Source: Heterodontus francisci | Lineage: Eukaryota | Assembly (NCBI RefSeq): GCF_036365525.1 | Contig: NW_027141701.1 | Location: 62,001 to 126,000, forward strand | DNA: 64,000 nt | Direction: 5' to 3' | Shown: one piece after another, positions 1-64,000 of the stretch | How the letters are laid out: each line of letters opens with the position of its first letter | How positions within the stretch are numbered: the first letter of the stretch is position 1 | Translations under genes and position numbers: made by a program | The notes under the pieces: generated by a model | The model's input: the letters and a program-made list of their open reading frames with translations, nothing else | What the model was told of the DNA's origin: nothing | Databases searched by the model: none

Positions 1-18
1 CTGTTTTTCTCTCCACAT

Positions 19-388
19 ATAGAAACCTATAAAATTCTAACAGGACTTGACAGGGTAGATACAGGAAGGATGTTCCCGATGGTGGGGGAGTCCAGAACCA
101 GGGGTCATAGTCTAAGGATACGGGATACACCTTTCAGGACTGAGATGCGGAGAAATTACTTCACTCAGAAAGTGGTGAGCCTGTAGAATTCGCTATCACA
201 GAAAGCAGTTGAGGCCAAAACATTGCATGTTTTCAAGAAGTTAGATTGGGGTGAAAGGGATCAAAGGATATGGGGGGAAAGCGGGAGCAGGTTATTGAGT
301 TGGATGATCAGCCATGATCATAATGAAGGGCGGAGCAGGCTCAAAGGGCTGAATGGCCTACTCCTGCTCCTATTTTCTATGTTTCTAT
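19..388 (+). mobile_element. CR1-clade (HER1-like) LINE 3' end, nested in a Penelope terminal remnant
   Basis: Typical CR1 3' UTR 'gatcagccatgatc...gggctgaatggcctactcctgctcct' with (ttctatg)n tail; flanks 1-18 and 389-440 join into 'ctctccaca-atgct..gacctgctgagtatttccagcattttctg'. Confidence 0.85.
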
Positions 389-653
389 ATGCTCTCTGAC
401 CTGCTGAGTATTTCCAGCATTTTCTGTTTCTATTTTATTTAAGGTGAATTGTATTTCACTAACTTGATTGAGTTTTATTGGTGAGATAACAGAGAGGGTT
501 GATAATGGTAATGTGGTTGATTGGTGTACATGGACTTGCAAAAAAGGGTGAATAAAGTGACACATAATAGGCCTGTCAGCAAAGTTAAAGCCTGTGAAAT
601 AAAAGGGACATTGACAGCATGGATAGTTGGCTGAGTGACAGGAAATAGAGAGT

Positions 654-979
654 ATTTATTTATTTTATTTAGCGATACAGCACTGAAACAGGCCCTTTGG
701 CCCACCGAGTCTGTGCCGACTAACAACCACCCATTTATACTAACCCGACAGTAATCCCATATTCCCTATCACCTCCCGACACGAGGGGCAATTTACAACG
801 GCCAATTTACCTATCACCTGCAAAACTTTTGGATGTGGGAGGAAACTGGAGCACCCGGCGAAAACCCACACAGACACAGGGAGAACTTGCAAACTCCGCA
901 CAGGCAGTACCCAGAATCGAACCCGGGTCCCTAGAGCTGTGAGGTTGCAGTGCTAACCACTGCGCCACTGTGCCGCCCA
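654..979 (-). mobile_element. tRNA-derived V-SINE (HE1-like)
   Basis: Minus strand reads 'gggcggcacagtggcgcagtggttagcac' (A box), 'gggttcgattc' (B box), V-domain 'gtgtgggtttt..gggtgctcc' and an (aaat)n tail; homologous to 23778-24128. Confidence 0.9.
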
Positions 980-1394
980 TTTGTGAATGGTTATACTTTG
1001 GATTGGAGGATGGTACATAGTGGAGTTCCCCAGGATCATTAGCAGGAGCACTGCTTTTATTAATCTATATTAATGACCTAAACTTGGTCAATGCACAATT
1101 TGAAAATTTGCAGATGACACAAACTTGGAAGTAGGGTGAACAGTGAGGACAATAGTGATATAGTCAAGCAGACATAGGCTGGTGGAATGGGCAGGCAACT
1201 GGCAGATTAAATTTAACACAGAAAAGTGAAAAGTGACATATTTTGGTCAGAAGCAGAGGCAATAGAAGAAACAGGATACAATTGTAAAGGGGGAGCAGGA
1301 GCAGCAGGACCTGGGGGTAAATGTGTACATATTGTTGAAGGTCCGAGGCATAGAGTACAAACGCAAAGAGGTTATGGTGAACCTTCATAAAACA

Positions 1395-1515
1395 AGAGTG
1401 AAATCCTGTGGATGCTGGAAATGTGGAATGAAAACAGAAAATGCTTGAAACACTTCGCAGGTGTGGTAGCATCTCAGGAGAGAGAAACAAAGTTAACATT
1501 TCTGACCTTTCATGA
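1395..1515 (-). mobile_element. Short Penelope-terminal-like insert with decayed hammerhead core and 16-bp TSD
   Basis: Reverse complement resembles 25494-25624; flanked by gaaccttcataaaaca (1379-1394) and gaacctttatgaaaca (1516-1531). Confidence 0.6.
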
Positions 1516-2053
1516 GAACCTTTATGAAACACTGGTTCGGCCTCAACTGGGATATTGTGTCCAATTCTGGGCGCCACACAGTAGGAGGAATGTGAAGGTG
1601 TTAGAGAGGGTGTAATAAAGATTTATCAGAATGGTTCCAAGGATGAGGGACTCAGTTACATGGATAGATTGGAGAAGCTGGGGCTGCTCTCTTTGGACAA
1701 GAGAAGGTTGTTCGGAGATTTGACATAAATGTTAAAAATAATGAGGAGTTTAGACAGAGTAGATAGGGAGAAACCTTTCCCATTGGTGGAAGGGTCAAGA
1801 ACGAGAGGATACTGATTTAAAGTGGATGGGAAATGAACCAAAGGTAACTTGTGGAAAAACGTTTGCAGCTAATAGTTAGGATCTGGAATGCACTGCATGA
1901 GAGTGTTGTGGAGGCAGAGTCATTAGTAGCTTTCAAAAGAGAATTGGATAATTATCTAAAGAGAAATCTGAAGTCCCAACACAGACACGATGAGCTGAAT
2001 TACCTCATTCTGTGCTGGACCATTCTGATTCTAAATCGCAGTTTCTGCATTCA

Positions 2054-2205
2054 GCCACAAGGTGGCACACACTCTCCCTAATTTGCATTGCAGAATTACT
2101 GAAATGTAACATGTATATTAAACCTCCAGTGGGTGCACCCACACACTTAATAGTAACACAACCTGATAACATGCACCTTGTATATTAAAACATCAGGTGG
2201 TGCAC
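2054..2205 (+). promoter_or_regulatory. Cluster of three CTCF-like motifs
   Basis: gccacaaggtggcac (2054), cctccagtgggtgc (2123), acatcaggtggtgc (2190), all in one orientation; the last two lie in a short local duplication. Confidence 0.3.
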
Positions 2206-2389
2206 ACTCACCATTACTGCTGCTGTACACATACTGGGATGCACTGTGCTCAATCAGTGTCCCCTTCCATTCAGCCCTGTGCTTATTCTCACTCCTGCCA
2301 TCTCTCAGTAGCTGCAAGTCCCTGAATGAGTATATTTCATCATTCTCTGCATTGCTCCTGCTACTTTCCTCAAATCCTCTCTCACTGGA

Positions 2390-3062
2390 TGAAAACAGTG
2401 ATTTGAGGTGAAAGGCTGTATTTCAGACTGGAGCATATTCGACAGTGGTGTTCCATTACAGTCAGTGTTAGATCTACTAATTGTTTTGATATATTATACA
2501 TATCAAGGGGAGAGCCAACTGTGCAACAGCCCCAACAAACAAATTTCTCTGCAGCACCTGTGGAAGAGTCACTCCAGAATTGGCCTTTATAGCCACTCCA
2601 GGCGCTGCTTCACAAACCACTGACCACCTCCAGGCGCGTATCCATTGTCTCTCGAGATAAGGAGGCCCAAAAGAGAAAGAAAAAGAAAGAATATTATACA
2701 TATAATTGACATGGATATTGGAATGCAGAGTAACATTTGAAAATGTGCTGGTGATATCAAACTTGAAGTTGTGATAAACAGTGAGGATGATACAAATCAA
2801 CTGCAACAGGACATTGATAGGCTAGCAGAGTGGGAAGATGAGTGCCAGATGGAATTTAATATAGAGCAGTGTGAATTGATACATTTTGGCAGAAGGGATA
2901 GGGAAAGGTAATATAGACTTAATGACACATTTCTAAAGCATGTGCAAGAACAGACGGACATGGGGATTCATGTGTATAGATCTTTGAAAGTGACAGGGCA
3001 TATTGAGCAGTAATTATCAACACCTCTGGGATTTTGGGCTTCATAAACAGAGGTATTGAGTG
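2390..3062 (+). mobile_element. Degenerate CR1 RT fragment
   Basis: 'SGVPLQSVLDLL' (decayed GVPQGSVLGP) and 'LQQDIDRLAEW...QMEFN' remnants. Confidence 0.75.
2503..2692 (+). mobile_element. RTE-clade LINE 3' fragment
   Basis: Closely matches 21402-21595 ('HSRIGLYSHSRRC', 'ccattgtctctcgaga', AAG/AAAG tail). Confidence 0.85.
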
Positions 3063-3063
3063 T

Positions 3064-4465
3064 GGGGGAGGTGGTGTAGTGGTAATGTCACTGGACTAGC
3101 AATCCTGAGGCCCAGGCTAATGCTCTGGGGACATGGCTTCAAATCCCACCATGGCAGCTGGTGGAATTTAAATACAATGAATCAATGTGGAATTTAGAAA
3201 AAAGCTAGTCTCAGTAATGGTGACCATGAAACCATTGTCGATTGTTGTAAACACCCATCTGGTTCACTAATGTCCTTCAGGGAAGGAAATCTGCTGCTCT
3301 GAGCCAGTCTGGCCTACATGTGACTCCAGACAAACAATAATGTGGTTGACTCTTAAACACCCTCTGAAATGGCCGACTCAGTTGTACCTAACCGCGAGAG
3401 AAAAGTCTAAAAAGGAATGAAACCAGACAGACCACCCAGCATTGACCAAGACATCGGAAATGACAACAGCACATCCAGCCCTGTCGACCCTGCAAAGTCC
3501 TCCTTACTAACATCTGGGGGCTTGTGCCAAAGTTGGGAGAGCTGTCCCACAGACTAATCGAGCAACAGCCTGACACAGTCATACTCACGGAATCATACCT
3601 AACAGACAATGTCCAGGACATGACCATCACCATCCCTGGGTACTTTCTGTCCCACTGGCAGGACAGACCCACCAGAGGTGATGGCACAGTGGTATCCAGT
3701 CAGGAGGGAGTTGCCCTGGGAGTCATCAACATCGACTCCAGACCCCATGAAGTTTCATGGCATCAGGTCAAATATGGGCAAGGAAACCTCCTGCTGATTA
3801 CCACCTACCGCCCCCCACTCAGCTGATGAGTCATTACTCCTCCATGTTGAACACCAATTGGAAGGAGCACTGAGGGTGGAAAGGGTGCAGAATATACTCT
3901 GGGTGGGAGACTTCAATGCACATCACCAAAAATGGCTTGGTAGCACCATCACTGACCCAGCTGGCCGAGTCCTAAAGGACACAGCTGCTAGACTGGGTCT
4001 GCAGCAGGTGGTGAGGGAACCAACAAGAGGGCAAAGCCAACTTGACCTCGTCATCATCAATCTATCTGTTGCAAATGCATCTGTCCATGACAGTATTGGT
4101 AGGAGTGACCACTGCACAGTCCTTGTGGAGACAATGTCTTGTCTTCACATTGAGGATACCCTCCATCGTGTTGTGTGACACTACCACTGTACTAAATGGG
4201 ATAGATTTCAAACAGATCTAGCAACTTAAAACTGGGCTTCCTTGAGGTGCTGTGGGCCATCAGCAACAGCAGAATTGTACTCAACCACAAGCTGTAACCT
4301 CATGGCCCGGCATATCCCCCACTCCACCATTACCAACAAGCTGGGGGACCAATCCTGGTTCAATGAAGATTGCAGGAGTACATGGCAAGAGCAGCACCAG
4401 GCATATCTCAAATGCTGGCCTAGTCAGCGACACCCACAATACCACGAACAAATAATTTAAAAAAT
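3064..4465 (+). mobile_element. Internally deleted CR1/L2-type LINE with tRNA-like head and APE endonuclease
   Basis: Head 'ggtggtgtagtggtaatg...ttcaaatccc'; APE motifs 'PDTVILTESYL', 'YRPP', 'VGDFNAH', 'LDLVI', 'SDH'; ends in shared tail 'aaatgctggcctagtcagcgacacccaca'. Confidence 0.85.
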
Positions 4466-4469
4466 CAGT

Positions 4470-5725
4470 CCTCACAGGTTAACCCTTGTAGCTTCAGTAT
4501 TATTCTGGTGAATAAGTGCTGCACCCCATCCTAAGCTAATACATCATTCTTGAGGTGTAGGGTCCAGAACTGAATACATCACTCTCAATGGGGTCTTCCT
4601 TTGCCTGTTTTAGTATACACGGATGCAATTCATCCAGTTTCCAGAATTTATCATCTCTAGGTTTTACTGCTATCCCCTCCTTTCTGTTTTAAATGTTTTA
4701 ATATCTACCTGTAATGATGTCAAATCCACCTTGTTAGTCCAGCTGGTAAAACTGAGGCAAAGTAATTCTCCAATCTTTCTGCCATCTCTCCTCATTACCT
4801 GTGAGTTTTTCCTGTGCAGCCGACATTGACTTTATCCCTATTCGGATTTACCTTTCTGTTATTTATGTGTCTGTAGGATATTTTAATATTTCTTTTTATA
4901 TTTCTTCAGAATTTAATTTCACAGTTTCTCTTTGTTTTACTTTTTGAACATGTTCCCTAACCTCCTGATTTTGGTTTTTGTCATCCTCTCCCTTATTCTC
5001 AATATACTTATTACCTGCCTTTGACTTTCATTTCAGTTTCACACTTATCCCTTTTTTCATTTATGTTGTTTCATGATTTGTTTAATTGGTTCTTGTTTTA
5101 GTGGAATTTTCGATCCCCTTTTTACATATTTCCCACTGCTAATCTATCTTTGTTCATCAATATACTGTTCCAGTTTATTTTCACAACTTCCATTTTCATC
5201 CCCCCAGTCAGCGTTTTACATTCTATTATTTTTTGCCTTTTCTTAGTTACATCTTTCTCAAACATTCCCTTAAACTATATTCTGTTCTGATTGATATTCC
5301 AATGAGTTTCCCTGAAATCTCCAACTTTTATCTGCTCTGGTGCATTTTATATTGTTAGATCCATCAGTGATTCCTCTCTTGTTTGGGCTTCTTATGTACT
5401 GGGTAAGAAAGATGTCCGGAACACAGGGAAACTGCTCCATTCCCTTTTATCCCCTTTTCCTTCCTCTTCCTGACAGATTATTTGCTATGAAATATTCCAT
5501 GATTATGATGCTATGAATTTTACTTGTTTCATAGCTTTGTATATTTTCCTTTCGATCTCTTCCACTATTAGGTGGTCTGTAGAATAACCTTTGTTACATT
5601 ATTTAACCTGACTGGATCCACATTCCTCTGAGGTATCTATGTCCTATATGGAAATGTCTTTATAAGATCAGCAGCAATTGCTTGCCAATTACTCAAATGT
5701 TTAAGATAAATTTGGAAACTGACCA
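4470..5725 (-). mobile_element. Old CR1 deletion derivative, copy 1
   Basis: 'ggtccagaactg' (VQFW region) joined to EN/linker-derived sequence; colinear with 6600-7822. Confidence 0.65.
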
Positions 5726-5809
5726 AATAGCTTCAGTTACAAAGACAGGTTGTCAGAAATAAGGAAAAACAAGGTCCAGAAGATTTACAGAGTGGAGCAC
5801 ATTGCAGGT

Positions 5810-7822
5810 ATATGAACATTAGATATAGGAGCAGGAGTAGGCCACTCGGCCATTGGAACTTGCTCCACCAGTTCATATGTTTTTGGCTGATCTGTTACCT
5901 TCATTCCACCTTCACACACCATCTCCATATCCCTTAATCCCTCATTGTCTAAAAATCAATCAATCTCTGCTTTGAATATACTCAATGTCTGAGCATCCAC
6001 AGTCCTCTGGGGTAGAGAATTCCAGATCCAAAACCCTTTGGGGGAAGAAATTCCTCCTCATCTTAGTCCTACGTGGTTGACCCTTATTCAGAGACTGTGT
6101 CTCCTACTTCTAGACTCTACAGCTAGTGTATATACATCAGCAGGTGGATATGTCACTGCAAGATGAAACGTGATAAAATGAGTTTATGAAGAGGACTGGG
6201 TGAGATGGGAGGCAGAGCTGCTTGCGAGTACAGAAGGAAAGGCAATTTCCCCTCCAGTTTAACAGCAAAATCTTGCCGGACTCGAAGCCACTGATGAGGC
6301 CTGGCACATTCACAGATCATTTAAAAAACTGGGAGTGTAGATGCTGCATCAGCTCATACAGTATATTCAGTATGGAATAATATATCTTAGAATGTATTCA
6401 GAATACAGGCTGGGATTGTGTGTATATTGTGTTGGGAGAAAGGGAGCAAAGAAGAATATTCGGGATAAGCTGCCAGAGGAATTAGTTTCCCTCTACCTAT
6501 CCAATCTAATCCTTTTAATCCTCAGAGACCCTTGAAAATATCACCCCTTAATCTTCGATAGTCAAGGAGATGCAAGGCAAGTCTGTAAAAACTATCATTA
6601 TTTAAACCTTTCAGCCCTATCTTCATTCTGGTGAATGTGTGTTTCACCCCCTCCAAATCTAAAACATCATTCTTTAGGTGTTAGGTCCAGAACTGTATGT
6701 GATGCTCTCAATGGAGTCTTCCATTGACCGATGCAGATGTAACTCATCCAGTTCCAAGAGTTTATTTTCTCTAATATTTACTGGTATCCTGTCCTTTCTA
6801 TTCTATATATTTTAATATCTATTTGTAATGCTGTCTAGTTCACATTGTTAGTCCAGCTGGTAAAAACTGAGGCAAACTAATGAACTCTATCATTACCTGT
6901 GAGTTGTTCTTGTACATCCTTCAGTGACTCTGTCCCTATTCTGAATTCCCTTTTATTATTTATATGTGTCTGTTTGGTACTTTCATATTTTTCATATTCC
7001 TTGACTATTTATATTTTCTGCTGTTCTTTGCCTTCATAATTTTTTGACTTCATTCCTAATCTCTTTGATTTCACTATTTGTCATCCTCTCCTTTATTGCT
7101 AATATATTAGGTACATGATTTTTACTTTAGTTTCAATTTTGTACTTATCCCTTTATTCGTCCCTAGTGATTCATAAAAGGCCAATCTGTTCTTTTTGAGT
7201 GGAATATATTTCTGCTGAAGTTTATTGATCACCTTTTTAATAATTCTCCAGCACTGTTCTCTCTCTTTGTTAATATTCTGTTCCAGTTAATCTTCACCAG
7301 TTGCAATTTCAACCCCCAAAAATCAGCTTTTTCTAATCTATTATTTTTGGCTTTTCTTACTGATATCGATCTGAATCATTGCCTTAAAGCTTATTATGTT
7401 GTCATTGATATTGCCTCAATTCTCACCCAAGTTTACTTTTCATATCTGCTCTGGTTTATTTTCAGTGACTGGATCCACCCTTGGTGAACTTTGATCTACT
7501 GGGTAGGAATTGTGTCCTGAACACACTGTAAATACTCCATTACCTTTTCCCCTTTCTCTACATCTTCTTCCCACATCATTGCTGGAGTTGACATTTCCCA
7601 TGATTTTTCTGCTATAAATTTTACTTATTTCAGAGCTTTGCTACATAATTTCCACGAATCCCCTTCTACTATTAGGTAGTTTGTACAATGGCCTTTTCCC
7701 TGTTTTTTAACCTAACTGTGATCCACACTCCCCGAGGCATTTGTGCCCAATATGGAAATACACTCAGCACATCAGCAGCAACTGGCTGACAATTATTCAA
7801 ACATTTAAGATGAATTTGGAAG
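5810..7822 (-). mobile_element. Old CR1 deletion derivative, copy 2, including the 3' UTR
   Basis: CR1 tail 'ataggagcaggagtaggcca' near 5825; 6600-7822 colinear with 4480-5720; unrelated sequence at about 6130-6480. Confidence 0.65.
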
Positions 7823-8232
7823 TTATTTTTTATTCATTCATGGGATGTGGGCATCGCTGGCCAGGCCAGCATTTATTGCCCATCCCTAATTACCCTTGAG
7901 AAGGTGGTGTGGTTGTGGCTTTCTTGAACTGCTGCAGTCAATGTGGGGTAGGTGCACCCACAGTGATGTTAGGCATTCCTTTTTATTGACTTCGTAGCGG
8001 TTAGATACAACTGAGTGACTTGCTAGGCCATTTCAGAGGCCATGTAAGAGTTAACCACATTGCTGTGGGTCTGGAGTCACATGTAGGCCAGACCAGGTAA
8101 GAACAGCAGATTTCATTCCCTAAAGGACATTAGTGACCCAGATGGGTTTTTACAACAATTGACAATGGTTTCATGGTCATCATTAGATTCCAGATTCAGA
8201 AATTAAATTCAAATTTCACCATCTGCTATGTA
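7823..8232 (-). mobile_element. Bipartite SINE-like derivative of the tRNA-headed LINE (head truncated)
   Basis: Central 'gggaa.gaaatctgc...ctggcctacatgtgactccagaccc' domain, a short piece of the LINE start, and tail 'gggcaataaatgctggcctggccagcgatgcccacatcccatgaatgaataaaaa'. Confidence 0.85.
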
Positions 8233-8244
8233 GGGAAGTAAAGA

Positions 8245-10275
8245 CAGGGCTCACCGCAGTCCCGCTCGGTCTTCAGGAGAAAAGCCTCCAGCATGTGTAC
8301 TCCTTCCGCCGCCAGTTATTTATGCAGCTGGTGTGGGAGGAGGTCACAGATGGCCATTTCAATGTAGAGTACCAGGGGAAGACCTACCGAATCTTCTGGT
8401 CCGTGGACGGGGTGCAGTGCCATGTCTGCAAGGGGGTGGGGAATGTTTGTAAGAAATGCCCCAACCTCCCGGCTACCAACTCCACCTCGGCGGCCCAGGG
8501 TGGCACCGCTGCACCTCCTCCCACTCCCCCTACACCTCCTAAAGATTCCGCTCAGTCGGTTCCAGATGCTGTGGTTTTCACGGCCTCCGGTGGGGTGGGG
8601 GGGCGGTGTGCCCGTCCGAGTGGAAGGAAGGCGTGGAGGAAAATTAAACACCGAGAAGTGCGTCCCCTGGACACCATGACACAACCCGAGCCTCGGCTCA
8701 GCTCAAGGCCCGCTCACGGGAAATCCACCTGCCCCAGGGCTGGGCTCAGGCCCAGGGTGACCAGGCAAAAGGAGGTTGTGGAGGCGAAGGCCCCTGATGA
8801 CGTGGAGGTCTCTGAGCCTCTGCACCCCAGTAGGAAAAAGAGGAGAAGGCACCCCTCAATGGAGGTAAATCAGGGCCCTGTGGAGCAGGGACCATCTGTT
8901 GGAGGGGAGCTGTCTCCTGGTTCAGGTCCCCAGGTTCCCCCTGCCACCACCACCATCAAGGCTGTAAAGCCTGGGCAGGAGCTCCCTGGCCCTCAGGATG
9001 GAGGGGAGGGGGAAGCTCCTGTACATGCAGCCCCTCCTGAAGGAGCAAGTGGAGCCCTGCTTGTGGTGGGGGAGCCTGGGGACGTCTCCCTTTCTGTCAC
9101 TGGGTCGGGTGTCCGGAATGGAGAGGAGGACAAGGCCCCAAAGGGTCGGCACTCCCAGCCGAAATCCACACTCAATCAGGACATGCCAGACCCAGTGATA
9201 GTTGAAAATGATGCCCCGTCTGCTGGGCCTGTGGACACAGGCAGGGCAGGAGATGACATCCTCTCTCCACCTCTGGTCTCGGCTCCGGCTGTATTTCTGG
9301 AGTCGGGAACTTCCGTCTCCCCTGGAACGCTCATTGGCCTGGGGACGGAGTGGAGGGGGGTCCTGAACCATTGGCGCCCAAAGGCTCCAGTGTCACAGTA
9401 GAACCCAGAGAGGACTCCTCCGCCATCGATCCTGGGGGTGGGATCGTGACAGAGGCGGAACCAGCTGGCTCAGCAGGATGTCCGTTCCACACTGTGTAAT
9501 GGGTGTGTCGGCCACTGGCGGTGACGACCCAGAGGAGGATAGGGACTCGATGTGGGGCACGGAGGACTATCTTGATTCCATCACCAGTGAGGTGATGGAG
9601 TCCCTCGTGCCTCCCACTGAGTCTCCTCTCATCCCCACAGCGAAACTCCGAGATTTTCTCGCAGCATGCAGGGGTTGCCGCAATAAAGTTAAGCTGGCCC
9701 TCGGCCGTTGGTTGAATCTGGCGCTATTCATCCGGTCTGTCCGTGCCACCCTCCAGAAAGTGGGGAAGGGCACGGGCATGAAACTGGTTGAGAGGCGCCG
9801 GTTTAAAGCGTTCCTCAATGGGTTGCAGGAGGAGTGGAGGGCCAGGTGCACTTCCACTGCCTCCTCACAGTGAGGTGTTGGTGATGGTTTTTAACTACCT
9901 TTGACATGAAGATAACCATAGCCAGCCTCAACATCAATGGCAGCAGGGGGTCTCACCGCAGATTTCACAATCTCTCAGTCCTCAGGGAAGGGAGATACGC
10001 AGTGAGCTTTCTGCAGGAAATCCACACCGTTCCGGGAGACGTAGCCACCTGGCCCCTGGAGTGGCAGGGTGGGGTCTGCATGAGTCACCTCACCCCTATT
10101 TCTAGTGGGGTGGCTATCTTGTTGGCCCCGACTTTTCAGCCAGGAATCTTGGGGGTCAAGGAGCTGGTGCTGGGCTGCTTGCTCCACCTCGCTGTTCGCC
10201 TGGGGAGTGTGCCGCTCCACTATGTGAAACTGTACGCGCCCAGGCCCGGAGCATTGCAAGTGCGCTTCTTTGAAC
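8245..10275 (+). mobile_element. Tx1 (L1-clade) LINE 5' part: ORF1 plus start of ORF2 endonuclease
   Basis: ORF1 'HVYSFRRQLFM' and decayed zinc knuckle 'CHVCKGVGNVCKKC'; ORF2 at 9906 'MKITIASLNING...FLQEIH...SGVAILL...YAP'. Confidence 0.9.
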
Positions 10276-11247
10276 ACTGTGATACCAACCCCTGGTCTAT
10301 CATCTCTCTGTGTTTATAAACACTGAGTGTACATCACCCTGTGTTCACACTGTGAGGCCTCCCCTGGTCGATCATCTCTCTGTGTTTGTAAACACTGAGT
10401 GCACATCACCCTGTGTTCACACTGTGAGGCCTCCCCTGGTCTATCATCTCTCTGTGTTTATAAACACTGAGTGCACATCACCCTGTGTTCACACTGTGAG
10501 GCCTCCCCTGGTCTATCATCTCTCTGTGTTTATAAACATTGAGTGTACATCACCCTGTGTTCGCACAGTGAGGCCTCCCCTGGTCGATCATCTCTCTGTG
10601 TTTGTAAACACTGAGTGCACATCACCCTGTGTTCGCACTGTGAGGCCTCCCCTGGTCTATCATCTCTCTGTGTTTGTAAACACTGAGTGCACATCACCCT
10701 GTGTTCGCACTGTGAGGCCTCCCCTGGTCGATCATCTCTCTGTGTTTGTAAACACTGAGTGCACATCACCCTGTGTTCGCACTGTGAGGCCTCCCCTGGT
10801 CTATCATCTCTCTGTGTTTATAAACACTGAGTGCACATCACCCTGTGTTCGCACTGTGAGGCCTCCCCTTGTCGATCATCTCTCTGTGTTTGTAAACACT
10901 GAGTGCACATCACCCTGTGTTCGCACTGTGAGGCCTCCCCTGGTCTATCATCTTTCTGCGTTTATAAACACTGAGTGTACATCACACAGTGTTCACACTG
11001 TGAGGCCACCCCTGGTCTATCATCTCTCTGTGTTTATAAACACGGAGTGTACATCACCCTGTGTTCACACTGTGAGGTCTCCCCTGGTCGATTATCTCTC
11101 TGTGTTTATAAACACTGAGTGTACATCACCCTGTGTTCACACTGTGAGGTCTCCCCTGGTCGATCATCTCTCTGTGTTTATAAACACTAAGTGTACATCA
11201 CCCTGTGTTCACACTGTGAGGTCTCCCCTGGTCGATCATCTCTCTGT
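10276..11247. repeat. 72-bp minisatellite, about 13.5 copies (diverged copies also at 11640-11841)
   Basis: Unit aaacactgagtgcacatcaccctgtgttcgcactgtgaggcctcccctggtctatcatctctctgtgtttat; 24-aa periodicity in ORF 10310..11353. Confidence 0.95.
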
Positions 11248-11633
11248 TTTTATTTATTTATATTTTTGTGGGATGTGGGTATCACTGACTAGACCAGCAT
11301 TTATTGTTGTTGTACTGAGTGTCTTGCTGGGCCATTTCATTGGGCATTTATAATTCAACCACATTGCGGTGGGTCTGGAGTCACATGTCAGCCAGACCGA
11401 GTAAGGACGGCAGATTTCCTTCTGTAAAGGACATTAGTGAACCAAATGGGTTTTTATAACAATCGATAATGGTTTCATGGTCACCATTAGACCAGCTTTT
11501 AATTCCAGATTTATAAATTGAATTTAAACTTCACCATCTGTCATGGTGGGATTCGAACCCCATGCCTCCAGAGCATTAGCCTGGTCTCTGGATTACTAGT
11601 CCAGTGACATAACCACTACACCACCACCTCCCT
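11248..11633 (-). mobile_element. Full tRNA-headed SINE of the same family as 7823-8232
   Basis: Minus strand: 'ggtggtggtgtagtggttatg...ggttcgaatccc' head, central domain, tail 'aataaatgctggtctagtcagtgatacccacatccc'. Confidence 0.85.
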
Positions 11634-11841
11634 CATTTATGTGTATGTTTATAAACATTGTGTATATTTCACACTGTGTTCACACAGTGAGGCCTCCCCC
11701 AGTCCATCATCTCTGTGTTGATAAACAGTGAAGTGCATTGCACTGTTTGCTCGCACTGTGAGGCCTCCCCCAGTCCATCATCTCTGTGTTGATAAACAGT
11801 GAAGTGCATTGCACTGTGTGCTCGCACTGTGAGGCCTCCCC

Positions 11842-13335
11842 TTGCTTCACATCGGCCTGGACAGTCCGTGTACCTATTTAACAGTCTGTTGCACGGGACT
11901 GCCCTGTGCAGCACCCTGCACCCCGATGTAAAGGGTGAAGTTTCCCACGTAGAGAGACCTCCACGGGGTTTCCCCTCACCCCCAGCTGGTAATAAGGGTC
12001 GCAAAAGCATGTCCAGGTGGCAGACGAGGGTGAGGAAGTGGAGAGTGAGCAGGAGCAGCCCGTACAGGAAACCCCTCCGCGTGGTGTGGAATGGCACAGA
12101 GGGCATTTTCGAGAGGTGGCTCAGGTTGTGCGGGACAGGCTCCCGAGGAGGGTTTCGGTGCCCCGGACCGATGAGCAGTTCTGGCTGAGCGGGGGTCAGC
12201 TCGGCTGGGAGTGCTCCATACTCCCGAGCCCCCATGTCACCCACAGTGAGGGGTGTGCCGGGGGCTTCAGCTACCCCTCCACCCGTCGGTCCATCCCCAG
12301 AGCTGGCTGACCCGACAGCCAAGGCCCGTTCCTCTGCCAGCGGGTGGGTGCCCCGACTGGAGGTGACCATGTTCCAGACTCTGAATAGATCGCAGTAAAA
12401 GACAGGCAACTCCCTCAGGGAGGCGGAGCTAACATTCCCCACCGAGAGCTGTGTGTTGTCTTGAAGGCAGTGCCCCTGGCAGAAAAAAAACAAGACCAGT
12501 GCATACTATCTGGGAGGACACTCGACATACAGGTATCTCTGCGGGGTCTGAAGGTGGAGAGTCGCAGTCTGGGTGCGGACGCACACCAGCGACTGGCCGC
12601 CCTCCGCAATCGGGAGACACAGGACCGCGGCAGATACCCAGAGTTTTCTCTTGCTCCAGAAGAAATTGACGAGCTTCTTCTGAATCTTGGTGGCAATGCA
12701 GGGCACAGGACCAAAGTGACCAATCAGTATCACAACATTGAGGCCACCAGCTGGTTTATGACCAGTGCTCGTCCCCTGTAGGAAAGCATTCAGAGCAGTC
12801 CTGTCCAGAGCCCTAACCCAGTAATGGCTGTCGCTTCCAACTCCTCCCAGTTTGCCAGCCAGGATTCCTCAGTGGGGCTAAGGTGGACTCCCAAATAGAG
12901 GAAGTGCGTGGTCTCCATGCAAAACTCATTAACTCCTCCAGCAGGGGCTCCACCCGCCACTGACCCACCAGGAGACCTGAACATTTTCCCCATTTGATCC
13001 TCACAGAGGATGAGGCATAAAAAGTCTGATGTCAGTCGTGCATCCTCCGCAAGTCAATGGGATTTGTGACCGCGAGGAGCACATCTTCGACGTAAGCTGA
13101 GAGGACGACCCACATGCGCGGCCTGCTCAGAGCCAAACCTGTCAATCTACTGCGAAGCAGGCACAGGAATGGCTCCACACAGATGGGAGATAATTGGCTG
13201 GACATGGGACATCCCTGAGATACTCCTCTACCAAAGCGAAGGAGTGCCATCAAGGACCTGTTAACTTTGATCAGACACTCTGCCACGGCGTACAAAAGTC
13301 AGACCTGGGCCACAAAATGTGGCCTGTGTCCGAAC
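11842..13335 (-). mobile_element. Tx1 LINE ORF2, RT to C-terminal region (degenerate)
   Basis: 'GRGVSQGCPMS', 'LSAYVEDVLL' (decayed YADD), 'YLGVHL', 'LPIAEGGQSLV', 'RVLHRAVPCN'. Confidence 0.88.
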
Positions 13336-13585
13336 TGTGGGATCGAAATGCCTCCCCCTCAACTGGACTTTGTACAGTATGGGGAAGGTATCCCAACCCC
13401 CTTGGACACTAGTACTGTGAGCCAAAGAGCCAAACCTCAGCGCAAAGCACACAGAGGCAGGCTGCATTCCTGTGGGTCAATTTACAAACATTCCAACATC
13501 ACAACAGAACTGATACTGTGAAAGGACTGGAATTTGGGACATTATTATAACAGTGACACAAGAGAACTGCCATCATGTTAAGTGA

Positions 13586-14270
13586 TTGTGAAAGCCATTG
13601 TTACAACTAGCCGACCCCAGAGCACAGCATTCACTCCTGTCAAGACAGGAGAGAAACCTCTTTTATGGATATTAGCTTTGGAGCCTGGATTACCTCACCT
13701 TGGTGGAGTTCATTGTTCTCGGTCAGGGAAATCACATCAGCACTAAATGGATCTGTCTGGACCAGGCAGGTAACAGAGGAAAAGGATTAAAAGGTGCTAA
13801 GTGCTGACCATCCAGCAGGATGGCTTCAGGAGATGTGAGGATTATAAATTATCAGCCAAATCCAAGGGGTATTTGAGGCTGAGAGTTTTAAAACAATTTT
13901 AAGTGTAGCAACCAAATCCTGGGAGGGTTTGGGTTTTGAATTGAGTGAATTTGGGGCAGAAACGTGGAATTTTGCCTGTGTTTGTTTTTCTAAAAGGTTT
14001 ATTTTATAAATCATGGTGACCTGTGTGTTTGGGTGAGCGCTGAGGGTGAAATCGTGGAGGGATTTAAATCTGACTAACCAATCAAGGTGTCGTATGGTGT
14101 CCTTTAAATTAGTTTAGAAGTCTTTATAACAGGGTGTTAGGAGGGTTTTTGTTTTTTTAAATAAACAAATTTGTGGTTCAGCCTAACCCTGTGTTGTGTG
14201 CGATTTTGTTCTTGTAATTCCCAAAGTCCAAGAACTGTAGTAAGGGGGTACGGGAACGGAACCTCTTACA
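13586..14270 (+). mobile_element. Possible solo-LTR-like segment
   Basis: CCAAT near 14078, AT-rich TATA-like tract, AATAAA near 14160, GT-rich downstream tract, ends ...ttaca. No TSD found; start uncertain. Confidence 0.25.
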
Positions 14271-16070
14271 ATCCTAGTGAATCTCAGCTGCACCCTCTCC
14301 AGTTCAATCACATCCTTCATATAGTGTGGTGACCAGAACTGTACACAGTACTCCAGCTGTGGCCTGACTAGCATTTTATACAGCTCCATCATAACCTCCC
14401 TGCTCTTCTATTCGATGCCTTGGCCAAATAATGCAAGTATCCCTTATTACCTTATCTACCTGTGCTGTTGCGTTCAGTGATCTATGGACAAGTACACCAA
14501 GGTCCCTCTGACCCTCTGTACTTCCTAGGGACCTAGCATCCATTGTATATTCCCATGACTTGTTAGTCCTCCCAAAATGCATCACCTCGCACTTCTCAGG
14601 ATTAAATTCCATTTGCCACTGCTCTGCCCATCTTACCGGCCCATCTATATCATCCTGTAATCTAAGACTTTCCTCCTCACTATTTACGACACCACCAATT
14701 TTAGTGTCATCTGCGAACTTACTGATCATACCTCCTATATTCATGTCTAAATCATTAATGTACACGACAAACAGCACAAATAGCACGATCCCTGCGGTAC
14801 ATAACTGGTCACAGGCTTCCAATCACAAAACACCAATCCACCAACACCCTCTGCCTCCTGCACGGAGTCAATTTTGGATCCAGTTTGCCAAATTGCCCTG
14901 GATCCCATGGGCTCTTATCTTCTTGAATAATCTCCCATGCGGGACCTTATCAAAAGCCTTACTGAAGTCCACGTATACTACATCAACTACTTTACCCTTA
15001 TCTACACATCTAATCACCTCCTCGAAAAATTCAGTCAGATTTCTTAGACATGATCTCCCCGACAAAGCCGTGCTGACTATTCTTGATTAATTCCTGCCTC
15101 TCCAAGTGGAGATTAATCCTGTCCCTCAGAATATTTTCCAATAGTTTCCCTACCACTGATGTTAGACTCACTGGCCTGTAATTACCTGGTTTATCCCTAC
15201 TACCTTTCTTGAATAATGATACCACATTCACTGTCCTCCAGTCCTCTGGCAACTCTCCTGTGGCTAGAGAGGATTTGAAAATTTGTGTCAGAGCCTCCGA
15301 AATCTCCTCCCTTGCCTCACATAGCAGCCTGGTATACATCTCATCTGGTCCTGGGGATTTATCCACTTTTAAGCCCGCTAAAACCACTAATACCTCCTCC
15401 CTTTCAGTGCTAATTTGTTCAAGTATATCAAATCCTCCTCCACTTACATCATCCTTCTCCATAGTGAACACAGATGAAAAGTAATCATTCAAAGCCTCAC
15501 CTATGTTCTCCAGCTCCACATACAAATTGCCACTTTGTAATGGGCCCTACTCTTTCCCTGGTTATCCTCTTGCCCTTAATGTACTTATAAAACACCTTAG
15601 GATTTTCCTTTATCTTGCACACCAGTGTTTTTTCATGCCCCCTCTCCTAATTACTTTTTTAAGTACGCCTCTACACTTTCTAAACTCCTCAGGGGCCTCT
15701 GCTGTTTTCCACCCTCTGAATTTGCCATAAGCCTCCTTTTTTTTCTCATCCAATCCTCTTTCCCCCTTGACATCCATGGTTCCCTGGACCTGTTGGTCCT
15801 ACCCTTCACCTTTACTGGAACATGTTGGCCCTGAACTCTCACTATTTCCTTTTTGACTGATTCCCACTGGTCTGATGTAGACTTTCCTACAAGTAGCTGC
15901 TCCCAGTCCACTTTGGCCAGATCCTGTTTTATCATATTGAAATCGGCCTTCCCCCAATTCAGTACCTTTATTTCCGGTCCATCTTTGCCATTTTCCATAA
16001 CTACCTTAAATCGTACAGAGTTATGGTCACTATCACCGTAATGTCCTCCCACTGACACTTCTACCACTTG
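14271..16070 (-). mobile_element. CR1 LINE ORF2 (EN end, linker, RT), frameshifted
   Basis: 'GDSDHNSV', 'KSPGPD', 'PGNYRPVSLTSVVGK', 'DFSKAFDKVPH', 'KFADDTKIG', 'LVRPQLEYCVQFWSPH'. Confidence 0.95.
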
Positions 16071-16762
16071 TTATGGAACAAAGGCAAACAGTATGTTAAT
16101 AGTGTGGTGAAAGACATAACGTTACTAGAGAGAGAGTGTTAATTGACAGAAACATAGAACAACCTGGCCCAAAGCACAAACATGACAAAAATAAGTGGGT
16201 AGGCACATGGTAAAAAAAAATGAATTATGAAACAAAATTAAATAAAATAAACAAATAAAAAGAAAGAAAATAGCTGAAAATAAAAAGTGGGGCCCGTCAT
16301 GCTCTGAAATTATTGAACTCAATGTTCAGTCCGGCAGGCTGTAGCGTGCCTAATCGGTAAATGAAATGCTGTTTCTCGAGCTTGCATTGATGTTCACTGG
16401 AACACTGCAGCAAGCCCAGGACAGATATATAGACATGAGAGCAGGGGGTGTGTGTTGAAATGCCCAGCAACCGGAAGCTCAGGGTCATGCTTTTGGACTG
16501 AGCGGAGGTGTTCTGCAAAGCCGTCACCCAGTCTGCATTTGGTCTCCCCAGTATAGTGAAGACTACATTGTGAGCAGTGAATACAGTATACTACATTGAA
16601 AGAAGTACAAGCTGCATCACCCGAAAGGCGTATTTTGGGCCTTGAATAATGAGGAGAGAGGAGGTGAATGGGCAGGTATTACACCTCCTGCGAATGCAGG
16701 GGAAGGTGCCATGGGAAGGGGACGAGGTGTCGGAGGTAATAGAGGAGTGGCCCAGGGTGTCG
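16071..16762 (-). mobile_element. Penelope-like element, GIY-YIG endonuclease C-terminus
   Basis: Cys linker 'PCIRRRCNTCPF', GIY-YIG-like 'VVYCIHCSQC..HYTGET', terminal 'IYRLGTLQPAGLNIEF*'. Confidence 0.88.
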
Positions 16763-17657
16763 GCCAGCTCGGTCAGTAGTGGTGTTACCGAGCCACTCTC
16801 GGTGATGGACATTGAAGTCCCCCACCCAGAGTACATTTTGTGCCCTTGCCACCCACAGTGCTTACTCCAAATGGTGTTCAACATGGTGGAGTACTGAGTC
16901 ATCAGCTGAGGGAGGGCGGTAGGTGGTAATCTGTCGGAGGTTACCTTGTCCATGTTTGACCTGATGCCATGAGACTTCATGGGATCCGGAGTCGATGTTA
17001 AGGACTCCCAGGACAATTCCCTCCTGACTGTATACCACTGTCCCGCCACCTCTGCTGGATCTGTCCTGCCGATGGGACAGGACATACCCGGGGATGGTGA
17101 TGGCAGTGTCTGGGACATTGTCTGTAAGGTATGATTCCGTGAGTATGACTATGTCAGGCTGTTGCTTGACTAGTCTGTGGGACAGCTCTCCCAACTTTGG
17201 CACAAGCCCCCAGATGTTAGTAAGGAGGACTTTGCAGGGTCGACAGGGCTGGGTTTGCCGTTGTCGTTTCCGGTGCCTTGGTCGATGCCGGGTGGTCCGT
17301 CCGGTTTCATTCCTTTTTATTGACTTCGTAGCGGTTAGGTACAACTGAGTGTCTTGCTAGGCCATTTCAGAGGGCATGTAAGAGTTAACCACATTGCTGT
17401 GGGTCTGCAGTCACATGTAGGCCAGACCAGGTAAAGACAGCAGATTTCCTTCCCTAAAGGACATGAGTGAACCAGATGGGTTTTTACAACAATTGACAAT
17501 GGTTTCATGGCCATCATTAGACTAGCTTTTAATTCCAGATTTTTTAATTAAATTAACATTCCACCTTCTGCTGTGGTGGGATTCGAACCCATGTCCCCAG
17601 AGAAATACCATGGGTTTCTGATTACTAGTCCAGAGATAATACCACTACGCCACCGCC
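16763..17657 (-). mobile_element. Second tRNA-headed LINE copy (head plus APE endonuclease, 3' truncated)
   Basis: Colinear with 3064-3970; ORF 16862..17344 'NIWGLVPKLGELSHRL...ILTESYL...YRPP'. Confidence 0.9.
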
Positions 17658-17659
17658 TA

Positions 17660-18420
17660 CCCTTGAACTCTCGCTCCCTCTCCCACTCTCTTTATGCTCC
17701 GGCTCCAATCTCGTGTTTCCCACTCTCTGATTGAGCTCTCGTTCTCTCTCCCGGTCTCTTTCTGCTCCGGCTCCGCTCTCGCTGTTTCCCACTCGCTGAG
17801 TGAACTCTTGCTCTCTCTCCCGGTCTCTTTCTGATCCGGCTCTGCTCTCGCTGTTTCCCACTCGCCGAGTGAACTCTCACTCTCCCTCCCACTCTCTTTG
17901 TGCTCCGGCTCCACTCTCGTGTTTCCCACTCGCTGAGTGAACTCTCACTCTCTCTCCCGGTCTCTTTATGCTCCGGCTCCACTCTATCTGTTTCCTGCTC
18001 TCTGAGTGAACTCTTGCTCTCTCTCCCGGTCTCTTACTGCTCCGGCTCCGCTCTCGCTGTTTCCCACTCTCTGAGTGAACTCTCGCTCTCTCTCCCGGTC
18101 TCTTACTGCTCCGGCTCCGCTCTCGCTATTTCCCACTCTCTGAGTGAACTCTCGTTCTCTCTCCCGGTCTCTTTATGCTCCGGCTCCACTCTATCTGTTT
18201 CCTGCTCTCTGTGTGAACTCTCGCTCTCTCTCCCGGTCTCTTACTGCTCCGGCTCCGCTCTCGCTATTTCCCACTCTCTGAGTGAACTCTCGTTCTCTCT
18301 CCCGGTCTCTTTATGCTCCGGCTCCACTCTCGTGTTTCCCACTCTCTGAGTGAACTCTCGTTCTCTCTCCCGCTCTCTTTATTCTCCGGCTCCACTCTCG
18401 CTGTTTTCCGCTCTCTAAGC
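17660..18420. repeat. 69-bp minisatellite, about 11 copies
   Basis: Unit gtttcccactctctgagtgaactctcgctctctctcccggtctcttactgctccggctccgctctcgct; 23-aa periodicity. Confidence 0.95.
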
Positions 18421-18429
18421 TCTCTAGTC

Positions 18430-19320
18430 TCTTGCTTTTCTTTTCTGTTTTTTCAGCCTCCACAGTACAGGGGAAGAAGCTAATTGGCGAGTAACTGGTA
18501 AGTTATTCTATTTATTACACTTATTATGCTAGCGATAATTAGTTCGTAAATCTCAGGCATGGCAGGACAGCTCGGCCGAGTGGCAAATATATAGGCAAAT
18601 TTCTGAGTGCAAAAACAATAGGGCAATAATAGTGGGAATTTCAACTACCTGAATATCAACTGGGATAAAAACAATGTGAAGGGCACTGAGGGCACAAAAT
18701 TCTTGAACTGATTCAAGAGAACTTTTGTAGCCAATACGTAACAAGCACGAGAGGGGGCGTAATTCTAGATTTAGTCTTCAGTAATAGCTGGGCAAGTGGA
18801 TGAAGTACCAGTGGGTGACCATTTTGGAGATAGTGACCATAATACACTTAGTTTAAGCATAATCATGGAAAAGGACAAAGATAAAACAGGAGTAAAAAGT
18901 TCTAAATTGGGGTAAAGCAAATTTTACAAAACTGAGGTGATCTGGCGAAAGTGGACTGGATACAGCTACTTGAAGGAAAATCAATGGCAAACCAGTGCGA
19001 GGCATTCAAAAGCGAGATTCTACAGGCACAGTGTAGATGTGTCCCCACAAAGATAAAGGGTGGCACGGCCAAATCTAGAGCCCCCTGATTATCTAGAAGC
19101 AGACAGAGTAAGATTAAGCAGAAAAAGAAAGCTTATAACAGCCACAAAAAACTTAATACTTTAGAAAGCGTAGAGGAGTCTAGAAAGTGCAGGGGTGAAG
19201 TAAAAAAGGAAACTAGGAAAGAAAAGAGAGGACATGAAAAATTATTGGCAGGAAAACCAAGGAAAAAACAAAGATTTTTTTCAATATATTAAGAGCGAGA
19301 GGATAATGAAGGAAAGGGAA
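18430..19320 (+). mobile_element. CR1 LINE 5'/EN fragment with internal deletion
   Basis: ORF1-like start 'atggcaggacagctc' then EN remnants 'ILDLVF', 'GDSDHN' and linker 'VDWIQLLEGKS'. Confidence 0.75.
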
Positions 19321-19769
19321 GCGTTTTGAGGATTTCACAAGCATATGGACAAGGAAATGAGTCTGGAGTTGGAATAACTGTTGACATTAATAGTGATTGC
19401 TAGATGTCCTCATTATGATATCAACCTCCCCGTGAACATCAATTTAATGACCTTACTTACCCTGCACTTTCCAAACCTGGGCAAATATTTCTGAACAAAA
19501 GCAGTTTGGAAGCAGTTAAATGGATTGATTGTCACAGATGATTGTATCTCTGAGGGAGAGTCAGTTTAACAAGTTTATTTAACCTTCTCCTTCCTTAAAC
19601 CTGAGCAAGAAGGTCACGTCAGTTACCGAACACTTCCCTGATAGAGATACAGACACTGACTCATTCTGAATATAGATCCATGGACAATGACACCTACTGG
19701 AAAATGGATAGTGCCAACAATCACTTAGTGTTTGATGTAAAATTTCCTGATATTATAGGAGGGTAAGAG

Positions 19770-21595
19770 AAGCACGAGCTGGACGAAAAGCCAACAAAAT
19801 CGGAACTCAGTGATGCCATTGATTCTCTAGCCAGTGGAAAAGCCCCTGGGAAGGACGGCATTACACCTGAAATAATCAAGAGTGCCAAGCCTGCTATACT
19901 TTCAGCACTCTACGAACTGCTTTGCCTGTGTTGGGATGAGGGAGCAGTACCACAGGACATGCGCAATGCCAACATCATCACCCTCTATTAGAACAAGGGT
20001 GACCGCGGTGACTGCAACAACTACCGTGGAATCTCCCTGCTCAGCATAGTGGGGAAGGTCTTCGCTCGAGTTGCTTTAAACAGACTCCAGAAGCTGTCTG
20101 AGCGCATCTACCCTGAGGCACAGTGTGGCTTTCGAGCAGAGAGATCTACCACTGACATGATGTTCTCCCTTCGCCAGCTGCAGGAGAAATGCCGTGAACA
20201 ACAGATGCCCCTCTACGTTGCTTTCATAGATCTCACCAAAGCCTTTGACCTCGTCAGCAGACGTGGTCTCTTCAGACTACTAGAAAAGATTGGATGTCCA
20301 CCAAAGCTACTAAGTATCATCACCTCATTCCATGACAATATGAAAGGCACAATTCAACACAGCAGCGCCTCATCAGACCCCTTTCCTATCCTGAGTGGCG
20401 TGAAACAGGGCTGTGTTTTCGCACTTACACTGTTTGGGATCTTCTTCTCCCTGCTGCTCTCACATGCATTCAAATCTTCAGAAGAAGGAATTTTCCTCCA
20501 CACAAGATCAGGTGGCAGGTTGTTCAACCTTGCCCGTCTAAGAGCGAAGACCAAAGTACGGAAAGTCCTCATCAGGGAACTCCTCTTTGCTGACGATGCT
20601 GCATTAACATCCCACAATGAAGTGTGTCTGCAGAGTCTCATCGACAGGATTACGGCTGCCTGCAACAAATTTGGCCTAAACATCAGCCTCAAGAAAATGA
20701 ACATCATGGGACAGGATGTCAGAAATGCTCCATCCATCAATATCGATGACCACGCTCTGGAAGTGGTTCAAGAGTTTACCTACCTAGGCTCAACTATCAC
20801 CAGTAACCTGTCTCTCGATGCAGAAATCAACAAGCGCATGGGAAAGGCTTCCACTGCTATGTCCAGACTGGCCAAGAGATTGTGGGAAAATGGCGCACTG
20901 ACATGGAACACAAAAGTCCGAGTGTATGAAGCCTGTGTCCTCAGTACCTTGCTCTACGGCAGCGAGGCCTGGACAACGTATGTCAGCCAAGAGCGACGTC
21001 TCAATTCATTCCATCTTCGCTGCCTCCAGAGTATCCTTGGCATCAGGTGGCAGGACCGTATCTCCAACACAGAAGTCCTCGAGACGGCCAACATGCCCAG
21101 CATATACACCCTACTGAGCCAGCGGCGCTTGAGATGGCTTGGCCATGTGAGCCACATGGAAGATGGCAGGATCCCCAAAGACACATTGTACAGCAAGCTC
21201 GCCACTGGTATCAGACCCGCCGGCCGTCCATGTCTCCGCTTTAAAGACGTCTCAAAACGCGACATGAAGTATTGTGACATTGATTACAAGTTGTGGGAGT
21301 CAGTTACCCGTGATCGCCAGAGCTGGCAGACAGCCATAAAGGCGGGGCTAAAGAGTGGCGAGTCGAAGAGACTTAGCAATTGGCAGGAAAAAAGAAAAAC
21401 GCAAGGGGAGAGCCAACTGTGCAACAGCCCCGACAACCAATTTTATCTGCAGCGCCTGTGGAAGAGTCTGTCACTCTAGAATTGGCCTTTATAGCCACAC
21501 CAGGCGTTGCTTCACAAACCACTGACCACCTCCAGGCACTTACCCATTGTCTCTCAAAACAAAGAGGCCAAATAAGAAAAAGAAGAAGAAGAGGG
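19770..21595 (+). mobile_element. RTE-clade (BovB-like) LINE, 5'-truncated, nearly intact RT
   Basis: 'GKAPGKDGI', 'NYRGISLLS', 'FIDLTKAFD', 'GVKQG', 'LFADD', 'YLGS', 'RLRWLGHV'; TAG at 19989-19991; frameshifted C-terminal 'CSACGRVCHSRIGLYSHTRRC'; (AAG)n tail. Confidence 0.95.
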
Positions 21596-21600
21596 ACCTC

Positions 21601-22211
21601 TGTATGATTTTTGTGTGTTTGTGCTGGATGTAACTCGCTTTTAACCAACCAGGTTCTTTCTCTGTATTCTTAAGTCAAGATAGTGAGTTCATTAAGCACA
21701 GCAAGGATTTGCAAACAATTCTAAACCAATGGCAGTAGTTAAACAGCAGAGTGCCCTCAGTTTGGCGTCCCGAGCTGTTGTGGTGAAGTCTTCTCTCTTG
21801 AGGTGTTCTGTTGACTGCAGGATGGTCTCTTCTCAAATCTGTGTGTGCTGATGTCTCTCAGCACCTTTCATTTATACCCGCACCCTGATCCTCCGACGGT
21901 TCCTTCATTCCATATTAGGTTACATTCCACCTGAACCCTTTCGATTGATCAGGTATGGCCTCACCTTTCATACATTGTCTCTGAAGATAGCTTGATGGCC
22001 TAAGTCATTGTCACACAATGGGGAATGTTTGCTATCCCCATCAACATTCCAGTCATGAATAGTCTCCGAACACCTTTACTTACATTTCCATCATGAGGCC
22101 GACAAGTCTATCAATTATTGTGACCCTGAGCCTGTCTTAATTGAAATGCAGTAAGGTACTTATCAAAACATCCTGCCTCATAGCAAAGTTACTTCTGCTA
22201 TTGTTGTTACA
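21601..22211 (-). mobile_element. Candidate 3' LTR of ERV-A
   Basis: Minus strand TGTAAC...CATACA termini; purine-rich tract (ggagagatggtggaaga) just upstream; TATAAA near 21871-21876; degenerate poly(A) signal near 21690; lies downstream of the env stop. Confidence 0.45.
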
Positions 22212-22530
22212 GTTAAACCGTCTTCCACCATCTCTCCAATACAGCGTACAAATATACATTTCACAGAACATGATTCCAAACATGAGGTCCATAACTTAAT
22301 TCTAATATAATACATTGATACATATACAAAGTATAACTATTCCTGAACATAACCACAATATCATTTCAAATTATTCTCCTTTAAAACTTAGCACCTCATG
22401 TGAATTGTATCAGGCCACAACTCGCACAGATTCATCCAACAGATTAAACATGGCAGTTAACCCCTTAGTTCCTACAGTGCCCACTGTGAGGGTAAAATAC
22501 CAGATGGCATTGATCCCTCATACATTACCC

Positions 22531-23520
22531 TTAAGTGGGGCATATTCTTTCATGGTCTCCTGTCTAATTCTCATTTTCTTTATCATCCCCATGATTTGTC
22601 TTAACGCACACACCAAAATCAGAATTATCGCCTATTGAATGATGACAAAGTCATGGGAAATAATCCTGATCCAAGGGGGTATTTCAATGTCACACCAGTG
22701 ACTCTCATCCCCTATCTCAGGGATTTCCTTTTTAATTTCCTCATTTTATTGTTGCAGGACATAAAAGTGTTTGTTGGATGTATTGAGTCTTTGCAATAGC
22801 TCAGTCAGATGTTCAGGAAAAGGGGGAATGCCATAAACAAATCTACTGACATATTGATATAACTGCTCCTTGAGGTCATCTTTAACAGTGATATTTATTT
22901 GCTGATTATTCCTTATACTGAATCGGACCTTGTTTACTATCTGAGCCCTTAGAGAGGGACTAAAACAAAATTCTCCCTTATTTATTTGACACATTAAACT
23001 GCCATATGTATACTCTGTGTGGGTAGTAACAACACAATAACTTCCCTCACCTTGGTAGACAGAGTGATTGGGAAACTCCTCTCCACTCACTATTTCCATT
23101 GTACAGTTGAGGGGGTCTTTGTTCCAGGTTAATCCACATGCTGGAGCAGAGTTTTCTACAATATCATATGGGCAAACAAAGGCATCCTCTGACTGGAGAC
23201 ACCCAGACAAGTCAGGGGCAACCCAGGTGGTTTTATTGACCAGGGAGATATAAATAGGTGGATTTTTGTATCTAACAATGTGATTCCTCATTATTATCTG
23301 TTCCTTAACAACTGTTGCAGTAATTCAAGATTCCCAAGATCAATACTTTATTCTTTTGCTGAAGCTTGTTAATTCTAAATGATTGTCCTGTTCTCAGTAC
23401 TTTTGTTTCAAGTAACAGATCAGGCATGGACTTGAATGATTCTCCAGCTCTCTCTTTACCATATCCATCATGTGGATCATTCCTAGCCCTTCAACTGTCT
23501 CTCTGAACTTTCATCTTACT
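22531..23520 (-). pseudogene. env: Retroviral env remnant (foamy/lokiretrovirus-like, paramyxovirus-F-like TM subunit)
   Basis: 181-aa open Cys-rich ectodomain (22746..23291) with N-glycosylation sequons; same frame continues through two stops into a helical segment, a Trp-containing membrane-proximal region and a hydrophobic anchor 'PPWIRIISHDFVIIQ*AIILILVCAL', then a basic tail ending at TAA 22531. Confidence 0.7.
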
Positions 23521-23777
23521 ACTTCTGCCCATTTCCAGTGTGTTTAATTCTATTCTAATTGTTTTAAAGTCAGTTACTCTATGGAATATGTGACAATGCC
23601 TTGACAATTTAAAACATGTTTCACTCTATTGGCCACGTTAAACATTCCCTGTGGAGTAGGTGAACCTGTCTGAGACCTGTTCTTCAGTGCATTGCATTGT
23701 GCATTCTGCATGTTAGTTTACTCGTAACACATCACATTTGCACACTTACACCAGTGTCCCAATATCATGTCACACAT

Positions 23778-24128
23778 GGGTGGCACAGTGGCGCAGTGGT
23801 TAGCACCACAGTCCAGCCTCACAGCTCCAGCGACCCGGGTTCAGTTCTGGGTACTGCCTGTGCGGAGTTTGCAAGTTCTCCTTGTGTCTGTGTGGGTTTC
23901 CGCCGGGTGCTCCGGTTTCTTCCCACAGCCAAAGACTTGCAGGTTGATTAGTAAATTGGCTATTGTAAATTGCCCCTTGTGTAGGTCGGTGGTAGGAGAA
24001 TGGTGGGGATGTGGTAGAGAATATAGGGTTAATGTAAGATTAGTATAAATGGGTGGTTGTTGGTCGGCACAGACTCGGTGTGCCCAAGGGCCTGTTTCAG
24101 TGCTGTATCTCTGAATAAATAAATAAAT
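23778..24128 (+). mobile_element. tRNA-derived V-SINE (HE1-like)
   Basis: A and B boxes, V-domain 'gtgtgggtttccgccgggtgctccggttt', (aaat)n tail. Confidence 0.92.
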
Positions 24129-25493
24129 TCCTGACTCTCTGGTGATCTTAACACAAGATGAAAAAGGGGAGGTGGTGGGAAGGTGTCTCGAGAGCCTTGT
24201 TCATCTCCCCCTGCATGGTCTGAATGCTTTGGCTAGTGGCCAGAATGTCAATCAGTTCTCTTAAAAAACAACGTAGGCAAGGACACAAATCTCCAAGGGA
24301 AAGCTATCAATTTATAATTCTTAACTACACTTTCCTAACTCTTACTGGAAAATTCTGGACTTCCTGGAAATTATGCACATTAATTTGACAGTTTGAATTC
24401 TGATTCTGCCATTTTTTTGTCCCTGACATTCCTTTATTAGCTCTCGCACCAGCCAGATTTTTATTTCGAATTCTCATTAATTATAATTCTCTTTTATTTC
24501 TGAGCCCTGGAGAACCTCGACAGTCCATTACCCACCTGTCTTTAAAACAGGCATCAGACAGACCCTTAATCACTATCTCACTGTCGTGGTAGCCCTCACC
24601 TACACAACACCTTACCCAGTAACAGTTTACCAGCAGGCATAAGTGTAGTTTATTTTTTGAAAATTAAAATTTTGTTTATCCCAATTTGTTTTATCAATTC
24701 CTATTTTAGAAATAATTATCCCCAGGCTTGGTGGTTTTAAATGGTGCTTTTATGTCAGACAAAAGTGCTTGCATGTGTTTAGAGGCGACCTTCACATTTC
24801 TTGTTCATTCTATGATTTCTTGCTGTTCTTGCTGTACCAGCATCACCTCTTTAACAAAAACAGAGAATCCATTTGGTTCTGGTTAGGATCCCAATGGGTT
24901 ATGATGTCGAATCATATTTGTTAATTTATCAACTTAAAATTTCATAATGCCCATATACTGCATATAAATCTTCAATGAACTAAAGGTTGTGCAGTGAGCT
25001 AAGCTGCTGGCGGAGGGGGTTAACTCTCTGCTGCTTTGAACAAAAACTCGCAGATGGACCCTTGATGTTATCATCACCCTCCTTTCAAAAAAAAAGAAAA
25101 TAACAAAGGCATTGCCATGTGCTTTGGCTAGTTTGAACTGGGTTTTTTTTCACAAAGTAAATACCTGAATTTTTCCTATGAGACTGTTCTTTTATTTCAA
25201 ACTCTTGTGATATCTTTTCTTTCCCCCTAAAACTTGCTCAGATTTCAGAACGTTATGCTCACTTTATTTGCTCCAACATTCCAAGCCCTCTCTTTTTTTA
25301 AATCTAGAAACAAATGCATTTGATGATTAGACAAACCAATTCAACCTGTTTTCTTCTGAACAAAGGCTTTTTAAACTTTTACTGAATTCCTTTTCACAAC
25401 TATTTCAGAGCAAGAACTCCAATGATTCCCAAAAAGAAACTTTTAACTTTTGTGAAAATGTCTCTAACCCAAGAACAACTCGACATTCATTAT

Positions 25494-25624
25494 CTGATGA
25501 AAGGTCACTGACCTGAAACCATGAACTCTGCTTCTCTCTCCATAGATGCTGCCAGACCTGCTGAGTATTTCCAGCACGTTCTGTTTTTATTTCAGATTTC
25601 CAGCATCCGCAGTATTTTGCTTTT
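25494..25624 (+). ncRNA. Penelope-terminal fragment with minimal hammerhead ribozyme core
   Basis: CTGATGA (25494-25500), stem II aggtc/act/gacct, GAAA (25515-25518), followed by 'gatgctgccagacctgctgagtatttccagc'. Confidence 0.6.
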
Positions 25625-26817
25625 ATTTATTATTAATCATAAACGCTTCAAACAACCCAAAATGCAATTTACACTGTCTAACATTAAAACCATCCCATTC
25701 TAACATGTGTGGATTTGTATCGGAATAAAATTCTCACGTTTTAATCATCATAACTAGAATGTCACTGTGAGCACCAATGAATTTCACAACTTAAAATGGT
25801 TTACTTTATTAATTCCCCATCCCTTTAGACTGCTTATAATTCTCATATTTAACACAAAGTGCCAAATCTATCGCAGATTGCGAGTTCTATGGATAATTAA
25901 AAAATAATTATTACAAATGCACACACACATGAAACAGACAATTTAAAACAAGTTGCACTCCAGACCAGAAAGGGTTAAACAGCTTTCAGTTCACTGCAGT
26001 GACGAGGACACACAAAAAACATTCAAACAAAAGAATCGCGCACAAACCCAAACTGAGAAAAGGTCTTTCATTCAGAAATTCGGAAGCTTCCTCTCACATA
26101 CACTGCAGCCACTCTGGGTCTTTTCAACTTTAATAACTTGAACCTACTTATCAACTAAACACAGAACAGAATAAACACATACTTTTCCTTTAAAAGGGAA
26201 AAGAAGAAAATAAATTACATCACTTGTCTTCTTTCTTCAGGTACCTTTTATAAATGCTGCAATAACTAAAGATTTAATTCCACAAACCAAAAGGAAGCAT
26301 TCAACATTAATAGCCCAAAAAGAAAATCACCCAGCAAACCTTTTGCAGCCTGTTAAGCAGGGCTTTCAGTCACAGGGAGATTCTTAAAGGGACAGAACAC
26401 GACAACTTCACATCTTCCGTTCTCCTTCATTTCAACAGAACTTATCCTTTTCTTGTTTAACCCAACATTGATACAAATGTATGCAGTACACACATTAAAC
26501 AAGCAATAACTTGAAAACAGCATGCAAAACTGGACTAAAGAGGGTTAATTAATCTACATTTCAGTGATACAGGACACTGAGCACACACACATACAGAATC
26601 ACACAGACAGGAGTTACTCTTGGTTTAAATGTCTCGACACAGGAGCTGAGCTGGATAGCTGAGCAGTGACAGTTTCAACTTGAACTTCTTATCACGACCA
26701 ATCCGGTCGCTCACACACCGTCCTAACCTTTACGGTGGGCTATCATCATTTCTTTTCCTTTTATCCATTCTTCCTCATGGGCAATCTATTTCAAGTTCCA
26801 AAATTCTCAATTCACAC

Positions 26818-27614
26818 TAAGTCCCCATTTCAACAGTGCCTATCTCATGGACCCAGGCTTGGAAATCACTTGGGCTCAGGGGCTGGGATCGGGAGTTAGT
26901 TCCTGTCTGCTGTCCCGCTTGATTTAAAATCTTCAAAACCACATTAACAGGAAGATTAGGGGGAGGAGATCCCACAGGTCTTCACCCAAGTGGTCCTTGG
27001 AGATTTTCTCCCTGAATGAACCCCACTCTACCTCTGAGGAATCAGCATATTCTGGATCATATAGGGGCTCTGTGTTGTGTTGTGTTTCTTTATAGGGTGA
27101 CAGCAGACACATGTGCTCGCTGTTTCCCCAACTTACTCTCTAACTTCCTGATTTTAAGATGGCACTGTCAGTGATCTGTCTCCCAGTGGGTCTGCTGAAG
27201 GGCTTCCCTCAGAGCACCACGTGAGTCTTCGAACTGCTGGCTGAGTTTTTTTATTCTCGCTTAGTATTTTCAAGGGACTGCATAGCACTCTCTGCCTGTA
27301 CAGCAGTCACACTCTGCTGCTGCATTACTGCTGATGTACTCACCAGCTGTTGCTGTAATGTATCAATCTGACCCCTTTGGTCCTGGACTAATTTGTCCTT
27401 TTTCTGGACTAACTGGTCATCAGTCTGTGCGCGATATGATGCCACGTAAGAGATAAGCTTGAAGGCTCGATCTACATTCAACTTCCTTTCATTAACCTGT
27501 TCCTGAATAAACTTAACTATATCCTCATTCTGCAAGCAGGACCTGTAAGACCTTTATTTTAACATTCTTATCCAGCTTGGCTTGAAAAGACTTCAACACG
27601 GGTTTGTCGGTCAT
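26818..27614 (-). pseudogene. gag: ERV-A gag remnant (coiled-coil N-terminus plus start of capsid)
   Basis: ATG at 27614; Q/E-rich heptad ORF 27251..27535 continuing after a frameshift as 'QQFEDSRGALREALQQTHWETDH*QCHLKIRKLESKL'; capsid-like 'PVNVVLKILNQAGQQ...QPLSPSDFQAWVHEIG' at about 26835-26955. Confidence 0.55.
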
Positions 27615-27654
27615 GCTTATACTTTTGAAAGACAACAGCTACTGGCAATCAATA

Positions 27655-30600
27655 CAATGATCTCTCCCTCCGATTGCTCCCTCCAATCTCTCCTTTGAAT
27701 TTCACCCCTATCCTCCCTCTGATCTCTCCCTCCAATCTCACTCCAACCTCCCTCCAATCTCTCCCTCCAGTCTCCCCTAAACCTCCTTCGAATCTCTCCC
27801 TCCAGTCTCCCTCTAATCTCTCCCTTCGATCTGTCCCTGACCCCTTCCAAACTCTTCTTTGGATCACTCCCTGACCTGCCTCCCATCTCTCTCTCTGATC
27901 TCTCTGTGACCAGACCCTCCAATCTCTCCCTCTGATCTCTCTGTGACCAGACCCTCCAATCTCTCCCTCTGACCTCTCTGTGACCACACCCTCCAATCTC
28001 TCCCTCTGATTTCTCTATGACCACACCCTCCAATCTTTCCCTCTGATCTCTCTGTGACCAGACCCTCCAATCTCTCCCTCTGATCTCTCTGTGACCACAC
28101 CCTCCAATCTCTCCCTCTGATCTCTCTGTGACCACACCCTCCAATCTCTCTCTCTGATCTCTCTGTGACTACACCCTCCAATCTTTCCCTCTGATCTCTC
28201 TGTGACTACACCCTCCAATCTCTCCCTCTGATCTCTCTGTGACCACACCCTCCAATCTCTCCCTCTGATCTCTCTGTGACCACACCCTCCAATCTCTCCC
28301 TCTGATCTCTCTGTGACCACACCCTCCAATCTCTCCCTCTGATCTCTCTGTGACCACACCCTCCAATCTCTCCCTCTGATCTCTCTGTGACCACACCCAC
28401 CAATCTCTCTCTCTCATCTCTCTGTGACCACACCCTCCAATCTCTCCCTCTGATCTCTCTGTGACTACACCCTCCAATCTCTCTCTCTGACCTCTCTGTG
28501 ACCACACCCTCCAATCTCTCCCTCTGATCTCTCTGTGACCACACCCTCCAATCTCTCTCTCTGATCTCTCTGTGACCACTCCCTCCAATCTCTCCCTCTG
28601 ATCTCTCTGTGACCACACCCACCAATCTCTCTCTCTCATCTCTCTGTGACCACACCCTCCAATCTCTCCCTCTGATCTCTCTGTGACTACACCCTCCAAT
28701 CTCTCCCTCTGATCTCTCTGTGACCACACCCTCCCATCTCTCACTCTGATCTGTCTGTGACCAGACCCTCCAATCTCTCCCTCTGATCTCTCTGTGACCA
28801 CACCCTCCAATCTCTCCCTCTGATCTCTCTGTGACCACACCCTCCAATCTCTCCCTCTGAACTCTCTGTGACCACACCCACCAATCTCTCTCTCTCATCT
28901 CTCTGTGACCACACCCTCCCATCTCTCTCTCTGATTTCTCTGTGACCAGACCCTCCAATCTCTCCCTCTGATCTCTCTGTGACCAGACCCTCCAATCTTT
29001 CCCTCTGATCTCTCTGTGACCAGACCCTCCAATCTCTCCCTCTGATCTCTCTGTGACCACAGCCTCCAATCTCTCCCTCTGATCTCTCTGTGACCACACC
29101 CTCCAATCTCTCCCTCTGATCTCTCTGTGACCACACCCTCCAATCTCTCCCTCTGATCTCTCTGTGACCACAACCTCCAATCTCTCCCTCTGAGCTATCT
29201 GTGACCACACCCTCCAATCTCTCCCTCTGATCTCTCTGTGACCACACCCTCCAATCTCTCCCTCTGATCTCTCTGTGACATCCCACCAATCTCTCCCTCC
29301 GACCTCTCTGTGACCACACCCACCAATCTCTCCCTCTGATCTCTCTGTGACCACACCCACCAATCTCTCCCTCTGATCTCTCTGTGACCACACCCTCCAA
29401 TCTCTCTCTCTGACCTCTCTGTGACCACACCCTCCAATGTCTCCCTCTGATCTCTCTGTGACCACACCCTCCAATCTCTCTGATCTCTCTGTGACCACAC
29501 CCTCCAATCTCTCCCTCTGAGCTCTCTGTGCCACACCCTCCAATCTTTCCCTCTGATCTCTCTGTGACCACACCCTCCAATCTCTCCCTCTGATCTCTCT
29601 GTGACCACAGCCTCCAATCTCTCCCTCTGATCTCTCTGTGACCACAGCCTCCAATCTCTCCCTCTGATCTCTCTGTGACATCCCACCAATCTCTCCCTCT
29701 GACCTCTCTGTGACCACACCCTCCAATCTCTCCCTCTGATCTCTCTGTGACCACACCCTCCAATCTCTCCCTCTGAGCTCTCTGTGCCACACCCCCCAAT
29801 CCTTCCCTCTGATCTCTCTGTGACCACACCCTCCAATCTCTCTCTCTGATCTCTCTGTGACCACACCCTCCAATCTCTCACTCTGACCTCTCTGTGACCA
29901 CACCCTCCAAGCACTCTCTCAGATCTCTCTGTGACCACACCCTCCAATCTCTCTCTGATCTCTCTGTGACCACACCCTCCAATCTCTCACTCTGATCTCT
30001 CTGTGACCACACCCTCCAATCACTCTCTCAGATCTCTCTGTGACCACACCCTCCAATCTCTCACTCTGATCTCTCTGTGACCACACCCTCCAATCTCTCT
30101 CTCTGATCTCTCTGTGCCACACCCTCCAATCTCTCTCTCTGATCTCTCTGTGCCACACCCTCCAATCTCTTCCTCTGATCTCTCTGTGACTACACCCTCC
30201 AATCTTTCCCTCTGATCTCTCTGTGACCACACACTCCAATCTCTCCCTCTGATCTCTCTGTGACCACACCCACCAATCTCTCCCTCTGATCTCTCTGTGA
30301 CCACACCCTCCAATCTCTCCCTCTGATCTCTCTGTGACCACACCCTCCAATCTCTCTCTCTGATCTCTATGTGACCACACCCTCCAATCACTCTCTCTGA
30401 TCTCTCTGTGACCACACCCTCCAATCTTTCCCTCTGATCTCTCTGTGACCACACCCACCAATCACTCTCTCTGATCTCTCTGTGACCACACCCTCCAATC
30501 TCTCCCTCTGAGCTCTCTGTGACCACACTCTCCAATCTCTCCCTCTGAGCTCTCTGTGACCACACTCTCCAATCTCTCCCTCTGATCTCTCAGTGACCAC

Positions 30601-33600
30601 ACCCTCCAATCTCTCCCTCTGAGCTCTCTGTGACCACACTCTCCAATCTCTCCCTCTGATCTCTCAGTGACCACACCCACCAATCTCTCCCTCTGATCTC
30701 TCAGTGACCACACCCACCAATCTCTCCCTCTGATCTCTCGGTGACCACACCCTGCAATCACTCTCTCTGATCTCTCTGTGACCACACCCTCCAATCCCTC
30801 CCTCTGATCTCTCAGTGACCACACCCACCAATCTCTCCCTCTGATCTCTCGGTGACCACACTCTCCAATCTCTCTCTCTGATCTCTCTGTGACCACACAC
30901 TCCAATCTTTCCCTCTGATCTCTCTGTGACCACACTCTCCAATCTCTCCCTCTGAGCTCTCTGTGACCACACTCTCCAATCTCTCCCTCTGATCTCTCAG
31001 TGACCACACCCTCCAATCTCTCCCTCTGAGCTCTCTGTGACCACACTCTCCAATCTCTCCCTCTGATCTCTCAGTGACCACACCCACCAATCTCTCCCTC
31101 TGATCTCTCAGTGACCACACCCACCAATCTCTCCCTCTGATCTCTCGGTGACCACACCCTGCAATCACTCTCTCTGATCTCTCTGTGACCACACCCTCCA
31201 ATCCCTCCCTCTGATCTCTCAGTGACCACACCCACCAATCTCTCCCTCTGATCTCTCGGTGACCACACTCTCCAATCTCTCTCTCTGATCTCTCTGTGAC
31301 CACACACTCCAATCTTTCCCTCTGATCTCTCTGTGACCACACCCTCCAATCTCTCTCTCTGATCTCTCTGTGACCACACCCTCCAATCTCTCCCTCTGAT
31401 CTCTCTGTGACATCCCACCAATCTCTCCCTCTGACCTCTCTGTGACCACACACTCCAATCTTTCCCTCTGATCTCTCTGTGACCACACCCTCCAATCTCT
31501 CCCTCTGATCTCTCTGTGAACACACCCTCCAATCTCTCCCTCTGATCTCTCTGTGAACACACCCTCCAATCTCTCCCTCTGATCTCTCTGTGACCACACC
31601 CTCCAATCTCTCTCTCTGATCTCTCTGTGACCACACCCTCCAATCTCTCCCTCTGATCTCTCTGTGACCACACCCACCAATCTCTCTCTCTCATCTCTCT
31701 GTGACCACACCCTCCAATCTCTCCCTCTGATCTCTCTGTGACCAGACCCTCCAATCTCTCCCTCTGATCTCTCTGTGACCACACCCTCCAATCTCTCCCT
31801 CTGATCTCTCTGTGACCACACCCTCCCATCTCTCTCTCTGATCTGTCTGTGACCAGATCCTCCAATCTCTCCCTCTGATCTCTCTGTGACCACACCCACC
31901 AATCTCTCCCTCTGATCTCTCTGTGACCACACCCACCAATCTCTCTCTCTCATCTCTCTGTGACCACACCCTCCCATCTCTCTCTCTGATCTCTCTGTGA
32001 CCACACCCTCCAATCTCTCCCTCTGATCTCTCTGTGACCACACCCACCAATCACTCTCTCTGATATCTCTGTGACCACACCCTCCCATCTCTCTCTCTGA
32101 TTTCTCTGTGACCAGACCCTCCAATCTCTCCCTCTGATCTCTCTGTGACCAGACCCTCCAATCTTTCCCTCTGATCTCTCTGTGACCAGACCCTCCAATC
32201 TCTCCCTCTGATCTCTCTGTGACCACAGCCTCCAATCTCTCCCTCTGATCTCTCTGTGACCACACCCTCCAATCTCTCCCTCTGAGCACTCTGTGACCAC
32301 ACTCTCCAATCTCTCCCTCTGATCTCTCTGTGACCACAACCTCCAATCTCTCTGATCTCTCTGTGACCACACCCTCCAATCTCTCGCTCTGAGCTCTCTG
32401 TGCCACACCCTCCACTCTTTCCCTCTGATCTCTCTGTGACCACACCCTCCAATCTCTCCCTCTGATCTCTCTGTGAACACAGCCTCCAATCTCTCCCTCT
32501 GATCTCTCTGTGACCACAGCCTCCAATCTCTCCCTCTGATCTCTCTGTGACATCCCACCAATCTCTCCCTCTGACCTCTCTGTGACCACACCCTCCAATC
32601 TCTCCCTCTGTTCTCTCTGTGACCACACCCTCCAATCTCTCCCTCTGAGCTCTCTGTGCCACAACTTCCAATCTTTCCCTCTGATCTCTCTGTGACATCC
32701 CACCAATCTCTCCCTCTGACCTCTCTGTGACCACACCCTCCAATCTCTCCTTCTGATCTCTCTGTGACCACACCCTCCAATCTCTCCCTCTGATCTCTCT
32801 GTGACCACAACCTCCAATCTCTCCCTCTGAGCTCTCTGTGACCACTCCCTCCAATCTCTCCCTCTGATCTCTCTGTGACCACACCCTCCAATCTCTCCCT
32901 CTGATCTCTCTGTGACATCCCACCAATCTCTCCCTCTGACCTCTCTGTGACCACACCCTCCAATCTCTCCCTCTGATCTCTCTGTGACCACACCCTCCAA
33001 TCTCTCCCTCTGACCTCTCTGTGACCACACCCTCCAATCTCTCCCTCTGATCTCTCTGTGACCACACCCTCCAATCTCTCCCTCTGATCTCTCTGTGACC
33101 ACACCCACCAATCTCTCCCTCTGATCTCTCTGTGACCACATCCTCCAATCTCTCTCTCTCTGATCTCTCTGTGACCACACCCACCAATCTTTCCCTCTGA
33201 TCTCTCTGTGACCACACCCTCCAATCTCTCCCTCTGATCTCTCTGTGACCACACCCTCCAATCTCTCCCTCTGATCTCTCTGTGACCACACCCACCAATC
33301 ACTCTCTCTGATATCTCTGTGACCACACCCACCAATCTCTCTCTCTCATCTCTCTGTGACCACACCCTCCCATCTCTCTCTCTGATTTCTCTGTGACCAC
33401 ACCCGCCAATCTTTCCCTCTGATCTCTCTGTGACCACACCCTCCAATCTCTCTCTCTGATCTCTCTGTGACCACACCCTCCAATCTTTCCCTCTGATATC
33501 TCTGTGACCACACCCTCCAATCTCTCCCTCTGATCTCTCTGTGACCACACCCTCCAATCTCTCCCTCTGATCTCTCTGTGACCACACCCACCAATCACTC

Positions 33601-36600
33601 TCTCTGATATCTCTGTGACCACACCCACCAATCTCTCTCTCTCATCTCTCTCTGACCACACCCTCCAATCTCTCTCTCTGATCTCTCTGTGACCACACCC
33701 GCCAATCTCTCCCTCTGAGCTCTCTGTACCACACCCTCCAATCTCTCTCTCTGATCTCTCTGTGACCACAGCCTCCAATCTCTCCCTCTGATCTCTCTGT
33801 GACCACACCCTCCAATCTCGCCCTCTGATCTCTCTGTGACCACACCCACCAATCTCTCCCTCTGATCTCTCTGTGACCACACCCTCCAATCTCTCCCTCT
33901 GATCTCTCTGTGACCACACCCACCAATCACTCTCTCTGATATCTCTGTGACCACACCCACCAATCTCTCTCTCTCATCTCTCTGTGACCACACCCTCCCA
34001 TCTCTCTCTCTGATTTCTCTGTGACCAGACCCTCCAATCTCTCCGTCTGATCTCTCTGTGACCAGACCCTCCAATCTTTCCCTCTGATCTCTCTGTGACC
34101 AGACCCTGCAATCTCTCCCTCTGATCTCTCTGTGACCACAGCCTCCAATCTCTCCCTCTGATCTCTCTGTGACCACACCCTCCAATCTCTCCCTCTGAGC
34201 ACTCTGTGACCACACCCTCCAATCTCTCCCTCTGATCTCTCTGTGACCACAACCTCCAATCTCTCTGATCTCTCTGTGACCACACCCTCCAATCTCTCGC
34301 TCTGAGCTCTCTGTGCCACACCCTCCACTCTTTCCCTCTGATCTCTCTGTGACCACACCCTCCAATCTCTCCCTCTGATCTCTCTGTGACCACAGCCTCC
34401 AATCTCTCCCTCTGATCTCTCTGTGACCACAGCCTCCAATCTCTCCCTCTGATCTCTCTGTGACATCCCACCAATCTCTCCCTCTGACCTCTCTGTGACC
34501 ACACCCTCCAATCTCTCCCTCTGATCTCTCTGTGACCACACCCTCCAATCTCTCCCTCTGAGCTCTCTGTGCCACACCCCCCAATCTTTCCCTCTGATCT
34601 CTCTGTGACATCCCACCAATCTCTCCCTCTGACCTCTCTGTGACCACACCCTCCAATCTCTCCCTCTGATCTCTCTGTGACCACACCCTCCAATCTCTCC
34701 CTCTGATCTCTGTGTGACCACAACCTCCAATCTCTCCCTCTGAGCTCTCTGTGACCACACCCTCCAATCTCTCCCTCTGATCTCTCTGTGACCACAGCCT
34801 CCAATCTCTCCCTCTGATCTCTCTGTGACATCCCACCAATCTCTCCCTCTGACCTCTCTGTGACCACACCCTCCAATCTCTCCCTCTGATCTCTCTGTGA
34901 CCACACCCTCCAATCTCTCCCTCTGAGCTCTCTGTGCCACACCCCCCAATCTTTCCCTCTGATCTCTCTGTGACATCCCACCAATCTCTCCCTCTGACCT
35001 CTCTGTGACCACACCCTCCAATCTCTCCCTCTGATCTCTCTGTGACCACACCCTCCAATCTCTCCCTCTGATCTCTGTGTGACCACAACCTCCAATCTCT
35101 CCCTCTGAGCTCTCTGTGACCACACCCTCCAATCTCTCCCTCTGATCTCTCTGTGACCACACCCTCCAATCTCTCCCTCTGATCTCTCTGTGACATCCCA
35201 CCAATCTCTCCCTCTGACCTCTCTGTGACCACACCCTCCAATCTCTCCCTCTGATCTCTCTGTGACCACACCCTCCAATCTCTCCCTCTGAGCTCTCTGT
35301 GACCACACCCTACAATCTCTCCCTCTGATCTCTCTGTGACCACACCCACCAATCTCTCCCTCTGATCTCTCTGTGACCACACCCTCCAATCTCTCCCTCT
35401 GATCTCTCTGTGACCACACCCACCAATCTCTCCCTCTGATCTCTCTGTGACCACACCCACCAATCTCTCCCTCTGATCTCTCTGTGACCACACCCTCCAA
35501 TCTCTCTCTCTGACCTCTCTGTGACCACACCCTCCAATCTCTCCCTCTGATCTCTCTGTGACCACACCCTCCAATCTCTCTGATCTCTCTGTGACCACAC
35601 CCTCCAATCTCTCCCTCTGAGCTCTCTGTGCCACACCCTCCAATCTTTCCCTCTGATCTCTCTGTGACCACACCCTCCAATCTCTCCCTCTGATCTCTCT
35701 GTGACCACAGCCTCCAATCTCTCCCTCTGATCTCTCTGTGACATCCCACCAATCTCTCCCTCTGACCTCTCTGTGACCGCACCCTCCAATCTCTCCCTCT
35801 GATCTCTCTGTGACCACACCCTCCAATCTCTCCCTCTGAGCTCTCTGTGCCACACCGCCCAATCTTTCCCTCTGATCTCTCTGTAACCACACCCTCCAAT
35901 CTCTCTCTCTGATCTCTCTGTGACCACACCCTCCAATCTCTCACTTTGACCTCTCTGTGACCACACCCTCCAATCACTCTCTCAGATCTCTCTGTGTCCA
36001 CACCCTCCAATCTCTCTCTCTGATCTCTCTGTGACCACACCCTCCAATCTCTCACTCTGATCTCTCTGTGACCACACCCTCCAATCACTCTCTCAGATCT
36101 CTCTGTGACCACACCCTCCAATCTCTCTCTCTGATCTCTCTGTGACCACACCCTCCAATCTCTCTCTCTGATCTCTCTGTGACCACACCCGCCAATCTCT
36201 CCCTCTGAGCTCTCTGTACCACACCCTCCAATCTCTCTCTCTGATCTCTCTGTGACCACACCCTCCAATCTTTCCCTCTGATCTCTCTGTGACCACACCC
36301 TCCAATCTCTCCCTCTGATCTCTCTGTGACCACACCCACCAATCTCTCCCTCTGATCTCTCTGTGACCACACCCTCCAATCTCTCCCTCTGATCTCTCTG
36401 TGACCACACCCTCCAATCTCTCTCTCTGATCTCTCTGTGACCACACCCTCCAATCACTCTCTCTGATCTCTCTGTGACCACACCCTCCAATCTTTCCCTC
36501 TGATCTCTCTGTGAGCACACCCACCAATCTCTCCCTCTGATCTCTCAGTGACCACCCCCTCCAATCTCTCCCTCTGAGCTCTCTGTGACCACACCCTCCA

Positions 36601-39600
36601 ATCTCTCCCTCTGAGCTCTCTGTGACCACACCCTCCAATCTCTCTCTCTGATCTCTCTGTGACCACACCCTCCAATCCCTCCCTCTGATCTCTCAGTGAC
36701 CACACCCACCAATCTCTCCCTCTGATCTCTCGGTGACCACACTCTCCAATCTCTCTCTCTGATCTCTCTGTGACCACACGCTCCAATCTCTCTCTCTGAT
36801 CTCTCTGTGACCACACCCACCAATCTCTCCCTCTGAGCTCTCTGTGACCACACCCTCCAATCACTGTCTCTGATCTCTCTGTGACCACACACTCCAATCT
36901 TTCCCTCTGATCTCTCTGTGACCACACACTAGAATCTCTCTCTCTGATCTCTCTGTGACCACACCCTCCAATCTCTCCCTCTGATCTCTCAGTGACCACA
37001 CCCACCAATCTCTCCCTCTGATCTCTCTGTGACCACACCCTCCAATCTCTCTGATCTCTCTGTGACCACACCCTCCAATCTCTCCCTCTGAGCTCTCTGT
37101 GCCACACCCTCCAATCTTTCCCTCTGATCTCTCTGTGACCACACCCTCCAATCTCTCCCTCTGATCTCTCTGTGACCACAGCCTCCAATCTCTCCCTCTG
37201 ATCTCTCTGTGACATCCCACCAATCTCTCCCTCTGACCTCTCTGTGACCACACCCTCCAATCTCTCCCTCTGATCTCTCTGTGACCACACCCTCCAATCT
37301 CTCCCTCTGAGCTCTCTGTGCCTCACCCCCCAATCTTTCCCTCTGATCTCTCTGTAACCACACCCTCCAATCTCTCTCTCTGATCTCTCTGTGACCACAC
37401 CCCCCAATCTTTCCCTCTGATCTCTCTGTGACCACACCCTCCAATCACTCTCTCAGATCTCTCTGTGTCCACACCCTCCAATCTCTCTCTCTGATCTCTC
37501 TGTGACCACACCCTCCAATCTCTCACTCTGATCTCTCTGTGACCACACCCTCCAATCACTCTCTCAGATCTCTCTGTGACCACACCCTCCAATCTCTCTC
37601 TCTGATCTCTCTGTGACCACACCCTCCAATCTCTCTCTCTGATCTCTCTGTGACCACACCCGCCAATCTCTCCCTCTGAGCTCTCTGTACCACACCCTCC
37701 AATCTCTCCCTCTGATCTCTCTGTGACCACACCCTCCAATCTCTCCCTCTGAGCTCTCTGTGACCACTCCCTCCAATCTCTCCCTCTGATCTCTCTGTGA
37801 CCACACCCACCAATCTCTCCCTCTGATCTCTCTGTGACCACACCCTCCAATCTCTCCCTCTGATCTCTCTTTGACCACACCCACCAATCTCTCCCTCTGA
37901 TCTCTCTGTGACCACACCCACCAATCTCTCCCTCTGATCTCTCTGTGACCACACCCTCCAATCTCTCTCTCTGACCTCTCTGTGACCACACCCTCCAATC
38001 TCTCCCTCTGATCTCTCTGTGACCACACCCTCCAATCTCTCTGATCTCTCTGTGACCACACCCTCCAATCTCTCCCTCTGAGCTCTCTGTGCCACACCCT
38101 CCAATCTTTCCCTCTGATCTCTCTGTGACCACACCCTCCAATCTCTCCCTCTGATCTCTCTGTGACCACAGCCTCCAATCTCTCCCTCTGATCTCTCTGT
38201 GACCACAGCCTCCAATCTCTCCCTCTGATCTCTCTGTGACATCCCACCAATCTCTCCCTCTGACCTCTCTGTGACCGCACCCTCCAATCTCTCCCTCTGA
38301 TCTCTCTGTGACCACACCCTCCAATCTCTCCCTCTGAGCTCTCTGTGCCACACCCCCCAATCTTTCCCTCTGATCTCTCTGTAACCACACCCTCCAATCT
38401 CTCTCTCTGATCTCTCTGTGACCACACCCTCCAATCTCTCACTCTGACCTCTCTGTGACCACACCCTCCAATCACTCTCTCAGATCTCTCTGTGTCCACA
38501 CCCTCCAATCTCTCTCTCTGATCTCTCTGTGACCACACCCTCCAATCTCTCACTCTGATCTCTCTGTGACCACACCCTCCAATCACTCTCTCAGATCTCT
38601 CTGTGACCACACCCTCCAATCTCTCTCTCTGATCTCTCTGTGACCACACCCTCCAATCTCTCTCTCTGATCTCTCTGTGACCACACCCGCCAATCTCTCC
38701 CTCTGAGCTCTCTGTACCACACCCTCCAATCTCTCTCTCTGATCTCTCTGTGACCACACCCTCCAATCTTTCCCTCTGATCTCTCTGTGACCACACCCTC
38801 CAATCTCTCCCTCTGATCTCTCTGTGACCACACCCACCAATCTCTCCCTCTGATCTCTCTGTGACCACACCCTCCAATCTCTCCCTCTGATCTCTCTGTG
38901 ACCACACCCTCCAATCTCTCTCTCTGATCTCTCTGTGACCACACCCTCCAATCTTTCCCTCTGATCTCTCTGTGACCACACCCACCAATCTCTCCCTCTG
39001 ATCTCTCAGTGACCACACCCTCCAATCTCTCCCTCTGAGCTCTCTGTGACCACACCCTCCAATCTCTCCCTCTGAGCTCTCTGTGACCACACCCTCCAAT
39101 CTCTCTCTCTGATCTCTCTGTGACCACACCCTCCAATCCCTCCCTCTGATCTCTCAGTAACCACACCCACCAATCTCTCCCTCTGATCTCTCGGTGACCA
39201 CACTCTCCAATCTCTCTCTCTGATCTCTCTGTGACCACACGCTCCAATCTCTCTCTCTGATCTCTCTGTGACCACACCCACCAATCTCTCCCTCTGAGCT
39301 CTCTGTGACCACACCCTCCAATCACTCTCTCTGATCTCTCTGTGACCACACACTCTAATCTTTCCCTCTGATCTCTCTGTGACCACACACTAGAATCTCT
39401 CTCTCTGATCTCTCTGTGACCACACCCTCCAATCTCTCCCTCTGATCTCTCAGTGACCACACCCACCAATCCCTCCCTCTGATCTCTCTGTGACCACACC
39501 CTCCAATCTCTCTCTCTGATCTCTCTGTGACCACACCCTCCAATCTCTCCCTCTGAGCTCTCTGTGCCACACCCTCCAATCTTTCCCTCTGATCTCTCTG

Positions 39601-42260
39601 TGACCACACCCTCCAATCTCTCCCTCTGATCTCTCTGTGACCACAGCCTCCAATCTCTCCCTCTGATCTCTCTGTGACATCCCACCAATCTCTCCCTCTG
39701 ACCTCTCTGTGACCGCACCCTCCAATCTCTCCCTCTGATCTCTCTGTGACCACACCCTCCAATCTCTCCCTCTGAGCTCTCTGTGCCACACCCCCCAATC
39801 TTTCCCTCTGATCTCTCTGTAACCACACCCTCCAATCTCTCTCTCTGATCTCTCTGTGACCACACCCTCCAATCTCTCACTCTGACCTCTCCGTGACCAC
39901 ACCCTCCAATCACTCTCTCAGATCTCTCTGTGTCCACACCCTCCAATCTCTCTCTCTGATCTCTCTGTGACCACACCCTCCAATCTCTCACTCTGATCTC
40001 TCTGTGACCACACCCTCCAATCACTCTCTCAGATCTCTCTGTGACCACACCCTCCAATCACTCTCTCTGATCTCTCTGTGACCACACCCTCCAATCTCTC
40101 TCTCTGATCTCTCTGTGACCACACCCGCCAATCTCTCCCTCTGAGCTCTCTGTACCACACCCTCCAATCTCTCTCTCTGATCTCTCTGTGACCACACCCT
40201 CCAATCTTTCCCTCTGATCTCTCTGTGACCACACCCTCCAATCTCTCCCTCTGATCTCTCTGTGACCACACCCACCAATCTCTCCCTCTGATCTCTCTGT
40301 GACCACATCCTCCAATCTCTCCCTCTGATCTCTCTGTGACCACACCCTCCAATCTCTCTCTCTGATCTCTCTGTGACCACACCCTCCAATCACTCTCTCT
40401 GATCTCTCTGTGACCACACCCTCCAATCTTTCCCTCTGATCTCTCTGTGACCACACCCACCAATCTCTCCCTCTGATCTCTCAGTGACCACACCCTCCAA
40501 TCTCTCCCTCTGAGCTCTCTGTGACCACACCCTCCAATCTCTCCCTCTGAGCTCTCTGTGACCACACCCTCCAATCTCTCTCTCTGATCTCTCTGTGACC
40601 ACACCCTCCAATCCCTCCCTCTGATCTCTCAGTGACCACACCCACCAATCTCTCCCTCTGATCTCTCGGTGACCACACTCTCCAATCTCTCTCTCTGATC
40701 TCTCTGTGACCACACGCTCCAATCTCTCTCTCTCTGATCTCTCTGTGACCACACCCACCAATCTCTCCCTCTGAGCTCTCTGTGACCACACCCTCCAATC
40801 ACTCTCTCTGATCTCTCTGTGACCACACACTAGAATCTCTCTCTCTGATCTCTCTGTGACCACACCCTCCAATCTCTCCCTCTGATCTCTCAGTGACCAC
40901 ACCCACCAATCTCTCCCTCTGATCTCTCTGTGACCACACCCTCCAATCTCTCCCTCTGATCTCTCAGTGACCACACCCACCAATCTCTCCCTCTGATCTC
41001 TCTGTGACCACACCCTCCAATCTCTCCCTCTGATCTCTCTGTGACCACACCCTCCAATCTCTCTCTCTGATCTCTCTGTGACCACACCCTCCAATCACTC
41101 TCTCTGATCTCTCTGTGACCACACCCTCCAATCTTTCCCTCTGATCTCTCTGTGACCACACCCACCAATCACTCTCTCTGATCTCTCAGTGACCACACCC
41201 TCCAATCTCTCCCTCTGAGCTCTCTGTGACCACACCCTCCAATCTCTCCCTCTGAGCTCTCTGTGACCACACCCTCCAATCTCTCTCTCTGATCTCTCTG
41301 TGACCACACCCTCCAATCCCTCCCTCTGATCTCTCAGTGACCACACCCACCAATCTCTCCCTCTGATCTCTCGGTGACCACACTCTCCAATCTCTCCCTC
41401 TGATCTCTCTGTGACCACACGCTCCAATCTCTCTCTCTGATCTCTCTGTGACCACACCCACCAATCTCTCCCTCTGAGCTCTCTGTGACCACACCCTCCA
41501 ATCACTCTCTCTGATCTCTCTGTGACCACACACTAGAATCTCTCTCTCTGATCTCTCTGTGACCACACCCTCCAATCTCTCCCTCTGATCTCTCAGTGAC
41601 CACACCCACCAATCTCTCCCTCTGATCTCTCTGTGACCACACACTCCAATCTCTCCCTCTGATCTCTCAGTGACCACAGCCACCAATCTCTCCCTCTGAT
41701 CTCTCTGTGACCACACCCTCCAATTTCTCTCTCTGTTCTCTCTGTGACCACACCCTCCAATCTCTCCCTCTGAGCTCTCTGTGCCACACCCTCCAATCTC
41801 TCCCTCTGATCTCACTGTGACCACACCCTCCAATCTCTCCCTCTGAGCTCTCTGTGCCACACCCTCCAATCACTCTCTCTGATCTCTCTGTGACCACACC
41901 CTCCAATCTCTCCCTCTGATCTCTCTGGGACCACACCCTCCAATCTCTCCCTCTGATCTCTCTGTGACCACACCCTCCAATCTCTCTGTGACATCCCTCC
42001 AATCTCGCCCAGTTCCCTCCAAAATCTCCCTCAGATTTATCCCCCACCGCTCCAATCTTCCCCTGATCCCCCTCCAAAATCTCCCTCTGATCTCCCATAG
42101 GCCCCCCACCAATTTCTCCCACCAAACTCTCCCTCAGATTTCTCCCTCTGATCTCTATCTGTATTCCCTCTAATTCCTCTATGATTGCTCCTTGACCCTT
42201 TCTCTCTCTTTCTCTGATATATGACACACCCTCCCCTCTGATCATTCTGTATTGTCTCTG
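27655..42260. repeat. 37-bp satellite array, about 380 copies, core 27890-41990
   Basis: Unit ccctccaatctctccctctgatctctctgtgaccaca with 35- and 33-bp deletion variants and degenerate CT-rich edges. Confidence 0.98.
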
Positions 42261-42639
42261 ATCCACCATCTCTGCCCCATCTCTCTCTGACCCCCATCCC
42301 CCACACGATCCCACCCGGACCCTCGACACCTTGCTGTAACCCCCCTCACCCGCCCCCCACCCCACCCTCTGTGACCCTGCAATCTTTACCCTAAGCAGCA
42401 TGAAACTTCCTGCTCCTGAGCTCGAGCCTTTCTGCAGTGTTCCACTCCCTCCAGCGAGCTGAGCCTGTCAATCAGACTGGGGATTGGGGCAGGGAACCTG
42501 TTAAAAAAACAAATGCACAATGTGTAGTTAAAACTCCACGCTGCCATCTAAATATGGAGTCAGGGGTTACCCAGTCTGAACTCTTCTCCCCAGCTAGAAA
42601 ATCCCACCTCAGTAAACACCGGATTATTAACGTGGTTTT

Positions 42640-42830
42640 TCTCACCACTGATGCTGCCTGATCGGCTGAACATTTCCAGCATTTCCTGTTTTTTAAAACA
42701 AATCGCTTTGATTCTCAATAGTCCTGAGTTTTTCACCATTTATCTTTGTTGCGTCCAAAGTGGATGACGACTCACTTCCCCACATTAAACACCATTTACC
42801 ACAGCATCATCCACTCTCTTAACCTGTATA
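42640..42830. mobile_element. Penelope-terminal remnant (+) and short CR1 RT fragment (-)
   Basis: 'gatgctgcctgatcggctgaacatttccagcatttcctg'; 'ccaaagtggatgac...cacttccccacattaaac'. Confidence 0.5.
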
Positions 42831-45800
42831 TGGCACCTCCGACACTGCAGCTCTCCCTCAGTACCGACCCACCAACAATGCAGCACTCCCTCAGCACCGA
42901 CTCACCAACAATGCAGCACTCCCTCAGCACCGACTCACCAACAATGCAGCACTCCCTCAGTACTGACCCACCGACAGTGCAGCACTCCCTCAATACTGAC
43001 CCTCTGACAATGCAGCACTCCCTCAGGACCGACCCACTGACAGTGCAGCTGTCCCTCAGTACTGACCCACCGACAGTGCAGCTCTCCCTCAGTACCGACC
43101 CACCGACAATGCAGCTGTCCCTCAGTACTGACCCACCGACAGTGCAGCACTCCCTCAGTACTGACCCTCTGACAATGCAGCCCTCCCTCAGTACCGACCC
43201 ACTGACAATGCAGCTCTCCCTCAGTACTGACCCACCGACACTGCAGCCTTCCCTCAGTACTGACCCACCGACAATGCAGCACTCCCTCAGTACCGACCCA
43301 CTGACAATGCAGCTCTCCCTCAGTACTGACCCACCGACAGTGCAGCACACCCTCAGTACTTACCCTCTGACAGTGCAGCCCTCCCTCAGTACTGACCCAC
43401 CTACAGTGCAGCTCTCCCTCAGTACCGACCCACCGACAATGCAGCACTCCCTCAGTACTTACCCTCTGACAGTCCAGCCCTCCCTCAGTACTGACCCACC
43501 GAAAGTGCAGCCCTCCCTCAGTACTGACCCACCGACAGTGCAGCACTCCCTCAGTACTGACCCACCGACAGTGCAGCACTCCCTCAGTACTGACCCTCTG
43601 ACAGTGCAGCTCTCCCTCAGTACCAACCCACCGACAATGCAGCTCTCCCTCAGTACCGACCCACCGACAATGCAGCTGTCCCTCAGTACTTACTCTCTGA
43701 AAGTGCAGCCCTCCCTCAGTATTGACCCTCTGACAATGCAGCTCACCCTCTGTACCGACCCACCGACAGTGCAGCTCTCCCTCAGTACTGACCCACCGAC
43801 AGTGCAGCTCTCCCTCAGTACTGACCCACCGACAGTGCAGCTTTCCCTCAGTACTGACCCACCGACAATGCAGCACTCCCTCAGTACCGACCCACTGACA
43901 ATGCAGCTCTCCCTCAGTACTGACCCACCGACAGTGCAGCACACCCTCAGTACTTATCCTCTGACAGTGCAGCCCTCCCTCAGTACTGACCCACCGACAG
44001 TGCAGCTCTCCCTCAGTACCGACCCACCGACAATGCAGCACTCCCTCAGTACTTACCCTCTGACAGTGCAGCCCTCCCTCAGTACTGACCCACCGACAAT
44101 GCAGCACTCCCTCAGTACTGACCCACCGACAGTGCAGCACTCCCTCAGTACTGACCCACCGACAATGCAGCACTCCCTCAGTACTGACCCACCGACAGTG
44201 CAGCACTCCCTCAGTTCTGACCCTCTGACAATGCAGCACTCCCTCAGTACCGACCCACTGACGGTGCAGCTCTCCCTCAGTACTGACCCACCGACAGTGC
44301 AGCTCTCCCTCAGTACCGACCCACCGACAATGCAGCTGTCCCTCAGTACTGACCCTCTGACAGTGCAGCCCTCCCTCAGTATTGACCCTCTGACAATGCA
44401 GCTCTCTCTCAGTACCGACCCACCGACAGTGCAGCTCTCCCTCAGTACTGACCCACCGACAGTGCAGCTCTCCCTCAGTACCGACCCACCGACAATGCAG
44501 CTGTCCCTCAGTACTTACCCTCTGACAGTGCAGCCCTCCCTCAGTACTGACCCTCTGACAATGCAGCACTCCTTCAGTACTGACCCACCGACAGTGCAGC
44601 TCTCCCTCAGTACCGACCCACCGACAATGCAGCTGTCCCTCAGTACTTACCCTCTGACAGTGCAGCCCTCCCTCAGTACTTACCCTCTGACAGTGCAGCC
44701 CTCCCTCAGTACTTACCCTCTGACAGTGCAGCCCTCCCTCAGTACTTACCCTCTGACAATGCAGCTTTCCCTCAATACTGACCCACCGACAATGCAGCTC
44801 TCCCTCAGTACTGACCCACCGACAGTGCAGCTCTCCCTCAGTACTGACCCACCGACAGTGCAGCTCTCCCTCAGTACTGACCCACCGACAGTGCAGCACT
44901 CCCTCAGTACTGACCCAACGACACTGCAGCTTTCCCTCAGGACTGACCCACCGACAATGCAGCACTCCCTCAGTACCGACCCACTGACAATGCAGCTCTC
45001 CCGCAGTACTGACCCACCGACAGTGCAGCACTCCCTCAGTACTTATCCTCTGACAGTGCAGCCCTCCCTCAGTACCGACCCACCGACAATGCAGCACTCC
45101 CTCAGTACTTACCCTCTGACAGTGCAGCCCTCCCTCAGTACTGACCCACCGACAGTGCAGCTCTCCCTCAGTACCGACCCACCGACAATGCAGCACTCCC
45201 TCAGTACTTACCCTCTGACAGTGCAGCCCATCTCAGTACTGACCCACCGACAGTGCAGCCCTCCCTCAGTACTGACCCACCGACAGTGCAGCACTCCCTC
45301 AGTACTGACCCACCGACAGTGCAGCACTCCCTCAGTACTGACCCTCTGACAGTGCAGCTCTCCCTCAGTACCGACCCACCGACAATGCAGCTGTCCCTCA
45401 GTACTTACTCTCTGACAGTGCAGCCCTCCCTCAGTATTGACCCTCTGACAATGCAGCTCACCCTCTGTACCGACCCACCGACAGTGCAACTCTCCCTCAG
45501 TACTGACCCACCGACAGTGCAGCTCTCCCTCAGTACTGACCCACCGACAATGCAGCACTCCCTCAGTACCGACCCACTGACAATGCAGCTCTCCCTCAGG
45601 ACTGACCCACCGACAGTGCAGCACTCCCTCAGTACTTATCCTCTGACAGTGCAGCCCTCCCTCAGTACTGACCCACCGACAGTGCAGCTCTCCCTCAGTA
45701 CCGACCCACCGACAATGCAGCACTCCCTCAGTACTTACCCTCTGACAGTGCAGCCCTCCCTCAGTACTGACCCACCGACAATGCAGCACTCCCTCAGTAC

Positions 45801-48800
45801 TGACCCACCGACAATGCAGCACTCTCTCAGTACTGACCCACCGCAAATGCAGCTGTCCCTCAGTACTTACCCTCTGACAGTGCAGCCCACCCTCAGTATT
45901 GACCCTCTGACAGTGCAGCACTCCCTCAGTACTGACCCTCTGACAATGCAGCCCTCCCTCAGTACCGACCCACCGACAGTGCAGCTCTCCCTCAGTACTG
46001 ACCCTCTGACAGTGCAGCTCTCCCTCAGTACCGACCCACCGACAATGCAGCTGTCCCTCAGTACTTACTCTCTGACAGTGGAGCCCTCCCTCAGTATTGA
46101 CCCTCTGACAATGCAGCTCACCCTCTGTACCGACCCACCGACAGTGCAGCTCTCCCTCAGTACTGACCCACCGACAGTGCAGCTCTCCCTCAGTACTGAC
46201 CCACCGACAGTGCAGCTTTCCCTCAGTACTGACCCACCGACAATGCAGCACTCCCTCAGTACCGACCCACTGACAATGCAGCTCTCCCTCAGTACTGACC
46301 CACCGACAGTGCAGCACACCCTCAGTACTTATCCTCTGACAGTGCAGCCCTCCCTCAGTACTGACCCACCGACAGTGCAGCTCTCCCTCAGTACCGACCC
46401 ACCGACAATGCAGCACTCCCTCAGTACATACCCTCTGACAGTGCAGCCCTCCCTCAGTACTGACCCACCGACAATGCAGCACTCCCTCAGTACTGACCCA
46501 CCGACAGTGCAGCACTCCCTCAGTACTGACCCACCGACAATGCAGCACTCCCTCAGTACTGACCCACCGACAGTGCAGCACTCCCTCAGTACTGACCCTC
46601 TGACAATGCAGCACTCCCTCAGTACCGATCCACTGACCTTGCAGCTCTCCCTCAGTCCTGACCCACCGACAGTGCAGCTCTCCCTCAGTACCGACCCACC
46701 GACAATGCAGCTGTCCCTCAGTACTGACCCTCTGACAGTGCAGCCCTCCCTCAGTATTGACCCTCTGACAATGCAGCTCTCTCTCAGTACCGACCCACCG
46801 ACAGTGCAGCTCTCCCTCAGTACTGACCCACCGACAGTGCAGCTCTCCCTCAGTACCGACCCACCGACAATGCAGCTGTCCCTCAGTACTTACCCTCTGA
46901 CAGTGCAGCCCTCCCTCAGTACTGACCCTCTGACAATGCAGCACTCCTTCAGTACTGACCCACCGACAGTGCAGCTCTCCCTCAGTACCGACCCACCGAC
47001 AATGCAGCTGTCCCTCAGTACTTACCCTCTGACAGTGCAGCCCTCCCTCAGTACTTACCCTCTGACAGTGCAGCCCTCCCTCAGTACTTACCCTCTGACA
47101 GTGCAGCCCTCCCTCAGTACTTACCCTCTGACAATGCAGCTTTACCTCAATACTGACCCACCGACAATGCAGCTCTCCCTCAGTACTGACCCACCGACAG
47201 TGCAGCTCTCCCTCAGTACTGACCCACCGACAGTGCAGCTCTCCCTCAGTACTGACCCACCGACAGTGCAGCACTCCCTCAGTACTGACCCAAAGACACT
47301 GCAGCTTTCCCTCAGGACTGACCCACCGACAATGCAGCACTCCCTCAGTACCGACCCACTGACAATGCAGCTCTCCCGCAGTACTGACCCACCGACAGTG
47401 CAGCACTCCCTCAGTACTTATCCTCTGACAGTGCAGCCCTCCCTCAGTACTCACCCACCGACAGTGCAGCTCTCCCTCAGTACCGACCCACCGACAATGC
47501 AGCACTCCCTCAGTACTTACCCTCTGACAGTGCAGCCCTCCCTCAGTACTGACCCACCGACAGTGCAGCTCTCCCTCAGTACCGACCCACCGACAATGCA
47601 GCACTCCCTCAGTACTTACCCTCTGACAATGCAGCCCATCTCAGTACTGACCCACCGACAGTGCAGCCCTCCCTCAGTACTGACCCACCGACAGTGCAGC
47701 ACTCCCTCAGTACTGACCCACCGACAGTGCAGCTGTCCCTCAGTACTTACCCTCTGACAGTGCTGCCCTCCCTCAGTACTTACCCTCTGACAGTGCAGCC
47801 CTCCCTCAGTACTTACCCTCTGACAGTGCAGCCCTCCCTCAGTACTTACCCTCTGACAATGCAGCTTTCCCTCAATACTGACCCACCGACAATGCAGCTC
47901 TCCCTCAGTACTGACCCACCGACAGTGCAGCTCTCCCTCAGTCCTGACCCACCGACAGTGCAGCTCTCCCTCAGTACTGACCCACCGACAGTGCAGCACT
48001 CCCTCAGTACTGACCCAACGACACTGCAGCTTTCCCTCAGGACTGACCCACCGACAATGCAGCACTCCCTCAGTACCGACCCACTGACAATGCAGCTCTC
48101 CCTCAGTACTGACCCACCGACAGTGCAGCACTCCCTCAGTACTTATCCTCTGACAGTGCAGCCCTCCCTCAGTACTGACCCACCGACAGTGCAGCTCTCC
48201 CTCAGTACCGACCCACCGACAATGCAGCACTCCCTCAGTACTTACCCTCTGACAGTGCAGCCCTCCCTCAGTACTGACCCACCGCAAATGCAGCTGTCCC
48301 TCAGTACTTACCCTCTGACAGTGCAGCCCTCCCTCAGTATTGACCCTCTGACAGTGCAGCACTCCCTCAGTACTGACCCTCTGACAATGCAGCCCTCCCT
48401 CAGTACCGACCCACCGACAGTGCAGCTCTCCCTCAGTACTGACCCACCGACAGTGCAGCTCTCCCTCAGTACCGACCCACCGACAATGCAGCTATCCCTC
48501 AGTACTTACTCTCTGACAGTGCAGCCCTCCCTCAGTATTGACCCTCTGACAATGCAGCTCACCCTCTGTACCGACCCACCGACAGTGCAGCTCTCTCTCA
48601 GTACTGACCCACCGACAGTGCAGCTCTCCCTCAGTACCGACCCACCGACAATGCAGCTGTCCCTCAGTACTTACCCTCTGACAGTGCAGCCCTCCCTCAG
48701 TATTGACCCTCTGACAGTGCAGCACTCCCTCAGTACTGACCCTCTGACAGTGCAGCCCTCCCTCAGTACTGACCCACCGACAGTGCAGCACTCCCTCAGT

Positions 48801-51800
48801 ACTGACCCTCTGACAGTGCAGCTCTCCCTCAGTACCGACCCACCGACAATGCAGCTATCCCTCAGTACTTACTCTCTGACAGTGCAGCCCTCCCTCAGTA
48901 TTGACCCTCTGACAATGCAGCTCACCCTCTGTACCGACCCACCGACAGTGCAGCTCTCCCTCAGTACTGACCCACCGACAGTGCAGCTCTCCCTCAGTAC
49001 TGACCCACCGACAGTGCAGCTTTCCCTCAGTACTGACCCACCGACAATGCAGCACTCCCTCAGTACCGAACCACTGACAATGCAGCTCTCCCTCAGTACT
49101 GACCCACCGACAGTGCAGCACACCCTCAGTACTTATCCTCTGACAGTGCAGCCCTCCCTCAGTACTGACCCACCGACAGTGCAGCTCTCCCTCAGTACCG
49201 ACCCACCGACAATGCAGCACTCCCTCAGTACTTACCCTCTGACAGTGCAGCCCTCCCTCAGTACTGACCCACCGACAATGCAGCACTCCCTCAGTACTGA
49301 CCCACCGACAGTGCAGCACTCCCTCAGTACTGACCCACCGACAATGCAGCACTCCCTCAGTACTGACCCACCGACAGTGCAGCACTCCCTCAGTACTGAC
49401 CCTCTGACAATGCAGCACTCCCTCAGTACCGACCCACTGACCGTGCAGCTCTCCCTCAGTACTGACCCACCGACAGTGCAGCTCTCCCTCAGTACCGACC
49501 CACCGACAATGCAGCTGTCCCTCAGTGCTGACCCTCTGACAGTGCAGCCCTCCCTCAGTATTGACCCTCTGACAATGCAGCTCTCTCTCAGTACCGACCC
49601 ACCGACAGTGCAGCTCTCCCTCAGTACTGACCCACCGACAGTGCAGCTCTCCCTCAGTACCGACCCACCGACAATGCAGCTGTCCCTCAGTACTTACCCT
49701 CTGACAGTGCAGCCCTCCCTCAGTACTGACCCTCTGACAATGCAGCACTCCTTCAGTACTGACCCACCGACAGTGCAGCTCTCCCTCAGTACCGACCCAC
49801 CGACAATGCAGCTGTCCCTCAGTACTTACCCTCTGACAGTGCAGCCCTCCCTCAGTACTTACCCTCTGACAGTGCAGCCCTCCCTCAGTACTTACCCTCT
49901 GACAGTGCAGCCCTCCCTCAGTACTTACCCTCTGACAATGCAGCTTTACCTCAATACTGACCCACCGACAATGCAGCTCTCCCTCAGTACTGACCCACCG
50001 ACAGTGCAGCTCTCCCTCAGTACTGACCCACCGACAGTGCAGCTCTCCCTCAGTACTGACCCACCGCCAGTGCAGCACTCCCTCAGTACTGACCCAACGA
50101 CACTGCAGCTTTCCCTCAGGACTGACCCACTGACAATGCAGCACTCCCTCAGTACCGACCCACTGACAATGCAGCTCTCCCGCAGTACTGACCCACCGAC
50201 AGTGCAGCACTCCCTCAGTACTTATCCTCTGACAGTGCAGCCCTCCCTCAGTACTGACCCACCGACAGTGCAGCTCTCCCTCAGTACCGACCCACCGACA
50301 ATGCAGCTGTCCCTCAGTGCTGACCCTCTGACAGTGCAGCCCTCCCTCAGTATTGACCCTCTGACAATGCAGCTCTCTCTCAGTACCGACCCACCGACAG
50401 TGCAGCTCTCCCTCAGTACTGACCCACCGACAGTGCAGCTCTCCCTCAGTACCGACCCACCGACAATGCAGCTGTCCCTCAGTACTTACCCTCTGACAGT
50501 GCAGCCCTCCCTCAGTACTGACCCTCTGACAATGCAGCACTCCTTCAGTACTGACCCACCGACAGTGCAGCTCTCCCTCAGTACCGACCCACCGACAATG
50601 CAGCTGTCCCTCAGTACTTACCCTCTGACAGTGCAGCCCTCCCTCAGTACTTACCCTCTGACAGTGCAGCCCTCCCTCAGTACTTACCCTCTGACAGTGC
50701 AGCCCTCCCTCAGTACTTACCCTCTGACAATGCAGCTTTACCTCAATACTGACCCACCGACAATGCAGCTCTCCCTCAGTACTGACCCACCGACAGTGCA
50801 GCTCTCCCTCAGTACTGACCCACCGACAGTGCAGCTCTCCCTCAGTACTGACCCACCGCCAGTGCAGCACTCCCTCAGTACTGACCCAATGACACTGCAG
50901 CTTTCCCTCAGGACTGACCCACTGACAATGCAGCACTCCCTCAGTACCGACCCACTGACAATGCAGCTCTCCCGCAGTACTGACCCACCGACAGTGCAGC
51001 ACTCCCTCAGTACTTATCCTCTGACAGTGCAGCCCTCCCTCAGTACTGACCCACCGACAGTGCAGCTCTCCCTCAGTACCGACCCACCGACAATGCAGCA
51101 CTCCCTCAGTACTTACCCTCTGACAGTGCAGCCCTCCCTCAGTACTGACCCACCGACAGTGCAGCTCTCCCTCAGTACCGACCCACCGACAATGCAGCAC
51201 TCCCTCAGTACTTACCCTCTGACAGTGCAGCCCATCTCAGTACTGACCCACCGACAGTGCAGCCCTCCCTCAGTACTGACCCACCGACAGTGCAGCACTC
51301 CCTCAGTACTGACCCACCGACAGTGCAGCACTCCCTCAGTACTGACCCTCTGACAGTGCAGCTCTCCCTCAGTACCGACCCACCGACAATGCAGCTGTCC
51401 CTCAGTACTTACTCTCTGACAGTGCAGCCCTCCCTCAGTATTGACCCTCTGACAATGCAGCTCACCCTCTGTACCGACCCACCGACAGTGCAACTCTGCC
51501 TCAGTACTGACCCACCGACAGTGCAGCTCTCCCTCAGTACTGACCCACCGACAATGCTGCACTCCCTCAGTCCCGACCCACTGACAATGCAGCTCTCCCT
51601 CAGTACTGACCCACCGACAGTGCAGCACTCCCTCAGTACTTATCCTCTGACAGTGCAGCCCTCCCTCAGTACTGACCCACCGACAGTGCAGCTCTCCCTC
51701 AGTCCGGACCCACCGACAATGCAGCACTCCCTCAGTACTTACCCTCTGACAGTGCAGCCCTCCCTCAGTACTGACCTACCGACAATGCAGCACTCCCTCA

Positions 51801-54800
51801 GTACTGACCCACCGACAGTGCAGCCCTCCCTCAGTACTGACCCACCGACAATGCAGCACTCCCTCAGTACTGACCCACCGACAGTGCAGCACTCCCTCAG
51901 TACTGACCCTCTGACAATGCAGCACTCCCTCAGTACCGACCCACTGACCGTGCAGCTCTCCCTCAGTACTGACCCACCGACAGTGCAGCTCTCCCTCAGT
52001 ACCGACCCACCGACAATGCAGCTGTCCCTCAGTACTTACCCTCTGACAGTGCAGCCCTCCCTCAGTATTGACCCTCTGACAATGCAGCTATCTCTCAGTA
52101 CCGACCCACCGACAGTGCCGCTCTCCCTCAGTACTGACCCACCGACAGTGCAGCTCTCCCTCAGTACCGACCCACCGACAATGCAGCTGTCCCTCAGTAC
52201 TTACCCTCTGACAGTGCAGCCCTCCCTCAGTACTGACCCTCTGACAATGCAGCACTCCTTCAGTACTGACCCACCGACAGTGCAGCTCTCCCTCAGTACC
52301 GACCCACCGACAATGCAGCTGTCCCTCAGTACTTACCCTCTGACAGTGCAGCCCTCCCTCAGTACTTACCCTCTGACAGTGCAGCCCTCCCTCAGTACTT
52401 ACCCTCTGACAGTGCAGCCCTCCCTCAGTCCTTACCCTCTGACAATGCAGCTTTCCCTCAATACTGACCCACCGACAATGCAGCTCTCCCTCAGTACTGA
52501 CCCACCGACAGTGCAGCTCTCCCTCAGTCCTGACCCACCGACAGTGCAGCTCTCCCTCAGTACTGACCCACCGACAGTGCAGCACTCCCTCAGTACTGAC
52601 CCAACGACACTGCAGCTTTCCCTCAGGACTGACCCACCAACAATGCAGCACTCCCTCAGTACCGACCCACTGACAATGCAGCTCTCCCTCAGTACTGACC
52701 CACCGACAGTGCAGCACTCCCTCAGTACTTATCCTCTGACAGTGCAGCCCTCCCTCAGTACTGACCCACCGACAGTGCAGCTCTCCCTCAGTACCGACCC
52801 ACCGACAATGCAGCACTCCCTCAGTACTTACCCTCTGACAGTGCAGCCCTCCCTCAGTACCGACCCACCGCAAATGCAGCTGTCCCTCAGTACTTTCCCT
52901 CTGACAGTGCAGCACTCCCTCAATACTCACCCTCTGACAATGCAGCCCTCCCTCAGTATTGACCCTCTGACAGTGCAGCACTCCCTCAATACTGACCCTC
53001 TGACAATGCAGCCCTCCCTCAGTACTGACCCACCGACAGTGCAGCTCTCCCTCAGTACTGACCCACCGACAGTGCAGCTCTCCCTCAGTACCGACCCACC
53101 TACAATGCAGCTGTCCCTCAGTACTTACCCTCTGACAGTGCAGCCCTCCCTCAGTATTGACCCTCTGACAGTGCAGCACTCCCTCAGTACTGACCCTCTG
53201 ACAATGCAGCACTCCCTCAGTACTTACCCTCTGACAGTGCAGCCCTCCCTCAGTACTTACCCTCTGACAGTGCAGCCCTCCCTCAGTACTTACCCTCTGA
53301 CAATGCAGCTTTCCCTCAGTACTGACCCACCGACTGTGCAGCCCTCCCTCAAAACTTACCCTCTGACAGTGCAGCCCTCCCTCAGTACTTACCCTCTGAC
53401 AATGCAGCTTTCCCTCAGTGCTGACCCACCGACAGTGCAGCACTCCCTCAGTACTGACCCACCGACAGTGCAGCACTCCCTCAGTACTGACCCTCTGACA
53501 GTGCAGCTCTCCCTCAGTACCGACCCACCGACAATGCAGCTGTCCCTCAGTACTTACTCTCTGACAGTGCAGCCCTCCCTCAGTATTGACCCTCTGACAA
53601 TGCAGCTCACCCTCTGTACCGACCCACCGACAGTGCAACTCTGCCTCAGTACTGACCCACCGACAGTGCAGCTCTCCCTCAGTACTGACCCACCGACAAT
53701 GCTGCACTCCCTCAGTCCCGACCCACTGACAATGCAGCTCTCCCTCAGTACTGACCCACCGACAGTGCAGCACTCCCTCAGTACTTATCCTCTGACAGTG
53801 CAGCCCTCCCTCAGTACTGACCCACCGACAGTGCAGCTCTCCCTCAGTCCGGACCCACCGACAATGCAGCACTCCCTCAGTACTTACCCTCTGACAGTGC
53901 AGCCCTCCCTCAGTACTGACCTACCGACAATGCAGCACTCCCTCAGTACTGACCCACCGACAGTGCAGCCCTCCCTCAGTACTGACCCACCGACAATGCA
54001 GCACTCCCTCAGTACTGACCCACCGACAGTGCAGCACTCCCTCAGTACTGACCCTCTGACAATGCAGCACTCCCTCAGTACCGACCCACTGACCGTGCAG
54101 CTCTCCCTCAGTACTGACCCACCGACAGTGCAGCTCTCCCTCAGTACCGACCCACCGACAATGCAGCTGTCCCTCAGTACTTACCCTCTGACAGTGCAGC
54201 CCTCCCTCAGTATTGACCCTCTGACAATGCAGCTCTCTCTCAGTACCGACCCACCGACAGTGCCGCTCTCCCTCAGTACTGACCCACCGACAGTGCAGCT
54301 CTCCCTCAGTACCGACCCACCGACAATGCAGCTGTCCCTCAGTACTTACCCTCTGACAGTGCAGCCCTCCCTCAGTACTGACCCTCTGACAATGCAGCAC
54401 TCCTTCAGTACTGACCCACCGACAGTGCAGCTCTCCCTCAGTACCGACCCACCGACAATGCAGCTGTCCCTCAGTACTTACCCTCTGACAGTGCTGCACT
54501 CCCTCAGTACTTACCCTCTGACAGTGCAGCCCTCCCTCAGTACTTACCCTCTGACAGTGCAGCCCTCCCTCAGTCCTTACCCTCTGACAATGCAGCTTTC
54601 CCTCAATACTGACCCACCGACAATGCAGCTCTCCCTCAGTACTGACCCACCGACAGTGCAGCTCTCCCTCAGTCCTGACCCACCGACAGTGCAGCTCTCC
54701 CTCAGTACTGACCCACCGACAGTGCAGCACTCCCTCAGTACTGACCCAACGACACTGCAGCTTTCCCTCAGTACTGACCCACCGACAGTGCAGCACTCCC

Positions 54801-55832
54801 TCAGTACTTATCCTCTGACAGTGCAGCCCTCCCTCAGTACTGACCCACCGACAGTGCAGCTCTCCCTCAGTACCGACCCACCGACAATGCAGCACTCCCT
54901 CAGTACTTACCCTCTGACAGTGCAGCCCTCCCTCAGTACCGACCCACCGCAAATGCAGCTGTCCCTCAGTACTTTCCCTCTGACAGTGCAGCACTCCCTC
55001 AATACTCACCCTCTGACAATGCAGCCCTCCCTCAGTATTGACCCTCTGACAGTGCAGCACTCCCTCAATACTGACCCTCTGACAATGCAGCCCTCCCTCA
55101 GTACTGACCCACCGACAGTGCAGCTCTCCCTCAGTACTGACCCACCGACAGTGCAGCTCTCCCTCAGTACCGACCCACCTACAATGCAGCTGTCCCTCAG
55201 TACTTACCCTCTGACAGTGCAGCCCTCCCTCAGTATTGACCCTCTGACAGTGCAGCACTCCCTCAGTACTGACCCTCTGACAATGCAGCACTCCCTCAGT
55301 ACTTACCCTCTGACAGTGCAGCCCTCCCTCAGTACTTACCCTCTGACAGTGCAGCCCTCCCTCAGTACTTACCCTCTGACAATGCAGCTTTCCCTCAGTA
55401 CTGACCCACCGACTGTGCAGCCCTCCCTCAAAACTTACCCTCTGACAGTGCAGCCCTCCCTCAGTACTTACCCTCTGACAATGCAGCTTTCCCTCAGTGC
55501 TGACCCACCGACAATGCAGCTGCCCCTCAGTACTTACCCTCTGACAGCACAGCACTCCCTCAGTACTTACCCTCTGACAGTGCAGCCCTCCCTCAGTATT
55601 TACCCTCTGACAATGCAGCCCTCCTTCAGTACTGCCCCTCCGACAGTGCTGTGCTCTCTCAGTACCGACCCTCCGACAGTGCAGCACTCCCTCAGGACTG
55701 ACCCACCGACAGTGCAGCACTCCCTCAGTACTGCCCCTCCGACAGTGCTGTGCTCTCTCAGTACCGACCCTCCGACTGTGCAGCACTCCCTCCGTACTGA
55801 CCCTCCGACAGTGCAGCACTCCCTCAGTACTG
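42831..55832. repeat. 33-bp satellite array, about 394 copies
   Basis: Unit cagtgcagcactccctcagtactgacccaccga; 11-aa periodicity; three 32-bp variants shift the frame. Confidence 0.98.
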
Positions 55833-55920
55833 CACTAAAGCATCAGCCTAGATTTTGTGCTGAATGATTGGGAAATTCTGATTGTGAGGTGAGAGTGCTA
55901 CCATCGAGGCCCAGCTGACA
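42831..55920 (-). mobile_element. Deu-domain SINE (SacSINE1/AmnSINE1-like) hosting the 33-bp array
   Basis: Left edge 'ggcacctccgaca' and right edge 'cagtactgcact..catcagcctagattttgtgct...gaggtgagagtgctacc...cagctgaca' match consecutive parts of the reverse-complemented Deu-SINE head and body as recalled. Confidence 0.75.
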
Positions 55921-55984
55921 TCACATAAAAAAGAATATTTCCACTGAGAGTGCAGTGGGCTTGACTGAAAAAAGTAGATCAAGC

Positions 55985-56569
55985 CTGGTCTTGATAATGA
56001 GGTTCACTCTCCTCAGGTATAGGTCATTCCTTTCGGGTTTGGTGAGGTGACCCTGTTATGTATTCCACTCCTGCTAACTTTCTGCAGTTGTGTTTGTGTT
56101 TAACAAACTTGCTGGTGTATTTTGCAATGATCTTATAGGGCTCTGTCTCTGTGCATTGGGAACAGAGAGACCTCAGGTTTCTGAACAGCACAAACCTTGT
56201 AAGCATCTGACATTTCAACATTCCTTCCAGACACAACATGTAGATGCAGTTATCCATTATATATTCAACACACATCCCCACCACAGAGAACACATCAGAG
56301 CCCAGTTTACCCGCGTTTCCTGTTATAGTCACCAGGATGGGCTCCTGTACCCACAACCATAAACTGTCTACAATTTCTATGTAACATGACTGAGCTTCAT
56401 ATTCTGGGATAACCAGCCTGTTAAAGCCTGAAAGTGAAGCAAGTTTCCCTTTCCTCATTGTCTGGGTTTGACACTGTGAGGTATGTGTGATGGTCAATAA
56501 CGATCCAGTGTTTATCAATAAATCCTGTCTGTGGCCAACCAGAACAACTGGGTAAAGCAACCCCATCAC
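55985..56569 (-). pseudogene. pol: ERV-B aspartic protease plus RT N-terminus remnant
   Basis: 'LLINTGS' (DTG with D to N), flap-like 'LSGF', 'KLGSDVF' (ILGxD); then 'KHKHNCRK..GVEYITGSPHQTRKE*PIPEES' resembling the pre-RT QYP motif. Confidence 0.7.
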
Positions 56570-59500
56570 ATCAGACCCTCACTCCGACTGTGGGAAGACC
56601 ACTCCCTCCTCACGCCCCTATCACATCAGACCCTCACTCCGACTGTGGGGAGACCACTCCCTCCTCACGCCCCTATCACATCAGACTCTCCTTCCGGCTG
56701 TGGGGAGAACACCCCACCTCACTCTCCCATCATATTGGACCCTTATACCAGCTGTAGGGACACCACTCCTCCCTCAATCCTCCATCAGCTTGGACACTCA
56801 CTCCAACTGTGGGGAGACCACTCCCTCCACCCTAACCTATCACATCGGACACTCACTCCAACTGTGGGGAGACCACTCCCTCCTCCCTAACCCATCACAT
56901 TGGACCCTCACTCTCAACTGTGGGGAGACCACTCCCTCCACCCGAACTCATCACATCGGACACTCACTCCAACTGTAGGGAGACCACTCCCTCCACCCTA
57001 ACCTATCACATCGGACCCTCACTCCAACTGTGGGGAGACCACTCCCTCCTCCCTAACCGATTACATCGGACACTCACTCTAACTGTGGGGAGACCACTCC
57101 CTCCACCCTAACCTATCACATCGGACCCTCACTCCAACTGTGGGGAGACCACTCCCTCCTCCATAACCGATCACATCGGACACTCACTCCAACTGTAGGG
57201 AGCCCACTCCCTCCTCCCTAACCTATCACATCGGACCCTCACTCCAACTGTGGGGAGCCCACTCCCTCCTCCCTAACCCATCACATTGGACCCTCACTCC
57301 AACCGTAGGGAGCCCACTCCCTCCTCCCTAACCCATCACATTGGACCCTCACTCTCAACTGTGGGGAGACCACTCCCTCCTCCCTAACCTATCACATCGG
57401 ACCCTCACTCTCAACTGTGGGGAGCCCACTCCCTCCTCCCTAACCCATCACATTGGACTCTCACTCCAACTGTGGGGAGACCACTCCCTCCTCCCTCAAT
57501 CCTCCATCAGATTGGACCCTCACTCCAACTGTGGGGAGACCACTCCCTCCTCCCTAACCGATCACATCGGACCCTCACTCCAACTGTGGGGAGACCACTC
57601 CCTCCTCCCTAACCCATCACATTGGACCCTCACTCCAACTGTGGGGAGACCACTCCCTCCTCCCTAACCGATCACATCGGACACTCACTCCAACTGTGGG
57701 GAGACCACTCCCTCCTCCCTAACCCATCACATTGGACCCTCACTCCAACTGTGGGGAGACCACTCCCTCCTCCCTAACCCATCACATTGGACCCTCACTC
57801 CAACTGTGGGGAGACCACTCCCTCCTCCCTAACCGATCACATCGGACACTCACTCCAACTGTGGGGAGACCACTCCCTCCTCCCTAACCGATCACATCGG
57901 ACACTCACTCCAACTGTGGGGAGACCACTCCCTCCTCCCTAACCTATCACATCGGACCCTCACTCCAACTGTGGGGAGACCACTCCCTCCTCCCTAACCG
58001 ATCACATCGGACACTCACTCCAACTGTGGGGAGACCACTCCCTCCTCCCTAACCGATCACATCGGACACTCACTCCAACTGTGGGGAGCCCACTCCCTCC
58101 TCTCTAACCCATCACATTGGACACTCACTCCAACTGTAGAGAGACCACTCCCTCCACCCTAACCTATCACATCGGACCCTCACTCCAACTGTGGGGAGAC
58201 CACTCCCTCCTCCCTAACCGATTACATCGGACACTCACTCTAACTGTGGGGAGACCACTCCCTCCACCCTAACCTATCACATCGGACCCTCACTCCAACT
58301 GTGGGGAGACCACTCCCTCCTCCATAACCGATCACATCGGACACTCACTCCAACTGTAGGGAGCCCACTCCCTCCTCCCTAACCTATCACATCGGACCCT
58401 CACTCCAACTGTGGGGAGCCCACTCCCTCCTCCCTAACCCATCACATTGGACCCTCACTCCAACCGTAGGGAGCCCACTCCCTCCTCCCTAACCCATCAC
58501 ATTGGACCCTCACTCTCAACTGTGGGGAGACCACTCCCTCCTCCCTAACCTATCACATCGGACCCTCACTCTCAACTGTGGGGAGCCCACTCCCTCCTCC
58601 CTAACCCATCACATTGGACTCTCACTCCAACTGTGGGGAGACCACTCCCTCCTCCCTCAATCCTCCATCAGATTGGACCCTCACTCCAACTGTGGGGAGA
58701 CCACTCCCTCCTCCCTAACCGATCACATCGGACCCTCACTCCAACTGTGGGGAGACCACTCCCTCCTCCCTAACCCATCACATTGGACCCTCACTCCAAC
58801 TGTGGGGAGACCACTCCCTCCTCCCTAACCGATCACATCGGACACTCACTCCAACTGTGGGGAGACCACTCCCTCCTCCCTAACCCATCACATTGGACCC
58901 TCACTCCAACTGTGGGGAGACCACTCCCTCCTCCCTAACCCATCACATTGGACCCTCACTCCAACTGTGGGGAGACCACTCCCTCCTCCCTAACCGATCA
59001 CATCGGACACTCACTCCAACTGTGGGGAGACCACTCCCTCCTCCCTAACCGATCACATCGGACACTCACTCCAACTGTGGGGAGACCACTCCCTCCTCCC
59101 TAACCTATCACATCGGACCCTCACTCCAACTGTGGGGAGACCACTCCCTCCTCCCTAACCGATCACATCGGACACTCACTCCAACTGTGGGGAGACCACT
59201 CCCTCCTCCCTAACCGATCACATCGGACACTCACTCCAACTGTGGGGAGCCCACTCCCTCCTCTCTAACCCATCACATTGGACACTCACTCCAACTGTAG
59301 AGAGACCACTCCCTCCTCCCTAACCTATCACATCGGACCCTCACTCTCAACTATGGGGAGACCACTCCCTCCTCCCTAACCTATCACATCGGACCCTCAC
59401 TCTCAACTGTGGGGAGCCCACTCCCTCCTCCCTAACTCATCACATCGGACCCTCACTCAACTGTGGGGAGCCCACTCCCTCCTCCCTAACCTATCACATC

Positions 59501-61400
59501 GGACCCTCACTCTCAACTGTGGGGAGACCACTCCCTCCTCCCTAACCGATCACATCGGACACTCACTCCAACTGTGGGGAGCCCACTCCCTCCTCCCTAA
59601 CCTATCACATCGGACCCTCACTCAACTGTGGGGAGCCCACTCCCTCCTCCCTAACCTATCACATCGGACCCTCACTCCAACTGTAGGGAGCCCACTCCCT
59701 CCTCCCTAACCCATCACATTGGACCCTCACTCTCAACTGTGGGGAGACCACTCCCTCCTCCCTAACCCATCACATTGGACCCTCACTCTCAACTATGGGG
59801 AGCCCACTCCCTCCTCCCTAACCTATCACATCGGACCCTCACTCCAACTGTGGGGAGCCCACTCCCTCCTCCCTAACCCATCACATTGGACCCTCACTCC
59901 AACCGTAGGGAGCCCACTCCCTCCTCCCTAACCCATCACATTGGACCCTCACTCTCAACTGTGGGGAGACCACTCCCTCCTCCCTAACCTATCACATCGG
60001 ACCCTCACTCTCAACTGTGGGGAGCCCACTCCCTCCTCCCTAACCCATCACATTGGACTCTCACTCCAACTGTGGGGAGACCACTCCCTCCTCCCTCAAT
60101 CCTCCATCAGATTGGACCCTCACTCCAACTGTGGGGAGACCACTCCCTCCTCCCTAACCGATCACATCGGACCCTCACTCCAACTGTGGGGAGACCACTC
60201 CCTCCTCCCTAACCCATCACATTGGACCCTCACTCCAACTGTGGGGAGACCACTCCCTCCTCCCTAACCGATCACATCGGACACTCACTCCAACTGTGGG
60301 GAGACCACTCCCTCCTCCCTAACCCATCACATTGGACCCTCACTCCAACTGTGGGGAGACCACTCCCTCCTCCCTAACCCATCACATTGGACCCTCACTC
60401 CAACTGTGGGGAGACCACTCCCTCCTCCCTAACCGATCACATCGGACACTCACTCCAACTGTGGGGAGACCACTCCCTCCTCCCTAACCGATCACATCGG
60501 ACACTCACTCCAACTGTGGGGAGACCACTCCCTCCTCCCTAACCTATCGCATCGGACCCTCACTCCAACTGTGGGGAGACCACTCCCTCCTCCCTAACCG
60601 ATCACATCGGACACTCACTCCAACTGTGGGGAGACCACTCCCTCCTCCCTAACCGATCACATCGGACACTCACTCCAACTGTGGGGAGCCCACTCCCTCC
60701 TCTCTAACCCATCACATTGGACACTCACTCCAACTGTAGAGAGACCACTCCCTCCTCCCTAACCTATCACATCGGACCCTCACTCTCAACTATGGGGAGA
60801 CCACTCCCTCCTCCCTAACCTATCACATCGGACCCTCACTCTCAACTGTGGGGAGCCCACTCCCTCCTCCCTAACTCATCACATCGGACCCTCACTCAAC
60901 TGTGAGGAGCCCACTCCCTCCTCCCTAACCTATCACATCGGACCCTCACTCTCAACTGTGGGGAGACCACTCCCTCCTCCCTAACCGATCACATCGGACA
61001 CTCACTCCAACTGTGGGGAGCCCACTCCCTCCTCCCTAACCTATCACATCGGACCCTCACTCAACTGTGGGGAGCCCACTCCCTCCTCCCTAACCTATCA
61101 CATCGGACCCTCACTCCAACTGTAGGGAGCCCACTCCCTCCTCCCTAACCCATCACATTGGACCCTCACTCTCAACTGTGGGGAGACCACTCCCTCCTCC
61201 CTAACCCATCACATTGGACCCTCACTCTCAACTATGGGGAGACCACTCCCTCCTCCCTAACCTATCACATCGGACCCTCACTCTCAACTGTGGGGAGCCC
61301 ACTCCCTCCTCCCTAACCTATCGCATTGGACCCTCACTCTCAACTGTGGGGAGACCACTCCCTCCTCCCTAACCCATCACATTGGACCCTCACTCCTGAC
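56560..61400. repeat. 55-bp satellite array, about 88 copies
   Basis: Unit ccactccctcctccctaacccatcacattggaccctcactccaactgtggggaga; 110-bp spacing between 57611 and 57721. Confidence 0.97.
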
Positions 61401-61487
61401 TATGAGGAGGCCTCTCCTTCTCTATTGGGATTCTCTGTTGGCCATGCCTCCTTCTGTTGATCTTGACTGTAGGGTAATGGGAGGCCC

Positions 61488-62330
61488 TCAGCTTGCTGCA
61501 GCCACTCTCTCAGTAATCTTCTCCATGTTCAGCAGAGTTTCTAATCGCTCAATCTGTTGTCCAAAGCAGTGAATGTGATCACTTTCTCCTCCATCTCCTC
61601 CCTAGGGAGCTCGTCCAAAGTGTGGACCCCCTTTCTCTCCCAGATCTCCAATTCCTGTCCACATGACCTGGTTTATCACAGTTCGAGTAGTTCAGACTGT
61701 GTGTGGCTCGCTTGTGGACTGGCTCAGTCCCAGTCTCTGTCCCTAGTGGGACAAGGCTCGTCCACAGCTGAGACCTGCCTTTTCTGAGTCTCCGCTGCTC
61801 AAACTCACTCACCTGCTGGATGATCCCAACCTGGTGTCACCTCTTATCTAGCTTGTTCCCAGTCCAATCCTGTGTGGACCGACACTCCCACCTTCTCCTT
61901 TAGAATGGGAGATAATCAAACAAGGAATAAGGATTTAAATCTGGGGTCTGTCATGGCTGGTGCTCACTTCCCTTCTCCTCCTGTCACCCCTACTCCCAAG
62001 ATATAAATGTTAAAGATGCTCTAGAATGTTTCAGGGCTCCTTGTCTTACTCCACCCGCCTGTGCTAATAGTTAGGCAGGGTCCATCCCTAAGATAGTCAG
62101 TATTGCCCTTGTCAGCAGGAACATCTCAATCAGTTGCATCTTCCAGCCCCTCCTGGACCATTCGCCGTTCCACCACACTTTTACATGTCTACTTTAAACC
62201 TGAGCAAACACGAGTTCCTGTTGACACTATTTGTGGTTTCCTGTATCTGGGGTTGACTTGGTCTGTGGTGCAGCCTTTAATGTTGCCTGTGTATCCTTTA
62301 GGTTACTTTTACAGCTACCTTCTCCCTTAA
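61488..62330 (-). pseudogene. gag: ERV-B gag remnant (coiled coil, MHR/CA-CTD, zinc knuckle)
   Basis: MHR-like 'VRQG' near 62040; 'DPRFKSLFLV*LSPILKEKV' at about 61890-61948; decayed CCHC knuckle 'YSNCDKPGHVDRNW' at 61648-61689; terminal '...ERVAAAS*' with TGA at 61488-61490. Confidence 0.7.
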
Positions 62331-62437
62331 CCCATTGTTTATCTTACAGTTTCCAATATCCCCTCCACACTGATTTGCCATCCTGCTTATTGACATTGGA
62401 GTGTCACTGGTCTTCCTTGGAGGTAGACTCACTCTGC

Positions 62438-62590
62438 AAACCTTTCCCTTTTTCAATTCACAGCTCCTGGTTTCTAAATCTTTTTCGCCCAGAGACTACT
62501 GTAGTTTTATTCTGATTGGACACAAATATGCCAACGAACCAATCAGTATGCAGCAGTCTGAATAACCAACAACATCTTCTGATTTAATGC
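62438..62590 (+). promoter_or_regulatory. MHC class I-type proximal promoter
   Basis: ISRE-like 'cctttcccttttc' near 62441; S/X-like 'acagctcc' and 'cccagagac'; Y box CTGATTGG (62512-62519); CCAATCAG (62539-62546) 19 nt further on. Confidence 0.55.
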
Positions 62591-62597
62591 AATCAGC

Positions 62598-62835
62598 ACT
62601 GGGCACAGCTCACAGACCCAGAACACGGGGCAGAGGAATCACACAGTCTGAACTGGACACAGCTCACAGACCCAGAACACGGGGCAGAGAAATCACACAG
62701 TCTGAACTGGGCACAGCTCACAGACCCAGAACACGGGGCAGAGGAATCACACAGTCTGAACTGGACACAGCTCACAGACCCAGAACACGGGGCAGAGGAA
62801 TCACACAGTCTGAACTGGACACAGCTCAGAGCCCG
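62598..62835. repeat. 54-bp tandem repeat, about 4.3 copies
   Basis: Unit g(g/a)cacagctcacagacccagaacacggggcagaggaatcacacagtctgaactg. Confidence 0.95.
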
Positions 62836-62899
62836 AGACAGTATTTGGGAAAAGGATTCCCCACAAACTGTTCATCCCAGACTGTTGAGGGAAGCAACA

Positions 62900-62948
62900 A
62901 TGATTGGAGTGATAGAACTGGTCCTCCTGTGTGGAGGAGTCTCTGCAG
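62900..62948 (+). CDS. Leader (signal peptide) exon 1 of a probable MHC class I heavy-chain gene or pseudogene
   Basis: Kozak-like acaATG; MIGVIELVLLCGGVSA + G; consensus phase-1 donor CAG|GTGAGT; closely resembles shark class I leaders as recalled (MIGLIVLxLLCGxVSA). Confidence 0.7.
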
Positions 62949-63128
62949 GTGAGTAATGGGGACTGAGAGGGTCTCAGTGCCAGGCTGGGTACTGGGGCAT
63001 TAACCCTTGGTCAGTGGGTAATGGGCTCTGAGAGGACTCAGTGCCAGGCTGGGTACTGGGGCATTAACCCTTGGTCAGTGGGTAATGGGCTCTGAGAGGG
63101 TTTCAGTGCTAGACTGGGCACTGGGACT
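62949..63128. repeat. 64-65-bp tandem repeat, about 2.8 copies, at the start of the intron
   Basis: Units start at 62949, 63014 and 63078. Confidence 0.9.
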
Positions 63129-63249
63129 GGAGAATGGAGAGAGACTTTAGGGGGAGTGAGGGACATGGGACTGCAGAATGGAGATAGAGAGAGAGAACGA
63201 TAGCAACAGCATTTGTATTTGATCATAATTGATTTGTACCTCAACTTCA

Positions 63250-63900
63250 TTTACCATTTCCACCTCTGTAATATCACCCTCTCTCAGCTCTTCTGCTGCT
63301 GAAACCTCATCCATGTCTTTGTTACTTTCAGACGTCACTATTCTAACACATTCCTGACTTGCCTCTCACATTCTACCCTCTGTAACCTTGCGGTCATCCA
63401 AAACCTTGCTGCCCATTTCCTAACTTGCACCAAATCCCATTCACCCATCACCCCTGTGCTCACTGACCTACACTCGCACCCAGTTAAACAAATATCAATT
63501 TGAAAATTCTCATCCATATTTTCAAATCCCTCCATGGCTTCGTCCCTTCCAACCTCTGTAACACCCTCCGGTTCCACAACCCTCTGAGATATCTGTACTG
63601 CTCTAATTCTGGCCTCTGGAACATCCCTGATTTTAAACGTTCCACCATTGGTGCCCTTACCTTTGATTGACAAGGCCTCAGGCTCTGGAATTCCCTCCCT
63701 ACACCTCTCCACCTCTCTAACTCACTTTCCTCCTTTAAGACACACCTGAAAACCTACCTCTTTAACCAAGCTTTTGATCCACTGTTCTAATATCTCCTTA
63801 TGTGGCACTCTGTCATATTTTGTTTTGTAATGCCCCTGTGAAGCACTTTGGGATATTGTGTAATGTCACAGGCACTATATAAATACAAGTTCTTGTTGTT
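63250..63900 (+). mobile_element. L2-clade LINE 3' end
   Basis: 'ETSSMSLLL/LIHVFVT' region, 'SPITPVLTDLH', 'LWNSLP', tail 'tgtgaagcactttggga...ctatataaatacaagttcttgttgtt'. Confidence 0.85.
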
Positions 63901-64000
63901 TCCCAGCTTTGCTCCATTATCCCTTGATACCCTTAGTGAACAAATATCTCTCATTTTGAAAACTCCAATTGATCCCCAGCATCCAGAGCCTTTTGATCGA
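63901..64000 (-). mobile_element. CR1 3' fragment, truncated by the window end
   Basis: 'tatcccttgataccctta...cagcatccagagccttttg' resembles 5925-6010. Confidence 0.55.

Follow-up and report, generated by a model that had tools for sequence, protein, structure and literature searches.

The window analysed here, a stretch of 64,000 nucleotides from one contig of Heterodontus francisci, contains a polymerase-less provirus that retains the start of gag, the tail of env and one LTR. Its features are as follows:

21598..22480, minus strand: 3' LTR, approximate limits; similarity to dispersed copies stops at 21598-21601
22518..23321, minus strand: env tail of predicted F type, the C-terminal ~265 codons, with two internal stops
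23322..23779, minus strand: expected site of the N-terminal half of env, with its cleavage site, fusion peptide and first helix; the family profile recognises nothing here
23780..24130, plus strand: SINE-like insertion, present in the near-identical duplicates L079, L080 and L084 and missing from 7 older copies
24131..26819, minus strand: subfamily-specific internal region without pol, part of it common to dispersed pol-less copies
near 25493-25630: second short repeat, within the internal region 24131..26819
26819..27614, minus strand: 5' gag remnant with a predicted coiled coil, open from 27550 to 27254

Between the gag remnant and the env tail lies a 3.5-kb stretch with no pol. The gag remnant is 70-80% identical to pol-bearing copies, a similarity that stops at 26819. 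The 5' LTRs of dispersed copies align to window positions 21601-22483; the window itself holds no second (5') LTR, and L079, L080 and L084 retain a 71% remnant of one. A LINE reverse-transcriptase frame of 495 codons (19992-21479, plus strand) adjoins the LTR, minisatellites with units of 72 and 69 bases occupy 10145-11380 and 17664-18419, and three satellite arrays with units of 37, 33 and 55 bases fill 27879-41986, 42839-55832 and 56562-61396; a similar array also follows the provirus in the three duplicates. Pfam finds no host gene in window positions 1-10000.

The first-pass annotation had described a retroviral Env at 22531..23291, with a distinctive cysteine pattern followed by a helix, a Trp-containing region, a transmembrane segment (TM) and a tail. 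This Env is real: a single minus-strand frame, uninterrupted from 23321 to 22749 (191 amino acids), carries all of the motifs that were quoted. The frame extends a little beyond the limits first given: 23291 is an internal ATG in a frame open from 23321, and the terminal TGA (22520-22518) lies 11 bases past 22531. Beyond 22749 the frame meets stops with first bases at 22748 and 22634, one before and one within the hydrophobic TM segment (22649-22593, mean hydropathy 2.33). The tail is ordered as a cysteine-rich head, the equivalent of paramyxovirus F domains I/II, then a predicted C-terminal helix, a Trp-rich membrane-proximal stretch, the TM and a terminal tail. Its uninterrupted part contains seven cysteines, and the frame has five N-glycosylation sequons. 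The reported lack of gamma-type motifs also holds: CX6CC is absent from the window frame, and whole Envs of the family that were scanned gave no Pfam match to a gamma-type immunosuppressive domain, the position of which would fall in the unrecognisable first half of the window env.

The frame is not a product of chance, because the genome yields 158 matches to the window protein at E<=0.001 and a profile made without the window's own subfamily gives it 235 bits. Used alone, the same protein matches nothing in Pfam and nothing among PDB sequences, and a word-index search with it returned none of 1176 candidates. The family profiles A1 and A3 likewise retrieve no fusion protein among PDB sequences, and features of P0002 tilt to Baculo_F at scores below threshold.

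Recognisable env sequence is limited to the last ~265 codons. The DNA at 23322..23779 is common to subfamily copies at 77-84% identity, and a profile made from the first half of env gets no more than -0.2 bits from the window or any of 9 subfamily copies, against 96-136 bits for 3 positive controls. Neither the basic cleavage site nor the fusion peptide has a recognisable counterpart in these ten sequences; what resembles a fusion peptide and a helix by eye, at the expected distances, is faint and not significant. Sister lineages have a whole env with a visible basic cleavage site followed by a hydrophobic stretch.

Copies, age and selection

The best 46 of the 158 genome matches are 92-100% identical to the window protein; all but the one in the window itself map to C29 (54.6-63.7 Mb) or to small contigs. 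Identity among dispersed relatives goes as low as 33%. Over 6-7 kb, L079, L080 and L084 are 98.5-98.7% identical to the window and, because this identity extends into the flanks, they are segmental duplicates, not new insertions. In independent insertions, which lie on different contigs, similarity stops at the LTR edge. Two other C29 loci (L081, L083) are mosaics, with 93% identity to the window in LTR and env and only ~75% upstream, which suggests conversion or recombination of two old insertions inside the duplicated block.

The subfamily was sampled at 20 loci picked by their gag frame, 8 of which were extended. Seven (L089, L090, L091, L092, L096, L098 and L100) have all or part of pol, and their env consists of the last ~130 codons or less, in most cases broken near 22899. 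The pol-less layout of the window recurs in L085, L086 and L101 as well as in L040 and L081, and dispersed pol-less copies (L024, L026, L039, L040, L085, L086 and L101) share part of the internal region. The remaining sampled loci are incomplete or come from more distant lineages (L103, L104), and none of the subfamily loci examined has both pol and the longer env tail. Across a wider set of 40 loci, many have gag-pol in front of an env of this family. Pfam zf-CCHC (the knuckle is seen in L089 and L060), RVP, RVT_1, RT_RNaseH, RNase_H and rve are present in subfamily copies, and the pol of copies that share LTR and gag with the window comprises PR, RT, tether, RNase H and IN. We envision a history in which deleted derivatives were copied by the enzymes of pol-bearing relatives, and in which the window insertion would have decayed, gained its SINE and then multiplied by segmental duplication. 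The LTRs of four subfamily copies are 0.11-0.17 apart, and the short remnant in L080 gives 0.34; the former range bounds their age only loosely, at 25-39 My if the mammalian rate applies and tenfold that with the shark rate that PMC4422223 assumes.

The window copy is an ordinary dead insertion that lacks pol and a recognisable first half of env and carries a SINE, and it likely has no function today. One observation sits awkwardly with this: dN/dS of the env tail lies below a neutral control in four of seven pairs (<=2 of 200), at 0.41-0.45 against neutral medians of 0.75-0.80, with one further pair borderline (12 of 200) and two neutral, a poor fit with an env that lacks its first half. The low values could mean that the truncated tail still worked as a membrane protein once its front end had been replaced, serving either the pol-less element or the host, and the same frame is indeed open ~90 codons farther upstream in L040 and partly so in L024, L031 and L086, with at least 46 near-identical places in the genome. 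However, all seven pairs include one common sequence and are not independent, the near-identical duplicates give dN/dS of 0.25-1.75 from few changes, the window frame is stopped before and within the TM, and the selection may stem from the era of the replicating virus. We consider retention of a working protein very unlikely and favor the dead insertion.

L060 (C30:48392000-48401999) and L047 (C2:188276700-188286699) are 83% identical over 5.2 kb of gag-pol and have no DNA alignment in env. The env of L047 belongs to the family described here; that of L060, also F-like, is distinct (7 bits to A1). Shark ERV lineages have likely swapped env here.

Predicted fold and hosts of the Env family

The structure model of the window env (pLDDT 75.8, pTM 0.41) was compared with the PDB by Foldseek. 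Among the best 35 matches listed, 34 are paramyxo- or pneumovirus F proteins and one is a foamy Env; the best E value is 6.3e-3, and no PDB match reaches E<=0.001. The resemblance to foamy Env TM and paramyxovirus F1 that had been proposed by eye is thereby borne out at the level of the model, whose top matches are F and foamy Env (best E 0.006), and class I fusion proteins rather than host proteins head the search that the first-pass annotation had suggested. In the VIA comparison the top row is postfusion foamy Env (Z 5.6, rmsd 4.9 over 121 residues), and Langya F scores Z 5.1; a Z of 5.6 is middling, unrelated Ig folds reach 4.7, and foamy Env and F proteins lie within 1 Z of each other. 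Near the top of the BFVD matches are HPIV3 F, foamy Env (rank 3) and walleye retrovirus Envs. The latter, from walleye dermal sarcoma and epidermal hyperplasia viruses, are weak matches (E 0.017 and 0.024), hinting that epsilonretrovirus Env may also be F-like.

Intact relatives give a clearer signal. P0125, a homologue of 739 amino acids from Chiloscyllium punctatum that HHalign assigns to the shark profile at 100%, has 254 structural matches at E<=0.001, among them hPIV3 F at E 3.9e-10. The relative L021 has a weak direct match to PF00523 (E 0.04), and P0164 and P0168, Loki-type proteins reached by profile, match it at E 1e-6 to 5e-6; the Env of bona fide Loki loci shares 66-67% identity with P0168. 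Altogether, the window env is predicted to encode a class I fusogen of paramyxovirus-F type. The family shares its predicted fold with the paramyxo- and pneumovirus F proteins of PF00523 and differs from them in being retroviral, in whole Envs with an extra N-terminal domain and in an identity of 10-18%. From the fold, we infer that Env was fusion-active: in the replicating virus it would have been cut at the basic site, and the cleaved protein would refold into a helical bundle and fuse membranes, as F does.

A 21-row shark profile finds 65 matches among 1.84 billion proteins. Among the 21 of these that were looked up, those with a named host come from Pristiophorus, Chiloscyllium, Mustelus, Scyliorhinus, Heterodontus and Heptranchias, and from Pelodytes, Xenopus, Mantella, Latimeria and cyprinids; the family is present in further sharks, in frogs and in coelacanth. 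Uninterrupted Envs annotated as unknown proteins include P0125, P0133 (Pelodytes, 723 aa) and P0175 (Mantella, 677 aa, 16 cluster members), all candidates for recent insertion or host co-option. P0138 and P0140 join an env of this family to cadherin or F-box domains; these database proteins are probably gene-model artefacts and possibly cases of exonisation. SnRV-like ERVs of a cartilaginous fish are already in print (PMC4422223). In the literature searched, which was mostly outside subscription papers, we found no description of SnRV-like or shark ERVs with an F-type Env or one like that of Loki.

Placement by reverse transcriptase

The window has no RT and is placed through relatives that share its LTR and gag. 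Pieces shorter than 140-160 columns, frame-mixed HSPs of low identity (L034, L044, L050) and redundant rows were excluded; alpha, beta, delta and lenti RTs, which score far lower in the PDB comparison, are not among the rows of the tree. Loki is represented by L105 and L107 only; three of five candidate loci were dropped as unrelated prokaryotic matches. The RT phylogeny that the first-pass annotation had proposed puts the window's family inside Retroviridae and outside the gamma/epsilon clade, the foamy clade and Loki. L105 and L107 are sister to the clade that holds the family (100/98 and 97/96), exogenous foamy RTs join a shark foamy-Env family to its exclusion (100/99), and the RT of the window's own subfamily pairs with a Xenopus tropicalis Pol (98/96). 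Deep nodes are weakly supported, with no supported clade of the family with SnRV, and within the family the env tree conflicts with the RT tree. None of five forced groupings is rejected by AU tests: window subfamily with Loki, p 0.17 (Loki groupings 0.17-0.24); with foamy, p 0.26 (0.26-0.28); family with SnRV, p 0.44, at the smallest likelihood cost. The earlier assignment to a foamy-like or Loki-like lineage is therefore not supported by the tree, although the AU test rejects neither placement.

The nearest named virus by RT identity is SnRV (44-49%); for L060 the values are SnRV 49%, Loki 39-40%, foamy 35-41% and MLV 38%. SnRV and the SnRV-like ERVs (clade Huo, PMC6001957, and CmiERV lineage I of the elephant shark, PMC4422223) also share RT motifs with the family, and SnRV Env has, by a weak profile match, an F-type layout. 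They differ in forming no supported clade with it, in an Env that HHalign relates to the shark profile at only 3% and in a distant integrase (35%). Because the RT of relatives sharing LTR and gag falls inside Retroviridae and outside Loki and foamy, the best filing is likely as a class III, SnRV-related ERV.

RT neighbours that come from Loki hosts and are named NYNRIN-like point to Loki at first sight; the published RT alignment and real Loki loci overturn this. The idea that the window element is a lokiretrovirus, which would extend that group to cartilaginous fish, draws on the best Env match of the family and an integrase 45% identical to Loki IN (both below), and on the dual RNase H of relatives. 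The tether and second RNase H in pol-bearing relatives are undiagnostic for Loki, because they are common to all retroviruses. Against a Loki identity stand the position of L105 and L107 outside the supported clade that holds the family and the RT motifs, PQG/QYVDD in the relatives vs PFG/IYVDD in Loki; in the supplement alignment of PMC9040795, the Loki RT signature is distinct from that of the family and P0015 matches snakehead retrovirus. In this genome the best match to Loki RT is 41% identical (144 scored of 28,273 candidates), and the Loki RT motif has no exact match. This agrees with PMC7947760, where at least 3 chondrichthyan genomes were screened and none appears among the Loki hosts. 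The Loki identity is largely refuted, and we give it little credence.

A foamy-like endogenous retrovirus is still harder to credit. Foamy viruses are not known to have a CCHC knuckle in Gag or a protease of RVP type, whereas relatives of the window have both a CCHC knuckle and an RVP-type protease. No PF03408 match was found on the window or on the family Env pieces scanned, and the shark family that joins foamy RTs in the tree is a separate one in the same genome that does match PF03408. That true foamy-type family (L061-L078, 47 genome places) reaches 144 bits. What speaks for foamy is its place at the top of the VIA rows and at BFVD rank 3, an HHalign probability to foamy Env of 39% (E 3e-4), a foamy RT as the top PDB match (215 vs 194 bits for MLV) and the AU values above. 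With foamy Env and the shark foamy-like ERVs (PMC11468914) the family shares the structural subclass of class I fusogen, the cysteine-rich TM head being alignable; it differs in Gag, protease and RT, and its whole Envs (P0125, P0133, P0141) are ~720-750 aa long vs a foamy frame of 994 aa in L134. We are confident, short of certainty, in the overall reading: a stop-broken env C-terminus in a pol-less provirus, encoding a predicted F-type class I fusogen, from a lineage that is likely class III and SnRV-like, not foamy or Loki.

Integrase and Env compared with lokiretroviruses

The shark-only env profile aligns to Loki Env at an HHalign probability of 96% (E 2.7e-9) over 319 columns, and HMMER gives Loki Env 38.7 bits with this profile, none of 300 shuffles exceeding 3.0. 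SnRV and foamy Env score within their own shuffles; SnRV Env has a weak match of 20.7 bits to A2, a broader profile that contains Loki-type rows. Other features shared with lokiretroviruses (PMC7947760) are the dual RNase H and related integrase, and, as in BHIKHARI (10.1101/2024.03.25.586437), a coiled-coil Gag start and pol-less derivatives; Loki differs in RT clade and motifs, is not reported from sharks and was not found in this one.

Integrase identity of the family is 45% to Loki vs 33-39% to SnRV, foamy and MLV. In a tree that has no CGIN1 row, Loki IN joins frog and coelacanth members of the family (95/95), falling to 88/87 with fewer rows. An AU test on IN rejects the family as one clade without Loki (p 0.035), which could reflect the family's own paraphyly, and does not reject Loki outside (p 0.47); the Env tree with outgroups has no resolution and carries long-branch warnings. 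We raise, as a rather doubtful possibility, that the 'virus X' of PMC7947760 was this class III lineage, which occurs in sharks, frogs and coelacanth, and that Loki took an integrase-plus-env 3' block from it by recombination. The nesting of Loki IN, the rejected IN clade and the alignable Env support this scenario; the drop in IN support, the p of 0.47 and the unresolved Env tree weaken it, and shared inheritance with slow change explains the IN and Env data as well. If the 'virus X' scenario were true, F-type Env would be old equipment of retroviruses proper.

By sequence alignment, the Env of this family is a bridge between Loki and canonical retroviruses. PMC7947760 lays out four scenarios for the origin of retroviral Env, given no significant overall similarity between Loki Env and its retroviral counterparts. 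The lineage described here is placed inside Retroviridae, and its Env aligns to Loki Env over ~320 columns and has a predicted F fold; an independent origin of all retroviral Env therefore becomes less likely. Common descent and transfer become testable against each other through trees of integrase and Env.

Follow-up and report, generated by a model that had tools for sequence, protein, structure and literature searches.

The window analysed here, meaning the whole stretch of 64,000 nt, contains a retroviral gag remnant and a protease remnant that are held apart by a long tandem array, and this raises the question of whether the repeats were made in place from the virus's own sequence or reached it from elsewhere. 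The initial annotation had described a 4.8-kb satellite at this place, derived from the spacer between gag and protease. The array itself is real. TRF, run over the window, called positions 56562-61396 with a period of 55, 87.4 copies and 92% matches; phased from a TAG codon at 61424, the array occupies 61424 to 56562 on the minus strand, or 4,863 bp, and 88 unit anchors were counted across it.

The units are 53-59 bp long (56562..61424, minus strand), and most of those of 55 bp read as TAG-GG plus 17 sense codons. Mean pairwise identity between units is 0.92, and the complete anchor-to-anchor units (n=87) fall into 35 types of 54-59 bp. Higher-order duplications lie between 56980 and 60548 on the minus strand: one kind of block comprises 26 units and measures 1,439 bp, another comprises 21 units and measures ~1,161 bp, and a perfect match of 1,176 bp is present. 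At the protease end lie four diverged terminal units (56562..56795, minus strand; 69-87% identity to the commonest unit), the last of which finishes in Asp-Gly, with a frame break relative to the protease reading at the array exit. The first, or entry, unit is 53 nt long and is identical to one internal unit at 46 of 55 positions. An array of 88 units with higher-order blocks and, as far as shown, no dispersed family is a minisatellite (VNTR), so that the earlier description holds for the array and not for the term satellite. It has no evident function and does not suggest a new one. A strong G-quadruplex drive of the expansion was rejected, the potential being modest (11 canonical motifs, with less than 1% of scoring windows reaching a G4Hunter-like 1.5), and so was a special RNA stability of the unit, which folds no better than shuffled sequences (z -1.05 and -0.84).

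On the far side of the array, at 55985..56561 on the minus strand, we find a dead protease with internal frame breaks, a linker and the first 14 or so codons of RT. The protease that had been annotated here was borne out, since a search of 1.84 billion proteins with 56575-55982 gave a single match, to a Pol of Xenopus tropicalis (E 2e-4), which aligned pairwise with the protease reading at E 3e-13 and 25% identity. This Pol carries two RNase H-like domains, and its relatives come from frogs and coelacanth. The annotated RT start is also present, but it amounts to only about 14 codons before the ERV is cut off at ~55985. When protease and RT start were scored together against individual relatives, z was 22.7 for P0001 (the Xenopus Pol), 22.2 for P0006 and 16.0 for P0005, then 5.6 for P0007 (the Latimeria Pol), 4.6 for P0008, 4.0 for P0010 and 3.5 for P0009, and 0.1 for L002. 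A second frame fits the relatives better at ~56230-56145 (equalled by 0 of 300 shuffles for two of the four relatives). A preserved protease ORF of 184 codons was rejected because part of it lies out of frame. Pfam gave only a sub-threshold DUF4714 on native and X-read frames, the PDB sequence search only chance kinase matches, a word-indexed protein search with the protease none of 473 candidates, and Rfam no match.

The similarity of the protease and RT start to SnRV-type Pol points to the identity of the element. By eye, the P0001-type RT resembles the SnRV row and not the Loki rows in the part of the PMC7947760 supplement that sets them out, and the RT of both P0001 and P0007 differs from Loki-Lch and fits SnRV; a lokiretrovirus identity was therefore dropped. 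Judged from these alignments, the element is a decayed and truncated snakehead-retrovirus-like (SnRV-like) ERV resembling CmiERV lineage I, from the elephant shark Callorhinchus milii, where SnRV-like ERVs have been reported (PMC4422223). This, together with SINE-like sequence in the window, suggests a shark or ray as host. The element has in common with CmiERV lineage I (PMC4422223), with snakehead retrovirus and with P0001/P0007 the protease-to-RT motifs and, judged by eye, appears to share a post-knuckle helix and an in-frame gag/pro stop. Unlike these relatives, the copy in the window is dead and truncated, with almost no RT and no RH, IN or env in continuity: it has 9-13 stops in each gag-side frame over 225 codons, Asn at the catalytic Asp position of the protease, frame breaks, and a SINE-like insertion that cuts it short. 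The CmiERV PBS motif, allowing at most 3 mismatches, had no match, and no LTR was seen with this truncated element.

On the gag side, a decayed and 5'-truncated gag of the SnRV-like ERV extends over 61422..62420 on the minus strand (upper limit approximate), with many stops and frame breaks. Its translation shows a broken MHR-like motif at 62000..62050, matched by eye to CmiERV scaffold 2 and without statistical support, a stretch like the CA C-terminal domain at 61840..61960, matched by eye to P0007 and CmiERV, and a degenerate zinc knuckle at 61648..61689, which keeps the Cx2Cx4Hx4C spacing and has lost two of three Cys. These three features had been named in the initial annotation, and the likeness is there to the eye, but neither Pfam (no match in any of 3 frames) nor alignment to the Latimeria gag part (nothing significant in a shuffle test) supported it. 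The Latimeria gag-pro part used as a query found only itself among 3,084 candidates. The order and spacing of MHR, knuckle and in-frame stop before the protease fit an SnRV-like ERV by eye only. Another gag-side frame aligned weakly to P0007, which would have favoured a foreign insertion; this alignment was rejected since 398 of 500 shuffles scored as well.

The end of gag could be placed from what follows the knuckle. A helix (QQIERLE..., 61491..61562, minus strand), whose start lies near codon 30 counted from the knuckle, sets the frame of the gag C-terminus. Two stops share this frame, a TGA at codon 53 (61488..61490) and, at codon 75, a TAG (61422..61424) that is also the first codon of the first unit. 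In CmiERV lineage I (PMC4422223), compared by eye, the corresponding helix EQWER lies at codons 28-32 after the knuckle and the stop at codon 70, and EG..NR..Q precedes the stop both there and at TAG 61424. Because the frame of the helix, the codon position and the EG..NR..Q match agree with CmiERV, gag most likely ended at TAG 61424. The TGA at 61490-61488, previously taken as the end of gag, does exist, but it would be an internal stop, and the spacer of about 90 bp that had been placed between gag stop and array is absent.

What, then, is the monomer? Similarity to the unit starts exactly at TAG 61424 and there is none before it, and from this point the array consists of 88 whole units. Its last codons, Asp-Gly at 56567-56562, immediately precede a strand whose counterpart in the Latimeria protease, by alignment, is the conserved RP strand. 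In the relatives, the RP-strand Arg follows the stop at a distance of 14 codons (L002), 19 codons (P0007, whose record carries no stop, so that its position was inferred) and 27 codons (CmiERV). In the window this distance would be 18 codons with one unit and 0-1 with none. In each of these relatives an acidic residue precedes the RP-strand Arg by 2-3 positions, and the unit ends in Asp-Gly; beyond this final acidic-Gly, the peptide of the unit has nothing in common with the arms of the relatives. The intact Asp-Gly ending is kept in 19 of the 82 TAG readings listed, most other 55-bp units ending in Asp-Arg, and the 54- and 56-bp units run into stops when read from TAG. A pattern of stop, GG, open frame and Asp-Gly at any phase occurred in 0.98% of 20,000 shuffled units, in a test that was designed post hoc.

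The units start with TAG-GGA, which may be compared with UAGGGC in SnRV and UAGGGA in MoMLV, with a G-rich spacer of 8 nt, and in these viruses the stretch after the stop codes for the protease's N-terminal fold (PMC13517186). Of the MoMLV-type readthrough cassette the unit shows the UAG-GG context, and its folding is no better than that of shuffles with a tool that does not predict pseudoknots. Because of its phase, its spacing, the whole-unit array and the agreement of one unit with the arm length in relatives, we judge the monomer to be most likely a coding arm. It is quite probable that it represents the readthrough stop plus the N-terminal arm of the protease, amplified after integration, and thus it would probably be coding readthrough DNA and not a spacer behind TGA 61488. 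Of the earlier proposal, an origin from the element's own gag-pro junction in place is supported by phase and spacing, but not an origin from a spacer.

Birth in place from the element's own gag-pro junction is the best explanation of the locus, and there is a good chance that it is correct. An SnRV-like retrovirus would have integrated and then decayed, and 55 bases, from the gag stop through the N-terminal arm of the protease, would have been duplicated head to tail in the chromosome, probably where a few bases of microhomology allowed slippage or repair. Later rounds of unequal exchange or of gene conversion may have enlarged and homogenised the array. The latest growth would be the copying of the 21- and 26-unit blocks, which are observed, their mechanism being inferred, and the end units would have escaped homogenisation. 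Growth appears to have followed the death of the element, because the flanks are heavily decayed and the units are 92% alike with a perfect repeat of 1,176 bp. The array has what is expected of one born in place, namely head-to-tail units within a range of up to ~100 copies and element flanks in register on both sides. We looked for the unexpanded state at the DNA level, and a single monomer-like copy was found at none of 80 metagenome loci; these are the 80 kept of 129 confirmed protein relatives, none of which matches the window protease ORF or flank DNA. The monomer core pattern had no match in viral contigs or in metagenome contigs, and in viral contigs none of 20 and none of 23 candidate stretches was confirmed. 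Only L002, one of the 80 kept relatives, has knuckle, stop and protease in one frame. L002 (L001 is near-identical) is a metagenome contig carrying a retrovirus-like element; its gag end is open, a knuckle is present, and an in-frame TAG precedes the protease Asp by 31 codons.

The edges of the array had also been offered as evidence for birth in place, since both appeared to grade into the monomer. Both quoted edge strings are in the window, and the entry edge scores 29, above the control windows (maximum 26, n=74), but the exit edge alone scores 18 and falls inside the control range (same maximum and n). Grading is in any case no such evidence, as any array has diverged end units. Public data were used to check the locus at the entry edge, in 4 of 8 listed runs. 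In each of three public runs of sample S1 the edge lies on a single contig of 1,267 bp, which begins in the gag flank, reaches the first unit and differs from the window once, and in a second sample, X5, it is covered in 29 of 30 bins; the entry edge is therefore not an assembly artefact. The gag flank itself is a single contig at a depth of 45-50, and no further long contig aligned to it at 80% or above in the three runs, with the limit that contigs show presence and not absence. Position 62181 is T in the window and C in all three S1 contig sets; here the window may carry a sequence error or stem from a different individual.

The same reads bear on the explanation that comes next after birth in place, namely that the host already had a family of such minisatellites, one of which landed in the ERV or converted it so that the native arm was replaced; the match in phase would then be a coincidence. 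In both samples there are monomer variants and loose ends that are missing from the window: four substitutions found in reads occur in none of the 88 units, and the window lacks five variant motifs taken from contigs or loose ends, as well as any junction of the entry signature with a full unit. Copies elsewhere are therefore possible, and within the 64-kb window itself the 55-mer has no other copy. In X5, about 188 monomer reads were found against ~58 expected, an excess of about 3-fold, where the expectation was derived from ~14 flank reads and an assumed read length of 130 nt in a capture library. This excess could reflect arrays elsewhere, but it could also come from longer alleles or from an array collapsed in the assembly, and the frequencies of common read variants track the window array (at 61383, for example, 0.66 and 0.64 in reads and 0.63 in the window). 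The pair of related 72- and 71-bp arrays in the window indicates that units can occupy more than one place. A host origin might also be read from the telomere-like motif GGGTTAGGG, contained in 24 units, but the TTAGGG motif straddles the join from unit to unit. A foreign family would also require deletion of the native arm and an array that is a whole number of units, each the size of an arm, running from the gag stop to Asp-Gly. We regard this explanation as unlikely, and prefer birth in place.

That gag ended at TGA 61488, with the monomer taken from a spacer between NC and protease, as the initial annotation had it, is very improbable. TGA followed by GGG is a plausible readthrough context, and the stop of L002 comes just 42 codons after the knuckle; however, in the closer relative gag extends as far as codon 70, with an ending similar to what precedes TAG 61424, the arm would be ~40 codons long versus 14-27 in relatives, and the stretch is coding in readthrough retroviruses (PMC13517186). 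It is hardly credible that reverse-transcriptase template switching during viral replication made the first duplications and the host merely enlarged the array, for although pausing linked to structure is plausible in a recoding cassette, with which the unit coincides, the folding of the units does not surpass that of shuffles (z -1.05, -0.84), a stop-bearing 55-nt repeat would disable pol, and a second provirus with repeats was not seen among the contigs of the three runs.

Minisatellites and satellites derived from transposable elements are well represented: mouse Ms6-hm/Hm-2 come from MaLR LTRs, and Alu-derived, soybean Gmr9 and Lathyrus Ogre-derived arrays are described in PMC6947457, PMC9659126 and PMC7004042. 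With these the window has in common a short retroelement stretch amplified in place, with the element on both sides and an occasional large expansion, and section 3.1 of PMC6947457 treats head-to-tail duplication followed by unequal exchange or conversion. Unlike the cases in these reviews, which are mostly LTR, UTR or other non-coding DNA, the window unit appears to match the coding gag stop and protease arm of a retrovirus proper. Coding sources are represented by rye E3900, with a gag fragment, and by PROsat and HinfI, with LINE ORF2 (PMC9659126), and in this the window resembles them; however, these are described as containing or resembling ORF fragments, whereas the window array keeps both flanks of its source gene, in register. 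Searches of an open-licence library brought up no array that derives from a readthrough junction between gag and pro. The process is nevertheless already documented, tandem repeats being born inside LTR elements, SINEs and ORFs including gag (PMC6947457, PMC9659126, PMC7004042), and the window is a tidy example of it. It gives an unusually legible view of the birth of a minisatellite, with boundaries supplied by viral gene anatomy, growth steps by the higher-order blocks, and relative timing by decayed flanks versus homogeneous units. Together with related shark or ray assemblies, it would offer an easy way to test when an array is born and by what route.

The surroundings are rich in arrays, which make up 34.5 of the 64 kb of the window (54%), so that the 55-bp array is only one among several local expansions in a permissive setting. 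The SINE-like insertion that truncates the ERV (42839..55925, minus strand, a repeat call) carries a 13-kb array of a 33-bp unit, which enters from and exits into SINE-like sequence, an in-place anatomy like that of the 55-mer. This is putative SacSINE1/Deu-domain sequence. The 33-bp array contains open frames as long as 1,572 codons, which seem to be due to chance. A small 54-bp array, also a repeat call, lies upstream of the gag remnant (62598..62828, minus strand). At 27660-42006 a unit of 37 bp forms an array of 14 kb, bordered on either side by shorter repeats that are degenerate. The related arrays with 72- and 71-bp units, at 10274-11253 and 11675-11841, are ~400 bp apart, and the first presumably interrupts the ORF of a non-LTR retrotransposon. 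ARAGORN called a tRNA-Thr at 11539-11630 on the minus strand, probably the head of a SINE.

The three large arrays (27879-61396), which are adjacent and apparently unrelated in origin, are C-rich on the plus strand. All three carry CTCCCTC on the same strand, 224 times in the 37-bp array, 298 times in the 33-bp array and 89 times in the 55-bp array, whereas 25.9 kb of DNA outside arrays has 2 copies on one strand and 4 on the other. In 74 units of the 55-mer, TTAGGG spans the join between units, read on the minus strand. It is doubtful that the readthrough cassette seeded the expansion through its sequence in a genome with a motif-directed expansion process; the smaller arrays limit this idea, with CTCCCTC present 0 times in the 72-bp, twice in the 69-bp and 0 times in the 54-bp array. 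If it were true, CTCCCTC would fit a recombination hotspot or a DNA-binding factor that turns any local carrier of the motif into an array, and further loci may by now have been seeded by the 55-mer.

The 37-bp array sits just upstream of the gag-like start of a second, different element, decayed and LTR/retrovirus-like, at 22500-27650 on the minus strand. It has a coiled-coil gag-like start at ~27615, pol-like scraps at ~24300-24900 and an env-like ORF at 22746-23285, and gave nothing usable with Pfam, Atlas or PDB. The env-like ORF shows a cysteine pattern, APxL..C...CP...CGL, that by eye is like the F-type Env of lokiretroviruses. Because lokiretroviruses were found in 0 of 6 chondrichthyan genomes (PMC7947760), an element with an F-type env here may merit attention.

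Follow-up and report, generated by a model that had tools for sequence, protein, structure and literature searches.

At its 3′ end, the window (the whole 64-kb stretch of horn shark, Heterodontus francisci, DNA analysed here) very probably holds the start of an MHC class I gene: its promoter, its 5′ UTR and its leader exon. The gene would be one of the recently multiplied shark copies of the UAA-2, or class Ia-like, type. An ATG at position 62900 opens a 49-nt coding exon of 16 codons plus one nucleotide, which reads MIGVIELVLLCGGVSA and stops in phase 1 at a GT donor, giving the separate phase-1 leader exon that marks class I genes. The same leader heads the horn shark RefSeq class I proteins P0001, P0002 and P0004–P0017, and it occurs exactly in 17 of the 158 proteins compared. 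Exon 2 lies beyond the window end, more than 1 kb from exon 1; because exons 2 onward fall outside the window, the tie between this copy and an intact gene runs through its paralogs. The original prediction had proposed a class I leader exon with a phase-1 donor and, by implication, a shark origin, and both proposals are borne out, the first by RefSeq leader identity and family contigs and the second by the horn shark class I matches. It had also called the gene start hidden, which holds for the ORF track only, since RefSeq already annotates the family: exon 1 is real and belongs to a known kind of gene.

Comparison with the horn shark proteins places the exon within this family. The 41-residue in-frame piece that ends at the donor matches three of 11 candidates, all of them Heterodontus francisci class I (98%, 98% and 72%). 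The P0002 cluster has 39 members; among the 15 listed, the 14 examined all carry the exact leader with GSHSLRYF directly behind it, and P0001 and P0002 themselves do too. P0002 carries MHC_I (E 6.5e-53) and C1-set domains, with 6LUP as its best solved-structure match, and the paralogs contain alpha1-alpha2, a C1-set alpha3 and a transmembrane segment, parts that at this locus would lie beyond the window end. Six horn shark variants differ by only 1–6 of 270 residues. At least five near-identical versions lie on one 74.5-Mb contig, and accession blocks indicate six loci; further family models sit on small scaffolds and may be haplotype duplicates. The other galeomorph clusters looked up, a selection that was not exhaustive, each look like the isoforms of a single gene. 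Four annotated isoforms (P0005, P0006, P0007 and P0011) have no transmembrane exon and would be secreted. The RefSeq class I model P0003 has a LINE-derived N-terminal stretch, 72% identical to the window LINE at 15151-15258, which is probably an annotation artefact.

Table 1. Features of the horn shark window, in window coordinates
Feature	Position	Strand	Remark
Giant minisatellite array, 37-bp x383	27879-41986
Giant minisatellite array, 33-bp x394	42839-55832
Giant minisatellite array, 55-bp x87	56562-61396
Pyrimidine tract called ISRE-like, weak	62443..62454	+	fails the ISRE pattern used
X1-box-like (RFX) site, putative	62488..62501	+	10 nt before Y box; putative function
Y box (inverted CCAAT, CTGATTGG)	62512..62519	+	likely NF-Y site
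CCAAT box (CCAATCAG)	62539..62546	+	likely second NF-Y site
Upstream ATG, weak context	62587..62589	+	out of frame with leader here (313 nt)
Minisatellite, 54-bp x4.3, start region/5′ UTR	62598..62828	+	between CCAAT box and leader
Two extra bases in X1-X3 contigs, missing from window	62826..62827	+
kB-like GGATTCCCC inside transcribed 5′ UTR	62854..62862	+	~315 nt downstream of CCAAT
Exon 1 coding part: signal peptide MIGVIELVLLCGGVSA + 1 nt	62900..62948	+	phase 1
Splice donor GTGAGT	62949..62954	+	from sequence; contigs diverge here into alpha-1 exon
Tandem array, 64-bp x2.7, opening intron 1 at donor	62949..63125	+

Sequencing contigs show how the exon is used in the family. Contigs from four of the five runs listed (X1, X2, X3 and X5) were aligned to positions 62300-63010; X1–X3 come from one sample, and their RNA status was guessed by the tool, none being recorded as RNA. 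The X1, X2 and X3 contigs leave the genome at 62949 and continue into sequence translating as GSHSLRYFYTA, the alpha-1 start of P0004. At the family level, then, the leader is spliced to an alpha-1 exon of the xHSLRYF-like kind that had been proposed as a check. Contig depth in X1–X3 reaches hundreds to thousands over the exon vs tens in the intron. X5, from another organism, gives only low-depth repeat-like pieces. One low-depth X3 contig matches 62319-62469, upstream of the promoter, without mismatches, and represents either genomic carry-over or an upstream transcript. Positions 62492-62587 are without contig cover in all four runs compared, and the contigs cannot show a start.

The window copy can be told apart from the transcribed form, because the contigs carry two bases missing from the window. 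Contigs spanning 62826 with the two extra bases account for all depth in X2 and X3 and for 6746 of 24496 in X1, where the depth of the next bin equals that of this one contig. The copy in the window may be weakly expressed, represent another allele or be mis-assembled. An unlikely but not negligible reading is that duplication from the expressed family left a copy here that is silent, truncated or pseudogenised, and may consist of an orphan exon 1 only. Its shorter form was unseen among the X1–X3 contigs listed at 62826, the family includes 5′-truncated models on a small scaffold (P0022 cluster) as well as variants at conserved sites, and the copy's surroundings are rich in satellite and LINE sequence. 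Yet nothing is damaged in its leader, ATG context, donor or promoter boxes, contigs drop rare variants, a further 35 contig pieces fall outside the listing, the RefSeq models P0004, P0008 and P0009 are intact and begin at this window-type leader ATG, and the two missing bases may reflect allelic variation or a fault of the assembly. The Glu in the hydrophobic core of the leader, once read as a hint of a non-classical gene or a pseudogene, is shared by nine other shark class I proteins compared, including UBA-clade Mustelus sequences; intact class I proteins of sharks often have it, and it does not support either reading, the pseudogene one being rejected. The family is also transcribed and spliced. 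Its non-classical nature, the other half of that suggestion, is nonetheless probable.

The start region and 5′ UTR hold a minisatellite whose 54-bp unit is also present in the RNA-type contigs. The horn shark RefSeq family (XP_067864975, XP_067864994, XP_067865947 and XP_067882270) shares the identical leader, the 5′ sequence and this unit, but here the unit is repeated in full four times and the upstream ATG is out of frame, whereas the extended RefSeq models listed have two, three or five units and an in-frame ATG. The in-frame ATG gives several paralog models N-terminal extensions of 69, 87 or 123 residues, and 10 of the 17 exact-leader models start there. It could be argued that the product normally carries such a repeat-encoded extension, with repeat number and the two-base indel switching between extended and plain leaders or repressing translation through an overlapping upstream ORF, all the more so as the transcribed contigs carry the frame-restoring form at 62826. 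This is improbable, slightly more so than a silent window copy: the context of the upstream ATG is weak, relatives in other sharks mostly begin at the plain leader, and gene models by default take the first in-frame ATG. The extensions are probable annotation by-products, and in the preferred reading of a plain UAA-2 leader, the transcript would start at the 54-bp repeats or inside them, and translation at 62900. A role for RNA structure in the 5′ UTR was rejected, as its folding is no better than that of shuffled sequences (z -0.36).

Upstream of the leader, the boxes point to a likely NF-Y-driven promoter, judging from the Y and CCAAT motifs and their position. The predicted ATTGG-19 nt-CCAAT arrangement is present, with cores at 62515 and 62539, and no other ATTGG/CCAAT pair spaced by 10–30 nt occurs on the + strand of the window. 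Chance was estimated from the window's 30,111 non-array bases, resampled 40 times under a first-order Markov model. The bare pattern ATTGG-N15-25-CCAAT was expected 1.1 times and observed once, which is chance level when taken alone; the fuller pairs, CTGATTGG with CCAATCAG and the X1-like site with CTGATTGG, arose in 0 of 40 resamples, although these patterns were picked post hoc. The site upstream of the Y box is one that we take to be X1-like by the X1 consensus, and this assignment is itself uncertain. NF-Y would bind the two boxes, and RFX might join it at the X1-like site. Between the latter and the Y box there is no CRE-like X2, and no S box was recognised by eye at 16 bp.

Two further promoter claims fared less well. 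The pyrimidine tract described as ISRE-like does not match the ISRE pattern applied. The kB-like sequence GGATTCCCC is present as reported, but it lies in the transcribed 5′ UTR. In the Markov resamples, GGATTCCCC was expected 0.33 times on either strand, while a looser kB pattern occurs 8 times vs 7.6 expected, chance level in non-array DNA. The site is also altered in one paralog type (DSPQ to DAPQ in P0014/P0017), and it was rejected as an enhancer A, of which it is probably not an equivalent.

The lineage was examined in a set of 72 class I proteins, drawn from the 120 matches listed plus candidate matches, which covers cartilaginous fish and three outgroups and omits fused, partial and most bony-vertebrate rows. 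A quick alpha-3 tree of these 72 rows resolves three shark clades: UAA (6LUP, Triakis), UBA (O19479) and a third of 12 rows (SH-aLRT 99), which holds P0004, horn shark P0028 and sequences from Squalus, Heptranchias, Pristiophorus, Scyliorhinus, Stegostoma and Chiloscyllium. A 37-row IQ-TREE of alpha1-3 separates this third clade at 99.9/100; no ray member was found among the 120 matches listed. A narrower five-member galeomorph subclade is weak in the concatenated tree (51.5/74) and reaches 0.93 by FastTree on alpha1-2. P0004 is 78–87% identical in alpha1 and 79–84% in alpha2 to its Scyliorhinus, Stegostoma and Chiloscyllium relatives.

The closest named sequence is the nurse shark UAA-2 query in Supplementary File 10 of PMC10751288. 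Compared by eye, P0004 agrees with this query at 69/87 alpha1 and 72/91 alpha2 positions (~79%) and at 42/44 groove positions, and it shares the unusual alpha-3 type, so that all three domains group with UAA-2 as far as that supplement goes. The labelled UAA, UBA, UCA, UDA, UFA and UGA queries of the same file show no such agreement by eye, and UCA, UDA, UFA and UGA were rejected on that comparison; the UDA sequences, which otherwise invite comparison, are by eye clearly different from P0004. UBA was rejected as well, since the family lies outside the UBA alpha-3 clade anchored on O19479 and its anchors are not eroded; the alpha-1 start of O19479 agrees by eye with the UBA query of that supplement. 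Classical UAA was rejected because the family groups apart from it in the alpha-3 phylogeny, and the single locus and diverse groove of UAA are replaced here by at least five versions on one contig with 1–6/270 differences. That the exon belongs to a classical polymorphic UAA or a UBA gene with nearly the same leader is very improbable, for although MIGLxxLVLLCGGVSA-type leaders occur in UAA- and UBA-clade proteins and contigs of other class I genes align on the leader with 5–6 differences, only the horn shark RefSeq family combines the exact leader with the 24 residues before it and with the translated 54-bp repeat, and mismatch-free spliced contigs continue YFYTA as in P0004, where the horn shark UAA- and UBA-clade proteins examined differ.

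Extra "MHC-Ia-like" elasmobranch genes, varying in number between species, are mentioned as unpublished data in section 5 of Verissimo et al. 2023 (PMC10751288), whose catshark table marks two of them. We infer that "UAA-2" and the "MHC-Ia-like" lineage are the same. The family thus probably belongs to a little-described UAA-2/Ia-like lineage and, judged from its sequences, is probably non-classical.

The peptide-binding groove gives this lineage its character. For 44 positions of an assumed groove list, mapped by hand and motif, P0004 agrees with six galeomorph relatives at 86–95% (37/41 to 42/44) vs 75–80% outside the groove; the excess is significant in three of the six (p 0.009-0.038), the other three giving p 0.11-0.38. 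Against the three classical-clade proteins tested the pattern reverses, with 45–55% in the groove vs 72–78% outside. Against four horn shark proteins of the UAA clade, groove identity is 19–27/44; against 6LUP it is 21/44. By an assumed numbering, all 10 of the 10 anchor positions checked in P0004 are classical-type, and peptide binding by both termini is therefore likely. Taken together and by analogy, this is the profile expected of a fixed-groove, non-classical peptide presenter. Elsewhere in the third clade, P0023, P0024, P0026, P0027 and P0030 from Squalus, Heptranchias and Pristiophorus have diverse, classical-like grooves, and mean groove identity is 0.46 in a seven-protein set containing third-clade members of these genera. 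In these three genera the third alpha-3 type may thus belong to polymorphic class I molecules, with the galeomorph branch being the fixed one.

The rest of the window contains little beyond repeats. A Pfam scan of all 212 stop-to-stop frames of at least 55 aa outside the long arrays gave nothing beyond reverse transcriptase/endonuclease and sub-threshold matches; no domain of MHC, Ig or zinc-finger type appeared. Searching the window by tblastn with the 158 proteins compared revealed no class I exon except exon 1; outside it, the best matches were to the N-terminus of P0003, which is LINE-like, and, at 33%, to an alternative tail. The presence of a neighbouring paralog's 3′ end in the window is not supported by either search, and neither TAP1/2 nor PSMB8/9 was found in the 64 kb. 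Broken LINE-type elements lie at 3464-4178, 8187-13298, 14376-17356 and 19992-21479, the last as a 495-aa frame with a reverse transcriptase domain (E 6e-29). Half of the window, just before the promoter, is taken up by three back-to-back giant arrays, which give rise to long spurious ORFs. On the minus strand, 22746-23324, 27251-27553 and 56024-56578 resemble envelope, gag and integrase frames by eye, with no Pfam match at E 0.01; they are possibly decayed LTR element remnants, perhaps split by the arrays. The original prediction had placed the whole window in an MHC class I region. Its own content, only LINE remnants and satellites, does not speak for this, but placement in the wider MHC is a fair deduction because section 9 of PMC10751288 maps all elasmobranch class I genes there.

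The discovery of the gene is itself of little weight, since shark class I leader exons are textbook knowledge and the family is in RefSeq. The useful part is the lineage assignment: in the literature searched, with subscription journals and theses outside its coverage, UAA-2/Ia-like appears only as a remark and a labelled query, and no description or definition of the lineage or of the horn shark expansion was found. Cartilaginous fish are the oldest animals with an MHC. In the family, transcripts of exon 1 are joined in phase 1 to the alpha-1 exon, and the predicted product would be a signal-peptide-led heavy chain with an alpha1-alpha2 groove, a C1-set alpha3 and a transmembrane tail that some annotated isoforms lack. 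It would pair with beta-2-microglobulin and bind peptides by their termini like classical class I. Since groove residues hardly vary within or between species, the UAA-2 product would present a narrow and conserved range of peptides, an idea also put forward for teleost Z, UDA and HLA-E; this fixed groove with intact anchors also predicts a dedicated T- or NK-like receptor.

A broader proposal is possible but speculative: UAA-2 could be an undescribed shark counterpart of HLA-E or teleost Z, classical in appearance, with a groove kept constant in galeomorphs to fit a conserved peptide ligand, apparently single-copy in catsharks and carpet sharks and recently amplified in the horn shark to at least six near-identical, well-transcribed copies. 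The start-site minisatellite and two-base indel would then tune the output of each copy, and an X-Y module that has lost one helical turn and X2 would uncouple the genes from normal class I induction. The horn shark copies form a natural series for studying the effect of copy number and the start-site minisatellite on expression.

Several known systems frame this assignment. The window shares with the mammalian MHC class I SXY module a Y box followed by a CCAAT box and an X1-like site upstream. In mouse NLRC5 targets the X-Y spacing is 20–22 bp and is called critical by Ludigs et al. 2015 (PMC4374748), whereas the window has a gap of 10 nt from an uncertainly assigned X1 and neither X2 nor a recognisable S box. 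The mammalian kB site lies upstream, and the kB-like site here lies downstream of the boxes. Ia-like genes are reported with zinc-finger neighbours in PMC10751288, whose main text does not mention the horn shark; a six-frame search of the window, mostly satellite, gave 0 C2H2 motifs. Classical shark UAA (nurse shark 6LUP and Triakis alleles) resembles the family in leader type, terminal anchor residues and best solved-structure match, but UAA is single, polymorphic and in its own clade, whereas the horn shark family is multi-copy and nearly monomorphic, with an alpha-3 only 34–43% identical to that of UAA-clade proteins. Shark UDA keeps its anchors, conserves its groove across species and is a fixed-groove non-classical molecule, and a narrow, conserved peptide set has been proposed for HLA-E. 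Teleost Z1, as described in PMC4364491, shows the same fixed-groove, non-classical class I profile, with anchors kept and a groove conserved across species, as in the horn shark family.
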